Assembly: GCA_023133595.1 (NCBI GenBank)
Contig: JAGLWF010000001.1
Location: forward strand, 33,693 to 97,692
DNA: 64,000 bases
DNA from: Nanobdellota archaeon
Lineage (GTDB): Archaea > Nanobdellota > Nanobdellia > Woesearchaeales > WJKV01
Direction: 5' to 3'
This document shows positions 1 through 64,000 of the stretch, one piece after another (within the stretch, counting starts at the first letter, position 1; each line of letters opens with the position of its first letter). Under the pieces are notes generated by a model. It was not told where the DNA came from, made no database searches, and was given only the letters and a program-made list of their open reading frames with translations. The translations under genes were made by a program, and so were the position numbers.

Positions 1-776
1 TTGCATCTTGAGAGCCCATTTGTTGCTTCCCAGACGCAGGTGTCGTATTCATCGCACAGGCCGAAGGTATGGCCAAATTCATGATCAGCAACATTGACTC
101 TCTGGCTGCATTCTTGCCCTCCCAGATAGATTGCATCACCATATAGGTAAGTAAAACCACAGCCGCACTCATCTACATCCTGCAATAATTTATCTATTGC
201 AAATATTCTATATCTGTACGGGGCTGGAGCTGGAAGAAATTTATCATTCTTTTCCAGGTACCAATCCTCAGCAAATAATGAGACTGCTCCTAGATCAATA
301 TCACACACAGCATCTGTCTCTAATTGTTCATCCAAGATTACAAAAGTAGTATCTGGAAAATGGAATTCTAACTTTAGTTCTTCTTTGATCTCATTTACAC
401 GGGAAATAAACCTGGAATCGTCTGGTTCATAATTCAAAGGTACAAAAAATATCGTGAATGGAAAGTCCTGTTTATTGTCAATCTCTTCACAACTAGACCC
501 CATGCAGGCCATTCCCTCTGGACAGCCGCACCTGGTGCAGTCTTTAACCAAAGCAAGTTCTTCAATCTCAGAGTCATAGGCGCAAAATAGTGGCTTATCG
601 TAGGAGCAAGCTTCAAATACAGTATCATCAGGACATAAGTCTAATTGTACAATATGCGGCTCTGATGTCCCGTTATATAGATATTCGTAGTAAATCAAGA
701 TACTTGCAGATATAACAAGAACCATTCCGATCACAATAAACAAGGCAACCTGTGCCTGTCTATTTTTTCTATTCAT
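1..776 (-). CDS. Putative membrane-anchored zinc metalloprotease (HExxH: HEFGHTFGLCDEY); 3' end runs off the window
   Basis: Read by hand in a frame the ORF track does not list (no stop inside the window). Begins MNRKNRQAQVALFIVIGMVLVIS (N-terminal TM anchor) and contains the HEFGH zinc-binding motif. SD-like GAGAGGGG lies ahead of the ATG at 776. It sits 12 nt downstream of the preceding membrane-protein gene, same strand. Confidence 0.55.
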   Translation of the reverse strand, partial: MNRKNRQAQVALFIVIGMVLVISASILIYYEYLYNGTSEPHIVQLDLCPDDTVFEACSYDKPLFCAYDSEIEELALVKDCTRCGCPEGMACMGSSCEEIDNKQDFPFTIFFVPLNYEPDDSRFISRVNEIKEELKLEFHFPDTTFVILDEQLETDAVCDIDLGAVSLFAEDWYLEKNDKFLPAPAPYRYRIFAIDKLLQDVDECGCGFTYLYGDAIYLGGQECSQRVNVADHEFGHTFGLCDEYDTCVWEATNGLSRC

Positions 777-788
777 AACCCCTCTCAT

Positions 789-2825
789 TTAACTGCACTT
801 CTTAATTTGATTATTGATCAATGTATTATCAGGACATCGAGAATATTGCTCAAATGCCTCCTGGAACGCTTCCTCGCATCTCTGCGGCGGATCTGCTGCC
901 GAACAAACATTAAAATCTGTGACAAACAATGTCAATTTAGAATAACAGTCAGTATCGTATGATTCACAGCCTTCTAGATATTCCTGTCCTAGGTAATGTA
1001 ATAGCAATCTTAATCTCAGAGCCTCGTTCTTTAACACCAAAGTCTCTGAAGGTATCCTGAATTTTTCAATATAATATTCATTCCCAAATTCTTTCTTGAG
1101 TTTTGTATTGAGATTGCTGACTCTTGTCAATGCAAGTGCAAGATTTGTATGCTTGATAAACTCATTCAATGTCTTGCCGAACAGAGTTCCGCTGAAAAAA
1201 GAGATCTGACTGAAAGGAACGAAGTCCTGCTGTTTCTCAAGACCAAATGTAGGAGATAGTTGTTCATACAATTGATCAGAGGCGAATTGCATTTTCTTGA
1301 TATGCTCCTGAAGATCTTTTGTTCTGTCCAGGAAATCTACTTTTCCAACCTTGTTTGCGTTTATTGCTGCAAACTCGTCGACAGCGATCTTTGCCTGGTT
1401 TCTTAACATAGATGTCTGCAGACTCAATCTTATCATACGGTTAGTATTCTCAGCCATGTCATCAAATACTTTTCCAGATACAAAATTAAAAAAAGCTCCA
1501 AACCCAGTAACCCTAGGAATGTAATAATTCTTATAGGACTGGAGTTGAGATTCGTACTGGGTTTGAAGACTCAAAAACATGCTTGGCAATTTGCCTTTTA
1601 CTATTGGATATTTCCATGTCAATTTATGCATATGCTCTTCGATCATCAATGGTTCTGTCGCCTCGATAAGCTCTGCTTTTGTTTCCAGAGCACGTTCATA
1701 AATATTGGAAGCAAATATTGTGCCGGAGATGCCTGCGATAATCAGGATAATTATCATCAGGAAGATGCTGATAAAGATGCCATACATGATTGGATCCCAG
1801 GTTATGCTCCTACGCGGTTTCAGGAGTAATGTCAAAGGATAGGCAGCAGCGAAAAAATTAATCTTTCCTGTTGTACGACCGATAAGAGAGGCACCGATCC
1901 TGATGATGACCGGAAATGTCAGTGCTAATATTATGAAATAAATTATTATCAGGTACATGACAGACATATGCTTGAAAAATGGTAGCAGGACATGCGACAT
2001 GAACAACAGTATCAAGACAAGAAGAGTTACAAAGTAAGTCAGTAGGATCATCCAGCAATTGTAGAGTGCAAAGAAGTTGTGCTTCCTATCGGTTTTGCTG
2101 AAATAGATCCAAGCCTTAAGAAATACAAGGCCAGCAAAGATCAATAAGATATAGGATAGATAAAGTGACAGAAGAAAAAATCCTATGAAAACCAGGATTG
2201 CTAACACTTCATTCTTAGTTTTGTAGGAAATCCCGATCAGATAATTAAATACCAAAAAACCAACGATGAAAATCAATGAAGAATACACTGCTCCTGCAAA
2301 AGCTCCGATAAGAGTGAGGAGAGCAATGAACAGAACCATATGAACATCTCCAGACAATCGCAAGAATTTCATTATATCAAACGGATTCTTGTAGTTCAGC
2401 AATGGTTTGTGCTGGTACGATGGAAGAACATGTTCATGAAAAAACAGCCTGAATAATAATGTGAAAAAGACTGCCACCAGTAACGGGATAACAATTGAGA
2501 TCACAAGATAGAGCAGGATGTTTGGGACTGCTTGCGGTGCTGAATAGATAAAGAATACAAAAGTTATTATTCCAGTCAGAAGACCTACCAAAACTTCGTA
2601 TTTCAAGGAATCTTTTTCTGACAGATGATGCCTTGCACAGGAATATCCCAGGAATGCTGCGATCACTGCAGGATAGATAATTAATATTGAGAAAAATATT
2701 GCATTTGTCATGTCTGGAAGTGATGCGAACTTAAAGAAGAAAAGCAAAACTATAGGCACTAATATCAGTAGCAACAGTAACGGTGCACTCAATACTGAGA
2801 TATGTGAAATCTCTTGATTTTCCAT
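789..2825 (-). CDS. Polytopic membrane protein (>=10 predicted TM helices) with a ~290-aa Cys-containing C-terminal soluble domain; possible secretion/pilus platform partner (FlaJ/TadC-like role not established)
   Basis: 678-aa ORF, first ~390 aa strongly hydrophobic. GAGGT-type RBS ahead of the ATG at 2825. It lies 14 nt downstream of the FlaI/VirB11-family ATPase gene in the same operon. No T2SS-F motif could be recognised by eye. Confidence 0.5.
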   Translation of the reverse strand: MENQEISHISVLSAPLLLLLILVPIVLLFFFKFASLPDMTNAIFFSILIIYPAVIAAFLGYSCARHHLSEKDSLKYEVLVGLLTGIITFVFFIYSAPQAVPNILLYLVISIVIPLLVAVFFTLLFRLFFHEHVLPSYQHKPLLNYKNPFDIMKFLRLSGDVHMVLFIALLTLIGAFAGAVYSSLIFIVGFLVFNYLIGISYKTKNEVLAILVFIGFFLLSLYLSYILLIFAGLVFLKAWIYFSKTDRKHNFFALYNCWMILLTYFVTLLVLILLFMSHVLLPFFKHMSVMYLIIIYFIILALTFPVIIRIGASLIGRTTGKINFFAAAYPLTLLLKPRRSITWDPIMYGIFISIFLMIIILIIAGISGTIFASNIYERALETKAELIEATEPLMIEEHMHKLTWKYPIVKGKLPSMFLSLQTQYESQLQSYKNYYIPRVTGFGAFFNFVSGKVFDDMAENTNRMIRLSLQTSMLRNQAKIAVDEFAAINANKVGKVDFLDRTKDLQEHIKKMQFASDQLYEQLSPTFGLEKQQDFVPFSQISFFSGTLFGKTLNEFIKHTNLALALTRVSNLNTKLKKEFGNEYYIEKFRIPSETLVLKNEALRLRLLLHYLGQEYLEGCESYDTDCYSKLTLFVTDFNVCSAADPPQRCEEAFQEAFEQYSRCPDNTLINNQIKKCS

Positions 2826-2839
2826 CTACCAACCTCTTT

Positions 2840-5800
2840 TTATTTTTTAACTGATTCTTTCTTGACTTCTTTTTTCAGCCAGCGTTCCCATTCATTGTAG
2901 ATCATCTTACTGTCAAGATCACCGACTTCCTCCAATACATTTTCTGAGATAATGTGAAACATATCATTGCATTTTATGACAAATGGAGCTTCTAGTAATT
3001 CGGGATTTCCTGCTTTCAGGGAATAATCCAAGTTAGCCTTCCGGATCTTTGCTCTTAGCATGATATTATCCCAGACAGCATCCCATTTTCCTGCCCACTG
3101 CTTGACATTTGCTGCAATGCTCTTCAAGACATCACTGTCTCCATTCATCAGATCTGGACTTGGTTCTAATTCATCTGTTATTGGATTATAACGAAGAAGA
3201 TCAACAAAACCCTGCTCTCTGTGCGGATCCTCGACCCAATCCTTTCTTACTTCTGTGATGCCTGTCATACGACGCCACCAATGCAGACCGTCAGGACTTC
3301 TGACAGGAGTATTCATAAGTATGATATCAGTTGCTTTGAATGATGTGCGCGGAACTCCGATATCATTGACAACACGATCAAACACACCGTAGGGACTGTC
3401 AGCGTGTATTGTGCCTGCAACAACATTTGCAGCTGCACCGACACGCATTGCTTCGTATAATGCCAGCGCTTCTGTATTGTGGAGTAAAATTCCTCCAAAA
3501 CCACCAATAAACCTCTGAGTGGACTTTACACTTAAATCATAAACATATTCTGGTTTTTTAAGATTAATAACCTCAATAGATTTTACTTTATCAACAAAAA
3601 ACTCACCATGAGCAAAATTATAAATCTCATCACTACATTTAACTTCTTCTGTAATTTTTTTAAGATAATCTTTTGAACAGCATTTTGTTCTTCTTAAATG
3701 CCTATACTTCCTTGGCAATTTTAAATGTTTTTCTAACTCTTTCGGATTAAATGATACTGAATCATCTTTACTATGTGAAAAAGATTTTGTAAATATAGAA
3801 GGCCTCTTATGTGTAAATCCAATATTTTTTAAGAAGAATTCAACATATTTTCTTTGCTTTATTTCAGCAATATATATTTTCTTATGACTTTTATTTATTT
3901 TGTTTCTGCTATGGATTCTACATACAATTCCTACTGATAAAAGTGCATAAGCGACATCTTCAATTAACTTTTTTGATGTTGAGAAATATTGGATCATGGT
4001 TCCAGCGCTTTTCGTTATACTAATAGAGCCATCACCGCTATACATTCCCCTTAATAGAGCACAGATCTTCTTTTCATTTAGGCCATACACAAATTCGGGG
4101 ATTCTTTTATGAAAAGATGTTTTCCCGCAATCTAACTTAAGTAATAAATCAGCAAGAGGTTTACATGTGACAAACATTTGTATTGAAGTCCCATAACCCT
4201 TTATTTTTCTCTTCGAAACAGATAATCCTAATTCTTTTTCACAAATTTGAGTTATATCTTTAATTATTTCTGGTTTTGAATTTGTAATCTGAATTTTGCT
4301 GTTAGTGATGTTACCTTCAGCGAGATAATATCCAATAAATCTTAAAACACTTTCATTTATTGGGAACTTCGTGGGAATACTATTTGAGGTTCCTCTTTTA
4401 ATTCTTAGATTCTCCAGATTAAACTTTATCTTTGCTTTAATCATTAATTTGAGAAAAGCTTTAATAGGAATCCTCGTTTTTTGAGTAGATAACAGATATC
4501 TGTAGATATCAGAAATCCCACAGATCTCGCTACATTTTTTCCAATTAAGTTTTTTGACTGCCTTACGAATATATGGTTCTGCATTTTCCAAACGATAGTC
4601 TTCTTTGAATACTCTTAACAAATCGATAGAACCAATATCATTAAAACCATTTGGCAATTTAGAAGGAATTATTATTGGATCTCCTACTTTTAATTGATTG
4701 GTGTTTATAGCAGCAATTTTAAAATCAACATGAGTAAATACACTATGGTCAGGAGTAACAGTAACTTCTCTTCCTGTTTTAGTAGTAAGTTTGATTAATT
4801 GTTTACGTTTAGGATGCTTTACAAAAGCAGTTAGTTTTTTTAATTTCATTTTTTGTTCCTCACCAAATGTAGGGACAAAAAATGATTTTAAATTCTTATT
4901 TTCTAAGTCTTTTATAGGCATCCGTTTAGTCAATCCATTTTCAACAATTACAACTTCCTCACTACCCTTAAGAGAACTTCTGACCTCACCTATAATCAAT
5001 GAAGAATCTCCCATCCGCAGTGTCGCACGGATTCCATCAGTTGCACTGACTCCTGATTCTTTTGTTGCTGCGAGTGCAGAAGAAACTTTCATAGATTGTA
5101 AATTGAATCCCAATTCACGCAGTGCCTGCGTCGGAAGTTCCAGTGTATCTTCAATCGTGATAATACGATAACGCCGCATGATGTCAACCATTACTGACGC
5201 AAGTACACTTGACTTTCCACTGCTCCTTGTACCTGCGACAAGCATTGTCTTTGTGCCGTCGATAAGAAAACTGATTATTCCTGCTGCAATAGGATTGAAC
5301 ATCTTGTATTTCATGAATAATGGGAGTGTCCACGGTTTATTTCTGTGCCTTCTGAATGCAAACGCAAGACCTGTTGGATTAAGTGGAGGCGAGATCGCAG
5401 AAACTCTTGTACGCGCAGCTGGCAGTGTAAGTTCTGTATCAAGGATAGGGTTTGCTTCATCCAATGGCCTGCCGCTTATCAGACGAAGTTTTGTTGCCCA
5501 ACTTTCTGACTCTGTCGGTGTCGGATAAATGTTTGAGAAACAATTTCCAAAGTCCTGGTGCACTATAAACATCGGAATCCTTCCAAGTGGAGAATTTAAT
5601 GTTACGTCCTGTATCTTTTCATCCTCCATCAGGACCTCGATCAGGCCGAATCCGATTGTGTAACGCATCAATATCTTTGCCAGCAACAAGATATCCTTAT
5701 TCTTCATCTTAATATCTTTTGTTTCTGCCAGTTCTGCCAACAAATCAACGCCAATGTTCATGAAAACTTCGCGCATCCGTTCTGGATCAATGAATTCAGA

Positions 5801-6628
5801 TTTTGTCGGCTTATGCTCTGCCATGATGTTTCTTGCAGTGTCGAGCAATTCGTACTGTTCTTCTGTGAGCCTGAACTCAGGCGGCATGAGATGATAAAGA
5901 TATTGAACATCCTCGGGAAGTTTGAAAACATTCACTTCTGTATCGCCGATAGAATAAGTGTCAAGGATCTCTCCACCGTCTGGATATTGTGCCCGCAGTT
6001 TTGTATACATGAAATCCGGTTTGATCACTGGTCTGAAGATCAGACGATATAGATCACGGGAATCAACAGAATATCCAGGGATTTGCGGAAGTACTGCTTT
6101 GATCATCCGCGTGCGTTCCAATAATTCTTTTACATAACTTAGGATCGCAATATATTTCTCTTCATTCATCAATCTTTTTGTGTCTGTGATTGTTTCTTTT
6201 GCTATCCTCGCCTCCCGTACCAATCGCTTTAGCATCACATAAGCTCCGATCGGATCCTGTTTTAGCCTGACAAATACCAAGTTATTGATCAGATCCTGTT
6301 TCTGCGCATACCATGTGCGGTATTCAGGAATCTTTCCTATCTCGAACAAAGATAGCTGATGCTTGTTCTGCGTGAGATGCGCATAGAGATTAGCAATCTC
6401 CATCAGGATGAGAACCTGGTTCATCTCATATTCAAAATCACGTTTTTGATAGTACACAATCTTTGTTACTTCTTTTACCTGCAATAGAATATCAATTGTC
6501 CTGCTCATCAGGAATGGATCATCTTCTAGGATTGGGATTCGTGAATAGGTCTCGCAATATATACGTAGAATGCGCTCTTCTCCTTCTCTTATTAGCTCAA
6601 ACTCCCAGTCCTTCTTCTGTGGCATCAT
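2840..6628 (-). CDS. FlaI/VirB11/GspE-family secretion or type IV pilus ATPase with a long N-terminal extension and an inserted ~501-aa intein (LAGLIDADG homing endonuclease type)
   Basis: Walker A GTRSSGKSS; PilT/GspE Asp box RIITIEDTLEL; Walker-B-proximal LIIGEVR; His box GTIHADS. Between GEVR and TEALALYEAMRVG lies a segment with intein block B (TPDH), two LAGLIDADG-like motifs (GYYLAEGNIT and LLRGMYSGDGSI), and a terminal ILLHN followed by Thr. Start moved to the MMPQKK ATG at 6628, which has AAAAAGGGGTGG upstream; the ORF-track N-terminus reads through the promoter. Confidence 0.8.
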   Translation of the reverse strand: MMPQKKDWEFELIREGEERILRIYCETYSRIPILEDDPFLMSRTIDILLQVKEVTKIVYYQKRDFEYEMNQVLILMEIANLYAHLTQNKHQLSLFEIGKIPEYRTWYAQKQDLINNLVFVRLKQDPIGAYVMLKRLVREARIAKETITDTKRLMNEEKYIAILSYVKELLERTRMIKAVLPQIPGYSVDSRDLYRLIFRPVIKPDFMYTKLRAQYPDGGEILDTYSIGDTEVNVFKLPEDVQYLYHLMPPEFRLTEEQYELLDTARNIMAEHKPTKSEFIDPERMREVFMNIGVDLLAELAETKDIKMKNKDILLLAKILMRYTIGFGLIEVLMEDEKIQDVTLNSPLGRIPMFIVHQDFGNCFSNIYPTPTESESWATKLRLISGRPLDEANPILDTELTLPAARTRVSAISPPLNPTGLAFAFRRHRNKPWTLPLFMKYKMFNPIAAGIISFLIDGTKTMLVAGTRSSGKSSVLASVMVDIMRRYRIITIEDTLELPTQALRELGFNLQSMKVSSALAATKESGVSATDGIRATLRMGDSSLIIGEVRSSLKGSEEVVIVENGLTKRMPIKDLENKNLKSFFVPTFGEEQKMKLKKLTAFVKHPKRKQLIKLTTKTGREVTVTPDHSVFTHVDFKIAAINTNQLKVGDPIIIPSKLPNGFNDIGSIDLLRVFKEDYRLENAEPYIRKAVKKLNWKKCSEICGISDIYRYLLSTQKTRIPIKAFLKLMIKAKIKFNLENLRIKRGTSNSIPTKFPINESVLRFIGYYLAEGNITNSKIQITNSKPEIIKDITQICEKELGLSVSKRKIKGYGTSIQMFVTCKPLADLLLKLDCGKTSFHKRIPEFVYGLNEKKICALLRGMYSGDGSISITKSAGTMIQYFSTSKKLIEDVAYALLSVGIVCRIHSRNKINKSHKKIYIAEIKQRKYVEFFLKNIGFTHKRPSIFTKSFSHSKDDSVSFNPKELEKHLKLPRKYRHLRRTKCCSKDYLKKITEEVKCSDEIYNFAHGEFFVDKVKSIEVINLKKPEYVYDLSVKSTQRFIGGFGGILLHNTEALALYEAMRVGAAANVVAGTIHADSPYGVFDRVVNDIGVPRTSFKATDIILMNTPVRSPDGLHWWRRMTGITEVRKDWVEDPHREQGFVDLLRYNPITDELEPSPDLMNGDSDVLKSIAANVKQWAGKWDAVWDNIMLRAKIRKANLDYSLKAGNPELLEAPFVIKCNDMFHIISENVLEEVGDLDSKMIYNEWERWLKKEVKKESVKK
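3476..4978 (-). other. Intein (Ser1 ... HN, with Thr at +1) inside the secretion ATPase; contains a LAGLIDADG homing endonuclease domain
   Basis: Boundaries found by residue counting. The extein junction is GEVR|S...ILLHN|TEALALYEAM, which leaves a contiguous GEVRTEALALYEAM. This resembles the FlaI GEIRGEEAYVLFQAM region. Confidence 0.65.
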
Positions 6629-6706
6629 CCACCCCTTTTTATATACTGAAATGAAGCATATATTTAAATATTTCCGACATTTCAGTTTCATAAAAGAGGG
6701 AAGATT
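6629..6706. promoter_or_regulatory. Divergent promoter region with palindromic TATA-like boxes (atatttaaatattt / tatatac)
   Basis: AT-rich intergenic region between the minus-strand ATPase start (6628) and the plus-strand ORF start (6707). TATA-like elements sit about 25-30 nt from both ATGs. Confidence 0.4.
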
Positions 6707-7174
6707 ATGTCTCCATTGTTCAAAAAAACACCAAAAACCGCAGATACTGCAAGAGGTCCTGAAAAGGCAGAATCCAGGTTCAAAAACATATTTGCTGGAA
6801 AAGAAAAAATGCCTGCAATAGGTCATGGTACAGAAACTCTCTTAGGTGACATAGGCAGGCGGTTGCGTGTTCTTGAAGATCGATACAACAGTTTGAGAAA
6901 ACAATTCCAGTTCACAGACCAGATCATGCTGAAAAATAAAAAAGAAATCAATACTGAGATAAAAGCAATGGACCTCACACTGTCCGAGATAAACAAAGAG
7001 ATTATCGAGCTAAAGGATAAAGCTGCAAGAATGTCCTCTGAACTGAAAGGCTGTGCAAGATTATCAGAACTCAAGATTATTGAAAAATACATTGATCTAT
7101 GGAAACCTGTGAATTTCCTTACGAGAGATCAGGCTATCAAGATGATCAAGGAATACGCAAAAAAGAATAAGTAA
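6707..7174 (+). CDS. Hypothetical coiled-coil protein
   Basis: 155-aa ORF with AGAGGGAAG ahead of the ATG. Heptad-like, K/E-rich sequence. Confidence 0.5.
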   Translation: MSPLFKKTPKTADTARGPEKAESRFKNIFAGKEKMPAIGHGTETLLGDIGRRLRVLEDRYNSLRKQFQFTDQIMLKNKKEINTEIKAMDLTLSEINKEIIELKDKAARMSSELKGCARLSELKIIEKYIDLWKPVNFLTRDQAIKMIKEYAKKNK

Positions 7175-7214
7175 GAAAAAGATTTATAAATGAGGGATAT
7201 ATTATTATCGTAGA

Positions 7215-7925
7215 ATGGTAGAGTTGTTTGGTGGTAAAAAAGAGGAGAAAAAGGAGGCTCTTTCTGTTGATAGAATCCTGCAGATGCAGCAGCAGGGCTT
7301 TTCAAACGATCAGATAGTCCAGACCTTGCAGAGAGAGGGCTATAAGAGCAATGAGATATTTGACAATATACAGATGGCAGACACAAGAAAAGGTGTGACA
7401 GGGGCTGCGTACCCGCCACCGCCTACAACACATCCTGCAATGGGCGGAGCACCAGGCATAATCCCTGCAGCAGGAGGCGGAGTTTCTACAGAACAGATCG
7501 AAGAAGTTGCAGAAGCTATTATTGATGAGAAGTGGGATGAATTGGTTGAGAGTGTGAACAAGATCATTGATTGGAAAGAGAAAGTGGAAGCTGATGTTAC
7601 AGCGATAAACGAACGGATCACACAATTGAACAATAATATTCAGACTATCCAGAAATCAGTGCTTGGAAAAGTAGATGAGTACGACAAGACAATGGAAGAC
7701 GTGGGAACTGATGTGAAAGCAATGACAAAAGTTTTCCAGGAGATCCTGCCTGGCTTTGTTGAGAATGTCCAGGAATTATCGCGTGTGACTGCACGAGTGA
7801 AAGGAGAAAAACCAAAAGCATTGCCTAAAATAGAGATGCCAACAGCAAAAAAGAAGAGTTCTAAGAAAACAAAATCAAAGACAGCCGAGATCTTTGGTGA
7901 AAATTCAATAGAAGATATAGAATAG
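7215..7925 (+). CDS. Hypothetical protein: N-terminal domain, Pro/Gly linker, C-terminal coiled coil and a Lys-rich tail
   Basis: 236-aa ORF. Low-complexity PPPPTTHPAMGGAPGIIPAAGGG linker. C-terminal tail KKKSSKKTKSK. Confidence 0.5.
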   Translation: MVELFGGKKEEKKEALSVDRILQMQQQGFSNDQIVQTLQREGYKSNEIFDNIQMADTRKGVTGAAYPPPPTTHPAMGGAPGIIPAAGGGVSTEQIEEVAEAIIDEKWDELVESVNKIIDWKEKVEADVTAINERITQLNNNIQTIQKSVLGKVDEYDKTMEDVGTDVKAMTKVFQEILPGFVENVQELSRVTARVKGEKPKALPKIEMPTAKKKSSKKTKSKTAEIFGENSIEDIE

Positions 7926-7927
7926 AA

Positions 7928-8554
7928 TTATTTTTTCTCTGGTTTCTTGTATATCAATGCACGTATTGCTATTGTGATGATTAATGCAAATGCTCCCAAT
8001 CCTAGAATCTTAGGATGGAACAATACTTTCTGCACTTCCTGCTGATACGCTGCCTGTGCATCTGCTGGAATTCCTATTGTATCTGCAGGCGTGACTCCTG
8101 GACCAAGTGTCGGTGCCTCTGTCACTGCCGGAGCAGTAGTTGTCGCGCCAGCTCCTGCCTGCGGAATCAGGCTCGGACCAAATAATGTGCCAATCGCTGC
8201 AAATATGATAAGGATGATCGACACAAGGATAAGATAATGCACCAGACTCATCTTGCTCATATACTCTGTGATTGCAGTCTCTGGAACTCCAGAGAACCTG
8301 AAAGCCATCATTCCGAACAAGATAAAAATGAACATCACAACAAACCACGGAGAAACATAGAACAATATGGCTGTCACCTGCTTACTCAACAATGTAAGGC
8401 AAGCAACTGCAAACGCGATTATCGCATTCACTCCCTGATCATCTGAGATCAACTTAAATTTATCCAATAGCGCATAAACTATCAAGAACACCAATAAGAA
8501 AATAAATATCGGTGATGCAAACTGAAGTAATCCAATATCAAGGAATGTTGCCAT
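7928..8554 (-). CDS. Integral membrane protein, member of a four-copy tandem paralogous family (most divergent copy; Ala/Thr/Pro-rich insert)
   Basis: 208 aa with about 4 hydrophobic segments. The other three copies share the xLPFLLxF motif at TM1; this copy has only a related SPIFIFLL. Head-to-tail with the next copy; its start overlaps that copy's stop. Confidence 0.6.
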   Translation of the reverse strand: MATFLDIGLLQFASPIFIFLLVFLIVYALLDKFKLISDDQGVNAIIAFAVACLTLLSKQVTAILFYVSPWFVVMFIFILFGMMAFRFSGVPETAITEYMSKMSLVHYLILVSIILIIFAAIGTLFGPSLIPQAGAGATTTAPAVTEAPTLGPGVTPADTIGIPADAQAAYQQEVQKVLFHPKILGLGAFALIITIAIRALIYKKPEKK

Positions 8555-8560
8555 TTTTTA

Positions 8561-9187
8561 TCAGCTAGGTGGTTCCCAGAATTTTGCCCAATCTTTCTTC
8601 CGTTGCTCTTTACGGTCCTTTGAGGTTCCTTCTGGTTCATGTATTATGAAATATATTATGATTCCAAATATCAATATGATCAGCAGCGCGGCCTGATTCT
8701 GCGGTGTGTTGATAAATCTTAATGGTCCAGGCAGATCCTTGAAAAGGCCGGCTGAATTACCAAAGATATAACCTACAACTATGATCGAGCCCCACAAGAT
8801 CCATGATTTGAATGGAAATTCTGTCCATGTTGGTGGTGCGAATATTCCAATCATCAGCATTACCATCAGGATTCCGACAATCCATAGAGAAATTGATGGC
8901 AGTGAATTATTGATTATTTCAACAACATCTGGATAGCCTGTCAATGCTCCGCCTAATCTGCCATCTGTAAAATCAGCAGTTCCATATACAACATGCGGGA
9001 TTATGATCAATAAAGCAATGACCAGAGAAATCACAACATTATACTTTTTGCCTTCCTTGCCCTTGCCAAGAATCTCAGTCTTTTGCAGTGCTGCAAAGAA
9101 TATTACGAATATCAAAAGAAATGGTAAGATAACATCTAAAGCACCTAAGCTTTCAAAGCTTCTTATTGCATCTTCAAAAACAGCCAT
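8561..9187 (-). CDS. Integral membrane protein, paralogous family member 2
   Basis: 208 aa. AGGTGAT RBS. Conserved blocks LDVILPFLLIF, DGRLGGA and NNSLPSIS(L/V)W shared with the 9270-9890 copy. Confidence 0.65.
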   Translation of the reverse strand: MAVFEDAIRSFESLGALDVILPFLLIFVIFFAALQKTEILGKGKEGKKYNVVISLVIALLIIIPHVVYGTADFTDGRLGGALTGYPDVVEIINNSLPSISLWIVGILMVMLMIGIFAPPTWTEFPFKSWILWGSIIVVGYIFGNSAGLFKDLPGPLRFINTPQNQAALLIILIFGIIIYFIIHEPEGTSKDRKEQRKKDWAKFWEPPS

Positions 9188-9269
9188 ATTATCACCTACT
9201 TAAATATATAGGATAGAAGATTCATATATAAAGGTTTCTAAAGGGATTTGTATAGAAAATAAAGAAAAA

Positions 9270-9890
9270 TTAACCTTCGCCTTCAGCTTTGGCTTTGGGT
9301 TTACCGTCGCCTTCTCCACCGCGTATGATAAAGAATATCACAATACCAAACACTAGTATTATCAGCAGCGCAGCCTGGTTGGCAGGTGTCTGCAGGAATC
9401 TTAATGCAGGTGGCAATTGCCTGAACAAGCCAGCTGAACTTCCAAAGATGTAGCCAACAACCACAACTGATACAAGCACTATGAGCCAGCTCCAACTTCC
9501 TAATTGATCTTTTATCGCATCTGGCATGAACAATCCTGTCAGAAGCATCAGCATAAGTATTGCAACAACCCATACAGAGATTGATGGCAATGAATTATTG
9601 AAGATCTCAACAACATCTGGCAGTCCCATGAATGCTCCGCCCAATCTTCCATCTGTCGGGTCAACTGTGCCAAATGCAACGTGCGGAATCACAATAAGCA
9701 ATCCAATAACCAAAGCAACTGTTACATCAAATCCTTTGTTTGGATTGGTATCAGCTTGTTTATGCAATATATTTGTCTTTCTCAATGCTGCATATATAAT
9801 CACAAAAACAAGCAGGAACGGAAGAACAACATCTGTAATACCCATCTGGTCCAGATTTCTTATAGCGTCAGCAAATACTCCTTGTGCCAT
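9270..9890 (-). CDS. Integral membrane protein, paralogous family member 3
   Basis: Start set at the ATG (MAQGV...) with AAGGAG 9 nt upstream. The ORF-track start is a TTG. About 55-60% identity by eye to the 8561-9187 copy. Confidence 0.65.
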   Translation of the reverse strand: MAQGVFADAIRNLDQMGITDVVLPFLLVFVIIYAALRKTNILHKQADTNPNKGFDVTVALVIGLLIVIPHVAFGTVDPTDGRLGGAFMGLPDVVEIFNNSLPSISVWVVAILMLMLLTGLFMPDAIKDQLGSWSWLIVLVSVVVVGYIFGSSAGLFRQLPPALRFLQTPANQAALLIILVFGIVIFFIIRGGEGDGKPKAKAEGEG

Positions 9891-9949
9891 CAATATCAAC
9901 TCCTTTTTGTTTTGAATCGTTTATGGATTTATAAATCTTCTTATTTTTT

Positions 9950-10354
9950 CTATTTAAATTTCTTATCAAACGCATAACAGCGCGAGTCTGACATCTTCAA
10001 GCCATAGCGCTTGAAATGCGGAAATTTCTGGCAGATATTCGGGCGATGTTTGTAGATTATGCATTTGGATTTTCCTTTCGAGATGTTCAGGAATATGCAG
10101 TAATTGTTTATCTTCTTCAATGTATTTTTCTTCTTCTTGACTTCTACAAAATATTTTCTCTTGTATTTGGTATTTTTCTCAATCCTCTTGATATCCTCAT
10201 CAGACAAACGGACCAACAACCTGCAGCAGTGCCCGCATCTCTTGCACTTGAACTTTTTGAAAGAATTGAAATAGGATTTTATCGATGCTCGATGAGAAGC
10301 TATGATAATCAAAGCAAATAATATCAGATATAACACATAATTAAGAGCATTCAT
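9950..10354 (-). CDS. YkgJ/UPF0153-like Zn- or Fe-S-binding protein (CxxCxxCC motif) with an N-terminal TM segment
   Basis: CKRCGHCC motif plus downstream Cys residues. The assignment is motif-level only. Confidence 0.4.
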   Translation of the reverse strand: MNALNYVLYLILFALIIIASHRASIKSYFNSFKKFKCKRCGHCCRLLVRLSDEDIKRIEKNTKYKRKYFVEVKKKKNTLKKINNYCIFLNISKGKSKCIIYKHRPNICQKFPHFKRYGLKMSDSRCYAFDKKFK

Positions 10355-10378
10355 TTAACATCAACTTGGGAATCTTGT

Positions 10379-10945
10379 CTAATCTTTATTTTGATCTGAT
10401 GGTTTGTCACCGCGAACAATTATACCGATGAATATTGCTATGCCTATCAGGAACAGGATTGTTGCGATCCAGTCTTCTGACCAGTGCGCTGAGAGAAACG
10501 TGAATAATTTCTGCAGCCATCCTAGTGCATGCAATATTATGAGCAAGATAACAATGAAAAGTCCTGGAAGAAATATATAGACGAACCATCTGTGTCCTGC
10601 TTCACCCTTTTTTGTAAACTTCAGTATTCCTCCTTCTCCAACAAACAAGCTGATTGTTATCAGGAAGAATGCGACAACAATAATCACAACCACAAAGTTT
10701 GCAATTGCTTCATTGATGATTGCAACAATCTGTGTTGCACCGACAAAGATTATTGCTACAACAAAAGCAACAATCGCGTTCAGACTTCGTCTTGGCTCTC
10801 CTCTGTATTCCTCGCCCAAGATCATAGTCTTGTCAAGGATTGCGTACAATAATGCAAACACAAGAAGAAACGGAAGTACTACATCATAGAATCCAAGTCT
10901 GCGCATGAATTCAACAACACCACCAAATACAGTCTGTTCTACCAT
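10379..10945 (-). CDS. Integral membrane protein, paralogous family member 4
   Basis: Start moved to an internal ATG (MVEQTVFGGVVEFMRRLGFYDVVLPFLL) by analogy with the paralog N-termini. GAAGAGG RBS and catataaaact TATA upstream. Confidence 0.55.
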   Translation of the reverse strand: MVEQTVFGGVVEFMRRLGFYDVVLPFLLVFALLYAILDKTMILGEEYRGEPRRSLNAIVAFVVAIIFVGATQIVAIINEAIANFVVVIIVVAFFLITISLFVGEGGILKFTKKGEAGHRWFVYIFLPGLFIVILLIILHALGWLQKLFTFLSAHWSEDWIATILFLIGIAIFIGIIVRGDKPSDQNKD

Positions 10946-11034
10946 CCTCTTCAGTTTTATATGCGTACTTTGGTTTATAAATGTTTTGGTTGCTAAAGCC
11001 AAGATTTATATACGAAACAGAGATAACATTGTCT

Positions 11035-11607
11035 ATGTTAAACAGAAAATATTTCCAGGAAATAAAAAAAGCAATGGAAAAGTACGATGAAAAAAGAGAA
11101 TCTTTGATCAAAAGAAGCAGGGATGTGATAAAATATTCAAAAGAGATAATCTACGCTGTTCACAGAAAAGATATGAAATCTGCTGAGCAGAGCATCAAGA
11201 AAATAAAAAAAGCTGTTTCTGAGGTCAGCAAAGAAGTGAAGAAAGATCCTAAGCTAGATATTGGAGCATACAAAGTTGCTGTGCAGGAATATGTTGAAGC
11301 TATCTGCTACTACGAATTTGTAAAGCGCAAAAAACTGCCAACACATAAAGAGCTTGGAGTCACGCCAGAATATTACCTTCAAGGGATATGCGACCTTACA
11401 GGAGAACTTGTGAGAAAAGCGATAAACAATGCTATCAAGGGAGACACAAAACCTGCATTTGAGATAAAAGATTTTGTCGAAGAATTATACAATGAACTGA
11501 TGTTGTTTGATTTCCGGGGAGGAGAGCTTAGGAAGAAATTTGATTCTATCAAATACGATCTTGGAAAATTAAGCCAGCTTGCATTTGATATAACTGTTAA
11601 AAAATGA
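11035..11607 (+). CDS. Translin-family protein (predicted nucleic-acid-binding)
   Basis: C-terminal ELRKKFDSIKYDLGKLSQLAFDI resembles the translin signature LKYD...E...YDL. Start moved to the ATG at 11035, about 22 nt after the gatttatatacg TATA (leaderless). Confidence 0.5.
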   Translation: MLNRKYFQEIKKAMEKYDEKRESLIKRSRDVIKYSKEIIYAVHRKDMKSAEQSIKKIKKAVSEVSKEVKKDPKLDIGAYKVAVQEYVEAICYYEFVKRKKLPTHKELGVTPEYYLQGICDLTGELVRKAINNAIKGDTKPAFEIKDFVEELYNELMLFDFRGGELRKKFDSIKYDLGKLSQLAFDITVKK

Positions 11608-11610
11608 TTC

Positions 11611-11853
11611 ATGATGGCAAGATTAGATCCTGAAAAGATAAGAAAGCAAGCTAAAAAGATTATGGATGAGTTTATTTCTGCATTAGACAAATGTCCAGAA
11701 GCCAAAAAATTAAGCTATGGCGCTCGTCGAGATAAAAACCAGAGGAAAGCTGGAAAGAGCAGGTACGAGAAGACAGATTTCCAAGAGAAAATTCTGGACA
11801 ATGCTCCGAAAGTCGACGACGACCAGATAGTTGCAGAGAAGAAGAAATGGTGA
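11611..11853 (+). CDS. gatC: Putative Asp/Glu-tRNA amidotransferase subunit C (GatC-like)
   Basis: 80 aa, immediately upstream of gatA and overlapping it by 7 nt. C-terminal ILDNAPKVDDDQIV resembles the GatC NAP motif. The N-terminal region is only weakly GatC-like. Confidence 0.45.
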   Translation: MMARLDPEKIRKQAKKIMDEFISALDKCPEAKKLSYGARRDKNQRKAGKSRYEKTDFQEKILDNAPKVDDDQIVAEKKKW

Positions 11854-13220
11854 ACATAAAACAAAAACAGGAGATGATAAAAAAAGGAGAGTTGAAAGCA
11901 GAGGACAATATATCTCAATTTCTGGCGACAATAAAAAAGAAAGATAAGTCCATCAAAGCTTTTTTGTATGTTAACAAAAACGCGATCAGCGACGCAAAAG
12001 CAATAGACAAAAAAATAAAGCAGGAAAAGAAAGTTGGAAAATTAGCTGGCCTTGCTATTGCAGTGAAAGCAAACATCAGTGTCAAGGGAATGCCGAGCAA
12101 CTGCGCATCCAAAACTTTAGAAAAATACAAGAGTGCATTTGATGCAGATGTTATTGAGAAGATAAAAGCAGAAGACGGAATCATAATCGGAATCACGAAC
12201 TGTGACGAGTTCGGCTGCGGCGCGTCTGGAGAGAACAGTGCGTTCGGAGCGACTGGAAATCCTGCAGCGCCAGGAAAGATCCCAGGCGGAAGCAGTTCTG
12301 GAAGTGCAGCAGCTGTTGCTGGTGATATGTGTGATATTGCTCTAGGTTCTGATACCGGCGGAAGTGTAAGGAATCCAGCTTCCCATTGTGGCATTGTCGG
12401 ATTAAAGCCAAGCTATGGGCGGGTTTCCCGCTACGGTCTTATCGATCTTGCAATGAGCCTTGACCAGATAGGGCCATTATGCAAAGATGTCTATGGTACA
12501 GCCTTGATGATAGAAGTCATTTCTGGAAAATCAGAATATGATCCTATTACATTTGACAGACCGATCCTGAAGTATACTAAATTCAAGACTCCCAAAGATA
12601 TTAAGATAGGAATCTCAAAAGTTTTCAAGGAATTATGCAAGGATAAACGAATTGCAGAACTTATCGATAAGACAATAAAAAAGATTGCAGATAATCTGAA
12701 TGTAAAACCAAAACAGATCAGGCTAAAATACATAGATCTGGCAATACAGACTTATTATCCATTAGTTTATGTTGAATTTTTTTCTGCAACAAGAAAGTTT
12801 GATGGACGAAGATATGGAAAAAAGATAGAAGACAGTTGTGGAGAAGAAGTCCTTAGAAGGATACTAGGCGGAGAGACAATAGGTGCAGCAGAATATGAAG
12901 GAAGATACTATCGTAAATCTTTAGAAGTCAGAGAGTTGATCAAAAATGATTTTAGAGAAGCGTTTGAAAGTGTTGACATTATCTTGTGTCCGACAGTACC
13001 ATCGCTGCCGCACAGTCTTGGAACTAAACTAAAGGATCCAAAAGTAATGTATGCTTACGACGCGTTCACTGTCCCTGCGAATCTTGCAGGCATCTGCGCA
13101 GGCGTGATCAAAGCTGGAGAGATCGAGGGGATTCCAGTTGGACTGCAGGTCATGGCTGACGTTTTCAGGGAAGATCTTGTTTTGAGTATCATGAAGTTAT
13201 GGGAAGATATGGGGGGATAA
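11847..13220 (+). CDS. gatA: Glu/Asp-tRNA amidotransferase subunit A (amidase family)
   Basis: Amidase signature GGSSSGSAAAVAGDMCDIALGSDTGGSVR. Confidence 0.9.
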   Translation: MVNIKQKQEMIKKGELKAEDNISQFLATIKKKDKSIKAFLYVNKNAISDAKAIDKKIKQEKKVGKLAGLAIAVKANISVKGMPSNCASKTLEKYKSAFDADVIEKIKAEDGIIIGITNCDEFGCGASGENSAFGATGNPAAPGKIPGGSSSGSAAAVAGDMCDIALGSDTGGSVRNPASHCGIVGLKPSYGRVSRYGLIDLAMSLDQIGPLCKDVYGTALMIEVISGKSEYDPITFDRPILKYTKFKTPKDIKIGISKVFKELCKDKRIAELIDKTIKKIADNLNVKPKQIRLKYIDLAIQTYYPLVYVEFFSATRKFDGRRYGKKIEDSCGEEVLRRILGGETIGAAEYEGRYYRKSLEVRELIKNDFREAFESVDIILCPTVPSLPHSLGTKLKDPKVMYAYDAFTVPANLAGICAGVIKAGEIEGIPVGLQVMADVFREDLVLSIMKLWEDMGG

Positions 13221-13222
13221 AT

Positions 13223-14176
13223 ATGGCACATCCAGCTATCGAGAATGTAATTAGGAATTGTATGAAAGTAAAGAAAGGAGAATCTGTTTTAATTCTTGCT
13301 GACACTGAAAGCAGTGATATTGGAATGTTCTTTTTCCAGAACGCAATGCCATTAGCAGGAGAGATTGGTTTCAAACTAGATTATCTAGAGATGCAGCCGA
13401 CAACACACGACGGTGCAGAACCCAAAAAAGAAATCGCTGAACAACTTGACATGTTCCATGTAATTATCATTGTTACAACACACTCCTTAACACATACAAA
13501 CGCTAGGATTAACGCATCAAAGAAAGGTGCACGCATCGCATCAATGCCAGGTGTGACTATGGAAATAATCGAGCGTACAGTCTCAATGGATTATAACAAG
13601 ATTGCAGAATTATCTAAAAAGATCGCAGATACCTACCGCGGAAAAGACAAGATACATATCCGCACAGAAAAAGGAACTGACCTTACTTTCTCAATAAAGG
13701 GGCGCGATCCTGAAGAGGATAATGGGATTTATGATTTTCAGGGAGCCATAGGGAATCTTCCAGCAGGAGAAGTCTGCTTTGCACCAATAGAAGACAGTGC
13801 TAACGGAATTTTAGTTGTTGATGGTTCAATGGAACCAATAGGAAAGATTGAAACCGAATTAAGATTGGAATTCAAGGATGGAAAAGCTGTATCAATTGAA
13901 GGAGAAGGTGCAGATGAAATAAAAAAATATCTGCATACAGATAATGATCGTACAATTGCTGAATTTGGTATTGGAACAAATGCAAAAGCAATAATCACTG
14001 GAAACATTCTTGAGGATGAAAAGGTCTTAGGCACAATACATATTGCAATTGGCACAAATACTAGCTTTCCTGGTGGAAAAAATAAAGCATGCATTCATTT
14101 TGACGGCATAGTGCTGAAGCCGACAGTATTGGCAGACGGATTATGCACTATAAAAGACGGAGAGCTTAATTTCTAG
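13223..14176 (+). CDS. M29 (AmpS/PepS)-like aminopeptidase
   Basis: 318 aa with overall similarity to thermophilic aminopeptidase T-type proteins. Start moved to the ATG after GGGGGGAT. Family-level call only. Confidence 0.45.
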   Translation: MAHPAIENVIRNCMKVKKGESVLILADTESSDIGMFFFQNAMPLAGEIGFKLDYLEMQPTTHDGAEPKKEIAEQLDMFHVIIIVTTHSLTHTNARINASKKGARIASMPGVTMEIIERTVSMDYNKIAELSKKIADTYRGKDKIHIRTEKGTDLTFSIKGRDPEEDNGIYDFQGAIGNLPAGEVCFAPIEDSANGILVVDGSMEPIGKIETELRLEFKDGKAVSIEGEGADEIKKYLHTDNDRTIAEFGIGTNAKAIITGNILEDEKVLGTIHIAIGTNTSFPGGKNKACIHFDGIVLKPTVLADGLCTIKDGELNF

Positions 14177-14217
14177 AACCGAAGAGTTTATTAATGGTCT
14201 CTGATTTTTTATTCACA

Positions 14218-15984
14218 ATGAAAAGGACACACACATGCGGGGAACTCGTGAAAAAAGATGTCAAGAAAAAGGTAGTTCTACAAGGATGGGTCCATAAGAG
14301 AAGGGACCATGGAGGAATCATCTTCATAGATTTAAGAGACCGATACGGATTGACACAAATTGTATTCGACCCAAAGCACGAGAAAAAGACCCACGAACTC
14401 GCAGATACATTGAGAAGAGAGGATGTCATTGAGGTGGAAGGCAAGGTCAGGCCTAGACCAAAGACCATGATCAATAAGAAACTTCATACTGGAGAGATAG
14501 AAGTTATAATCAACCGTCTGGATATTCTGAACAAGGCAGCAACACCGCCGATAGAAGTTGACGATTACAAAGTTGCGAATGATGATCTAAGATTAAGGTA
14601 TAGATACCTGGATCTAAGAAGGCCGATGATGCAGAAATTTTTCATTGCAAGGCATAAGGCAACAATGGCTGCAAGAAATTATCTTGCATCACAAAATTTT
14701 TTAGAAATAGAAACACCGTTCTTTGTAAAGAGCACACCAGAAGGTGCGCGCGATTATATTGTCCCTTCCAGAGTCAATCCAGGACAATTCTATTCACTGC
14801 CGCAATCACCGCAGTTATACAAACAATTGCTCATGGTTGCTGGATTTGATAGATATTTTCAGGTAGTCAGATGCATGCGGGACGAAGACCTGCGTATTGA
14901 CCGGCAGCCAGAGTTCACGCAGATTGATATTGAGATGACATTTGCAGAGCAGGATGATGTTCTTGCTGCGATTGAAGGAACAGTGAAAGCAATATTCAAG
15001 GAAGCAATTGGAAAAAATATCAAGATACCTTTCAAGAGAATGCCGTACAAAGAATCAATGGACAAATACGGCACTGATAAACCCGACTTGCGATTCGGGC
15101 TCGAGCTTACAGAGATAACAGAAGAAGCAAAAGAAAGTGATTATGGAATTTTTAAAGGTGCAATAAAAAACAAAGGCATTGTCAAGTGTATACGTGTTCC
15201 TGTTGAACTATCCAGAAAACAGATAGATGATCTGACTAAATTTGCACAGAAATTCGGTGCAAAAGGTCTTTCATGGATGAGGATCACAAAAAAAGGACCA
15301 GAAAGTTCCATTGTAAAGTATTTTGGAAAGAAAGTTCTTGACAAGATACTGAAGAAAGCAAAAGCTAAACCAGGAACTTCATTATTGTTTATCGCAGACA
15401 AGCCCAGCATTGCAAATGATGTCCTAGCAAGGATCAGGCTTAAGTTTGGTGAAGACCTGAAATTATACAATCCAAAAGACCATAATTTTGCATGGATTGT
15501 TGATTATCCTTTATTCGAATGGAATGATGAAGAGAAGAAATGGGATCCTATGCATCACATCTTTAGCATGCCAAAAAAAGAATGCCTAAAGTATATGGAT
15601 ACTGATCCAGGAAAAGTATTGGCATCATTGTACGATCTAGTATTGAACGGGGTTGAGCTAGGATCTGGAAGCATAAGAAATCATGATCCTACACTGCAGG
15701 AAAAATCTTTCAAGATCATTGGTCTGAAAAAAGCAGAGGCAGAACAGAAGTTCGGCTTCCTACTGGAAGCTTTCAAGTACGGGGCACCGCCGCACGCAGG
15801 CTTTGCAATAGGCTACGATAGATTAGTCGCATTGATGCTTGGATTCCTGGATATCCGGGATGTCATTGCATTCCCAAAAAACAAAGCTGCGCAGTGTCCA
15901 ATGGATGGATGTCCAGGTCCTGTCGAAGACCAGCATCTCAAAGACCTGAATATCAAGCTTGACATGCCAAAGAAGAAAAAATAA
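14218..15984 (+). CDS. aspS: Aspartyl-tRNA synthetase, bacterial type (GAD insertion domain present)
   Basis: Class IIb motifs (FRDEDLRIDRQPEFTQID; GSGSIRNHD; GFAIGYDR). ~590 aa, as expected for the bacterial-type enzyme. Confidence 0.9.
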   Translation: MKRTHTCGELVKKDVKKKVVLQGWVHKRRDHGGIIFIDLRDRYGLTQIVFDPKHEKKTHELADTLRREDVIEVEGKVRPRPKTMINKKLHTGEIEVIINRLDILNKAATPPIEVDDYKVANDDLRLRYRYLDLRRPMMQKFFIARHKATMAARNYLASQNFLEIETPFFVKSTPEGARDYIVPSRVNPGQFYSLPQSPQLYKQLLMVAGFDRYFQVVRCMRDEDLRIDRQPEFTQIDIEMTFAEQDDVLAAIEGTVKAIFKEAIGKNIKIPFKRMPYKESMDKYGTDKPDLRFGLELTEITEEAKESDYGIFKGAIKNKGIVKCIRVPVELSRKQIDDLTKFAQKFGAKGLSWMRITKKGPESSIVKYFGKKVLDKILKKAKAKPGTSLLFIADKPSIANDVLARIRLKFGEDLKLYNPKDHNFAWIVDYPLFEWNDEEKKWDPMHHIFSMPKKECLKYMDTDPGKVLASLYDLVLNGVELGSGSIRNHDPTLQEKSFKIIGLKKAEAEQKFGFLLEAFKYGAPPHAGFAIGYDRLVALMLGFLDIRDVIAFPKNKAAQCPMDGCPGPVEDQHLKDLNIKLDMPKKKK

Positions 15985-16026
15985 TCCAGAGTAAGTTTTA
16001 TAAAGAAGAATCCGATCTGATAATGC

Positions 16027-17331
16027 ATGGCAGATAAAGAATTCATTTCTATCCAAGAAGCAATAGACAAAGGCGAAGGCAAAGTCGCTATTCGGGGATG
16101 GATATATCGTGAAAGAGGAAGTTCTAAGATCAAGTTTATTGTCATGCGTGACGAGACAAACATAATCCAATGTGTAATTGAGAAATCAAAAGTTGGAGAT
16201 GAAAAGTTCGATGTCGCAGACAAGCTACAGATAGAAGCTTCTATGAAGATCCATGGAACGATAAAAGAAGATAAGCGGGCTCCAACAGGATACGAGATAA
16301 ATGTTGATGATTTTGAAGTTGTAGGTCCTTGCGATACTTTTCCAATCTCAAAGGATCAGAGCCCGGAATTTCTGCTTGATAATAGACATCTCTGGATCAG
16401 AAGCAGGAAGATGGTTGCGACCATGAAAATAAGATCAACAATCATAGGAGCAATACATAAATTCTTCAGAGAAAAAGGATATATTGAATTTGATCCGCCA
16501 ATATTCCAGCCAACGCAGAGCGAAGGAGGATCAACAGTATTCAAAGTCGATTATTTTGGCGATACTACGTATCTTGCCCAGACCTGGCAATTTTATGCAG
16601 AAGCTGCGATCTTTGCACTGGGAAAAATCTACGATGTTTCTCCGACTTTCAGGGCTGAACGCTCAAAGACTTCAAGACATCTTACTGAATTCTGGATGGC
16701 TGAGATGGAAGCTGCATGGATGAACCTGCACAGTGTCACTGAAATTGCAAAAGAAGAGATCAGATTCATAATCAAAGAAGTTCTAAAGCATCATCAGAAA
16801 GAGCTTGAGTTACTGAAACGAGACACTAAGATACTTGAACATTATGCTGAAGCAGAATATCCAACAATAACATACAAAGAAGCATTAAAGATATTGAAAG
16901 AGAAATATAACATGGATGTCCAGTGGGGGAAAGATCTGAGGACAATAGAAGAAGAAAAGCTTGCAGATCATTTCAAGGTCCCTGTTGTTGTCACACACTA
17001 TCCTGTCGAGACAATGGCATTCTACAAACCAGAAGATCCAAAAGAGCCAGGGACAGCACTATGTTTTGACATGATCGCTCCAGAAGGATACTGCGAGATT
17101 GTCGGCGGATCACAGAGGAGCACAGATGTAGAAGATATGATCAAAAGATTGAAAGCAATGGGAGAGGATCCTAAGAATTATGAATGGTATTTTGATTTAA
17201 GGAAATATGGCAGTGTACCTCATTCAGGCTATGGTGTTGGCGTCGAACGTGTAATTGCCTGGATATGCGGATTAGAAAATATTAAAGATGCAATCGGCTT
17301 TCCGAGGACAATGCTGCGGAAAACTCCGTAA
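16027..17331 (+). CDS. asnS: Asparaginyl-tRNA synthetase
   Basis: 434-aa class IIb enzyme. RAERSKTSRHLTEFWMAEMEAAW matches the AsnRS-type HLAEFWMxEPE motif. TATA lies about 25 nt upstream of the ATG. Confidence 0.75.
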   Translation: MADKEFISIQEAIDKGEGKVAIRGWIYRERGSSKIKFIVMRDETNIIQCVIEKSKVGDEKFDVADKLQIEASMKIHGTIKEDKRAPTGYEINVDDFEVVGPCDTFPISKDQSPEFLLDNRHLWIRSRKMVATMKIRSTIIGAIHKFFREKGYIEFDPPIFQPTQSEGGSTVFKVDYFGDTTYLAQTWQFYAEAAIFALGKIYDVSPTFRAERSKTSRHLTEFWMAEMEAAWMNLHSVTEIAKEEIRFIIKEVLKHHQKELELLKRDTKILEHYAEAEYPTITYKEALKILKEKYNMDVQWGKDLRTIEEEKLADHFKVPVVVTHYPVETMAFYKPEDPKEPGTALCFDMIAPEGYCEIVGGSQRSTDVEDMIKRLKAMGEDPKNYEWYFDLRKYGSVPHSGYGVGVERVIAWICGLENIKDAIGFPRTMLRKTP

Positions 17332-17333
17332 AG

Positions 17334-17969
17334 ATGGCAAAGAAGAAAGCAAAAAAAAGAGGAAAGAAAAGAAAAGTTTCTGATATTGATTATCCTCTAG
17401 AGTTCAGAAGAGCAGTATTCCATCTCTGCGCAGGGCTCCTAGTCATTATTCTTACTCTCTTGCTCACAAAAGATTTTGTCATTCCGCTTCTAGGAACAAT
17501 CATTGTGATTGGTATTCTTCTGAGCCTGTTATGCAGAAGATACAAGCTTCCTGTCATTGAAACATTCCTTACATACTTTGAGCGGAAAGAGCATCGGAAA
17601 GTACATCCTGGAAGAGGGCCGTTGTTATTACTTGTCGGATGTTTTATCGCACTATTCATTTTCGAGTATAATACTGCGCTTGCCGCGATCATGATATTAG
17701 CGATCGGTGATTCATTCACAAACATATTCGGACCTTTCGGTAAGATGAAGACCAAACTGCACAGAAAAAAATTCTTGGAAGGGACAATCGCAGGAATTAT
17801 CGGAGCCACACTTGGTGCAATGCTTTTTGTTCCATTCGGGATTGCTTTTGTAGCGACATTAGTTGCTATGTTTGCAGAGCTTGTCGATCTGGAAAAATAT
17901 TATCTTGATGACAATATACTTATTCCAGTGGTTGCAGGACTCATAATGACTCTGCTTCTTGCTATTTAG
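17334..17969 (+). CDS. CTP-transferase-family membrane protein (CarS/CDP-archaeol synthase- or dolichol-kinase-like) with a Lys-rich N-terminus
   Basis: GDSFTNIFGPFGKMKTKLHRKKFLEGTIAGIIG fits the GD...G...KK..EG...G pattern of CdsA/dolichol-kinase/CarS proteins. About 5 TM helices. N-terminus MAKKKAKKRGKKRK. Confidence 0.45.
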   Translation: MAKKKAKKRGKKRKVSDIDYPLEFRRAVFHLCAGLLVIILTLLLTKDFVIPLLGTIIVIGILLSLLCRRYKLPVIETFLTYFERKEHRKVHPGRGPLLLLVGCFIALFIFEYNTALAAIMILAIGDSFTNIFGPFGKMKTKLHRKKFLEGTIAGIIGATLGAMLFVPFGIAFVATLVAMFAELVDLEKYYLDDNILIPVVAGLIMTLLLAI

Positions 17970-17974
17970 AGAAA

Positions 17975-19360
17975 GCATAGAAAATAAACTTGTGGCCTTC
18001 AACTTGTCGAGGGATTTCAAACTTTAGGCGAGCTAATATGATTTTGTGAATATTTTAATTTGTTTGTAATACTTATATCCCACTGGCCACTAGACATGTG
18101 CGCATAAGATATAAAAGGGAGTTTGTCCTTAACAATTGTATGATAGTTAACCGAATGTATAAATATCGTCTTTATCCAAATAAAGAACAAGTTAAACTTC
18201 TTACATCCCAACTGAAATCATTATGTAATATTTACAATCATTTATTGAAGATCAAGATCAATGTTTATAAAGAAAATAAGAGATCTCTTTCACGTAAAGA
18301 TCTCAATGCTTTAGTCAAAGCTTGGGATAAACACATTCATTCTCAAGTTCGTCAAAATGTTGCTGATCGAGTTGATAAAGCTTTTAATAATTTCTTCAAT
18401 CGTATTAAACTTAAAAAAAGCTATGCTAAAGTAAAAGTAGGTTTTCCGAGATTTAAAGCAGATCATAGATACAACAGTTTGACTTATCCTCAAAGTGGTT
18501 TTAATCTCTTAAATAATCGGATATTGCATTTATCTAAAATAGGGGATATTATTATTAAATTTCACCGTCCTATTGAAGGTAAAATCAAGACATTGAGTAT
18601 TAAACGCTCTCCAACTGGTAAATGGTATGTTTGTTTTAGCTGTGAAGTTCCTGTCACTAAAAAGCGTCACAAATTTTTAGATAAACAAGTTGGTATTGAT
18701 GTTGGTTTGGAGAATTTTGCTACATTGAGTACTGGTAATGTTATTACAAATCCTAGATATCTTATTAAAAGTGAGAACAAGCTTTCTAAATCTCAAAGAT
18801 GCTTAAGTAGAAAATTTAAAGGAAGTAAAAATCGAACCAAAGCTCGATTAAAGGTAGCGAAATTGCATGAGAAAATCACAAATCAAAGAATGGATTTTTT
18901 ACATAAACAAAGCCATTATCTCTCAAATACTTATAATTATATAGTTGTCGAATCTCTTAATATTAAAAATATGATGAAAAATCGTTATCTTGCAAAACAC
19001 ATTGCTGATGCTTCTTGGAATACCTTCATACAATTATTGTCTTACAAGGCTGCAAGTGCTGGAGGGCAACTCATTTGTGTGGATCCAAAATATACTTCAA
19101 TTAAGTGTAGTTGTTGTGGCAAAAATGTGCCAAAGAAACTTTCAGTTCGAGAACATAATTGCCCTTTTTGTGATTTGAAACTTCATCGCGATCATAATGC
19201 AGCAATTAACATTTTACACTCAAATAAAATACCGTTGGGACGGCGGGAATCTACGCCTGTGGAGATTTTCGATAGAAAATCGCTGAAACAGGACGCTCCG
19301 CAGCTTTAAGAAGGAGTAGTTCACAGAAACCCTTATAAAATCTAAATTATTTTGAACTCC
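17975..19360 (+). mobile_element. IS200/IS605-family TnpB-only (IS1341-type) insertion sequence; ends approximate
   Basis: A single tnpB with no tnpA, inserted between two housekeeping genes (17969 and 19362). About 185 nt of non-coding left end. Only about 50 nt remain to the right of the tnpB stop. Confidence 0.5.
18155..19309 (+). CDS. tnpB: TnpB (OrfB) RNA-guided endonuclease of the IS200/IS605 family
   Basis: N-terminal MYKYRLYPNKEQ. RuvC-I GIDVGLENFA, RuvC-II IVVESLNIKNM, a CxxC...CxxC zinc finger (KCSCCG...CPFCD), and RuvC-III HRDHNAAINI are all intact. Confidence 0.85.
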   Translation: MYKYRLYPNKEQVKLLTSQLKSLCNIYNHLLKIKINVYKENKRSLSRKDLNALVKAWDKHIHSQVRQNVADRVDKAFNNFFNRIKLKKSYAKVKVGFPRFKADHRYNSLTYPQSGFNLLNNRILHLSKIGDIIIKFHRPIEGKIKTLSIKRSPTGKWYVCFSCEVPVTKKRHKFLDKQVGIDVGLENFATLSTGNVITNPRYLIKSENKLSKSQRCLSRKFKGSKNRTKARLKVAKLHEKITNQRMDFLHKQSHYLSNTYNYIVVESLNIKNMMKNRYLAKHIADASWNTFIQLLSYKAASAGGQLICVDPKYTSIKCSCCGKNVPKKLSVREHNCPFCDLKLHRDHNAAINILHSNKIPLGRRESTPVEIFDRKSLKQDAPQL

Positions 19361-19361
19361 T

Positions 19362-20732
19362 ATGGCAGATGTGAAAGTTAAGATTGGGCTCGAGATACAC
19401 GGCTATCTTAAGATGAACGAGTCTAAGAAGAAATTGTTCTGTGATTGTGGTATTGGTGGAGAAGAACCAAATACAAAGATCTGCCCGATATGCACTGGCC
19501 AGCCAGGCAATAAACCAATGCTGCCAAACCAGGAAGCAGTGAAAAAGATTGTTGCCTGCGGTCTAATGCTAGGATGTAAAGTCAATAATTATTTATTATT
19601 CCAAAGAAAACATTATTCCTATCCTGATCTGCCAAACGGATACCAGAAAACTATATCTGGAGCATATTCTCATCCAGTTGGGGTTGAAGGAGAATATTTA
19701 GGGATCAGAATAGAAGAAGTGCATCTTGAGGAAGACCCTGCACGTTACGACCCGATAACTGGAAAAGTTGATTATAACAGATGCGGATATCCATTGATAG
19801 AGATTGTGACAAAACCAGACTTCACATCTTCTGATCAAGTCAGAGATTGGTTAAAGAGTATGTTGCGGACTCTAGGATATGTTAATGCAATCGATGCAGA
19901 TGTTGGAATCAAGTCAGATGTGAATGTTTCTATTGGTCCAAAATTCATACGGGCAGAGATAAAAAATGTTAATTCTATCAAGAGCATAATCGCTGCAATC
20001 GAATATGAGATCGAGCGGCAGAAGGAAGAAAAACCAAAAGTAATGGAGACACGTGCATGGGTTGATGATAAAGGCATTACAAAACATATGAGGAAAAAAG
20101 AGACAATATCACAATACATGTTCATCCCAGAACCAGATCTTCCTGTGATTGAACTAGATGATGATTATATCGATAAGATTGCTTCTAATCTGCCAGAGCG
20201 GCCAGAAGCAAAGATAGAGAAATTCACAAAATTAGGGATTCCTGTCTCTGATGCAACGATCCTAAGTGCAGAAATTGAACTGGCACATTTGTTTGAGAAA
20301 GTCGCAAAGAAGATAAATCCAGTTCTTGCTGCCAAATGGCTGAGGCGTGAGCTACTGCGTGTTCTTAATTATAACGAGAAAACAATATCAGAAGTGAAAC
20401 TTGACGAGAAATATTTGATCGAGCTTCTAAAACTTATTGAAGATAAGAAGATAACAGACAAGACCGGCCAAAGATTGATGGAAAAATTGATTGAGAAACC
20501 ATTCTCTCCAAAGAAATATGTACAAGAGCACGACCTAGCACAAGTGACAGGAACAAAAGACTTGGAGAAATGGTGCAAGGAAGCAATAAAAGAAAATAAA
20601 CAAGCTGTACAGGATTATAAAAAAGGAGAAACAAAAGCACTGAATTTTATTGTTGGAAGTGTGATGAAAAAGAGTAAAGGAAAGGCAAATCCTGGTGAAG
20701 TAACCAAAATACTAAAGAAATTGCTGAAATAA
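19362..20732 (+). CDS. gatB: Asp/Glu-tRNA amidotransferase subunit B
   Basis: N-terminal KIGLEIHGYL...KLFCDC. C-terminal YqeY-like tail (GSVMKKSKGKANPGEVTKILKKLL). Confidence 0.85.
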   Translation: MADVKVKIGLEIHGYLKMNESKKKLFCDCGIGGEEPNTKICPICTGQPGNKPMLPNQEAVKKIVACGLMLGCKVNNYLLFQRKHYSYPDLPNGYQKTISGAYSHPVGVEGEYLGIRIEEVHLEEDPARYDPITGKVDYNRCGYPLIEIVTKPDFTSSDQVRDWLKSMLRTLGYVNAIDADVGIKSDVNVSIGPKFIRAEIKNVNSIKSIIAAIEYEIERQKEEKPKVMETRAWVDDKGITKHMRKKETISQYMFIPEPDLPVIELDDDYIDKIASNLPERPEAKIEKFTKLGIPVSDATILSAEIELAHLFEKVAKKINPVLAAKWLRRELLRVLNYNEKTISEVKLDEKYLIELLKLIEDKKITDKTGQRLMEKLIEKPFSPKKYVQEHDLAQVTGTKDLEKWCKEAIKENKQAVQDYKKGETKALNFIVGSVMKKSKGKANPGEVTKILKKLLK

Positions 20733-20742
20733 GATAATAAAG

Positions 20743-21939
20743 TCATAATTCAAGAATCTTGTCAACATCTTTTCTGACTCGTTCTTCAAAGTCTCGGTTT
20801 GTCTCGCCTTCGTCCTTCTCTTTGTTAAGAAATTCGATCATATCAGGTATTAATTCTTTTTCATTCTTCTTTATCTTAAACTGCCCCATATTCTCTTTGA
20901 TAATAGCCTCTTCTATCTCTTCTATGTTAGATGTCTCTATCTGCACTTCTTCGAACTCTGGAGCTGTAAGTTTTGATGTATTCTTCATGACAAAGTATGC
21001 CCCTTGCGCATTCATCTTTGATACCAAATTCTTGAGATCAACATCAGAAGGTCTTCCTGATGATAATTTTCCAGCAAGGCGCATCAGGATTATTGTATTG
21101 TCAAAATCTTTATCTTTGATCGCCTCTTCAATCTCGCTATCTACTTTGTCGGGTGTTTTATTTCCGCAATCAATCCCAAAAATAAATTTTTTCACCAACT
21201 CCACTGGCTTGAAGATCAGTTCACCATTATCATAAATATAAAATCCTCCTGTTTCTGTTTCTAATTCACTAAAACTGTTAGGAAATAATGGGCCAGGATA
21301 GACTACATTCTTGTAATCAGGAAAACTTTTCGTGTTGCGCACATGGACATGGCCTGCTGCATAGTAATCAAACCCCCTTGGAAGCAAAGATATCGGTGCA
21401 GAATCCATCTTTTCAAGCTCTTTTGGTTTTAATTCTGTCAATGCCGTATGTAGCATGAAGATCTTGAAACCCTCTTCTTTCTCTAAATGCTCGCGATCAA
21501 GAAGTTCGTAGAATTCCCTCTCCAGCATCCCTTTCTTTCCAATCATCCCTGTAATCTTTGCATTTGTCTTTGGATCCACAAAGATCCTCAACCTTAATCT
21601 GCCGTTAACATCTTCTCCTTTTGCAACATTTGTGCAAAGTCCAGCATTCTCAAGAACATCCAGCATTGTCTTTCCAGACGGAGAGAAATCATGCGAGCCT
21701 GCAATGATGTAGACAGGAATGCCAAGATCTGCCAGTTGCTTGAGCTTTGCAACTGTCTCTTTGAGACTGTCAAATGAAGGAAGGGATGTATTGAACAGAT
21801 CACCAGATATCAAAACAAAATCAACTTTTTCTGATATTACTGTATCTACTGCAGAAATGAATGCTTTGCGATTAAGCTCTGCAAGCTTAGGTTCCCTCCA
21901 TGCCCCCATATGGCAGTCTGCCAGGTGTGCAAACTTCAT
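20743..21939 (-). CDS. mre11: DNA double-strand-break repair nuclease Mre11
   Basis: Calcineurin-like phosphoesterase motifs MKFAHLADCHMG, GDLFN, GSHD and GHVH. Confidence 0.85.
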   Translation of the reverse strand: MKFAHLADCHMGAWREPKLAELNRKAFISAVDTVISEKVDFVLISGDLFNTSLPSFDSLKETVAKLKQLADLGIPVYIIAGSHDFSPSGKTMLDVLENAGLCTNVAKGEDVNGRLRLRIFVDPKTNAKITGMIGKKGMLEREFYELLDREHLEKEEGFKIFMLHTALTELKPKELEKMDSAPISLLPRGFDYYAAGHVHVRNTKSFPDYKNVVYPGPLFPNSFSELETETGGFYIYDNGELIFKPVELVKKFIFGIDCGNKTPDKVDSEIEEAIKDKDFDNTIILMRLAGKLSSGRPSDVDLKNLVSKMNAQGAYFVMKNTSKLTAPEFEEVQIETSNIEEIEEAIIKENMGQFKIKKNEKELIPDMIEFLNKEKDEGETNRDFEERVRKDVDKILEL

Positions 21940-22014
21940 AGTCGAGAAAAATGCAGATCTCTATATAAGCTTTGTCGCATAAGCTTTTTAAAGCCCTGTT
22001 CCCTTTTTATAAAA

Positions 22015-22755
22015 ATGAGCAAACTATTCATTGTAACTGGACTTGACGGATTGATTGTAAATAGTGATATTTTCTCTAAAGCGCACGAAGCATGGTTTGA
22101 CCATTTTTGTGCTGTTCTTGGAGATGAAAGTTTCAAAGAATTGATGCATCAGCCGAACTATTGGGATGCTGTCTATGAGATAATGGAAAAACAGCTAGGA
22201 TTATCCCGAGAAATTCCTGAAGAGGCTGCAATGCTGCGAAAATTCGCAAGAGAGACATACAGGAGTCTTGTGATCAGATTTGCAGAGCAATACCGAAAAG
22301 AAGATATACTTTTGCCAGAGGAACATCGGGGAACAATTGATGTCCTTAAATCTCTAAAAGATAGAGCAACACTTATGTTATTAACAACAACTCCAGGAGA
22401 CGTGCTTCCCTTTATATTAAAAAAAATGGACTGTGAAGATTTGTATGATGATATTCTTTCAAGCAAACTTGATGCATATCCTTCTGCAGTTGAGATATAT
22501 GAAAAATTTAGGAATCGAGAGCTAAGACGAACAAGTATGACTCCAGAAATAAAACCAGATTGTTATATAGGAAGCAGCAAAAGGACAATTGAATATTTTA
22601 AAGGATTAGATGTTCCAACGGTATTTCCATCGTGGACTATGAGCGCTGAAGATCAGAGGGAAACTTGCGAAGCTTTTAGAATTGCGGATTATACTCCAAT
22701 AACAGCTTGTATGTTAAAGCAAGTTCTAGAAAATCTTCTCAAACCATCCCAGTAA
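22015..22755 (+). CDS. Hypothetical protein (possibly HAD-like hydrolase fold), on the strand opposite mre11 and herA
   Basis: Start moved to the ATG ([18 protein letters not shown]); the ORF-track N-terminus is implausible. Its ends overlap both flanking genes. Confidence 0.4.
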
Positions 22756-24250
22756 ATTCAGTCTTAACTTTTTTCTCTATCTTAGTATTCTTAACAAAGT
22801 CCGGGAAGAACGGAATCTTGATAGGTGTTGCGAAACGTGCAAAGTTGGATGTGACAATAGCTTCGCCTTTGTCCAATGATGCAATCGCCCTGCTGTCCTG
22901 TGAAAGGTCTTGTGAAGCAGATTCTATGATCGAACTTCTTTCTGGTGCCATCTCTATACCAAGGATGATCTTTGTATTCATGTTCGCCAAGATTGTTCTT
23001 GGAATAAGCGAAGGTAGCTGTGTGATCGCGCACAATCCGATCTGAAACTTTCTTCCTTCACGCGCGATTGTTGAAAAAATATTAGGTCCTGCTTCAAGTA
23101 CTTCTTTTCCAAGCACTCTTGGCGCTTCTTCAATTACAATAGAAATAACTGGTCTCTGTTTTAATTTTCCTGTTTTCAGGTAATATTTGTGTTTATCCAA
23201 TATTTTTGTTGCAATAAGTGATCCAATCAGAATCTCTGCACTGTCAGAGAAGGAAGATGTATCAATGATAACTGTCTTTGCCTGTTCAATCTGCTGTACA
23301 ATATCATTGACTGTGGTTTCACCAGCAATCCTGTCAAAGATCCCTTTAGAAACAAGGTCGCCATCAACAACTCTGATATCAAGAAGGTTTGACAATCTGC
23401 GCTTGATAACTCCAATTGTTGATTCATGAATATTCTCGCTTATGGTATGATCCAGCATGAATGCTTCGATCCATTTATCTCCATATTTCTTGTAACATAA
23501 AGCAAGAGCGTCACGCTGTGCATCTGTCCATGACAAAACACCGCGCAGATGTTCTGGTTCAACGCATTTCAGATTGATCTTAAGGGTATTGCATCCTGGG
23601 GGGGGATTGTTTGAATAGTAAGAAAGCTTTTTGCTTGGATGATCTTTTAGACCAAGATCATTTCTTCCGTAATATTCGTCGTGCGGATCCAGAACAAGAA
23701 AACCGCAATAATCTTTATCCATACAGCTCCATAAAATAACTCGCAATAAGTTTGATTTTCCTTTTCCAGTTGTTGCTGGTATTAAGATATGATGTGATAA
23801 AACTTCTTTTCCTGCAAGAGAGATCGGGACATCAAGAAGCTTGCTTCCGGAACGTAAATTTCCGATAAATAATGGATTTTGAGGTTCTGCGAGAAAACTA
23901 AGATCTTCTTTCTTGATTTCACGGACATGAGAAAAGAAATCAGGCAAAATCTTAGATGTTGAAGCATCTTTCTTGATCGTGATCAGATTTTTCAGCATTG
24001 CCAGCTTATAATTGCGTAATTTTGGGTCCATGAACTGAAAATCAGAGTTTTCTTCAAGATTTAGACCAGAAATTAATTCTAAGTTCTGCTGTGAGATCTG
24101 GGAACCATATAAAAGATCATAGACTTGAAGCAAAATCTTAGCATTTTCATTTTCTGCGACCAATAATTCTCCTAATTCAATGTTCTGGTCACTTTTCTGC
24201 CTAATGCATATCTCTCCGAACTTCCCAGAAATGACCTGCCCCAATATCAT
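22739..24250 (-). CDS. herA: HerA-type FtsK/HerA-family hexameric helicase/ATPase
   Basis: N-terminal beta-barrel-like region. Walker [11 protein letters not shown]. Walker [15 protein letters not shown] about 25 nt ahead of the ATG (leaderless). Confidence 0.8.
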
Positions 24251-24346
24251 CTATCAGAAGACCGATAATGGGTATATAAATATTGCTAATACCATTTATA
24301 AAAAAAGGATTTGTGGATATATAAAAATCCACAAGAACTAAAAAAT

Positions 24347-24619
24347 TTATCTCCTTTTTCTCCTTCGAGTTGTTCTTCTCTTTGTAGTTTTTCTTTTGGT
24401 TGTTTTTCGCTTAGTTGTTCTTCTCTTTGCTGTTTTTCGCTTAGTTGTTTTTCGTTTAGTTACTTTTCTTTTGGTTTTTCTCTTTGTAGTTTTTCTTTTG
24501 GTTGTTTTTCGCTTAGTTGTTTTTCTCTTTACTGTTTTTCTTTTGGTTGTTTTTCTTTTCTTAGTTCTTCGCTTAGTTGTCTTTTTCTTTGCTGTTTTTC
24601 TTTTTCTTCGTGCTGCCAT
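24347..24619 (-). CDS. Small Lys/Arg/Thr-rich basic protein (KRKTTKRKT repeats); putative nucleic-acid/chromatin-binding protein
   Basis: Start at the ATG (MAARRKRK) with AAGGAGGTG 7 nt upstream. About 60% K+R. Built from imperfect tandem DNA repeats. A consensus BRE/TATA promoter lies upstream. Confidence 0.6.
   Translation of the reverse strand: MAARRKRKTAKKKTTKRRTKKRKTTKRKTVKRKTTKRKTTKRKTTKRKTKRKVTKRKTTKRKTAKRRTTKRKTTKRKTTKRRTTRRRKRR
24380..24600. repeat. Imperfect tandem repeats (~27-30 nt units) encoding TTKRKT-type repeats
   Basis: Units such as cgcttagttgtttttc and ctttggttgtttttc recur throughout the gene. Confidence 0.6.
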
Positions 24620-24715
24620 CGTAATAAGCACCTCCTTTTTTTAAAATTGAACCGGTATAAACATAATAGAACTCACTATTTTTAGTCCTCACCTCTGTTT
24701 TTAATCACCAGTTCT

Positions 24716-24760
24716 TTTAATTATTATATAAATACGAAAAACTCATATATAAATGTTTCG
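24716..24760 (-). promoter_or_regulatory. BRE/TATA promoter (cgaaacatttatata and tatttatata) driving the KR-rich protein gene
   Basis: Read on the minus strand. Matches the recurring motif cgaaacaTTTAtATA seen at six other gene starts in this window. Confidence 0.5.
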
Positions 24761-24868
24761 TAAATTTTCAGTGTTTTTTGTTATTTTTCCTGAAAATTTG
24801 TTTTTTCATCTAATTTTATTATTTTTTCAAATTTTTTTAGAAATTGCATCTAGAAAAGTTTTTATTCA

Positions 24869-26011
24869 TTATTCAAGATTTTTTCGCACAGTTTCAAAAA
24901 AATCTTCGATCTTTTTCTCTTGTTCGAGCCTTCTTTTTCTTGTCGGAGATGTATATTCTCCTTCTTTACCATAATAATCTTCTAATTCCACGTCTTTTGT
25001 TTCTTCTTTTTTATCTTCTTCTTTCTTTTCCTTTTTCTCTTCTCGTGTTTCTTCCTCTTCTTCTTTTCTTCCTTTCCTCTCTCGATCTTCACTCTCTTTT
25101 TCAACTTCGCCTTCAGCTTCAAATAATTCTTTTTCTTCTATCTCTCTTGCACGTTCTGCCTGTTCTTCTTCTTCTTTTCTCTTGCGCCATCGTTCAAGCG
25201 CGATCTCTGCTGCACAATTATATGCAAAACCAAGAAGTGCTTTAGGATTATTGTCAGTTTCCTTGCATATTCGCTTCAATAAGCTCTCTGAAATCGGCTT
25301 GATATCTTTCCCACCAACAGATTCAATACGTTTCTTGATCATCTTTCGTAGATCAGGATATTTCATTCCTGAAAGTTCAATCTTAAGATGATCCAGCTTT
25401 GTGAAAGGTAAAAGTTCTTTTTTCTTCAAATCTTCTTTGCTCCCGTTTATGATTAATTGAAAATTTATGTTTGCTGTAAATAACTCTTTCAACAATAGTA
25501 AAGCTAAATCAGATATTTCACTGATATCATCAATCAAAAGTATCAGACGTTTATCTTTTGCAAGCTTATTTCGAAGATAATTAGTGACAGTGGCAATTGT
25601 CATTGTCTGCCATGGTTTTGTTATGAACCGTTCTAACGGGTTCATGACAGGTAATATTATCTGCTTGATCGCATGTTTCTCTCCTGTAAGTTTATTTCCA
25701 TGGATCATACGAGCCCGAACTTGTTTTTTATATTTTTTCAGTTCATACTCCATCCATTTCAATATTGTGCTCTTTCCAGAGCCAGGCGGGCCAGCAATGC
25801 TTCCAAAATTGAATTTTTTTATCACAAAAAGATTTATCTGCAGCCTGTCTTTATCATATCCAACTATAAAGTCTTCAATCGGCTTCAAAATCTTTGTCTC
25901 AAACGGATTTTTTGACCATTCGAACTCTTTATACCAGTCAAGCATGAACTGGTCTTTAGAAGTCTGTGATTTTTCTTCCTTGTCACCCAAGATCTTGATG
26001 CGTATGTTCAT
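24869..26011 (-). CDS. Orc1/Cdc6-like AAA+ ATPase with an acidic K/E-rich C-terminal tail (no winged-helix domain recognised)
   Basis: Start moved to MNIRIK, about 25 nt downstream of aacatttatatatg (leaderless). Walker A GPPGSGKST. Walker B LILLIDDISE. Lid-like NNPKALLGFAYNCAAEIA. About 110-aa E/K/R-rich tail. Confidence 0.6.
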   Translation of the reverse strand: MNIRIKILGDKEEKSQTSKDQFMLDWYKEFEWSKNPFETKILKPIEDFIVGYDKDRLQINLFVIKKFNFGSIAGPPGSGKSTILKWMEYELKKYKKQVRARMIHGNKLTGEKHAIKQIILPVMNPLERFITKPWQTMTIATVTNYLRNKLAKDKRLILLIDDISEISDLALLLLKELFTANINFQLIINGSKEDLKKKELLPFTKLDHLKIELSGMKYPDLRKMIKKRIESVGGKDIKPISESLLKRICKETDNNPKALLGFAYNCAAEIALERWRKRKEEEEQAERAREIEEKELFEAEGEVEKESEDRERKGRKEEEEETREEKKEKKEEDKKEETKDVELEDYYGKEGEYTSPTRKRRLEQEKKIEDFFETVRKNLE

Positions 26012-26102
26012 ATTAAAGTAATACATAAAGAATTCATATATAAATGTTGCCAGAGATATAGAAGGGTTTTTAAATTGGTTTGTTTCTCGGTTCTCAGGGA
26101 TT

Positions 26103-27203
26103 ATGAAAAAAAAACTTTTAGATCTTGTTGTATGCCCAATATGCAAAGGCAATCTAAATCTGATTATTTTCAAGACCGGAATAGGCAAAAATCCCGAAAT
26201 AATTGACGGTCTTCTCCATTGCAAGTGCAGCTCTTGGTACCCCATCATCAGAGGGATCCCTAGAATCTTGCCCATGCCTCTGCAAAAGAAGATTCTAAAG
26301 CAGGATTGGAGTAAATTTATCATGATATACAGAGAGAAGTTTCCTAAATCGATCGAATCAGAGTTCAAATCAGAATCAGACAGATTCGATCATGTCAAAA
26401 AAAAGACTGCACAAGCATGGGGGTATCAATGGACTTATTTTGATTATCTCATCAAAGAAAGCAAAGCCCAATTCCTAAAATTCCTGCGCCCAGTTAACAA
26501 AGAATTTTTCAGGAATAAACTTGTCCTGGATGCTGGCTGCGGCACTGGGAGGCACGTCTATTTTTCCAGTCTTTTTGGCGCTGAAACTATCGGACTGGAT
26601 CTAAGCTATGCTGTTGAAGCTGCTCAGAGATATAATAAAGATCCAAAGACTCACATTGTCCAGGCAGATATTTTCAACATGCCATTTAAGGACGGAACTT
26701 TTGATTATGCTTTTTCAATCGGTGTGCTTCATCATCTTCCAGATCCAGAAAAAGGATTTTCAGAGATGGTGAAAAAGATCAAAAGGAATGGTTCTGTTTC
26801 AGCATGGGTCTATGGAAAAGAAAATAATGAATTTATCACGCATATTATCGAACCATTAAGAAAGACTATAACTACAAATATGAACCTCAAAGTTTTGAAT
26901 GCCATCAGTTTTTTCATTACCATCCCTTATTTTTTATTGACAAAATTTGTCTATCGCCCTATAAATAAATTTGGATTGACCAAATCTATACTGAACATAC
27001 TGCCTTATTCAGAATATTTTTTACAGTTCTCTAATTTTAGCTTTAAACATCATTGGGTGAATGTCCTTGACAAGTTTGATGCCCCTCTTGCAAATTATTA
27101 TTCAAAAAAAGAATTTGAGCAATGGTTTGTCAGAGAAAAATTAAAAAACATATCTCTTCTTCCAGTTAATAACATCAGCTGGGCTGGTTATGGCAAAAAA
27201 TAA
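26103..27203 (+). CDS. SAM-dependent methyltransferase with an N-terminal Trm112-like zinc-ribbon domain
   Basis: LLDLVVCPICKGNL...LLHC (Trm112p-like). Motif I VLDAGCGTGRH. Motif post-I GLDLS. Confidence 0.65.
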   Translation: MKKKLLDLVVCPICKGNLNLIIFKTGIGKNPEIIDGLLHCKCSSWYPIIRGIPRILPMPLQKKILKQDWSKFIMIYREKFPKSIESEFKSESDRFDHVKKKTAQAWGYQWTYFDYLIKESKAQFLKFLRPVNKEFFRNKLVLDAGCGTGRHVYFSSLFGAETIGLDLSYAVEAAQRYNKDPKTHIVQADIFNMPFKDGTFDYAFSIGVLHHLPDPEKGFSEMVKKIKRNGSVSAWVYGKENNEFITHIIEPLRKTITTNMNLKVLNAISFFITIPYFLLTKFVYRPINKFGLTKSILNILPYSEYFLQFSNFSFKHHWVNVLDKFDAPLANYYSKKEFEQWFVREKLKNISLLPVNNISWAGYGKK

Positions 27204-27209
27204 TAAAAA

Positions 27210-28640
27210 ATGGCAAAAATTTTACTGATAAATCCACCAATGACACAAGCAGAATTATATTCTGACTATGGGGCAGGCGCAGCTGTATTGGCGCCGTTAG
27301 GGCTCTGTTATCTGGCCTCCTTCCTAGAAAAAGAAGGACATACTATCAAAATCATAGACGGAGTTGCAGAAAAAACATCGCAAAATGAGCTGAAGCAGCG
27401 AATATTGGAATTCAACCCAGATATCATCGGTATAACCGCAATGACTGTTGCATACAACCGGGCAGTCGAGACTGCAAAGTTCATCAAAGAATTCAAACCT
27501 GATTCTGTGCTTTTGCTTGGAGGCCCGCATATCAGCTCTGTTCCAATAAAAACATTCCAAGAACATGATTGTTTTGATATTGGTGTGACCGGAGAAGGAG
27601 AGCTGACAATGAAAGAGTTGACAGAATACCTTGAGAAAAGAAAATTCAAGAATTACAAGAAAGATCTCAAGGATATCAAAGGGATTATCTTCAGAGATGA
27701 CGCAGGGGATATAATATTAATGCCCAGAAGAGAACTGATAAAAGATCTGGATTCGCTACCATTACCAGCAAGACATCTATTGCCTGACATAGAATTGTAC
27801 AATAGTCTACCAATAGGGGGCCAGAAACCCAATGTTGCTTCGATAATTCCTAGCAGAGGTTGTCCATTTCAATGTGTATTTTGTGACCAGAATGTTTTCG
27901 GACATAAATGGAGATCATTCTCTGCAGAATATGTTATCAAGGAAGTGGAAGAACTTGTTAACAAATACGGTGTGAACACAATACAAATACAGGATGATCT
28001 TTTTACTCTAAAACGTGATCGGGTCATAAGATTCTGCAATCTACTTTTAGAAAAGAACATAAAGATTATCTGGAACTTAAGCTCACGAGTAGATTCAATC
28101 GATGAAGAAATTGCAAAGTTGATGAAAAAAGTAGGGTGTGACATTGTTTATTTTGGGATAGAAAGCGGTGATCAAGAAGTTCTTAATAAGATCAAAAAGA
28201 AAATAACTCTAGAACAAGTAATAAAAACTGTAAAGATGATTAAGAAAGTCGGACTAAGACCTAGCGGTTCTTTTATCATTGGATTACCTTTTGACACAAA
28301 AGAGACTATTGAAAAAACAATAAGGTTTGCCCTATCTTTACCATTAGATGCTGTAAGTTTTCACATAGCAACACCATACCCAAACACAGAGTTTGAAAGC
28401 ATTGCTGCAAATTATGGAACACTCTATACTCCTGACTGGTCCCAATATAGAGGCCATCCTGATGAAGTTATGTACACACCAGAAGGCATATCAAAAGAAT
28501 ATCTTCTCAATAAACAGAAAGAAGCCTACAGGCGATTTTATCTAAGACCAAGATTGATATTTACCAAGATTCTGGAAATAAGAGATCCCAGAACATTCTT
28601 CAATTATATCAAAGGTGCTTTTGCTGTAATCAGACCTTAA
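27210..28640 (+). CDS. B12-binding-domain radical SAM protein (class B radical SAM)
   Basis: N-terminal B12-binding-like region (MAKILLINPP...LLLGGPH). Radical SAM CPFQCVFCD cluster. 6 nt downstream of the methyltransferase gene. Confidence 0.75.
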   Translation: MAKILLINPPMTQAELYSDYGAGAAVLAPLGLCYLASFLEKEGHTIKIIDGVAEKTSQNELKQRILEFNPDIIGITAMTVAYNRAVETAKFIKEFKPDSVLLLGGPHISSVPIKTFQEHDCFDIGVTGEGELTMKELTEYLEKRKFKNYKKDLKDIKGIIFRDDAGDIILMPRRELIKDLDSLPLPARHLLPDIELYNSLPIGGQKPNVASIIPSRGCPFQCVFCDQNVFGHKWRSFSAEYVIKEVEELVNKYGVNTIQIQDDLFTLKRDRVIRFCNLLLEKNIKIIWNLSSRVDSIDEEIAKLMKKVGCDIVYFGIESGDQEVLNKIKKKITLEQVIKTVKMIKKVGLRPSGSFIIGLPFDTKETIEKTIRFALSLPLDAVSFHIATPYPNTEFESIAANYGTLYTPDWSQYRGHPDEVMYTPEGISKEYLLNKQKEAYRRFYLRPRLIFTKILEIRDPRTFFNYIKGAFAVIRP

Positions 28641-28736
28641 GAAATACATGCCAGTTATCTTTTGGGGATCTTGTCTTCCTCTTATTTAATGGATAAACAA
28701 AATGATATATAAAAATTGTGTTTAACTGTTCAGTGT

Positions 28737-30119
28737 CTATTTCTTCTTTTTCAGTTTTGTCCCGCATTTAACGCAGAAACGTTCGTGTGCAAAGATCTCT
28801 GCTTTGCATTTAGGGCATTTGCCTTCTCCGCCAATATCCTCAATCTCTGTTCCTTTCTTTTTCTTTGTCTTCTCTACTTTTTCCTTCTTTGCTTCCTTTA
28901 TTTTCTTTGACTTTTTCAGAAGCTTCAGTTTCTTGAAAAAAGAGAAATCAAAACGTTTTCTTTTCTTCATAACGACAAAAATAAAGTAAATCGCTCCGAA
29001 GAATATCAAAATTACCACTACAGTGATGATAATCAACTTCATAGGCGCTTTTGTGGTTGTTGCATCAACCTTGATCTCTTTAGGGGTTAAGCCTTCTTCT
29101 TCTGTTATCTTGCTCAGATAATCGTTATGATTGTCACGCAAAGCTTTCAGATCAAGGTCAGAAGTGAACCATTCTTCTTCATCTGCCTCGCGCATATCTT
29201 TTAATTTCCATTCTCCGTCCTCTTTTACTAATTTGAACTGGTGGGATTTTTCATCTACAACTGCATTCACAATAGCATTTCCATCTGTCATCTCGTCAAG
29301 TTCAGCAGAGATGCTTTCAAACTGGAATTTTGGAAGAAGTTCATTCTCTTTATCTATACCCAGCATATCTATTGATTTCTGGAATTCTCGCTCAAAACGC
29401 TTGAATTCATCATAATATGCCTTGAAGTCTCCTGTTGTGATATCAACAAGAGCCACAAAATCATTCTCCTGCAATAGTCTGAAATATTCTTCTGCCCTCT
29501 CTTCTACTGTGGTGATATCTCCCTCGCAGAAGCCGCAATCCTTGCTGCATGTTTCGCAGGTCTCTTCTGCATTGCATTCATCATCTCCGCACCAGTCACA
29601 ATCCTCTGCGCAGTATCCGCTCTCTCCTTCTTCGCATACCCCATCTCCGCAAGTTGGTCTATATATCTCGACAAGAATATCAAACTTTCCAGCTCCGCCT
29701 GTTGCTTTTCTGATCTCATCTTTTGAGTTTACTGCAAAAAACATAAAACCTGGTTCACTAGGTGTTGCCTGGTTTTCTTCTCCTATGAGAAAGCAATTCC
29801 CATATTTTCCTATCTTTGCAATCAAACTATACGCCGGAAGATCCGGACAATTGAAACCTTCTCCTGCTCCTTCCTCTCCAAGTCCTGCTGGACCGATCAA
29901 TGGAGACTCTTTTGTCGGCTTGACAAAACCAGAACCTGTAAATCTCACAACTTCCCCGACATCAATATAGGAAAGCGTGTTTGTCCAATTGCTTCTCACA
30001 GGCATAGAATATTTAAATTTCTCGTACGCTGGCTTCTCACTACCAATCGCAGATGCTGCATAGATAGAAAATGATAGTACAAATATAAAAACAATAATGG
30101 TCGCAATTCCTCTTTTCAT
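28737..30119 (-). CDS. Single-pass membrane protein with a secreted beta-rich N-terminal domain, an acidic Cys-rich segment, and a cytoplasmic Lys-rich tail ending in a zinc ribbon
   Basis: Signal peptide MKRGIATIIVFIFVLSFSIYAASA. Cys cluster CGDGVCEEGESGYCAEDCDWCGDDEC. TM segment LIIITVVVILIFFGAIYFIFVV. C-terminal CPKCKAEI...CVKCG. Confidence 0.55.
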   Translation of the reverse strand: MKRGIATIIVFIFVLSFSIYAASAIGSEKPAYEKFKYSMPVRSNWTNTLSYIDVGEVVRFTGSGFVKPTKESPLIGPAGLGEEGAGEGFNCPDLPAYSLIAKIGKYGNCFLIGEENQATPSEPGFMFFAVNSKDEIRKATGGAGKFDILVEIYRPTCGDGVCEEGESGYCAEDCDWCGDDECNAEETCETCSKDCGFCEGDITTVEERAEEYFRLLQENDFVALVDITTGDFKAYYDEFKRFEREFQKSIDMLGIDKENELLPKFQFESISAELDEMTDGNAIVNAVVDEKSHQFKLVKEDGEWKLKDMREADEEEWFTSDLDLKALRDNHNDYLSKITEEEGLTPKEIKVDATTTKAPMKLIIITVVVILIFFGAIYFIFVVMKKRKRFDFSFFKKLKLLKKSKKIKEAKKEKVEKTKKKKGTEIEDIGGEGKCPKCKAEIFAHERFCVKCGTKLKKKK

Positions 30120-30202
30120 AAAAGACTTGGAGGGATTCTAGTATATAAAGGTTTTTGAAAATAAAAAAGATTTAATAAGAACCATGCCTACCTGATTAGC
30201 TA

Positions 30203-30886
30203 ATGGGTAAAAAGAAAAAGATCAAAACAAAAACAAGTAAAAAGAGAAAAAGGAAATTTGAACGCCCTGCCTGGGTGCTTGCGGCAATTATATTTGCATC
30301 TGTCCTTCTGATCACACCATTTGAATTAATGCTTTATTTCAGACCACTATATCAGATACAGTTCGACAGTCTAGGTGTATATGATAAGCTTGGAAAGGAA
30401 AAAGCTGATTCAATGCTTTGGGATGTTCTTGAATTTATGGATGGACAAACAGATAGAATAGAAGATTTTTCAGACAAAGAGATCCTGCATATGATAGATG
30501 TACGAGATATCCTCGAAAAAATAATATGGATCTTCTTTCTCTTTAAGATATTTCAAATATTCTTATGGTTCTATCTCACCAGTATGAATAAGATAATGTC
30601 CTCTGTTTATTATGCAGGACTGATTGGAGTTTGTGTGATCGGAATCTTCTTGATCCTCTCCACTTGCTGTTTTAATTTCATGTTCAGTGGATTTCACGAG
30701 ATTTTCTTTTCGCAGGGAAATTATACATTTGATCCAGATTTCTCTTTGATGAAGACAATGTTTCCTGACAAGTTCTTCAGGAACTTTGCAATCATAAACG
30801 CTATCTTTTCTCTACTTATATCTCTTGGTGCAATGCTTGTCGGACATCTATATTTTAAGTACGTGGCCGTATCTACTCGAAAATAG
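30203..30886 (+). CDS. Integral membrane protein with a Lys-rich N-terminus
   Basis: 227 aa with 4 hydrophobic segments. N-terminus MGKKKKIKTKTSKKRKRK. Confidence 0.5.
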   Translation: MGKKKKIKTKTSKKRKRKFERPAWVLAAIIFASVLLITPFELMLYFRPLYQIQFDSLGVYDKLGKEKADSMLWDVLEFMDGQTDRIEDFSDKEILHMIDVRDILEKIIWIFFLFKIFQIFLWFYLTSMNKIMSSVYYAGLIGVCVIGIFLILSTCCFNFMFSGFHEIFFSQGNYTFDPDFSLMKTMFPDKFFRNFAIINAIFSLLISLGAMLVGHLYFKYVAVSTRK

Positions 30887-30910
30887 AAAAATATATATAC
30901 CCAGCTCGAT

Positions 30911-31555
30911 TTGTCAGAAAACATGATAGGTGTGTTTAGAAAATTAATAAATAAAGTATTCAAGAATCTGTTTAAAAGAAAAAAGCATCTCCGGATTGGA
31001 ATCTACGGTCCGCCAAACGCTGGAAAAACAACACTGGCGAACAAGATATGCAAGGATTGGCTCGGTGAAGAGATGGGTTCTACTTCTAGTATGCCGCACG
31101 AGACGCGCGAAATACAAATCAAAGAGCAGATCAACATCCAGAGCAATGGAAAAGAACTGAGTTTCAATCTTGTGGACACTCCTGGAATTGCAACAAAGAT
31201 AGATTACGAGGATTTTATGAAGAAAGGTTTAAATAAGAAGAAGGCTAAACTAAGAGCTAAAGAAGCTACAAAAGGCGTGATAGATGCGATCAAGTGGCTT
31301 GACGATATGGATACTGTTGTCGTAGTATTGGACTCGACCATTGATCCATATTCACAGGTTAATATCACAATTGTCGGTAATTTGCAGGCAAGGGATATCC
31401 CGGTTCTTATTGTAGCTAACAAGATTGATTTGAAGCGAAGCAATGTGAAGAAACTAGAAGCAGCCTTCCCTCAATATGATATTGTCGGAATAAGCGCACA
31501 GTACGGAAACAACATTGACAAGTTTTATAACGCATTGCTTACAACAGCTGAATAA
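30911..31555 (+). CDS. Small P-loop GTPase (G1 GPPNAGKTT, G3 DTPG, G4 NKID)
   Basis: Motifs read directly from the sequence. 214 aa. Confidence 0.7.
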   Translation: MSENMIGVFRKLINKVFKNLFKRKKHLRIGIYGPPNAGKTTLANKICKDWLGEEMGSTSSMPHETREIQIKEQINIQSNGKELSFNLVDTPGIATKIDYEDFMKKGLNKKKAKLRAKEATKGVIDAIKWLDDMDTVVVVLDSTIDPYSQVNITIVGNLQARDIPVLIVANKIDLKRSNVKKLEAAFPQYDIVGISAQYGNNIDKFYNALLTTAE

Positions 31556-31568
31556 AAAGAGGATAAAA

Positions 31569-31967
31569 ATGTTAACTCTACAATACGTCCCATTTGCAGA
31601 GATTGCTGGTCTGGATTCTGACGCGCGAATTAAGAAATTACTGAAACTGGCAAAGGATGAAAAGATTGTCCTTCTTGAGGGAAAACTGAAAAAAGAAGAA
31701 GAAACATATCTTATCCAAAAAACAATGGAAGCGATCGATGAATCATTTAAAGGAATCGAGATCGCATCGATCAATCCAAATGTCAAAGGACAAAAACCAT
31801 ATCATCTGATCAAGAATACTGTGATAAACCTGTTTCTCAGAGAGAGGACAGGAATAACAATCATCGGTCCTGCGACAATTATCAAACAAATAAAACGGGA
31901 TCCTGAAAAGATCCAGCTTCTGACAAAAAAAGCAAGGAAAAGAAGCAAACGAAAAAAGAAACAATAA
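31569..31967 (+). CDS. Small conserved-hypothetical protein (possibly DUF2073-like) with a basic tail, downstream of the GTPase
   Basis: Start moved to the ATG after AGAGGA. C-terminal KKARKRSKRKKKQ. Confidence 0.4.
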   Translation: MLTLQYVPFAEIAGLDSDARIKKLLKLAKDEKIVLLEGKLKKEEETYLIQKTMEAIDESFKGIEIASINPNVKGQKPYHLIKNTVINLFLRERTGITIIGPATIIKQIKRDPEKIQLLTKKARKRSKRKKKQ

Positions 31968-31976
31968 AAGGTAAAA

Positions 31977-32372
31977 ATGCCGCACCAATGCGTAAGATGC
32001 AATACATTATATGATGATGGAGCAAACGAGCTCCTTGCAGGCTGCAGTTGCGGTGCAAAACTTTTCTTCTACGTGCGCAAGGATAATATTTCTACAATCA
32101 AAAAGACAACAGAGAGGCTGACAAAAAAAGAGATCAAACGAATAGAACAGGATGTTCGTGAGATGGTCGGCACAGATGGCGGAGAATCCCCAGTGATCCT
32201 TGATTTTGAATCGATCCGGATCCCAAAACAAGGCCAGTACCATCTTGATCTAGTGCATCTTTTCAAGGGAGAACCGCTTGTCTATCGTCTTGAAGATGGC
32301 AAGTATATAATAGATATCCCTAGTTCTTTCCAGATGGCTAAGCACAAGCAAAAGGACACAAAAAAAGAATAG
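31977..32372 (+). CDS. Zn-ribbon-containing small protein (DUF2072-like)
   Basis: N-terminal CVRCN...CSCG zinc ribbon. 131 aa. Confidence 0.45.
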   Translation: MPHQCVRCNTLYDDGANELLAGCSCGAKLFFYVRKDNISTIKKTTERLTKKEIKRIEQDVREMVGTDGGESPVILDFESIRIPKQGQYHLDLVHLFKGEPLVYRLEDGKYIIDIPSSFQMAKHKQKDTKKE

Positions 32373-32450
32373 GGGCTTGTTCTACAGTTTAAAAATCACC
32401 ACCAAAACACTTATAAATTGGATTAGAATTTTCAAGTTGGGTGATTTATT

Positions 32451-32897
32451 ATGAGCATAATTGGTTTTAGTTTTGCAAAAATCAACGCTGAAAAAAATGA
32501 AGGCGTGAAAGGACGTATAAATATTAAGAATAATATCACAGTCAAGAATGTTTCTGCGCATGCTCTTGCTTTTGGTGGCAAAGACAATAAAGGTCTAAGG
32601 ATAGATTTTGAGTATGAATCTGTTTACGAACCAAAATTAGGAAAAATCGTCATCGAATCAAATATAATGTCGATGCTTCCAGAAAAAGAAGTTGACAAGA
32701 TAAACTCTGAATGGAAGAAATCAAAAGTTCTTCCAGATGAACTGATGAGATCAATGTTCGGATTCGTTATGAGAAAATGTAGCATAAAGGCTCTGAATCT
32801 TGCAGAAGACCTTAATTTGCCGAGTCCGGTCCCAATGCCGCGTGTAGCGAGCGGACCAGGCCCAGAACCTCAAAAAGAAACCGCCAAGAAGGCGTAA
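32451..32897 (+). CDS. Hypothetical protein
   Basis: 148-aa ORF. No motif recognised. Confidence 0.4.
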   Translation: MSIIGFSFAKINAEKNEGVKGRINIKNNITVKNVSAHALAFGGKDNKGLRIDFEYESVYEPKLGKIVIESNIMSMLPEKEVDKINSEWKKSKVLPDELMRSMFGFVMRKCSIKALNLAEDLNLPSPVPMPRVASGPGPEPQKETAKKA

Positions 32898-32963
32898 GTT
32901 TTAAATAAGGTTCTCTTCTGAATCTCTTGATTTTACATATAATTTAATAGATTATATACAAAA

Positions 32964-35273
32964 ATGGCAGACGAGAAGCAAAAAAAAGAGATAAAGCTGA
33001 AAGTTACTGAAGCTGTACAGGATGATGTAAATAAAGGTATAGTCAGAATTGATTCTAATTTTATGCAGCAGATTGATGTCAAGCCAGGGGATATTGTAGA
33101 GATAGAAGGCGGAAGAAAGGCTGCAGGCATTGTTGGAAGGGCATATCCAGGGGACATTGGCTTCAATATTATCAGGACAGATTCTCTTATCAGGAGAAAT
33201 GCAAAGACTGGTATTGGCGAGATGGTCACTATCAGAAAAGCAGATGTTCTGGAAGCACAGAAGATTACAATCGCACCTGCGCGAAAAGATGTACGGATAA
33301 GTGCTTCGCCTGTTGTTTTCAAGCGCGGACTTTTAGGTCGTGTTGTTCGAAGAGGAGATCTTGTATCATTAGGCGGTGCAATCAACAGAAAGACAACAAT
33401 GGCTGATAATCCTTATTTTGATGATATATTTTCAAGCATGTTTGATGATAACTTTGGATTCGGAGGGTTTGCTCTGGGAAGTATCAAGTTCATGGTCACA
33501 GATGTAAAACCATCAAAAGCTTTTCTGATTGTCACTGAGAATACAGAGATCGATTTCAGACCAGAAGCAGTTGAGATCGGAGATGATGATGAAGAAAAGA
33601 CAATCGAGATTGCATACGAAGACATTGGCGGACTTGATGAAGAAATCAAAAAGATACGAGAGATGGTAGAACTGCCATTAAAACATCCAGAAATTTTCCA
33701 GAGATTAGGAATCGAACCGCCGAAAGGAGTCTTGCTCCATGGTCCTCCTGGAACTGGAAAGACTTTGCTGGCTAAAGCTGTTGCGAACGAGACAAACAGC
33801 AACTTCATATTGATCAATGGTCCAGAGATCATGGGAAAATTCTACGGACAAAGTGAAGAAAACCTAAGAAAGAAGTTTGCAGACGCAGACAAGCATGCAC
33901 CTTCGATCATATTCATTGACGAGATTGATGCGATCGCGCCAAAAAGAGAGGAAGTGCACGGAGAAGTGGAGAGAAGAGTTGTTGCTCAACTGCTCGCGTC
34001 TATGGACGGTCTGAAGAGCAGAGGCAAAGTTGTTGTCATTGCTGCAAGCAATATGCCAAATTCACTTGATCCTGCTTTGAGAAGGCCAGGAAGATTTGAT
34101 CGTGAGATCGAGATAGGTGTTCCAAAGGCAAGTGGAAGATTGAAGATTCTTAAGATTCATACACGAAACATGCCGCTCGATAAAAAAGTTGATCTTAAAA
34201 AGATAGCAGATATAACACACGGTTTTGTCGGAGCAGATCTGGCTGCGCTAGCTAAAGAAGCTGCAATGATTGTTCTTAGAGAAATATTGCCAGATCTAAA
34301 ATTAGATGAGGAAGAACCGATCCCAAGAGAAATTCTGGAAAAGATGACGATAAAACAAAGTGATTTCATTGACGCGCTTAAAGTTGTGCGTCCATCTGCA
34401 CTGAGAGAAGTACTGATCGAGATTCCAGATGTTTCATGGGATGATATTGGTGGACTGGATCATGTGAAGCAGGAACTGAAAGAAGCTGTTGAATGGCCTT
34501 TGAAATTTTCAGAATCATTCAGACGTCTCGGAATAAAACCGCCAAAAGGTGTTCTGATCTACGGTGCGCCTGGAACTGGAAAGACTTTGCTTGCAAAAGC
34601 AGTAGCTCACGAATCAGAAGCTAATTTCATACTAGTCAAAGGGCCTTCAATGTTATCCAAGTGGGTTGGAGAATCTGAAAAGGGTGTACGAAAAATATTC
34701 GACAAAGCCAGACAGTCAGCACCATGCATCATATTCTTTGACGAGATTGACAGTATTGCCCCAAAACGCGGTCAGAGCAGTGATAGCCAAGTAACTGAAA
34801 GAGTTGTCAACACATTGTTGACAGAGATGGATGGACTAGAAGAATTACATGATATTGTTATCATAGCAGCGACAAACAGACCAGACATCCTAGATACTGC
34901 ACTATTACGGCCTGGAAGATTCGACAGGATCATAATGGCAGATGTCCCAGATCTTGAGACACGAGAAAATATCTTTGCAGTGCATACAAAAAGTATGCCT
35001 CTAAAGGTTGTGGATATTAAGGAATTGGCAAAAAATACAGAAGGCTATGTTGGAGCTGATATTGAAGCAGTCTGCAGAGAAGCTGCAATGCTTGCTTTGC
35101 GTGAGGATATAAAAGCAACAAAAGTCACAAAGAAACATTTTGAAGAAGCCATTCAAAAAGTCAATCCAAGTGCAACAAAAGATATCCAAGCAGCGTATTC
35201 CAAGATGATGAATAAGTTTAAGCAAGCTACTGCAAAAGAAATGCAGGAAGAAAAACCTAGTTATTTAGGATAA
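32964..35273 (+). CDS. cdc48: Cdc48/VCP/p97-like AAA+ ATPase with two AAA domains
   Basis: N-domain followed by two Walker A sites ([13 protein letters not shown] and [13 protein letters not shown]), Walker B DEID, and SRH regions. Confidence 0.9.
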
Positions 35274-35283
35274 ATCCTTATCG

Positions 35284-35388
35284 TACATGCATAGCACGCT
35301 CCACTAGATCAATAATATGAGTTAGAAGACGAGTCTAGGGAACTAGCCTGTTTGATCTGAAAGCTACGCTTGGTGCTATGCACATACT
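35284..35388 (+). repeat. ~105-nt element with 15-nt imperfect terminal inverted repeats (GTACATGCATAGCAC ... GTGCTATGCACATAC) and a central agaagacgagtcta motif; copy A
   Basis: A second, inverted copy lies at 42267-42368 with conserved ends and a similar length. Both copies end 43-44 nt upstream of an ATG, with a TATA box in between. Confidence 0.6.
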
Positions 35389-35431
35389 TCCTATCAAAAG
35401 GTTTATATATCGATTTGCTCTTTTTCTTTTC

Positions 35432-36754
35432 ATGATTGCAAAGATAGGTGATAAAGTCCGGATCAAAACAAAAGACCGGGAGATTCTTGGAGTTGTGATG
35501 CCTAACGAGACAGATACCTTAGTGCTAAAGCTTGATAGCGGGTATAATGTTGGAATCGACAAAAGAAAGATCAAGAAAACTGAGATTGTTGAAAAATACA
35601 ATCCTGGAAAAGAGGGGCCGCTAAAAACCAAGAAACCAAAGAAAGATCTGCCTGAGATTGCGATTCTCCATACTGGAGGAACCATTGCTTCTAAAGTTGA
35701 TTATAGGACTGGAGGTGTTGTTTCAAAGTTCACACCAGCAGAAATCCTGAAGATGTTCCCTGAATTGAAAGATATTGCAAATATTTCTTCAAAACTTTTG
35801 TTCAATATCTGGACAGAAGATATGCGTTTTGCAAATATCAAAAAAATAGCACAAGCAATCATGGACGAAGCAACAGATATTGTAGAAGGAAGAAGTGGAG
35901 TCAAGGGAGTTATTTTAACATTAGGGACTGATATACTGCCTATTGTTTCTGCTGCTCTTGCTTTCATGCTACAAAAATTACCAATTCCAGTAATACTTGT
36001 CGGTGCACAACGTTCTTCAGATAGGGGAAGTAGTGATGCTGCAATGAATCTTGTATGTGCAGCTGAATTCATTAAACAATCTGACTACAAAGGGATTGCA
36101 ATCTGTATGCACGCTTCATCTGACGATAAAGGATGTCATATTCTGCATCCCTGCAAAACAAGAAAGATGCATACCTCAAGAAGGGATGCTTTCAGGCCGA
36201 TCAATTGCAAGCCAATAGCAAAAATTGATTATCATACGCGAAAAATAGTATACCTTCAGGGATTTGATGTATATGACCCTGCGATATCTGAAAAATTAGC
36301 ACTAGAAGAAAAAGTTGGGCTGGTAAAGACCTATCCAAACATGTTTCCAGGACTAATTGACGCTTTCAAAGGCTTCAAAGGTCTTGTGATAGAAGGCACT
36401 GGTCTGGGCCATATGCCTGCTGCTTCTCAAAATAAAGAGAATAAATTGAACATTAAAATATTTGATGCTATAAAACGTCTAATCAAGAGTGGTTGTGTTG
36501 TTGTGATGACAAGTCAATGCGTCTATGGTGGAGTTCAGATGCATGTATACTCCAAAGGCATTGATCTGGTGAACGCAGGAATAATTCCAGCAAAGATGCT
36601 TCCAGAGACTGCATATATCAAACTTGCATGGTTATTAGGCAATTATTGCAAGAAAGGTGCAAAGAAAGATATTGAGAATGTCAAGAGGATGATGCAGCAA
36701 AACCTCGTCGGTGAAATGTTCGAAGTTATTGAGAAAGACACTTTTCTGATTTAA
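35432..36754 (+). CDS. gatD: Glu-tRNA(Gln) amidotransferase subunit D (asparaginase-like)
   Basis: Start moved to MIAKIGDKVRI. The ORF-track ATG lies inside the repeat element. Asparaginase motifs ILHTGGTIAS and GVILTLGTDIL. Confidence 0.8.
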   Translation: MIAKIGDKVRIKTKDREILGVVMPNETDTLVLKLDSGYNVGIDKRKIKKTEIVEKYNPGKEGPLKTKKPKKDLPEIAILHTGGTIASKVDYRTGGVVSKFTPAEILKMFPELKDIANISSKLLFNIWTEDMRFANIKKIAQAIMDEATDIVEGRSGVKGVILTLGTDILPIVSAALAFMLQKLPIPVILVGAQRSSDRGSSDAAMNLVCAAEFIKQSDYKGIAICMHASSDDKGCHILHPCKTRKMHTSRRDAFRPINCKPIAKIDYHTRKIVYLQGFDVYDPAISEKLALEEKVGLVKTYPNMFPGLIDAFKGFKGLVIEGTGLGHMPAASQNKENKLNIKIFDAIKRLIKSGCVVVMTSQCVYGGVQMHVYSKGIDLVNAGIIPAKMLPETAYIKLAWLLGNYCKKGAKKDIENVKRMMQQNLVGEMFEVIEKDTFLI

Positions 36755-36824
36755 TTTCTTGTTTTGAATATTATTACTTCTTATCTATATTGGATGATAG
36801 AAAATGAAAGAATTCTTGTTGTAA

Positions 36825-36862
36825 GTTTGCCCCTTTGCGGGGCAGACTTAAAGATTTTTTTA
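36825..36862 (+). terminator. Hairpin (GUUUGCCCC-UUUGC-GGGGCAGAC) followed by a T7 tract
   Basis: 9-bp stem with one G-U pair, about 70 nt after the gatD stop, then ttaaagatttttttag. Confidence 0.5.
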
Positions 36863-37105
36863 GCGTCTCTATTTATCTTTTCTTTTTCTTCTTTTTCTTT
36901 TTGGTTGCTTTCTTTTTCTTTGCCATAACTATCACCTCAATTTGTATTTAAATATGTATAATTATATTTAAATGTTTCGAAAATTCGTATATGATTTCTA
37001 AAAACTATTAATCGTTTTGATTTTTTTCAGGATCAGAGCGAAAAAATCCGAAAACCAGAAGAAATTATCAAAATCTATATAAACAAGCAAATCTCATTGA
37101 AGATT

Positions 37106-38536
37106 ATGAAACGTGATTACAAAAAATTAGGGTTCAAGAGCGGACTTGAAGTGCATCAACAACTAGAAACTCATAAATTATTCTGCAATTGCCCGTCGCT
37201 GGTGCGCGGCAAAAAGAAGGATGTCAAGGTTGAAAGGCAACTGCGTGCAGTTGCTGGAGAAATGGGCAAAATCGATATTGCTGCAGCGTATGAGATGGAG
37301 AAAGGAAAAAAATTCATCTATGTTGGAGATTCTGATGATGTCTGTCTTGTTGAATTAGATGAAGAACCGCCGCATCCAATCAACCAAGAAGCACTGCAGA
37401 TCGCGCTTCAGATCGCAAAGATGATGAATGCTACAATTGTTGATGAAATCCAGGTCATGCGAAAGGTTGTTGTTGACGGCTCTAATGTTTCTGGGTTCCA
37501 GAGAACTATGCTGATAGCTACAGATGGCTTTATCGAAACTTCCAAAGGAAAAGTACGGATTCCTGGAATTTATCTTGAAGAAGAGGCCTGTCAAAGGCTA
37601 GATGAGGATAAAACATCCATAACCTGGGGCCTTGATCGATTAGGGATCAGTCTAATGGAAATAGCAACAGATACAGACATCAAGGATGCAGAACATGCAA
37701 AAGAAACAGCAGAAAAGATCGGTATGATCATGCGATCGACAGGGAAAGCAAAGAGAGGGATAGGAACTATCAGGCAGGACGTGAACATGTCTATCAAAGG
37801 ACATCCGCGGGTTGAGATCAAGGGTTTCCAAGACCTGAAATCAATGCCGAAGATTATTGAGAATGAGATAAAACGCGAGCTAAAAGAGATGAAGAAGAAA
37901 AAGAAGCTGGAGCCACACGTAAGAAAGGCAAATGCTGATGGCACAACAGATTATCAGCGGCCAATGCCTGGTGCTAAGCGTATGTATCCTGAGACTGATA
38001 TTGCTCCGATCAAGCCAGAAGCAAAAGGAATCAAGAAAGTTGAATTAATCGCAGATAAGGCTGAAAAAATAAAAAAGCTGGGGCTTGGAAAAGATCTTGC
38101 GAATCTTATTGCAAAAGAAGGATTGACAGACAAAATATCTGTGTTTGCAAAGAAATTCAAGAATGTGAAACCTGCATTTATTGCAGAAACAATGCTTCCG
38201 ACAATGAAAGAATTAAAACGAAAGTTTAATGTCGCGATTGAAAATATCACTGACAAACATTTTGAAGCAATATTTGATGCTGTTGACAAAGGAAAGATTG
38301 CAAAAGATTCTGTAATCGAAGTCATGAAGCGCATTCCAAAAGAGAAAGATGTTGTGAAGATAATGAAAGATTACACCCAGATGTCTGAGAAAGATCTTGA
38401 GAAAGAACTAAAGAAGATCGCAGAAGAGATGAAAGGCGCTCCATTCGGCGCAGTAATGGGAAAAGCAATGGGCAAGTTCAAAGGCAAAGCATCAGGCCAA
38501 AAAATAAGCGAGATATTGAAGAAGCTGTTGAAATGA
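37106..38536 (+). CDS. gatE: Glu-tRNA(Gln) amidotransferase subunit E (short form)
   Basis: N-terminus MKRDYKKLGFKSGLEVHQQLETHKLFCNCP is GatE-type. Start moved from the TTG to the ATG. The YqeY-like tail is present. It is about 140 aa shorter than typical GatE. Confidence 0.7.
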   Translation: MKRDYKKLGFKSGLEVHQQLETHKLFCNCPSLVRGKKKDVKVERQLRAVAGEMGKIDIAAAYEMEKGKKFIYVGDSDDVCLVELDEEPPHPINQEALQIALQIAKMMNATIVDEIQVMRKVVVDGSNVSGFQRTMLIATDGFIETSKGKVRIPGIYLEEEACQRLDEDKTSITWGLDRLGISLMEIATDTDIKDAEHAKETAEKIGMIMRSTGKAKRGIGTIRQDVNMSIKGHPRVEIKGFQDLKSMPKIIENEIKRELKEMKKKKKLEPHVRKANADGTTDYQRPMPGAKRMYPETDIAPIKPEAKGIKKVELIADKAEKIKKLGLGKDLANLIAKEGLTDKISVFAKKFKNVKPAFIAETMLPTMKELKRKFNVAIENITDKHFEAIFDAVDKGKIAKDSVIEVMKRIPKEKDVVKIMKDYTQMSEKDLEKELKKIAEEMKGAPFGAVMGKAMGKFKGKASGQKISEILKKLLK

Positions 38537-38567
38537 AGATAAGAAAAGCAAAAAAAGAGGGTATAAG

Positions 38568-39692
38568 ATGCATGTGCTATATCTGAAATGTTTTGAATGC
38601 GGAAAGACTTATCTTGATACAAGACCAAGATACAGATGCGATTGTGGAGATCCTCTTGATATTGTTTATAATTATAATGAAATAAAAAGAAAAATCAGCT
38701 GGACTAAATTAAGAAAAAGGAAATTTGGCCACTGGCGTTATATAGAATTTTATCCAATAATCAAGAACAAAAACATCATTTCTCTTGGTGAGGGTGCAAC
38801 GCCACTTGTGAAAGCTAGAAGATTGTGCAAAAAGAAACCAACATTGAACAACCTATACTTTAAATGTGAAGGTGAGAATCAAACTGGTTCATTCAAAGAT
38901 AGAGGGACTACAGTAGAATTATCAAAAGCATTGGAATTCGGTGCAAAAAAGATTGTTGTTGCCTCGACAGGAAATATGGGCGCATCAATTTCAGCATATT
39001 CTGCAGCAGCTGGAATCAAAGCAAAAATCTATGTGCCAAAAGGCGCTCCAAAAGAGAAACTGCAACAAATCAAGAATTATGGTGCCAAAGTCGTTAATGT
39101 GGATGGCACATATAAGAAAGCAGCAGAACTGGCCTACAGAGATTTTAAGTCTGGCAAAGCATACCTCATGGGAGATTATGCTTATCGTGGAGAAGGAGAA
39201 AAATCTATTGCTTATGAAATAATGGACAAGATCAATGCCAAGTATATCATCTGTCCAATCGGCAACGGAACTTTGATAAGTGGTGTATGGAAAGGTCTAA
39301 AGGAGTTGAAAGCTGTTGGTCTTATCAAGAAACTGCCCATACTTATTGGTGTCCAGGCTACTGGTTGTTCTCCTGTTGTCACAGCATATCAAAAATATAA
39401 AGAAATCGTTCCTGTCAAGCCAAGGACAATAGCTTCTGCAATTGCATGCGGAGATCCGTCTGACGGAGATAAAGCACTTGTTGCATTATTCGAGAGCAAA
39501 GGTCATGGTGTGACTGTGGATGATAAAGATATATTAGCTGCTCGAAGAGAAATGGCAAAGAACGAAGGATTGGATTGTGAACCTAGTGGTGCTGTTGCAT
39601 ATGCTGGATTGAAGAAATTGAAATTGCCAAAGAATGCAATAAAAGTAGCTGTTGTGACTGGGCATGGCCTTAAAGATTTGAAGAATGTCTGA
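38568..39692 (+). CDS. thrC: Threonine synthase with an N-terminal zinc ribbon
   Basis: PLP-lysine motif GSFKDRG. N-terminal CFECG...CDCG. Fold-type II PLP enzyme layout. Confidence 0.8.
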   Translation: MHVLYLKCFECGKTYLDTRPRYRCDCGDPLDIVYNYNEIKRKISWTKLRKRKFGHWRYIEFYPIIKNKNIISLGEGATPLVKARRLCKKKPTLNNLYFKCEGENQTGSFKDRGTTVELSKALEFGAKKIVVASTGNMGASISAYSAAAGIKAKIYVPKGAPKEKLQQIKNYGAKVVNVDGTYKKAAELAYRDFKSGKAYLMGDYAYRGEGEKSIAYEIMDKINAKYIICPIGNGTLISGVWKGLKELKAVGLIKKLPILIGVQATGCSPVVTAYQKYKEIVPVKPRTIASAIACGDPSDGDKALVALFESKGHGVTVDDKDILAARREMAKNEGLDCEPSGAVAYAGLKKLKLPKNAIKVAVVTGHGLKDLKNV

Positions 39693-39700
39693 TTTTACTA

Positions 39701-40762
39701 TTATTTCTTTATCACTTTCAGGAATCGTTTCACACTTTCTCTTGAATCCTGCTGTTTGAATCCAGGATATTTCCTTGCGATTTGAACATCACGCTTCAGC
39801 TTCAGCTTCTTTTGAGGTACTGAATAATACGTTCCCATGCGCTGATGATAATCACTCAAGTAGATTTGTTCAGTCTGCCCAAGTGTAGGAATGTATAAAG
39901 CTTTTTTACCTAAATGCGCTAGATCCATCATTGTTGTATATCCTGAGCGGGAAATTACTAATTTTGCACGATTCATCATCTCCTGCTGTTGCTTTACACT
40001 CAAACACGAGTGAATAAGAACATTATCTTTTCTTTTTGTAAATTCCAGTTCTGGCTTTCCCAGTGTTATAACCACATCTCCATCAAGATCTTTTGCTTGC
40101 TTGAGAACTTTCTCCTGAAAGATTGTTCGCTGCGGTTCTGGACCAGAGATAGAGATGAAATAATCAATATCTTGCTTTACCTTCATCCTTTCCATTGAAG
40201 ATAAGATCCCTAGATATTCAACGTCGTATTCGTCAAAGAATTTGAGATTATGTGATAAGTCCCCAGTCATATTAAATCCCTTATTATCTGGAACAAGAAC
40301 TTTTTTAAATTCACGAGAAAGTGCATAATTCATCACTTCCATTGTATTTTCAGCAAACTTGATCCGTTTTGGCACAATAAACCTTAGTTGATGTGACATA
40401 AAATAGCATGGAACCCGTTTGCTTGAAAAACCATATCTACAATCAGCAACAACAAGATCGTATCTATTTTTATGGAGCAATTGTCTGAACCGGCGTCTTT
40501 CCTGCTTCACAGCTTTAAACATCCTAGGAAGATAACTTGTGAATTTAATCGGAAAAAGCATTGCTTTCTTAGTATATGGCAAAGGATAGTCTGGGAAATC
40601 TATGAAATGGCATTCTGGAACTTCTTTTTTTAAGAATTCGAGCGAGCGTCCGCTTGTCGCAATAGTCACACTATGCTTTTTACGCAACAATGCCTTGATC
40701 AAAGGCAAATCTCGAGTTGCGTGACCTAACCCCCAGGTACATGTTCCAAAAAGTACATTCAT
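39701..40762 (-). CDS. GT-B-fold glycosyltransferase (MurG/UGT-like, family 1/28)
   Basis: N-terminal TWGLGHATR (a G-x-G-H loop). C-terminal SRSGYTTMMDLAHLGKKALYIPT resembles the MurG/UGT donor-binding region. Confidence 0.5.
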   Translation of the reverse strand: MNVLFGTCTWGLGHATRDLPLIKALLRKKHSVTIATSGRSLEFLKKEVPECHFIDFPDYPLPYTKKAMLFPIKFTSYLPRMFKAVKQERRRFRQLLHKNRYDLVVADCRYGFSSKRVPCYFMSHQLRFIVPKRIKFAENTMEVMNYALSREFKKVLVPDNKGFNMTGDLSHNLKFFDEYDVEYLGILSSMERMKVKQDIDYFISISGPEPQRTIFQEKVLKQAKDLDGDVVITLGKPELEFTKRKDNVLIHSCLSVKQQQEMMNRAKLVISRSGYTTMMDLAHLGKKALYIPTLGQTEQIYLSDYHQRMGTYYSVPQKKLKLKRDVQIARKYPGFKQQDSRESVKRFLKVIKK

Positions 40763-42222
40763 TTGCTAACTCCCAATACAACACAGTATCTATCTTCAAA
40801 GACTGGTGCTATTCCCTCCGAAGACAACAAATATTTAAGCATGTCGGGCAGTGTCTTTTTCATTATTACAAAGCGGGAATCAAAGTCTTGGCTGATGGTT
40901 TTTGCTGGATTCGGGTCCTTCATTGTAGTCAAATCATTGTATTTTTCGTACAGGACAGGATCATATTCCCAAAGATATAATGGATCAAGACCATAGACGT
41001 AAGTATTCTTATCATTGAAAAAGAAGATCGGAGGAAAATCTGAATACAGTGTAAAAATTGTCTCACCTCTTTTAGTCTGGCCTGCTGTCCATAACGCACA
41101 GGGCTCAAACAGATATGATGGATAGCTTTCAGCATCCTTTTTTATTATCTTCACTGTCTTATCCAGATTCAGGTAAATGAACGGAGCTGAAATAAGTATT
41201 AGGATTATTAATAATATGGGCATCGAGAGTTTTATCTTCTCCTTGTTTTTTTCAATAAAATTCTTAATGTCCATACTAGATATCAAGCCCAAACCAATCA
41301 GTGTGAATGGAACCCAGTATTCAAAGAACCTTTTTGCCTTAAATGTCATGATCAAAAATACCAAGGCAAGAAGAAACAAAGAAGCATATTCCTTGAACCT
41401 TCTTCTTCGGATAAACACTAGAAAACTTATCAGGAAACAGATGGCTGTGAACCAAAATATTGTTATTGCCAGCCACCAGGGATCAAAAGGTATTGAATCC
41501 AGAGAACGGAATAACAGCTGGACCGGCCATAATAATACTTTGATCTGTATCCATAAAAGAGAGAGATTATGCGGAAAATATGGATGAATACTGCTTCCTG
41601 TTGCAAGCCCCAGAAAGCAGTATAATGGTAGCTTATAGTTTAATTTCTTTTTATATAAAAGGTTCACAAGAACAACCAGAACGCATGCTCCAAACAGCAG
41701 GGGAAAAGAGGAATATGCCCATGCAAATAGAATTGAGAGTACGAACAAATGCTTATATCTCTTCTCAAGAATAAAATCCAAGCCTAATATCAGGAATATC
41801 ACGCCGACCTGGAATCCGCGCGAAAAGCTTGCTCTTGCAAGGTATAATGGAGAAGATGCAAAAAATAGGAGCGACCAGAAGAATGCCAGATCAACCTTTC
41901 TTTTCCGCAAGAACCAATATATCAATGTTGGGACTAAAGCTGAGAGAACAACAGCTGCCAGTTTTGCACCATAATTAAGATTAAAGTAGGTAAACGGAAT
42001 AAGGAAGAAATGGTACAAAACATTAGTATCTGCTTCTGAAAAAACAGAGAACTTCCAGAACGGCTGGCCAGAGAAAAGGCCGTTATCTTTCAGATATTCT
42101 GCATATTTGATATGAAAATAACTGTCATTGCCAATCACTGTTGGAACTGAAAATTGCACATAATAAAGCAGTGCAAAGAAAAGAATGAATGCCAATATTA
42201 TCTTGAGATCAGACTTATTCAT
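40759..42222 (-). CDS. Polytopic membrane protein, possibly a GT-C-fold glycosyltransferase (ArnT/PMT-like)
   Basis: 487 aa with about 11 TM helices. Overlaps the downstream GT-B gene by 4 nt. No OST WWDYG motif. Confidence 0.4.
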   Translation of the reverse strand: MNKSDLKIILAFILFFALLYYVQFSVPTVIGNDSYFHIKYAEYLKDNGLFSGQPFWKFSVFSEADTNVLYHFFLIPFTYFNLNYGAKLAAVVLSALVPTLIYWFLRKRKVDLAFFWSLLFFASSPLYLARASFSRGFQVGVIFLILGLDFILEKRYKHLFVLSILFAWAYSSFPLLFGACVLVVLVNLLYKKKLNYKLPLYCFLGLATGSSIHPYFPHNLSLLWIQIKVLLWPVQLLFRSLDSIPFDPWWLAITIFWFTAICFLISFLVFIRRRRFKEYASLFLLALVFLIMTFKAKRFFEYWVPFTLIGLGLISSMDIKNFIEKNKEKIKLSMPILLIILILISAPFIYLNLDKTVKIIKKDAESYPSYLFEPCALWTAGQTKRGETIFTLYSDFPPIFFFNDKNTYVYGLDPLYLWEYDPVLYEKYNDLTTMKDPNPAKTISQDFDSRFVIMKKTLPDMLKYLLSSEGIAPVFEDRYCVVLGVSK

Positions 42223-42261
42223 ACCCTAGAATTTGGTGTTTTTGTATATAAATTTATGTGT

Positions 42262-42480
42262 ATAATGTATGTGCATAGCACCTAGCGTAGTCTTAGAAGG
42301 ATACACTTTAGTAACATAGACTCGGCTTAATGATATATTTCTGATGCGAACGAAGCGTGCTATGCATAAAAGCAATTGCTGCGTCCTGCTCGACGTTGCT
42401 CTTAGCTTTGGAAGACGAGTCTATATATCTCGCACAAAAAGTCAGAAGGCGACACTGGGCAGCAATTGCTATGCACATAC
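42262..42480. repeat. Composite copy B of the palindromic-ended element: an inverted full copy (42267-42368) plus a 5'-truncated direct copy (42365-42480) sharing a central arm
   Basis: gtatgtgcatagcac at 42267-42281 is the exact reverse complement of ttgctatgcacatac (42466-42480), apart from 1 nt. The internal arm is gtgctatgcat at 42355-42365. The ggaagacgagtcta motif is present. Confidence 0.55.
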
Positions 42481-42510
42481 CGTATAATAAAAAGAAAAAA
42501 GAAAAAGAAT

Positions 42511-43050
42511 CTATTTTATCAGAACCAAATTTGTTGCTACCATCTGATTTTTTCCTGCTTTTTTTAGGTCAAACTTGACATGGTCGTATCTGTTGAAATC
42601 CTCATGGGTTGCCACAAATCCAAATTTGAAAGCACTGTTATCTTTTTTGATAAAACCATAGTCATATCTGCCATTATAACTTAATCGTACGATTCTACCA
42701 GTTCTTTTGCCAGTAAAGGTTTTTGCTTGCGGTTTTTCTGTCTGTGCTATCAATCTTGCAGGAATCTTCTTTATCCTGACTGGTATTGGTTGCTTCAAGA
42801 CCGGTTCTATCTGATCTTTTTCTGGCCCGTAAGTTCCAAACCGCGATGTTGATGTCGGGGTCCATTTTTTGGACCGGATTGCCTTAAAGACTTTCTTTCC
42901 AGAATAACTTGGAACTTCAATATACCTTTCTTCGTATTGCTCTTTTTCTGCAGGCACATTATATTTATGATAGTCTGTTATTGCTAAAGCGCCTGTTGAA
43001 AGAACTAATAAGAAAACCAGTAATACTCCTGCAATCAAATGTATTTTCAT
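42511..43050 (-). CDS. Secreted hypothetical protein with an N-terminal signal peptide
   Basis: MKIHLIAGVLLVFLLVLSTGALA followed by a hydrophilic Lys-rich domain. Confidence 0.5.
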   Translation of the reverse strand: MKIHLIAGVLLVFLLVLSTGALAITDYHKYNVPAEKEQYEERYIEVPSYSGKKVFKAIRSKKWTPTSTSRFGTYGPEKDQIEPVLKQPIPVRIKKIPARLIAQTEKPQAKTFTGKRTGRIVRLSYNGRYDYGFIKKDNSAFKFGFVATHEDFNRYDHVKFDLKKAGKNQMVATNLVLIK

Positions 43051-43149
43051 GGTATTACACCCCCTTTTAGAGAAAAAATGTCCCTATAGTATATAAATGT
43101 TATGATAAGTTAGAGAAGAAAAAAGAAAAAAAATAAAGAGATTTTCTAT

Positions 43150-43635
43150 TTACCTTCTCCTCTTTTTTCTCTTGGTGGTTTTCTTTTTCTTCTTTACTTT
43201 CTTCTTTGTCTTTCGCTTTACTTTTCTCTTCTTCACTTTCTTCTTTGCTTTTCTCTTAGGTTTCTTCTTTGCCTTTCTCTTCTTCACTTTCTTCTTTGCT
43301 TTTCTCTTAGGTTTCTTTTTTGCTTTTCTCTTCTTCACTTTCTTCTTTGTCTTTCGCTTTACTTTTCTCTTCTTTGCCTTTTTCTTAGCTTTTTTCTTTC
43401 GTCGCTTTCCACCACGAGCCATCTTTACCATAGCTACATCTCCAGCTTTGTCGATGAAGTATAGATAGCCAGGTTTTCGCTTTACGCCAACTTTAGCAAC
43501 TATGGTTTGCCTCTGTTTGCCTTTTTTACCGCCACCTCTGGACATTTTAGCCATAGCTACATTTCCTCTCTTGTCCAAGAAGTAAAGGTATCCTTTTTTT
43601 CGTTTGACACCAACTTTTGCTACTTTTGTTGCCAT
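43150..43635 (-). CDS. Basic protein with a duplicated ~35-aa N-terminal motif (VAKVGVKRKxGYLYFxDKxGxVAMxKMxRGG) and a long Lys/Arg-rich tail; putative nucleoid/chromatin protein
   Basis: 161 aa. GAGGTGAT RBS. The tail contains the direct repeat KKKVKKRKAKKKPKRKAKKKVKKRK. A consensus promoter (aaacatttaaatatg) is at 43650-43690. Confidence 0.6.
   Translation of the reverse strand: MATKVAKVGVKRKKGYLYFLDKRGNVAMAKMSRGGGKKGKQRQTIVAKVGVKRKPGYLYFIDKAGDVAMVKMARGGKRRKKKAKKKAKKRKVKRKTKKKVKKRKAKKKPKRKAKKKVKKRKAKKKPKRKAKKKVKKRKVKRKTKKKVKKKKKTTKRKKRRR
43190..43400. repeat. Tandem DNA repeats encoding the KR-rich tail
   Basis: The ~54-nt unit tcttcactttcttctttgcttttctcttaggtttctt... occurs twice, with partial copies flanking. 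Confidence 0.6.
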
Positions 43636-43766
43636 TGGATATCACCTCTCAAATATATAAAAAACAGAAATCATATTTAAATGTTTTCCTTTTTTCTCGT
43701 CGAGCCCTCGTCGGAACACCGAGGAGATCTCGAGGAAGATTAGTAATTGCACGATAGTGTCAAAAA

Positions 43767-43901
43767 CGGACCTGGGGGGATTCGAACCCCCGACCTACAG
43801 CTTTCCACCAAAAAGTTAGGAGGCTGTTGCCCTATTTACCCTACCGGGCAAATCCGACAAATCCTGTCGAATTTGTAGTATCCAGGCTAGGCTACAGGTC
43901 C
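43767..43901 (-). tRNA. tRNA-Arg (anticodon CCU) containing two introns: ~46 nt in the D-loop and ~14 nt in the anticodon loop
   Basis: Acceptor GGACCUG/CAGGUCC with discriminator G. T-arm GGGGG-UUCGAAU-CCCCC. Variable loop AGGUC. Anticodon stem ACAGC/GCUGU enclosing CUCCUAA plus 14 nt. D-stem GCCU/GGGC separated by 55 nt. Total length 135 nt. Confidence 0.65.
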
Positions 43902-43935
43902 ATAAAACAAAAAGAGAAGCAGTGGATTAAAAAGT

Positions 43936-45300
43936 TTACCTCTTTTTTCGAGGCTTTTTCGCCTTTTTGACAAGCTTTTTCTTTGCTTTTGGCTTGACCT
44001 TTACTTTCTTCTTTTCTTTCTTTGCTTTGCCAATTACCTTGATTCCATTCATATAGGGCACTAAAACTGCTGGAACCTTGATTGTACTGTCTTTCTGCTG
44101 GTAATTCTCAAGAACAGCGACTAAGGCTCTTGATGTCGGAAGGGCGGTTGCATTCAGCGCGTGTACCAGAGCTTTCTGACCACCAACTCTTCCAGATTTT
44201 ATGTTCAATCGCCTGGTCTGATAATCTGTACAATTCGACGCAGAAAAGATCTCGCAATACTTTCCCTGGCGCGGAGACCAGTATTCAGTATCATACTTTT
44301 TTGCAGCAACCTGACCGAAATCTCCAGCACATACATTGACAACGCGATATGGAATCTTTAGCGCCCTCAGTATCCCTTCACCATTCTTTACTAATTCTTC
44401 ATGAAGCTTCCAGCTATCCTCTGGCTTGCATATTATCACCTGTTCAACTTTATTGAACTGGTGCGTCCTAAATAATCCTTTTGTATCGATTCCGCGAGAA
44501 CCGATCTCACGCCTGAAGCACATGCTATATCCTGTTAGCTTGATCGGAAGAGATTTGTCATCTATAACCTCGTTCATGTACTGCCCTACTAAAGGATGCT
44601 CTGAAGTAGCAATAAGATAAAGATCATTGCCATCAATCTTGTACATAACAGTCTCAAAGTCTCCTAGATCAACCACTCCTTCGTATGATTTACGATTCAT
44701 CATCAAAGGAGGCTCTACCAAGGTATATCCTTTTTTGATCATGAAATCTATTGTAAACCTCAATAATGCCTGATTCAACATTGCTAATCCTCCTTTCAGG
44801 AAATAGAAACCACGGCCAGCTAATTTTGCGCTTCTCTCAAAATCAAGGATGTTTAATTGCTCCCCAAGCTCGACATGATTTTTCAATGGAAATTTTGATT
44901 TCTTTGCAACACCCCATTTCCGCACTTCAACATTATCTGCATCATCCTTGCCATAAGGTACAGATTCGTGCAAAAGATTTGGAATAGCCATCATATCTGC
45001 TCGAATCTCCTTCCTAAGCTTCAGCTCTTTTGCATCTGCATCTATAATCTTCTTTGGAAGAGCTTTCATCTCTTTGATCTTTGTATCGATCTTCTTTCCT
45101 TTCTTCTTTAGTTCGCGGATCTCAAGTGTGATAGAATTCTTCTTGTGCCTCAATTGCTGAAGCCCGTATGTCAATTTGCGCCATTCTGCATCCTTTTTTC
45201 TGACATCATCAACTTTCTTCAGAAGTTCAGGTTGCTTTCTTTTTTTCAGGTTTTTCTTGACCTTTTCTGGCTCATTACGTATCAGATTTATGTCTATCAT
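43936..45300 (-). CDS. serS: Seryl-tRNA synthetase with a ~30-aa Lys-rich C-terminal extension
   Basis: N-terminal coiled-coil arm. Class II motifs (FRREIGS; GLFRTHQF). Tail GKAKKEKKKVKVKPKAKKKLVKKAKKPRKKR. Confidence 0.85.
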   Translation of the reverse strand: MIDINLIRNEPEKVKKNLKKRKQPELLKKVDDVRKKDAEWRKLTYGLQQLRHKKNSITLEIRELKKKGKKIDTKIKEMKALPKKIIDADAKELKLRKEIRADMMAIPNLLHESVPYGKDDADNVEVRKWGVAKKSKFPLKNHVELGEQLNILDFERSAKLAGRGFYFLKGGLAMLNQALLRFTIDFMIKKGYTLVEPPLMMNRKSYEGVVDLGDFETVMYKIDGNDLYLIATSEHPLVGQYMNEVIDDKSLPIKLTGYSMCFRREIGSRGIDTKGLFRTHQFNKVEQVIICKPEDSWKLHEELVKNGEGILRALKIPYRVVNVCAGDFGQVAAKKYDTEYWSPRQGKYCEIFSASNCTDYQTRRLNIKSGRVGGQKALVHALNATALPTSRALVAVLENYQQKDSTIKVPAVLVPYMNGIKVIGKAKKEKKKVKVKPKAKKKLVKKAKKPRKKR

Positions 45301-45343
45301 TATCTTAAATAGTACAAAAGGATGGTATATAAACTTTTTGCTA

Positions 45344-46330
45344 TTATTCTACGTCCTCAAGAAGCCAGTCAAGCACCTGTCTGAACACATTCTGGCTACA
45401 TTTCTTCTTTGCTTTCTTCTTACCTTTGGTCACTGTTTTTGCTTTGCTTTTCTTCTCAACCTTTTCCAGATGGGATATTCTTCGCTCAAGTTTATCTAAA
45501 TCTTTCTCAACAGAAGTAAGATCCGAATCCATATCTTTTAATCCTTTTGAATATCCAGAGAATTGCTCTTTATTGTTTTGCAGAAGTGCCTTAAACTCAT
45601 TTCGCAAAGGCAAAACATTCTGGACATCTTTCTTCAGTTTGATGAATTCTCCAGTATTCTTGTTGAATCCACGTCGCATATCATCTACTTCTTTGATAGA
45701 AGCAAGCATATCAACTTTTTTCTTCAACGCGACAAGAACAAGAACATCTTTCTCTATCTCTTTTATCCATTTTTCAAATTTATCAAAATTATACTTTGTC
45801 AGTGCTTTTTTCTTGAAGTCGATGAAATCTTCTTTTAGAACATTGAATGATTTACCTGCGGAACCCAAAGCTTCCAACTCTTTCTTAAGATTATTGACCT
45901 GGCTTTCGACTTTTGCCAAATCTATCTTTCGGACATGGCGAGAAGAAAGTATGTCATCGATCTGCTTGATCTTTTCATTGTATTCTTTTTTATCGACAGT
46001 CTCTGCTAATTTTTTTGTGACATTCTCAAATTTGTTTTTTACCTCTTTTTCTGATGCTGATGTCTTGAGCAAAGTTGTCATATCACCCACTTTCCTCTGA
46101 AGATTGACAAAATCTTTATTGAAGTTAAATAATACTGCAACACGCTCGTCTGCAAGAAGCAGTTTGCCAAATTCTTTTGTCACAAACTTTTGAAAGCCTG
46201 AAAATTCCCCGCGAAATTGATTTACATCTTTGTTTACATTCTTGAAAGCCTGCTTTAGTTTCTTATCTAAGAATGTAAGTTCAAATTTTGGATTGAATTC
46301 TTCTCCATTATTCATCTTTTCCCCCTCCAT
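45344..46330 (-). CDS. Hypothetical coiled-coil protein with a Lys-rich C-terminal region
   Basis: 328 aa, heptad-rich. C-terminal KKSKAKTVTKGKKKAKKK. Confidence 0.5.
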   Translation of the reverse strand: MEGEKMNNGEEFNPKFELTFLDKKLKQAFKNVNKDVNQFRGEFSGFQKFVTKEFGKLLLADERVAVLFNFNKDFVNLQRKVGDMTTLLKTSASEKEVKNKFENVTKKLAETVDKKEYNEKIKQIDDILSSRHVRKIDLAKVESQVNNLKKELEALGSAGKSFNVLKEDFIDFKKKALTKYNFDKFEKWIKEIEKDVLVLVALKKKVDMLASIKEVDDMRRGFNKNTGEFIKLKKDVQNVLPLRNEFKALLQNNKEQFSGYSKGLKDMDSDLTSVEKDLDKLERRISHLEKVEKKSKAKTVTKGKKKAKKKCSQNVFRQVLDWLLEDVE

Positions 46331-46354
46331 AGATAGATAAAATGAAAACTATGA

Positions 46355-46864
46355 TTATTTGACCAGCGCTAATTTTCTCTCGAGTTGAAGGACTTTGCGC
46401 GACAATTTCATTAATTCGTTTTCCACTTTTGATAATTTTTCTAATTCCTTCCTCAGCTTGATAAGCTGCGCTGTTTCTTTTCTGAATTTGTCAACCTGGC
46501 TGCTGAAATGAGAATATTGCTTTTTTGTCAGCGACACTTTGTCTAATTGTGAAAAATGTTCAAGCATATAGTTGAATTGTTCATTTTTTGAGAGCAGTTT
46601 ATCAAATTGTTTTATTTTCAGCATCTGATTCTTGATAGCATTTATCTTAGATTCTATTTTTTTCAGGACAGCTGCAATCACCGCTTCTTTTGTCGGCATC
46701 TGAGCTTGCAGTTCTACTACTTTCTTTTTTAATTGAGAATTCTCACGAGATATTTTCTGAATCTGTTTATCTTCTTTCTCTTTAAATTCATTGAATTCTT
46801 TTCTCAATTCAGAAACAACTTTTGTTAAATCATCCCCCTTTCCCATACTACTCCGAGGTAGCAC
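46355..46864 (-). CDS. Hypothetical coiled-coil protein
   Basis: 169 aa, heptad-rich. SD-like sequence ahead of the ATG. Confidence 0.5.
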   Translation of the reverse strand: MLPRSSMGKGDDLTKVVSELRKEFNEFKEKEDKQIQKISRENSQLKKKVVELQAQMPTKEAVIAAVLKKIESKINAIKNQMLKIKQFDKLLSKNEQFNYMLEHFSQLDKVSLTKKQYSHFSSQVDKFRKETAQLIKLRKELEKLSKVENELMKLSRKVLQLERKLALVK

Positions 46865-46935
46865 ACAAATATATAAGCTTTTTGTTTTGATTCTAGCAAG
46901 ATTTATAAAAAGATAATTTTACTAAATCATATTAT

Positions 46936-47009
46936 GGGGACATAGTTTAACCTGGCTAGAGCGGCCGGCTCCAGACCGGCAAATCGGGGTTCAAATCCCC
47001 GTGTCCCCA
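46936..47009 (+). tRNA. tRNA-Trp (anticodon CCA), no intron, CCA not encoded
   Basis: Acceptor GGGGACA/UGUCCCC with discriminator A. Anticodon arm GCCGG-CUCCAGA-CCGGC. T-arm CGGGG-UUCAAAU-CCCCG. aaatatataagc TATA about 55 nt upstream. Confidence 0.8.
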
Positions 47010-47076
47010 TTTTATAGTCCCAGTAATTTTAAATAATGAAGATATTTCTCTCGAAAAGTGGAGCGGGGGTTTAAAA

Positions 47077-48090
47077 ATTAAAAAAGCATTAATTACTGGA
47101 ATAAGCGGACAGGATGGATTTTTTTTAACGCAGCTTCTTCTTGGAAAAGGATATGAAGTTCACGGACTTTTCAGGAGAAATAGCCAGGCATCATTAGGTT
47201 CATCAGAAGGCTTGGAAGATAAAACCAAAGTAATTGTTCATTGGGGAGACATGACTGATCATCAATTCATAAACGATCTAATCAAAAAACACGGGTTTGA
47301 TGAAGTATATCATCTGGCAGGGCAAAGTTTTGTCTGGCTTAGTTTTTCAAATCCAATTTATACCCATAATGTCAATGCAATGGGAACCCTAAATTTGGTC
47401 GAGGCCATCAGAGAAGAATCTCCAAGGTCAAAAATGTATTTTGCCGCAACATCTGAATTGTATGGTAAAGTCAAAGAAATACCCCAGAATGAAGAGACCC
47501 CATTTCATCCAAGAAGTCCATACGCAACATCAAAACTTGCAGGCTTCTGGACCATGAAAAATTATAGGGAGAGTTACAATCTATTCTTGTGCAATGGAAT
47601 ACTGTTTAATCATGAAAGCGAGATGCGGGGACCAGAATTTGTAACAAGAAAGATTACACTGGCAGCTGCCAAAATCAGTTTAGGAATGCAAGATCATCTC
47701 GAACTAGGAAATCTCGATGCAAAGAGAGACTGGGGCTATGCAAAAGATTATGTCTATGGCATGTGGCTGATTCTTCAACATGATAAACCTGATGATTTTG
47801 TCCTGGCAACAAACGAGGCACATAGTGTAAGAGAGTTTGCTGAAGCTGCGTTTGGACATGCAGGCATTGATATTGAATGGCAAGGTCAAGACGAGGATAC
47901 AGTCGGATTAAAAAGAGGCACTGACCAAGTTTTAATCAAGATAAATCCAGAATTTTACAGGCCTGCTGAGGTTGATGTCCTGCAAGGAGATTATTCAAAA
48001 GTTAAGAAAGTTCTTGGATGGGAACCAAAAATCAAATTTAAAGAGTTAGCCAAATTAATGGTTGAGCATGACTTATCTCTATTTAGATAG
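47077..48090 (+). CDS. gmd: GDP-mannose 4,6-dehydratase (SDR family); no canonical in-frame start codon, so the 5' end is uncertain
   Basis: In-frame IKKALITGISGQDGFFLTQLLLGKGYEVHG is the canonical GMD N-terminus. Also GILFNHES, LGNLDAKRDWGYAKDYV and PDDFVLAT. The ORF track begins at an internal TTG at 47212. The coordinate 47077 assumes an ATT start after GGAGCGGGGG. Confidence 0.7.
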   Translation: MKKALITGISGQDGFFLTQLLLGKGYEVHGLFRRNSQASLGSSEGLEDKTKVIVHWGDMTDHQFINDLIKKHGFDEVYHLAGQSFVWLSFSNPIYTHNVNAMGTLNLVEAIREESPRSKMYFAATSELYGKVKEIPQNEETPFHPRSPYATSKLAGFWTMKNYRESYNLFLCNGILFNHESEMRGPEFVTRKITLAAAKISLGMQDHLELGNLDAKRDWGYAKDYVYGMWLILQHDKPDDFVLATNEAHSVREFAEAAFGHAGIDIEWQGQDEDTVGLKRGTDQVLIKINPEFYRPAEVDVLQGDYSKVKKVLGWEPKIKFKELAKLMVEHDLSLFR

Positions 48091-48257
48091 GCAGGCAGAA
48101 ATGTTGTCTCCCATATGGGATTAACGTGTGCCTATTATAGAGTGGCAAATCTAGCGAAACCTTTAAATAATAATTGCTACTTCTTAATGCTAACACAGTC
48201 GTATCTGCGAAGGGGTTGAGCGGCTGAAAATCGATAATGCTTTTTGGGGGTAAAAAA

Positions 48258-49751
48258 ATGGAACATATTCAACACGGATTATATTCGATGTTTGGTAGAG
48301 GTTATAATTTCTTAAAGAGAACTGGATTGGGTCTTGCTACAGGAATCGGTCTTGGAACTGTATTATTCTTTGGCAGTGCTGATGAAGCAAATGCCCAAGA
48401 TGTGGATCTTAGTGATCTGGTAGATGATGTTTTCAGAACAAAACAAACTCCTGAAGAATCTACCCCAAGTGTTAAAACTGAAAATCAGAGACGATTTTCA
48501 GAAGTATATGATGAGATGGATAGCAAAAGCGGACTTCAATACGGATATTTTGCAGAAGCGCGCGTGAAAGGATCAACAAACAGAGAAACAGAATATGACA
48601 GTTTCAGAGGCTCTATTGAAATAGGAAAATTCCTTTGGGGCGATAGCAAATGGAATGGAAGAGTTAAATTCGAATATAATGATACTGATGGAAGAGAAGA
48701 ATTCTTCGAAATTTCTGGAGGTGCAGATTATAGACTTTCTGATGCTCTTACAGCTGGATTCAAAGCATTTGGCGGAGACCATAGTATTGGTGGAGAAGGA
48801 AGAATAAGATTAACAATCGATCTTGGAAGCTATTTTAAAGATGCAACAGCAACTGTTTTTGGCAGAGCTGGTGGAAGCAATAGAGACGATAGAATAAGAA
48901 GCATAACACACAGTTTAATTGACAGTGATCAGGAAATCAGAGATGGATATGGTGAAATCGGACTGAAAGTAACCACAAAAAACGGTTCTTATTTCACAAT
49001 CTCAGATATTTACAAATGGATTCATTCTGAGATGTGGGCAAATATGCCAACAAGTGCTGATGCAGACATCGAAGTTGGAACCAATGCTTTGATAGCATCC
49101 CTCGGACATAAAGCAAAAGATTATTCTGTAGATTTTACAGGAATCTGGACACATACCAGGACAAATAATAAACTTAAAGTTGCAGATGCTATAGACGAAT
49201 CTGAACTCTTAAGAGGACAGGCAACTGGATTCTACCATCTAAGAGGAAAAGGCCATAGTGTTGGTCTAATGGTTGGTGGAGACAAGAACGGCTGGGATGT
49301 CAGAGGTATTTACATTTTCCAAGACAATAAATCTGCAAGCATTGCAAAAGAGCTTGAAAAATTAAAGACAGAAACAGATGCGATCTCAAAAGAAGAGATC
49401 CAGAACAGACTGGAAAAATTATCACTTGTCAGCGCACTGGTTCACAAAGTTGAAGTTGGTGGGCGAAGAAGTGAAGTTTCAGGTGCTCGTAGCTGGGAAG
49501 CTTTTGCAGGATACGAACTGACTCTAAGTATGAACAGCAAGTTCGTCAAGCAATTCAATCTAGATTTTGAATTGACGTATGGAGAACTGTATCCAACATA
49601 CGGATCGCACAGAGGCTATTTCAGAGGAAGAGCAAATGCAGAAGCCCGATTCGGAAAAGGCTGGTACCTGCTTGGAGGCGCTAACGGAAATTCATACGAG
49701 GGCCAGAAGCCAAGCTGGAACTTTGAAGGCGGCTTTGGAAAACGGTTTTAG
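48258..49751 (+). CDS. Secreted beta-strand-rich protein with amphipathic alternating patterns and a C-terminal Phe (outer-membrane-protein-like beta-barrel candidate)
   Basis: Signal peptide n-region MFGRGYNFLKR, h-region TGLGLATGIGLGTVLFF, c-region GSADEANA. Gly/Tyr/Asp/Arg-rich alternating hydrophobic pattern, e.g. RIRLTIDLGSYF, VDFTGIWTHT, FNLDFELTYGELY. Ends ...FEGGFGKRF. GGGGGT RBS. Confidence 0.5.
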   Translation: MEHIQHGLYSMFGRGYNFLKRTGLGLATGIGLGTVLFFGSADEANAQDVDLSDLVDDVFRTKQTPEESTPSVKTENQRRFSEVYDEMDSKSGLQYGYFAEARVKGSTNRETEYDSFRGSIEIGKFLWGDSKWNGRVKFEYNDTDGREEFFEISGGADYRLSDALTAGFKAFGGDHSIGGEGRIRLTIDLGSYFKDATATVFGRAGGSNRDDRIRSITHSLIDSDQEIRDGYGEIGLKVTTKNGSYFTISDIYKWIHSEMWANMPTSADADIEVGTNALIASLGHKAKDYSVDFTGIWTHTRTNNKLKVADAIDESELLRGQATGFYHLRGKGHSVGLMVGGDKNGWDVRGIYIFQDNKSASIAKELEKLKTETDAISKEEIQNRLEKLSLVSALVHKVEVGGRRSEVSGARSWEAFAGYELTLSMNSKFVKQFNLDFELTYGELYPTYGSHRGYFRGRANAEARFGKGWYLLGGANGNSYEGQKPSWNFEGGFGKRF

Positions 49752-49862
49752 ATTGACTATTATAGAGTAGTTAAAACTACGAAACATTTATATATTGAAT
49801 GCGATTGACTCGTATGATTTGAGGCATTTATGTTTAAAATAAACAATTGGGGGTAATATAAA

Positions 49863-51224
49863 ATGAAGCCACTTGATTTCATAGCGAAAACAACAAGAAT
49901 AGCAATACCTGTAGGATTAGGTTTAGCATTATCATTAGGAGGAACAGCTTTTGCAGGAGAAGGCCCAGCAGAAGAAAGAACTCCAAAGAAGTTCAAAGTT
50001 AAGATTAAGAAGAAAAAACCTGTAGAAAAACCAAAAGAAACTCCTAAAGAAACTCCAAAGGAAACTCCTAAAGAGACACCAAAGGAAACTCCAAAGGAGA
50101 TACCAAAAGATTTAGGATATCATGTTTTCAAAGTATTTGGAGAAGAGATTGATGGAAATGAAAAAGATTATGTTCCAGCTCTAGAAAAATTTAGAGAAGA
50201 AATCGTAAAATTAACAAAAGGAACAGAAAATTGTCCAGATGGAGAGTTTCAATTCTACAAGTTTAAACTGGCAAAAGAGGGTGTACGGCTTGAGATCCAT
50301 CATAAAAAAGGTGACAAAACTGTTGTATATACTAATGGTCTTAAGAAAGGAGATTGGGAAGCTATCAGGTCTGCAATTGAATTAGGAGAGAAGACAGCAA
50401 CAAGAATTGAAAAAGAAGTTGAAGGCAAGAAAAAGAGCTTTGTTCTTCCAAGAGAGATCAGTGATTGTGCTGATGTAGAGATTATCGGAGATAAAGCATA
50501 CTTGAAGTTCAAGAATCTTCCTGGTTTCAGAGCAAATGGTTCTTACGAACTTAATGCAAGACTTGCAGCTGAATACATTGGATTATCATTTGCAGAAGAC
50601 AGTCTTATGAAATTAGACAAAGAAGCAAGAGCTGCAAAGATCAAGAAACTAAGAGCGCTTTACGATACACTGACAAAAGTAAGATTCGGTGTAAATGAAA
50701 AAGGAGAATATTCACTAGAGATGTACCAGACAGGAAAAGAAGAACCTACTGTTGTTCCATTGAACAGAGAAGCAGTTTCAACTTTCCTTGAAAGAGTTAA
50801 AAGAGTTGGACAGTGGAAACAAGTGAAAGAAGCAGAATACAAGAAAGCTGGTAACTCCTTGAAACAAAAAGATGATCACAAAAGTCCAGGCACAGAGTTT
50901 GGAAAACGTAATGAAGACATGTTAGTCATAGGAGACGAATATGTTTGGTCTGATCTTCTAGCAGTTGCTAATGAAGATGCAGATGTCAAATATGTTGTTG
51001 GACTAATGAAAAAGCTTCAGAATTCAAAATGGACTGCTGGAAAAGAACTGCAGATAAGAAGAGATAAGAATCCAGTTGATGAAGCTCGAAGTGTATTCCA
51101 CTTCAAAGCAGGCGATAAGGATGACTGGCACGAGTTCAGACTGCCGCAAGCAGAAAAATTCAATGCTGGTTACAAGAAGCTGGTAGGGCTTTACAAACCT
51201 GCAGAAGAAAAATCAAAAGATTAG
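49863..51224 (+). CDS. Secreted protein with a (KETP)n tandem repeat linker
   Basis: Signal peptide IAIPVGLGLALSLGGTAFA. Linker KETPKETPKETPKETPKETPKEIPK. GGGGGTAA RBS. Consensus promoter cgaaacatttatatat about 70 nt upstream. Confidence 0.6.
   Translation: MKPLDFIAKTTRIAIPVGLGLALSLGGTAFAGEGPAEERTPKKFKVKIKKKKPVEKPKETPKETPKETPKETPKETPKEIPKDLGYHVFKVFGEEIDGNEKDYVPALEKFREEIVKLTKGTENCPDGEFQFYKFKLAKEGVRLEIHHKKGDKTVVYTNGLKKGDWEAIRSAIELGEKTATRIEKEVEGKKKSFVLPREISDCADVEIIGDKAYLKFKNLPGFRANGSYELNARLAAEYIGLSFAEDSLMKLDKEARAAKIKKLRALYDTLTKVRFGVNEKGEYSLEMYQTGKEEPTVVPLNREAVSTFLERVKRVGQWKQVKEAEYKKAGNSLKQKDDHKSPGTEFGKRNEDMLVIGDEYVWSDLLAVANEDADVKYVVGLMKKLQNSKWTAGKELQIRRDKNPVDEARSVFHFKAGDKDDWHEFRLPQAEKFNAGYKKLVGLYKPAEEKSKD
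50031..50109 (+). repeat. 6-7 tandem copies of a 12-nt unit (ccaaaggaaact) encoding KETP
   Basis: Direct read. Confidence 0.7.
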
Positions 51225-51264
51225 ATTTCAAAATTGTAAAAAAGAAATAAGGGGGAAAATTATA

Positions 51265-53019
51265 ATGAAGAAAACTATTTTCGCAACAATCTTGGTTTTT
51301 ATGCTATTGGTACAAATAGTTCCAGTATTGGCAGATAATTATGCGCCTATTGTTACCATAATCACATCTGCAGATCATGGAGAAACACCAATGTCTGTTT
51401 TCTTTACATCTCATGTAATTGATGAAAATCCAGACGCACTAGAATATTCATGGGATTTTGGAGACGGAGCAACTTCTGATTCAGAGGATGGCTTTAACAT
51501 CTATATGATTTCAGGAACATACACTGTTACATTATCAGTACGAGATGACACTGGAAATATAGGAATGGACCAAGCTACAATTGTTGTCGAAGAAGAAAGC
51601 ATAAACAATTATGCACCTATTGTAAATATTCTTCCAAGCCAGAAAAAAGGCAATGCACCTTTATCTGTTGCATTCACAGCAGCTATCATTGATGAAAATC
51701 CAGAGACGCTACAATACTCATGGGATTTCGGAGATGGAGCAACATCAGATTTTGAAGATACTATTAATACATACATGATCCCTGGAACATACACAGTCAC
51801 TCTAATGGTTAGAGATGATAATGGGAACATAGGAATAGACCAGGTTGAGATTGTTGTTGAAGATAAAACAAACACACCTCCAGTTGCTACTATAGTCGCA
51901 AGTCCTGTTTATGGAGGAGCGCCATTGAATGTTATTTTCAATGGAGAAGCTAGCATAGATGCTGATGGTGACTTCCTTACATTTACATGGGATTTTGGAG
52001 ATGGTGAAGGAAGCTCAGACAGAATGCCAGTTCATACTTACACAAGTCAAGGAACTTACATTGCAACACTTACTGTAGACGATGGACACAGAGCAAGATC
52101 AACTGATACAGAATTGATTGTTGTTGGAAACACATTCAATGTTCCACCAATCGCTATTGCAGATGCAATTCCAAGATCAGGAAACGTGCCTCTTGTTGTA
52201 ACATTCCTTGGACAAGGAATTGATACTGATGGAGAAATCGAAAGATACTTCTGGGATTTTGGAGATGGTACTACATCTGATTCACAGAACCCGGTCCATA
52301 CTTATGCGATCGAAGGAACTTTCAGAGCAGAACTTATTGTTTATGACGATTTTGGAGGAATTGGAAAAGACGAGATCCTAATCACAGTTGGTTCTCCAGC
52401 TGGAGTTGATCCATTCATTACACCAATCCCAGACCAGACAATCGAATTCAATCAACCATACAATTACCAAGTTGTTGCATTCGATCCATTAAATGATCAA
52501 CTGACATATGCAATGACAAACCAACCAGCTGGTGTTGACATTGATCCAAATACTGGTTTGATCAGTGGATTCCCAAGCCAGCTAGGAATTTTCAATGTTG
52601 CTGTTATTGTCAGCGATGACAATGGCGGAGAAGCAAGAGACGAGTTTATGCTTGAAGTTGTAGTTGTGCAGATCATTGAAAAGCCTAAGAAATACAGGCC
52701 AAGCTTGCTTTCAGTTGACAGAATCTTCCTGACAAGCGGAGAAATCCTAACTGTCAATGACTTGATCGAAGCTGGAGTTTTGGTCAATAACGATGCAGAC
52801 TTTGATATGGAGAATATCAAAGTGACTGTATCAGTTCCAGAACTGGGGTTATACGGTTCAAGCTTAATCGAGGATCTTGACAACAATAGGGATTATCTTG
52901 CAAAGATTGCAATCATCGACCCTATTCCGCAAGGAGTAAAGGGAGATTTCATTGTTAGAATCACTGTAAGCAATGATCATCTTAGAAGGATACTCCACAG
53001 AGAGATCACTGTAATTTAA
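51265..53019 (+). CDS. Secreted protein with four PKD-type domains plus additional beta domains
   Basis: Signal peptide. Repeated YSWDFGDGATSD...GTYTVTL.VRDD.GN blocks (four times), the classic WDFGDG PKD motif. Confidence 0.8.
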   Translation: MKKTIFATILVFMLLVQIVPVLADNYAPIVTIITSADHGETPMSVFFTSHVIDENPDALEYSWDFGDGATSDSEDGFNIYMISGTYTVTLSVRDDTGNIGMDQATIVVEEESINNYAPIVNILPSQKKGNAPLSVAFTAAIIDENPETLQYSWDFGDGATSDFEDTINTYMIPGTYTVTLMVRDDNGNIGIDQVEIVVEDKTNTPPVATIVASPVYGGAPLNVIFNGEASIDADGDFLTFTWDFGDGEGSSDRMPVHTYTSQGTYIATLTVDDGHRARSTDTELIVVGNTFNVPPIAIADAIPRSGNVPLVVTFLGQGIDTDGEIERYFWDFGDGTTSDSQNPVHTYAIEGTFRAELIVYDDFGGIGKDEILITVGSPAGVDPFITPIPDQTIEFNQPYNYQVVAFDPLNDQLTYAMTNQPAGVDIDPNTGLISGFPSQLGIFNVAVIVSDDNGGEARDEFMLEVVVVQIIEKPKKYRPSLLSVDRIFLTSGEILTVNDLIEAGVLVNNDADFDMENIKVTVSVPELGLYGSSLIEDLDNNRDYLAKIAIIDPIPQGVKGDFIVRITVSNDHLRRILHREITVI

Positions 53020-53064
53020 TGTTAACAAAATACTGTTCCAAGAGAATAGTATTTGTCAAAGAAA

Positions 53065-53117
53065 CCTTCCCAGAGTGCTCAGAATATGAGGACTTTATGT
53101 TCCCTGCTTTGGGAAGG
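53065..53117 (+). other. Stable hairpin (11-bp stem CCUUCCCAGAG/CUUUGGGAAGG, 31-nt loop) 45 nt after the PKD gene stop
   Basis: Direct read. One G-U pair. No T-tract follows, so it is not a classic terminator. Confidence 0.45.
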
Positions 53118-53285
53118 AAGCTTGAGTGAAGTTGTGATTTGTAGTCACTGCGAAATACTAAATAAATCGAAAGATTTATATACTGCTTTGATTACTGATG
53201 AATAATAACACTTAAGATCAAAAGAACCTTTTATCGGGGGTAAAGGGAATCAAGTCCAAAAAGGAATTTCGGAGGAAAATATAAA

Positions 53286-54560
53286 ATGGAGACAAAGAAA
53301 ACTGCTGTTTTAGGCATTTTAGCACTATTAGTCTTTAGTATGGTAGCTTTAGTTTCTTTATCAGCTACTGTTTCAGCAGTTCCTGTTGCAGTTGATTTTG
53401 TAAAAATCGACGGTGATATTGTTTCAGGAAATGAACTTATCGAGGTAGACAGGAACACAAACCTTGACATCAAGGTTAAATTGCTTGCTTTGGCAAACGC
53501 AGAAGACGTTAGAGTCGAAGCAATGATTCAAGGATTCGAGCACGGAGTAATATCTGATGAATCTGACATCTTTGACATCGACGCTGGCAAGACATACACA
53601 AAGAAACTTTCAATGCATCTTCCAGATGAAATGGAAAGAAACAACTACATGTTAAGAATAATCATAAGCGACAGAGACAGTGAATTATTCCAACAAAACT
53701 ACAATCTTGACATTGACACTGCAAGACACGCATTGAAGATTGAAGACGTTGCTTTCAGTCCTGGAACAGAAATCCAAGCAGGTAGATCCTTGCTTACGAC
53801 TGTTCGCCTTGAAAACAAGGGAGAACAAGACGAAGAAGTAAAAGTAACTGTTGCAATTCCAGATCTAGGAATCCAGCAATCAGACTTCATTGATGAAGTT
53901 GAGAGCGATGAAACAGTTACATCTGAGGAACTGTTCCTTAGAATACCAGCATGTACAGCACCTGGTCAGTACACAGCTGAAATCACATTGTCCTACAATG
54001 ACGATTTTGACAGTGTATCAGAACAGAGAACAATCACTGTTATAGACGGTGGTCTTTGCAATGTACAAGCTGCTCCGCAAGCAGATAAGACACTTATCGC
54101 AATTGCAACAGAAGGAAACGCAAACATCAAAATTGGTCAAAAAGCAATCTATCCAGTTACATTAACAAATGCAGCTGGAGAAGCTAAGATCTACTCAATC
54201 GCAGTAGACGGTGCTGATTGGGCAACTGTTGAGGTAAGCCCTTCAAATGTTGTTGCTTTAGCTCCTGGTGAGATCAAGACTACATTCGTAGCTCTAACAC
54301 CTAACGAGGGCACAAGCGGAACACAACTATTCAACATTAACATCAAAGCTGGCGAAGAGACACTTAAACAAGTGAACATGTCAACAAATGTTGAAGCTGG
54401 TCAAGCGAAATCAACCCTAGTAAGAGGCCTTACAATCGGTCTGATAATCATCATAGTTATCCTAGTTATCCTAGGATTAATCCTTGCATTCAGCAGAATG
54501 AAAGGCGGAAATGATGACTTTGAAGATTTCGAAGACGAAGGTCAAAAAACTTACTACTAA
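53286..54560 (+). CDS. Surface (S-layer-like) protein: signal peptide, Ig-like beta domains, C-terminal TM anchor and a short acidic tail ending YY
   Basis: Paralog of the 54833-56095 protein: shared blocks NYNLDID, SLLTT and the TLTNAG..AK.Y.I...D.DWA block, plus the same topology. GGAGG RBS. Confidence 0.6.
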   Translation: METKKTAVLGILALLVFSMVALVSLSATVSAVPVAVDFVKIDGDIVSGNELIEVDRNTNLDIKVKLLALANAEDVRVEAMIQGFEHGVISDESDIFDIDAGKTYTKKLSMHLPDEMERNNYMLRIIISDRDSELFQQNYNLDIDTARHALKIEDVAFSPGTEIQAGRSLLTTVRLENKGEQDEEVKVTVAIPDLGIQQSDFIDEVESDETVTSEELFLRIPACTAPGQYTAEITLSYNDDFDSVSEQRTITVIDGGLCNVQAAPQADKTLIAIATEGNANIKIGQKAIYPVTLTNAAGEAKIYSIAVDGADWATVEVSPSNVVALAPGEIKTTFVALTPNEGTSGTQLFNINIKAGEETLKQVNMSTNVEAGQAKSTLVRGLTIGLIIIIVILVILGLILAFSRMKGGNDDFEDFEDEGQKTYY

Positions 54561-54832
54561 ATTTTTTTTATTTTCTTTTTTCTCTTATTCTTTTTATCCT
54601 GAAATCCTAGATTAAAGACTATCTTAAAGCCTACCCTCAATTGACTCAATAACTCGCTAAATAGGTCGCTATTTCTTTGGTTATTTTCCCCAGAATTCCA
54701 TATACAAATAAGGCTCTCATATGTCCCAGGGCAGTGATTAATACCCCATAAGCTTTATATACTTCTTGTTACTCTACAGTGATTACATAAGAAACAGGGG
54801 TTGTAGAGAACATATTGGGGTTGATAAAAACA

Positions 54833-56095
54833 ATGAAGGGGAATAAAATTGTTGGAAGTTTAATATTACTAGCTATACTAGTAATCTCTGTTCTGCCTAG
54901 TGCAGCAGCAGTAGGAATCCTTTTCGATAGTGTCAAAATAAACGGCGATATTGTCGCAGACGATGAGATTATAAGCGTAGAAAGAGATTCTGACCTGAAT
55001 ATCAGGCTGCGGATTTTAGGCCTTGATAATGTCGAGAATGTGCGTATAGAAGCACTTATCTCAGGTTTCGAATACGAGCTGATTAGAGACAGCACTGCTT
55101 CGTTTGAAGTCGATGCTGACGAGATCTTCACAAAGGACCTGACACTTCATATCCCCGCAAATATGCCAAACGATGATTTCCTATTAAGAATATTAGCATA
55201 CAATCGTGACGATCTGACATATGAGCAGAACTACAATCTGAACATTGATTCAAAACGGCACGATGTACGTATCCTGGACATAATATTTTCACCAGGAGCT
55301 ACACTTGAAGCTGGTACATCCTTGTTGACAACTATCAAGACATGGAACGCTGGAAGCAAGTTCGAAAGTGGAAAGCTTACCATAAGCATCCCAGATCTTG
55401 CAATCGAGCAGGCTGCTTTCATATCAATGGAGCCTGGACAAGCAAAAGTCAGTGAAGAATTGTTCATGCGGATCCCTAAATGCGCAGAAGCAAAGGAATA
55501 CACAGCTGTTATCGAATATACATCTTCAACTGTCTCTGACAGAAAAGAGAAGCAGATCAATGTATTGGCAAGCGACCAGTGTCCTGCAAACAGCCAACCT
55601 GTAGAGGACAAGACAATGGTCTCTATCGGAACCACAAACCAGGTTATCCAACATGGAGAGACAATGAGCTATCCAATAACATTGACAAATGCAGGATCAG
55701 AAGCTAAACAATACCAGATCAAGGTTGCAGACGATGATTGGGCAGTTTCACAGGTCAGTCCAATTGGAGATATCTTTGTAAACCCAGGAGATTCACAGAC
55801 AGTCCATGTCACAATCTCACCGTTAGAGACAGCAGTTGGAAAGAATGTCTTTACAGTGAAGATTCTTTCAGACGGAAGTCTTCTGAAATCAGTTCCTCTT
55901 GCAGCAGAGATCGCTGGAAAAGCACCAAAACAGGAAAGCAAGACAAGCACCACAATCCTTGCACTAGAGATTGTCCTTGGAATAATCATTGTTATCCTGA
56001 TACTGATCGCTTTCACAGCAGTTGCAAGGAAACGAAGAGAATCCATGGATGAAGGATACGATGAACAGGAAGAGATAGACACTTCCTACTACTGA
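54833..56095 (+). CDS. Surface (S-layer-like) protein, paralog 2
   Basis: Start moved from the TTG to the ATG after ttgggggttg. C-terminal TM LALEIVLGIIIVILILIAFTAV and tail ...EEIDTSYY. Confidence 0.6.
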   Translation: MKGNKIVGSLILLAILVISVLPSAAAVGILFDSVKINGDIVADDEIISVERDSDLNIRLRILGLDNVENVRIEALISGFEYELIRDSTASFEVDADEIFTKDLTLHIPANMPNDDFLLRILAYNRDDLTYEQNYNLNIDSKRHDVRILDIIFSPGATLEAGTSLLTTIKTWNAGSKFESGKLTISIPDLAIEQAAFISMEPGQAKVSEELFMRIPKCAEAKEYTAVIEYTSSTVSDRKEKQINVLASDQCPANSQPVEDKTMVSIGTTNQVIQHGETMSYPITLTNAGSEAKQYQIKVADDDWAVSQVSPIGDIFVNPGDSQTVHVTISPLETAVGKNVFTVKILSDGSLLKSVPLAAEIAGKAPKQESKTSTTILALEIVLGIIIVILILIAFTAVARKRRESMDEGYDEQEEIDTSYY

Positions 56096-56182
56096 ACTTA
56101 TATTTTTCCCCCTTTTTTTCTTTTTTTTGTTTTTTATTTCTGACACATACTTTTAAAAACAGAAGAATTCTTGCATATAAAC

Positions 56183-57301
56183 ATGAAAGCTTCAATAACA
56201 GGCCTGGAACTGCACTATCTTGTCCAAGAGTTGCAGAAACTAAAAGATGCTAGAGTAGACAAGGTGTACCAGCCAGAGAAAAAAGAGCTGCTTATTGCCT
56301 TCCATGTCTCTGGAAAAGGCAAGCATCTATTGAAGATCGTGGCTGGCAAACACCTCTATCTTACTAATTACAAGGATGTTCCTCAGGAACCTACCAGTTT
56401 CTGCATGTTTCTTAGAAAGCAATTGGGAAATTCGCGCCTGAGAACAATCGAACAGTTGGGAGAGGAGCGTATTGTCAAGCTGGCTTTTCAAGGTGCTGAT
56501 GATAAAATCCTTTACATCGAGCTGTTTGGCAAAGGCAATATCATATTGTGCGATTCCCGGGATGTGATCCTTGGAGTCGAGCAGATGCAGAAATGGAAGG
56601 ACAGGATATTGAAGAAAAGTGAAAAGTACAAATATCCGAAAAAAGCATTCCTTTTTTCAAAAGTATCAAAGAAAATGATCCTGGAGATCGCAGAAAAGAA
56701 TATTGAAAGTATTGTCAAGGCATTGGCTACATCTCTTGGGTTAGGCGGGGTATATGCAGAGGAAGTTTGCTTGCTGGCAAAGATTGACAAGAAGACTAAA
56801 TGCAAGGATATTAGTGACAAAGAAGCAAAAACTATTGCGTCTGCTGTGAAAGATATCGTCTCAAAAGAGCTCGATTCAATAGGAATATATGAAGAAGGTG
56901 TGCTTGTAGATGCAACACCATTCCATCTTGAACTGAACAAGGACAAAGAAGAAAAGAAGAGCAAATCATACTGCATGCTATTAGATAAGATATTCACAGA
57001 TATTACTGTTAAATCAAAAGAAAGGGAAGGGACAAAGAAATATGAACAGAAGATTGCAAAGATAAAGAAGATCATTTCTGTGCAGGAGAAAAGAATCTCT
57101 GAACTAAAACAAGAGTATGAGATGAACACAGAAAAAGGCAACAAGCTTTACGAGAATTACCAGCTTATTGATTCTATCTTAAAACAGTTGAACAAAGTAT
57201 GGAAAGAAAAGAAGTTCGAAGAGATCAAAGAAAAACTAAAGAAGCATAAGACAATCAAGAGGATCAAAAGAAAAGGAGAAATTACTGTTGAATTAAAATG
57301 A
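56183..57301 (+). CDS. NFACT-N domain protein (RqcH/NEMF/FbpA-like N-terminal domain) with a coiled-coil C-terminus; short form
   Basis: MKASITGLELHYLVQELQ...VDKVYQP.KKELLIAFH...HLYLTNY matches the NFACT-N pattern. 372 aa, so the central and C-terminal NFACT domains are missing. Confidence 0.5.
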   Translation: MKASITGLELHYLVQELQKLKDARVDKVYQPEKKELLIAFHVSGKGKHLLKIVAGKHLYLTNYKDVPQEPTSFCMFLRKQLGNSRLRTIEQLGEERIVKLAFQGADDKILYIELFGKGNIILCDSRDVILGVEQMQKWKDRILKKSEKYKYPKKAFLFSKVSKKMILEIAEKNIESIVKALATSLGLGGVYAEEVCLLAKIDKKTKCKDISDKEAKTIASAVKDIVSKELDSIGIYEEGVLVDATPFHLELNKDKEEKKSKSYCMLLDKIFTDITVKSKEREGTKKYEQKIAKIKKIISVQEKRISELKQEYEMNTEKGNKLYENYQLIDSILKQLNKVWKEKKFEEIKEKLKKHKTIKRIKRKGEITVELK

Positions 57302-58170
57302 ATCTAAAAAAGAGGCATGAATTCTTAGGGGGGAAATTTGTAAGATTACAATTGCCCAACACTATCAGGATCAATACATTAAAGCTCGACGAGAAAAAGA
57401 TAATCCAAAGATTGAAGGAAAGAAAAATCAAACTGAAAAAAGTTTCCTATTTAGACCATGGTTATATCGCAGAAGCAAAGTTCTCTGTTGGTTCGACACA
57501 GGAATATCTTCAGGGCTATTATTATCTTCAACAGAAAGCACCCCAGCTGCCAGCCCAGATATTAAATCCAGAAGCAGGCGATCTTGCGATTGATATGTGC
57601 GCGAGTCCTGGCGGAAAGACAACACAGATTGCGCAGCTGATGAAGAACAAAGGAAAGATAATTGCTCTAGATATTGGAAAACGGACTGAAAAGCTTGCGC
57701 AGAACATCGAAAGAATGGGCGCTTCTAATGTCATGGTCTATAAAAGAGATGCCCGTTTCTTTGAACTGCCAGATAAATCAAAGGCAGACAAGATCTTGCT
57801 CGATGCTCCATGCTCTGGAAATTTTGTGATTGAAAAGGATTGGTACAAAAAGAGGACTGTAGATGATGTCAAAGCTTGTGCGCGTACGCAGAAAGAACTA
57901 CTGACTGCAGCAATAGACAATCTGAAGAAAGGAGGGATATTAGTTTACAGCACATGCTCTCTAGAACCAGAAGAAAATGAACTTATCATTGACTGGGCTC
58001 TTTCTGAATTTAAGGTTTCTCTGGAAAAAATCAATCTAAACATTGGAGATCCTGGATTGATAGAATTTGAAGGAGAAAAATTGAATCCAGAAATCAAGAA
58101 ATGCGAACGTTTTTGGCCTCATAAAACAGGAACACAAGGTTTCTTTATCGCGAAGATAAAAAAGAAATAG
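57298..58170 (+). CDS. NOL1/NOP2/Sun-family RNA cytosine-C5 methyltransferase
   Basis: Motifs DMCASPGGKT, LLDAPCSG, YSTCSLEPEENE. Confidence 0.8.
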   Translation: MNLKKRHEFLGGKFVRLQLPNTIRINTLKLDEKKIIQRLKERKIKLKKVSYLDHGYIAEAKFSVGSTQEYLQGYYYLQQKAPQLPAQILNPEAGDLAIDMCASPGGKTTQIAQLMKNKGKIIALDIGKRTEKLAQNIERMGASNVMVYKRDARFFELPDKSKADKILLDAPCSGNFVIEKDWYKKRTVDDVKACARTQKELLTAAIDNLKKGGILVYSTCSLEPEENELIIDWALSEFKVSLEKINLNIGDPGLIEFEGEKLNPEIKKCERFWPHKTGTQGFFIAKIKKK

Positions 58171-58175
58171 AAAAT

Positions 58176-58931
58176 CTATTTTCTTAATACAAATATCATG
58201 TCACTTCCTATTTTTGGAAACCAGTCTCCCAAGCGAATCGCTATCTCTTTCAAAAATTTAGGAGCAAATCTTGATCTCATTGGAAAAGTGACATTGGAAG
58301 TTACAATCGAGATGATATTTAATTTATACTCCTTAAGCTGCTGTTTCAGTATCGGGACTGTATAAGCTCTGATGTGACCTGCTCCGCCAGGTATGCGATA
58401 TTCAGGGACAAAATTCGGATATTTTCCAAACAATATCCTAACACGGTTTGTCAGAGAAACCAGGTTTGGGGTTGTCAAGATTAAGATCCCTCCTTTTCTT
58501 AATACTCTTTTCAGTTCTGAAATGAAAAAGTCAGTGTCATACAGATGCTCGATTACTTCAGATGCCAGAACTAGATCAAAAGACCCGTCGGGATACGGTA
58601 TGGCTTTCTCAAGATTATGCACTTTAGCCTTGACACCCCTATTATTGGCTGATTTAACTGCATTTTTAGAGATATCAATACCATGCGTCTCAAATCCAAA
58701 GTCTTTTTTTAATTTTGCAGAAAAAGAACCATCAGCACATGCGACATCTAAGGTTTTTTGAAATCTATATTTTCTATTTAATCTTCTAATGATCCTATAG
58801 ATCTTAAAGATGTAGTATTTATGCTTGTCAAACGCACGATATTCTGAATATCTTTTATCCTGGTCAGTCTCAGCATTGATAGCTTTCTTCATATGTTCAG
58901 CAAAAAATATCCAATTAATAAATATATTCAT
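58176..58931 (-). CDS. Class I SAM-dependent methyltransferase (start uncertain: 58931 or 58892)
   Basis: LDVACADGSF (motif I), GIDIS, and LVLASEVIEHL (type-11 MTase-like). The ORF-track start (58970) would overlap the 5S rRNA. Confidence 0.6.
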   Translation of the reverse strand: MNIFINWIFFAEHMKKAINAETDQDKRYSEYRAFDKHKYYIFKIYRIIRRLNRKYRFQKTLDVACADGSFSAKLKKDFGFETHGIDISKNAVKSANNRGVKAKVHNLEKAIPYPDGSFDLVLASEVIEHLYDTDFFISELKRVLRKGGILILTTPNLVSLTNRVRILFGKYPNFVPEYRIPGGAGHIRAYTVPILKQQLKEYKLNIISIVTSNVTFPMRSRFAPKFLKEIAIRLGDWFPKIGSDMIFVLRK

Positions 58932-58944
58932 TAGAAAATAAAGG

Positions 58945-59057
58945 TGGACAGTTTTCCTAGTTTCCCGCATATAAATGCAGTACAGCTAAAAACGGTAACC
59001 TGCTTAACTTCCGAGTTCGAAATGGGATCGGGTGAACCAGGTCCCTATGACCGTCCA
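58945..59057 (-). rRNA. 5S ribosomal RNA (stand-alone, ~113 nt)
   Basis: The minus strand reads ...CCCGAUCCCAUUUCGAACUCGGAAGUUAAGC..., the universal 5S loop C/helix III core. Terminal helix I UGGACGGU/ACUGUCCA. Confidence 0.75.
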
Positions 59058-59102
59058 TATCGAGATATCTAAGAGGTATTTATAAAGGTTTTGGATATAA
59101 AC

Positions 59103-60083
59103 CTAATGGCCAATACAATTCTTACATAACGGGATCTTATCCTTTTGCCCTGTCAGAAGGCATCTTATCATCTTTTTTCTTATCGGAGATCTATAGATTG
59201 AATAAAGATCCTGTTCTGAAAGATTCCCAACAACCCCTTTAGAATTTAAGTCTGCACAGCAAACAGTCACATCCCCATTAGGTAATATGACCAAACTATG
59301 CATTAGGAAGTAACAACCATAGTATTTATACCTCATCTTTCGAAATTTATCAGAAATATCCAATTTCTGTTCTCCATTAAAATCATGAGGATATCTCAGT
59401 TCATAAGTATCAACCAGGTTGAGTAAATTTCTAAATTCTTCTGACATCCAGCTTGTATTGAGTTTTTTTTCATAATCAATTATGCAGATTATATCTGTTT
59501 TTGTTCTACCATGGCTCATTTCCTGAAAATTAGAAATATTTTTGAAGATCATATCCCATTTTGCGCCCCTGCGGATTTCTTCGAATGTTTCTCGTGAACC
59601 TCCATCGATACTGAATCTCATTACATCTATAACATTTAGATTGAGTATATCCCTTGCGATTTTTTTATCCAAAAGCACTCCATTAGTCAATAAAACTATT
59701 TTTGGGAAATATACCCTTTTATTATGTGCAATCTCTTTGTATTCTTTTATTATTTTCAGCATCCCAATCAGATTAGGGTGAAGTAAAATTTCTCCGCCAT
59801 TCCATAAATAAAGAAATTCAACTTTTCTAAATCGATTATCAGAGATAAGATTATTTAAAAATTTATGAAGTAAACCCTCACTCATAATCTCTTTTTTTTT
59901 TGAATGATCCAATGTACACCATTTACATCTCAGATTACAGAAACTAACAAATTCTAAATTGATTTCTTTAATACCAGAAGGAGTAAATATTTTAGATGAA
60001 CGATGTAAGAATTCTAAAGATTTTTTTAAAGTAGAGCCTCTGGGGATTTTCTTATTGATTAGATCTCTGACTCTCTTTCGCAT
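59103..60083 (-). CDS. Radical SAM protein with a C-terminal Cys-rich SPASM/twitch-like region
   Basis: CNLRCKWC CxxxCxxC cluster. C-terminal CCADLN...C..C...CKNC. Confidence 0.65.
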   Translation of the reverse strand: MRKRVRDLINKKIPRGSTLKKSLEFLHRSSKIFTPSGIKEINLEFVSFCNLRCKWCTLDHSKKKEIMSEGLLHKFLNNLISDNRFRKVEFLYLWNGGEILLHPNLIGMLKIIKEYKEIAHNKRVYFPKIVLLTNGVLLDKKIARDILNLNVIDVMRFSIDGGSRETFEEIRRGAKWDMIFKNISNFQEMSHGRTKTDIICIIDYEKKLNTSWMSEEFRNLLNLVDTYELRYPHDFNGEQKLDISDKFRKMRYKYYGCYFLMHSLVILPNGDVTVCCADLNSKGVVGNLSEQDLYSIYRSPIRKKMIRCLLTGQKDKIPLCKNCIGH

Positions 60084-60169
60084 TTTTGTATATGCCTTGA
60101 TGGAATTTATAAATCTTTTGATATATAATTTAATAATCTTTATAAATAATGTCTTATTGAAAGGAAATA

Positions 60170-61663
60170 ATGTCTAACTATACAAAACGTGCAATAAAAG
60201 GGAGCATGATTGTTCTAATAATGAATCTTCTAGCAGCTGTTGTGGCATATGCTACCCGGATGATTCTTGCTCGTAGCCTCACAGTGACTGAATTTGGATT
60301 ATTCTATGCAGTGTTCTCTCTTCTTGGATTTTTGCTGGTCTTCAAAGACCTGGGGATGAGCCAGGCAATGCTTCGTTTTATTCCGCGACTAGAAGTCAGG
60401 AAGAAACGAAGTGATATCAAAACATACATAACAACTGCATCTGCTGTCCAGTTAATTTCTTCTGGCGCCATAGCTATTGTTTTGATACTTATTTCTGGAT
60501 TTCTTGCTGAAAATTATTTTCATAATTCAAAAGCAAAATGGGTCCTTATTATTCTTGCAATTGGATACTGGATTTCATCACTCGATAATCTATTAGGAAT
60601 AATCTTTCAAGGATTCCAAAGATTTTTCATTTACACCTTACACAATCTGATAAGAAACATCATAATTCTTTCAATGATTATTATATTCTTATTCCTGGGC
60701 TATAATGTGCTTGCACCAAGTCTGGCAAATCTTTTTGTCTTTTTCATCACTATACTTATTTTTGGGTTTGTATTTGTAAAATATGTCTTCAAAGACTATT
60801 TCAAGCATAAGTTTAAGGTTTCTTCAAAATCCTTTAAACACTTGATGTGGTTTGGAATACCAAGCACCTTCATGGTCCTAGGACAATCTCTTATATTGTA
60901 TACAGATTCTGTGACAATTACTTACTTTATAGATTTGAATGCTGTTGCATTATATAACGTAGCCATTCCTATTGCAACATTAATATTATATGTTGCACAT
61001 TCATTGGGAGCGGTTTTATTTCCCTTCAGTTCCGAATTATGGGCGAAAAAACAGATTCAGACACTGAGGCATGGAATTAAACTAATCCACAAATATGTTC
61101 TGGCAATAATCATTCCACTGGCTTTGACTGTTTTTGTCTTCCCAGAAATTGTCATAAATATCTTCTTCGGGCAAAATTATATAGGAGCTGCACCAGCCTT
61201 GCAAATCCTCTCTATTGGGATTATCATCTATACAATTGCTCATCTTAACATCTGCATGCTGCTTGCGATCGGAAAACCAAGGACAAATATGTGGATCATA
61301 CTGAGTGCTGCGATCTTAAATCTAATTTTAAACATAATCCTTATTCAATTCTTTGGAATTATTGGAGCTGCACTGGCAACCAGCATATGCTATCTGATAA
61401 TTTTTATCTTATCTAACGCATATCTCAATAAATTAGTACAGGTCAAGTTTGATATAAAGAATATAATCAAGTTCTTTTTCGCTGGTGTTATTTTTGTCCT
61501 TATAATCGATGCAATAAAGAGATATTTGGTTCTTCATTATCTGATCGAATTGAGCATATGCATTATAATTGGATTAATTGTTTATTGCTTAATTATATTT
61601 ATCCTTAAAGCAGTGAGTATGCATGAAATTTTGGATATGAAGAAGAAATTTTTCAAGAAGTGA
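60170..61663 (+). CDS. wzx: Polysaccharide/oligosaccharide flippase (Wzx/MOP superfamily)
   Basis: 497 aa with about 12-14 TM helices. N-terminal motif typical of polysaccharide biosynthesis protein family members. Confidence 0.65.
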   Translation: MSNYTKRAIKGSMIVLIMNLLAAVVAYATRMILARSLTVTEFGLFYAVFSLLGFLLVFKDLGMSQAMLRFIPRLEVRKKRSDIKTYITTASAVQLISSGAIAIVLILISGFLAENYFHNSKAKWVLIILAIGYWISSLDNLLGIIFQGFQRFFIYTLHNLIRNIIILSMIIIFLFLGYNVLAPSLANLFVFFITILIFGFVFVKYVFKDYFKHKFKVSSKSFKHLMWFGIPSTFMVLGQSLILYTDSVTITYFIDLNAVALYNVAIPIATLILYVAHSLGAVLFPFSSELWAKKQIQTLRHGIKLIHKYVLAIIIPLALTVFVFPEIVINIFFGQNYIGAAPALQILSIGIIIYTIAHLNICMLLAIGKPRTNMWIILSAAILNLILNIILIQFFGIIGAALATSICYLIIFILSNAYLNKLVQVKFDIKNIIKFFFAGVIFVLIIDAIKRYLVLHYLIELSICIIIGLIVYCLIIFILKAVSMHEILDMKKKFFKK

Positions 61664-61665
61664 TC

Positions 61666-62427
61666 TTATACCAGCTGTCTTTTCTTTAATTTTATTTTCG
61701 AAACTTTCAACCATACAACAAGATTATATACTGATGAGGATAGTGCAATCCGCCATTTATGATATCTACCCAGATCCAATCCAAAATATAATCCAAACCA
61801 AATAAATGCTTTGAAAAAATAAGGTATTGCTCCTCTTTTTGCTATGTTCTTATCACATAAGTATTTCGAATGTGCGTCAGACCATGTTTTGATCTTTCGT
61901 GTCATATATTTCCAAGTAAAACAATCTTGGGGTTGTATATGAACTAATTCGTAATCTACATTTAGAACCTTGCCATTCAGTTTAACACCTTCATGAGGGA
62001 TTCCCAAAAATGGTTTTAGTTCATCCTTTCTAAAGAAACATAATTTTGGTTCATAAAGATGCTTGCCTTTATAGCAATAAGTATCCCATTTGCACCCATA
62101 TCCGACAATGCCCTCCTTGTTATCAGCCATTTTCCTTAAATTTGCTCTTAATTCAGGAGAAAGATGTTCATCAGGATCGATCTGCAAGATCCAATCACCA
62201 GTAGCTGCTGCAAATGAAAAACCTCTATGAGGTTCAGCATTCCCAATGCGCTCTCTTTCATAGATTTTAGCACCATATTCCCTGGCAATGTTCAAGGTAT
62301 TATCCTGGCATTTTCCATCATGGACAAGAATAATTTCGTCTACTACATCTTTGAAGCTCTCGATACTGTTTCGGATAAATTTCTCTTCATGATAGACTGC
62401 GAGACATGCTGAAATTTTTGGCTTCAT
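61666..62427 (-). CDS. Family 2 glycosyltransferase
   Basis: ISACLAVYHEEKFI...LVHDG...DPDE (DxD-type) pattern. Confidence 0.65.
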   Translation of the reverse strand: MKPKISACLAVYHEEKFIRNSIESFKDVVDEIILVHDGKCQDNTLNIAREYGAKIYERERIGNAEPHRGFSFAAATGDWILQIDPDEHLSPELRANLRKMADNKEGIVGYGCKWDTYCYKGKHLYEPKLCFFRKDELKPFLGIPHEGVKLNGKVLNVDYELVHIQPQDCFTWKYMTRKIKTWSDAHSKYLCDKNIAKRGAIPYFFKAFIWFGLYFGLDLGRYHKWRIALSSSVYNLVVWLKVSKIKLKKRQLV

Positions 62428-62529
62428 TTTAATTCAAAAATAAATGTTGTATTTATATATGTTTCGTTTAAATAGGTGAACACAAGATATTTATAATCAA
62501 AGCAATTCCGCTGCAAAAGGTGATGCAAA

Positions 62530-63255
62530 ATGAAAGGAGTGATATTAGCTGGGGGAACTGCTACGAGGCTAGCCCCTTGTACAGATGTTACAAATAAACA
62601 TCTTTTACCTGTTTATAACAAACCAATGATCTATTTTCCACTGGAGACTTTGATCAGCGGCGGGATCAGAGATATTATGATTGTCTCTGGAAAAGATCAT
62701 GCTGGAGATTTTGCAAAACTGCTGGCTTCTGGACAAGAGTTCGGCGTGAACTTGAGCTATAGAGTGCAGGAAGAAGCAGGAGGGATTGCGCAAGCACTAT
62801 CCTTAGCTGGAGACTTTGCTGATGACGATGGCATTACTGTCATTCTTGGAGATAACATCTTTGAAGATGAGATACGTCTACACGTTCAAGCATTCAAAAT
62901 ACAAGGTGACGGAGCAAGGATCTTCCTAAAAGAAGTTAATATGGAGTCTGCACGCCGTTTTGGGATTGCAGTTGTGGAAGGGGATAGAGTAACTTATGTC
63001 GAGGAAAAACCAGAAAATCCTAAATCAAACCTTGCAATGACTGGATTGTACATGTTTGATAAAAATATCTTTCATTTTATCAAAGATCTTAAACCTTCTG
63101 AGAGAGGAGAATTTGAGATCACAGATGCTATCGACATTTATTGCCAAGCAGGAACTTTAGGGTACAACATGATCCAGGGCTTCTGGTCAGATGCAGGGAC
63201 ATTTGAAAGTCTTTACAGGGCATCTACATTGGTAAAAGAAAAAAAATCAAAGTAA
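62530..63255 (+). CDS. Sugar-phosphate nucleotidyltransferase (RmlA/glucose-1-phosphate thymidylyltransferase-like, short form)
   Basis: N-terminus MKGVILAGGTATRLAP...NKHLLPVYNKPMIYFPLE, the G-x-G-T-R-L signature. Confidence 0.7.
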   Translation: MKGVILAGGTATRLAPCTDVTNKHLLPVYNKPMIYFPLETLISGGIRDIMIVSGKDHAGDFAKLLASGQEFGVNLSYRVQEEAGGIAQALSLAGDFADDDGITVILGDNIFEDEIRLHVQAFKIQGDGARIFLKEVNMESARRFGIAVVEGDRVTYVEEKPENPKSNLAMTGLYMFDKNIFHFIKDLKPSERGEFEITDAIDIYCQAGTLGYNMIQGFWSDAGTFESLYRASTLVKEKKSK

Positions 63256-64000
63256 TTCTTTTATTTTTTCTGCTATCATTATCGCATCTTCATCTGCTAG
63301 AAGAGGATAAATTGGTAGTGTGATGATTTCTCTGACTACTTTCTCTGTTACTGGTAACGAAGATATTTCCCCCCTGTCTCGCATAGCTCTTTGTTGATGA
63401 CAAGCAATTGGATAGTGAATTCCGCAGAAAACATTGTATTTTTTCATTCCTTCAATAATACTGTCTCTTTTATCTGCATCAACCTGGATAACATAAAGAT
63501 GATATACATGCCGGCAACCTTCTCTTTCAACAGGCAACCTTACTGGTGCGTTTCTCAGGCATCGGTTGTATATTTCTGCGATCTCCCTTCTTCTTTGAGT
63601 GAATTCATCAAGCAATTTTAATTGTTCAATGCCGATAGCGCTTGGGATCTCGCCCAGACGATAATTATGCCCCAATATGACATGATTATTGACTCCATCT
63701 TCGCCATGGTTCATCAGCAATCTAGATCTTTTAGCAACTTCTTTACTATTTGTGATTATCATACCACCATCCCCGCAAACAGTCATGTTCTTCGACGGAT
63801 AAAAACTAAAACAACCTGCAACTCCAATAGTTCCAACCTTCCTGCCATTGTATTCTGCGTTATGTGCCTGGCAGCAATCTTCTAACAAGGAAATACTATG
63901 CTCTCTACAGATATCAAGCAAACCTATCAGATCTGCAGGATGTCCATAAATATGAACAGGAAGTACTGCCTTGGTTTTTTCAGTGATCTTTTTCCGAACT
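63247..64000 (-). CDS. DegT/DnrJ/EryC1/StrS-family PLP-dependent sugar aminotransferase; 5' end beyond the window
   Basis: Hand translation continues in frame to the window edge: ...TKAVLPVHIYGHPADLIGLLDICREHSISLLEDCCQAHNAEYNGRKVG...FSFYPSKNM. The ORF-track start is an internal TTG. Confidence 0.75.
   Translation of the reverse strand, partial: VRKKITEKTKAVLPVHIYGHPADLIGLLDICREHSISLLEDCCQAHNAEYNGRKVGTIGVAGCFSFYPSKNMTVCGDGGMIITNSKEVAKRSRLLMNHGEDGVNNHVILGHNYRLGEIPSAIGIEQLKLLDEFTQRRREIAEIYNRCLRNAPVRLPVEREGCRHVYHLYVIQVDADKRDSIIEGMKKYNVFCGIHYPIACHQQRAMRDRGEISSLPVTEKVVREIITLPIYPLLADEDAIMIAEKIKELL

Follow-up and report, generated by a model that had tools for sequence, protein, structure and literature searches.

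Transmembrane beta-barrels are seen as the signature of bacterial outer membranes and of the organelles that descend from them. Bacterial porins and other outer membrane proteins (OMPs), such as OmpF, PorB, LamB and AlgE (Pfam clan MBB), are exported with a Sec signal peptide, are Cys-free and rich in Gly and aromatic residues, and consist of long amphipathic hairpins that are charged on one side and lead up to a terminal Phe. The canonical beta-signal at their C-terminus comprises a terminal aromatic residue and hydrophobic residues at positions -3, -5, -7 and -9. Other long amphipathic beta-sheets of the envelope do not form barrels: in TamB/AsmA-like (beta-taco) proteins, a hydrophobic stretch at the N-terminus precedes an extended beta region, and TamB, which exceeds 1,200 aa, works with an Omp85 partner. 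Among archaea, the closest functional parallel to what is proposed below is Ihomp1/Imp1227 of Ignicoccus, a pore-forming protein of an outer envelope layer. Ihomp1, however, is a small alpha-helical protein, and we know of no beta-barrel described for archaeal outer membranes. Reviews count Ignicoccus, ARMAN, the SM1 euryarchaeon (Altiarchaeum) and Methanomassiliicoccus as double-membraned archaea, and Woesearchaeota are absent from the list. In the literature we searched, neither a Woesearchaeota outer membrane nor a beta-barrel OMP from any archaeon was reported, and no ultrastructure turned up for the lineage studied here.

Against this background, an initial annotation of a 64-kb stretch of DNA from a very small, symbiotic-type woesearchaeon (hereafter, the window) singled out one secreted protein, here called the target, as OMP-like and proposed that it was either a bacterial OMP acquired by horizontal transfer or a marker of an outer membrane. 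Our analysis upheld the description, but neither conclusion follows from the likeness. The target is a rapidly evolving, lineage-specific envelope protein in the sequence style of an OMP. Its gene heads a cluster of five genes (target, gene 2, PKD protein, SL1 and SL2; Table 1), and this gene order is kept in two other Woesearchaeota contigs (L001 and L002). The surroundings are archaeal as originally described, with GatD/GatE, Cdc48, HerA and an Mre11-like phosphoesterase, to which our analysis adds NFACT and 5S rRNA; in place of a supposed intron-containing tRNA, we found only a 76-nt tRNA-Trp. An Omp85/BamA-type insertase or any other diderm marker was not found within the window.

Table 1. 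Features of the target gene and its neighborhood (positions in the window).
Feature	Position	Strand	Description and basis
tRNA-Trp	46935-47010		76 nt; only tRNA in the window
TATA-like box (TTTAAATA)	48162..48169	+	Putative archaeal promoter, some 90 nt ahead of the start codon; read from the sequence
Ribosome-binding site GGGGGT	48246..48251	+	Followed by a six-A spacer, then ATG
Target ORF	48258-49751	+	497 aa; open frame from 48237; real gene
Signal-peptide n-region	48258..48320	+	Residues 1-21, extended, almost invariant (..Q.GLYSMF.RGYNFL[KR][KR]); three-homologue alignment
Signal-peptide h- and c-regions	48321..48395	+	Gly-rich h-region; putative A-x-A|Q signal-peptidase site after A46; sequence and alignment
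Linker and short helix	48396..48548	+	Acidic, poorly conserved linker, then conserved predicted helix (ENQRxFxEVYEEM, residues 75-91); alignment, AlphaFold
N-terminal beta region	48549..49322	+	Residues 98-355; about 13-15 predicted amphipathic strands; same secondary structure in two AlphaFold runs
Helical hairpin insertion	49323..49427	+	About 35 residues (356-390), charged, heptad-like; helices 356-372 and 378-389 in both models
C-terminal beta region	49428..49748	+	Residues 391-497; six consecutive predicted strands of 10-14 residues, turns of 3-9 residues
C-terminus GFGKRF and stop codon	49731..49751	+	Invariant; terminal Phe; aromatics at -1, -5, -9 and -11
Gene 2	49863..51224	+	453-aa orphan secreted protein; Gly-rich signal peptide like the target's, PKET repeats, Lys/Glu-rich body
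PKD protein	51265..53019	+	Secreted; four PKD domains and a He_PIG Ig-like domain; PKD_4 E = 2.5e-73
SL1	53286..54560	+	S-layer-like type I membrane protein; signal peptide, Ig-like domains, C-terminal TM helix, acidic tail ending YY
SL2	54815..56095	+	S-layer-like paralogue; likely start ATG 54833

The ATG at 48258 is the likely start of the target, as both of its homologues begin at the equivalent Met. All four genes downstream encode signal peptides, in agreement with the initial annotation, although the uniformity it described is only partial. Ribosome-binding sites are G-rich, and GGGGGT with a spacing of 6-7 nt recurs ahead of gene 2 and the GMD gene, but the PKD gene has AGGGGGA and SL1 has CGGAGGA. 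Likewise, signal peptides of the GLGLA type are confined to the target and gene 2, whereas those of the PKD protein, SL1 and SL2 are ordinary and strongly hydrophobic (Kyte-Doolittle 2.8-3.0). The Sec signal peptide assigned to the target was borne out. A basic n-region is followed by a Gly-rich h-region (residues 22-40; best 15-residue Kyte-Doolittle score 1.89) and a predicted cleavage site, A44-N45-A46|Q47, whose A-x-A-Q is invariant in all three homologues. The n-region, at about 21 residues, is unusually long, and its conservation far exceeds that of the mature protein, with 15 invariant positions among the first 20, compared with 54-56% identity over the whole length. Judged from these features, the target is probably exported via Sec, and its unusually long, conserved signal peptide is probably cleavable. 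Conserved n-region motifs also mark other extended signal peptides, namely the ESPR of type V autotransporters and the YSIRK type of Gram-positive surface proteins, to both of which we take the GLYSMFxRGYNFL motif to be unrelated. A Tat signal, considered because of an xFLK-like motif, was dropped since RGYNFLK lacks a twin arginine.

Homologues of the target are exceedingly rare. Among about 15 billion proteins there were only two, both encoded by Woesearchaeota genes in the same five-gene surface cluster. A word-indexed search of 5.8 billion clusters returned the target and these two sequences, an exhaustive HMM search recovered nothing beyond the target's own cluster from 1.84 billion representatives, a scan of GTDB genomes found only the known NCBI contig, and scans of two metagenome contig collections found no homologue. 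The resulting alignment of three sequences is too small for covariation analysis. While housekeeping genes and SL1 are 83-89% identical between the contigs (88% for SL1 in L001), the target is only 54-56% identical to its homologues, a fast rate of evolution that suggests exposure and diversifying pressure. Gene 2 always adjoins the target and is also divergent (42-49% identity to its positional orthologues); a search with it gave only low-complexity matches to DnaJ-like proteins. The PKD gene is syntenic in L001 and L002.

These observations bear directly on the proposed bacterial origin. A recent horizontal transfer of a bacterial OMP gene, or a mis-assembly that joined a bacterial fragment to an archaeal contig, is what the general OMP-like look and a few sub-threshold matches to bacterial Pfam families would suggest, and nothing else points that way. 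GC content (0.401), GC3 (0.285) and synonymous codon usage (z = +0.75) of the target are typical of the window, its ribosome-binding site is in the style of its neighbors, and two other Woesearchaeota contigs carry the gene at the equivalent place. The source contig spans 277,731 bp. No bacterial homologue was found in the cluster, representative or contig collections listed above, and among about 15 billion proteins there was no homologue beyond three Woesearchaeota genomes. We consider transfer or chimerism very improbable and effectively refuted; the target is a native, lineage-specific envelope protein of Woesearchaeota.

Known families offered little further guidance. Searches of Pfam, NCBIfam and the PDB gave nothing significant and no recognized OMP family. 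The sub-threshold Pfam matches included LptD_2 (PF19838; E = 0.089, 11.9 bits against a cut-off of 22.5), whose match overlaps the helical insertion. In addition, residues 119-172 of the homologue P0003 matched DUF481/YdiY (PF04338) at 20.6 bits (E = 4.9e-4; gathering cut-off 21.1), covering the N-terminal hairpins, 54 of 210 profile positions; neither the target nor the other homologue, P0002, matched this profile. We therefore compared the families directly, using E. coli ydiY and 198 collected relatives, of which 22 were aligned, but membership was rejected because hhalign gave a probability of 0.2% and the P0003 score lies under the gathering cut-off. The target is also twice the length of YdiY. 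SL1 and SL2, unlike the target, match archaeal S-layer/PACE-CTERM-type surface proteins, SL1 with 96 bits against a PACE-CTERM-PROT cut-off of 110. The target had no match to the corresponding model NF033506 and has no Ig-like or PKD domain and no C-terminal hydrophobic segment.

What sets the target apart is its composition and strand pattern. Relative to the rest of the window, the mature protein is enriched in the residues initially noted, G (1.9x), R (1.5x), Y (1.3x) and D (1.3x), as well as in W (2.3x) and S (1.6x), is depleted in P (0.28x), and contains no Cys. The abundance of G, W, S, R and Y, the scarcity of P and the lack of Cys are OMP-like. It has no alpha-helical anchor or other hydrophobic segment (maximum 19-residue Kyte-Doolittle score 0.54). 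Its N-glycosylation sequons are few and not conserved and thus uninformative. Stretches of alternating hydrophobic and polar residues occur beyond chance: the period-2 moment exceeds that of shuffled sequences (z = 3.3-3.5), there are 8-9 strict TM-strand-like 9-mers where about 3.9 are expected (z about 2.5), and the target ranks first of the 49 ORFs in the window for period-2 amphipathicity. With a period-2 z of 3.5 and 1.78 TM-strand-like 9-mers per 100 aa, it resembles the reference OMPs OmpA (4.3 and 2.18), OmpF (2.6 and 2.97) and LamB (2.4 and 1.66). Its combined score of about 6 would place it third among 90 E. coli ORFs, the top four of which are OmpA, OmpF, BamA and LamB; the 82 non-OMP E. 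coli controls all score lower than the target (maximum 3.3). However, the highest combined score in the test (9.5; period-2 z = 5.8, strand-count z = 3.7, 1.82 9-mers per 100 aa) belongs to TamB, which has a lipid groove and forms no barrel. The statistic therefore points to a lipid-facing beta-sheet and not specifically to a barrel, and, being one-dimensional, the alternation pattern cannot separate a lipid-facing surface from a buried core. A YD/RHS beta-cocoon, which the G/Y/D/R richness brought to mind, was discarded, as there was no RHS_repeat match and RhsA has a combined score of 0.6; OspA also scores low (-2.1).

Structure prediction gave models of too low a confidence to assign a fold. 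Two independent AlphaFold runs, on the full-length protein (pLDDT 35.7, pTM 0.34) and the trimmed mature domain (pLDDT 45.4, pTM 0.46), agreed on 19-21 predicted strands of 9-14 residues with one helical insertion, arranged as a meander of long hairpins rather than a sandwich or beta-helix; neither model contained a closed barrel. The C-terminal beta region was predicted best (pLDDT 50-65), and the most conserved block of the protein, residues 321-355 (QATGFYH.R...HS.GLMVGGDKNGWDVRGIY.FQ), lies in the N-terminal beta region. Nearly every strand has one apolar or aromatic face and one heavily charged face (WGVFY/NRKE, GGILI/ERRTD and WAAYLLM/EFGETS, for example), and the apolar faces remain apolar in the homologues. 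In Foldseek searches of the PDB, OMPs and porins dominated the weak, suggestive fold matches of model 1 (TM about 0.2), whereas model 2 had no significant match, with hemophilin and phage receptor-binding proteins among those listed. As initially noted, the protein ends in GGFGKRF (...NFEGGFGKRF), with the last six residues identical in all three homologues. Phe at -1, -5 and -9 and Trp at -11 are reminiscent of a beta-signal, Lys at -3 and Gly at -7 are not; E. coli BamA, on the other hand, ends in ...IGKTW, with a similar Gly-Lys pair. Since the predicted secondary structure is a hairpin meander, codon usage is native with no bacterial matches, and the computed strand periodicity is strong, the description of the target as OMP-like survives.

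The explanation we tentatively favor, while giving it somewhat less than an even chance, is a native envelope protein that closes into a porin-like barrel and serves as a channel in a surface apparatus. After Sec export and signal cleavage, a mature protein of about 450 aa would comprise the acidic linker, the short conserved helix, about 20 long amphipathic hairpin strands interrupted by one helical hairpin, and the aromatic C-terminus. The sheet would close into a barrel of about 18-20 strands, which may sit in a lipid layer beyond the cytoplasmic membrane, either the cell's own outer layer or the membrane of a host cell, and may act as the channel within the apparatus specified by the five-gene cluster. 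Against the porin-like barrel stand the lack of similarity to any OMP family, the low confidence of the models, the imperfect C-terminal signal and the lack of an Omp85 gene in the window; compared with bacterial porins, the target also has a 35-residue helical hairpin and a long conserved n-region, and neither an outer membrane nor BAM machinery is known from the archaeon that encodes it. The barrel, its insertion into a membrane and an outer membrane in this archaeon are all hypotheses. The stronger proposal, that Woesearchaeota themselves invented a true beta-barrel pore embedded in a membrane, one that has no detectable bacterial ancestry and resides in a previously unrecognized outer lipid layer of the cells or, once secreted, in a host-cell membrane, we regard as rather unlikely.

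One rival reading is an all-beta surface protein that is soluble or tied to the S-layer, for instance as adhesin, lattice component, or soluble barrel or handle like hemophilin or TbpB. Its apolar faces would pack in a core or interface, where the alternation pattern would look identical. The target does head a cluster of ordinary archaeal surface proteins in a lineage with no outer membrane in the literature searched, it evolves fast, as exposed adhesins typically do, TM-strand-like 9-mers reach densities of 1.4-1.9 per 100 aa in small fimbrial subunits and chaperones, and the non-significant matches of model 2 include hemophilin and phage receptor-binding proteins. However, the large soluble beta proteins tested (the PKD protein, SL1, SL2, PqiB, DegP, MalM, RhsA and OspA) score far lower than the target, with combined scores of about 1.2 or below. 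Gly, Ala and Thr abound in many apolar faces of the target (AAVGT, GFGAAAF, GGILI), and such faces are poorly suited to a packed core. About 20 consecutive long hairpins with no recognizable Ig, PKD or other soluble domain would also be unexpected, as would the failure of AlphaFold, which usually does well on Ig-like domains even with shallow alignments. On balance we think a soluble protein doubtful, with a chance that is nonetheless substantial. An open lipid-binding beta-groove (beta-taco or beta-jellyroll, as in TamB/AsmA-like proteins and LptC/LptA), bridging the cytoplasmic membrane and the surface or a host and shuttling lipids or other hydrophobic compounds, would account for the TamB-like 9-mer density and for models that fail to close, and the near-invariant first 20 residues would be understandable as the cytoplasmic part of an anchor that is not cleaved, as in TamB and LptC. 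The target also shares with TamB the order of a hydrophobic N-terminal segment and a long beta region. Many DPANN archaea lack lipid synthesis, and the archaeon may not make its own lipids. Cultivated DPANN archaea are described as dependent on hosts (PMC11329633, PMC11291902). The lipid-scavenging argument, however, comes from general knowledge and not from the genome of the target. The conserved A-x-A|Q and the weak, Gly-rich h-region favor cleavage over anchoring, there was no Pfam match to AsmA, TamB/DUF490 or LptC (for AsmA and DUF490 even at E ≤ 10), the bridge-like lipid transporters known so far are much longer, and the window holds no sign of lipid handling. We consider a groove improbable.

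In either of these last two cases, the target and gene 2 are a pair of fast-evolving surface genes that opens a conserved Woesearchaeota envelope cluster, and a good candidate for a host-interaction determinant. If the membrane-embedded pore is real, it would be the first membrane beta-barrel to have originated in archaea and would have to assemble without a BAM-type insertase, and a secreted pore in a host membrane would be a channel by which a DPANN symbiont taps its partner. The target is directly testable, being small, Cys-free and suited to refolding and bilayer assays. A native archaeal porin-style protein would bear on how double envelopes in archaea, or contacts between symbiont and host, come about, on the origin of beta-barrels and their assembly without BAM, and on how DPANN cells acquire metabolites or lipids.

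The open reading frame of interest encodes a 497-residue protein whose likely start codon is ATG 48258, since GGGGGT (48246–48251) and six A's lie upstream of it and an equivalent Met starts both known homologues. The predicted signal peptide consists of a basic n-region (M1–R21), a Gly-rich h-region (T22–S40; 15-residue Kyte-Doolittle maximum 1.89) and a putative signal-peptidase site after A44-N45-A46, and this A-x-A-Q site is identical in all three known sequences of the family. No further hydrophobic segment follows in the mature protein (19-residue Kyte-Doolittle maximum 0.54). Relative to the other proteins of the window, the mature chain contains more G (1.9x), W (2.3x), S (1.6x), R (1.5x), Y (1.3x) and D (1.3x), and less P (0.28x), I, L and K. 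It ends in ...NFEGGFGKRF with an invariant aromatic motif. The initial annotation had described a Sec-type signal peptide, a Gly/Tyr/Asp/Arg-rich domain and a C-terminal Phe, all of which are borne out.

That annotation had also called the protein OMP-like on the basis of alternating hydrophobic and polar stretches, a description that proved quantitatively justified. We averaged the period-2 hydrophobic moment over 9-residue windows (Wimley-White octanol scale) and counted non-overlapping TM-strand-like 9-mers (five alternate positions all uncharged/apolar, mean < -0.35 kcal/mol), judging each score against shuffles of the same sequence. The OMP-like protein reached a moment z of 3.5 with 1.78 such 9-mers per 100 aa (8 found versus 3.9 expected, z = 2.5), ranking first of the 49 window ORFs and lying near OmpA (z 4.3; 2.18 per 100 aa), OmpF (2.6; 2.97) and LamB (2.4; 1.66); its Woesearchaeota homologues P0002 and P0003 gave moment z of 1.6 and 2.1 with 1.76 and 1.75 9-mers per 100 aa. 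Among 90 E. coli ORFs, the four highest combined scores belonged to OmpA, OmpF, BamA and LamB, with all non-OMPs at or below 3.3, so that periodicity together with the apolar-face count sets classical porins apart from 82 other E. coli proteins; a combined score of about 6 would place the archaeal protein third. The harder controls RhsA (a YD-repeat cocoon), OspA and OspB scored 0.6, -2.1 and 2.4. However, E. coli TamB (L009 5113–8001), a lipid-conducting beta-taco and not a barrel, scored highest of all at 9.5, a warning against calling OMPs from strand periodicity alone. Read honestly, the statistic indicates that one face of the protein's beta-sheet is lipid-like; it does not establish a closed barrel.

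Two AlphaFold2 models, one of the full-length protein and one of the mature domain (92–497), each built with a three-sequence alignment, contained 19–21 strands of 9–14 residues in successive hairpins, a helical hairpin insertion at 356–390 and a six-strand C-terminal meander that was the best-predicted part. Confidence was low (pLDDT 35.7 and 45.4; pTM 0.34 and 0.46). The strands are apolar/aromatic on one face and heavily charged on the other, and the homologues preserve the apolar character of the first; invariant positions make up 52% of strands versus 38% of loops, and block 321–355 is ~90% invariant. The protein reads as all-beta, with strongly amphipathic strands, no Cys in the mature chain and no alpha-helical anchor. 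Foldseek retrieved almost only bacterial outer membrane barrels with the first model (PorB, OmpT, chitoporin, AlgE and LptD; TM ~0.2) and no match below E = 0.02 with the second. On these models the fold evidence leans towards a barrel without establishing one. The initial proposal of a beta-barrel OMP is only partly supported: the OMP-like sequence style stands, but a barrel fold, its insertion into a membrane and the existence of an outer membrane are hypothetical.

Searches of Pfam, NCBIfam and the PDB gave no match. The two sub-threshold Pfam pointers were both to outer membrane barrel families: LptD_2 for the window protein (E = 0.089) and DUF481 for P0003 only (20.6 bits, cut-off 21.1). 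Membership of the latter was rejected by hhalign against a 22-sequence YdiY alignment (probability 0.2%). The family comprises the window protein, one from an NCBI Woesearchaeota MAG (55% identity) and one from a Logan assembly (53%), with none further among 1.84 billion cluster representatives, GTDB species genomes and JGI metagenomes.

The surroundings are archaeal as initially described, with GatD, GatE, Cdc48, HerA, a Mre11-type phosphoesterase, NFACT and 5S rRNA; the sole tRNA found in the window, tRNA-Trp, lacks the intron that had been reported. The four secreted-protein genes said to follow are present, each with a signal peptide (see table). The two S-layer-like proteins share ~40% identity, and each closes with a TM helix and an acidic cytoplasmic tail whose last residues are TYY or SYY. 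Scores of 96 and 81 bits for NCBIfam PACE-CTERM-PROT, short of its cut-off of 110, relate them to the putative S-layer protein of the Pacearchaeota type. This gene order is kept at both homologue loci, and the upstream SerRS and GatE neighbourhood also in the NCBI contig. Horizontal acquisition from bacteria, as first suggested, or an assembly chimera is refuted by this synteny, by window-typical base composition and codon usage (GC 0.401, GC3 0.285, synonymous codon-usage z = +0.75) and by the 277,731-bp source contig, which leave an import or chimera extremely improbable. The gene is real and native, and heads a conserved surface-protein cluster.

Features of the window and of related contigs, with protein identity between window and NCBI contig (L001)
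Feature	Position	Strand	Identity	Remark
T2SSE ATPase	2840–6826	-		1,328 aa; type II/IV secretion family; split by intein with LAGLIDADG homing-endonuclease domain
GatA-type amidase	11847–13220
Class II Asp/Asn-type tRNA synthetase	14194–15984			bacterial-type GAD insertion
Class II Asp/Asn-type tRNA synthetase	16027–17331			no GAD insertion
IS605 OrfB/TnpB-type gene	18098–19309	+		HTH, OrfB and Cas12f-like TNB domains
GatB	19362–20732
GatD	35378–36754
GatE	37097–38536		89%
Glycosyltransferase			87%
SerRS			83%
PLP-dependent enzyme (PALP)	38568–39692	+
487-aa ORF	40759–42222	-		no Pfam match
GDP-mannose 4,6-dehydratase	47065–48090	+		listed from TTG 47212
OMP-like protein	48237/48258–49751	+	54%	n-region 48258–48320
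Gene 2	49863–51224	+	49%	orphan, 453 aa; n-region 49863–49910
PKD protein	51265–53019	+	73%	four PKD domains
SL1	53286–54560	+	88%	S-layer-like type I membrane protein
SL2	54815–56095	+		paralogue of SL1
264-aa ORF	58176–58970	-
5S rRNA	58943–59058	-
OMP-like protein and gene 2, L001	8001–11005
OMP-like protein and gene 2, L002	278–3312

Divergence across the cluster is uneven. Between genomes, the OMP-like protein and gene 2 (window 48258–51224) are 42–54% identical, the PKD protein 71–73%, and GatE, SerRS, the glycosyltransferase and SL1 83–89%; the first two are a fast-evolving pair inside a conserved block, so more distant relatives would escape detection. Yet the first 20 residues of the OMP-like protein (..Q.GLYSMF.RGYNFL[KR][KR]) are nearly invariant, with the mature protein only ~55% identical, and gene 2 has a likewise extended, conserved n-region (KPLEWIAKxxRI). 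Weak, Gly-rich h-regions are common to both; the three secreted proteins downstream have neither a weak h-region nor a long conserved n-region, which restricts to this pair the GLGLA-type signal peptide once ascribed to all the following secreted genes. The pattern suggests a sequence-specific targeting or export step for the pair, which may use a dedicated route, presumably analogous in principle to ESPR or YSIRK motifs.

Several other features of the window were recorded. The GDP-mannose 4,6-dehydratase, as listed, misses the first 50 profile positions, and the gene is likewise cut short in the public annotation (279 aa). Its frame extends upstream through the Rossmann motif (KKALITGISGQDG), with a GGGGGT ribosome-binding site (47065–47070) six nt before ATT codon 47077, which suggests that translation starts at a non-canonical ATT or that an ATG has mutated to ATT; the gene is missing from the equivalent position in L001. 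The TnpB-type gene occupies a low-GC patch (0.295–0.318), with the aspartyl/asparaginyl-tRNA synthetase genes on one side and gatB on the other. The window seems to encode both amidotransferase systems, with a GatA-type amidase and GatB in addition to GatD and GatE. In L001, nothing corresponds to the PALP gene or the 487-aa ORF in the intervals between the genes for GatE, the glycosyltransferase and SerRS, which are themselves syntenic; one or other of these close relatives has gained or lost the two genes locally. At its 5' end the 264-aa ORF overlaps the same-strand 5S rRNA gene by 28 nt, which makes a start further downstream probable.

Our favoured explanation of the OMP-like protein, which we regard as a possibility short of probable, is that after predicted export via Sec it would fold into a porin-like barrel embedded in lipid beyond the cytoplasmic membrane, in a layer that belongs either to the cell itself or to a host. 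Against a barrel stand the absence of homology to any OMP family, the poor models, an imperfect beta-signal (Lys at -3, Gly at -7), a window without an insertase or other diderm marker, and a literature search that found no outer membrane reported in Woesearchaeota. The archaea that the literature lists as double-membraned are Ignicoccus, ARMAN, the SM1 euryarchaeon (Altiarchaeum) and Methanomassiliicoccus; for archaeal beta-barrel OMPs the search found nothing relevant apart from one paper noting in passing that Altiarchaeales may have a distant relative of PopA (PMC12228718).

A soluble or S-layer-associated beta protein with its apolar faces buried is a rather doubtful alternative. Less likely still is an open groove that binds lipid in the manner of TamB or LptC, an idea made attractive by the host dependence of DPANN archaea and by TamB passing the same amphipathicity test; anything else is quite improbable. 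Returning to the porin-like barrel, its most novel form, a true beta-barrel pore in an archaeal membrane that is put together without BAM, would be somewhat unlikely. The finding is an amphipathic beta protein in porin style, from a domain of life where it was not expected.
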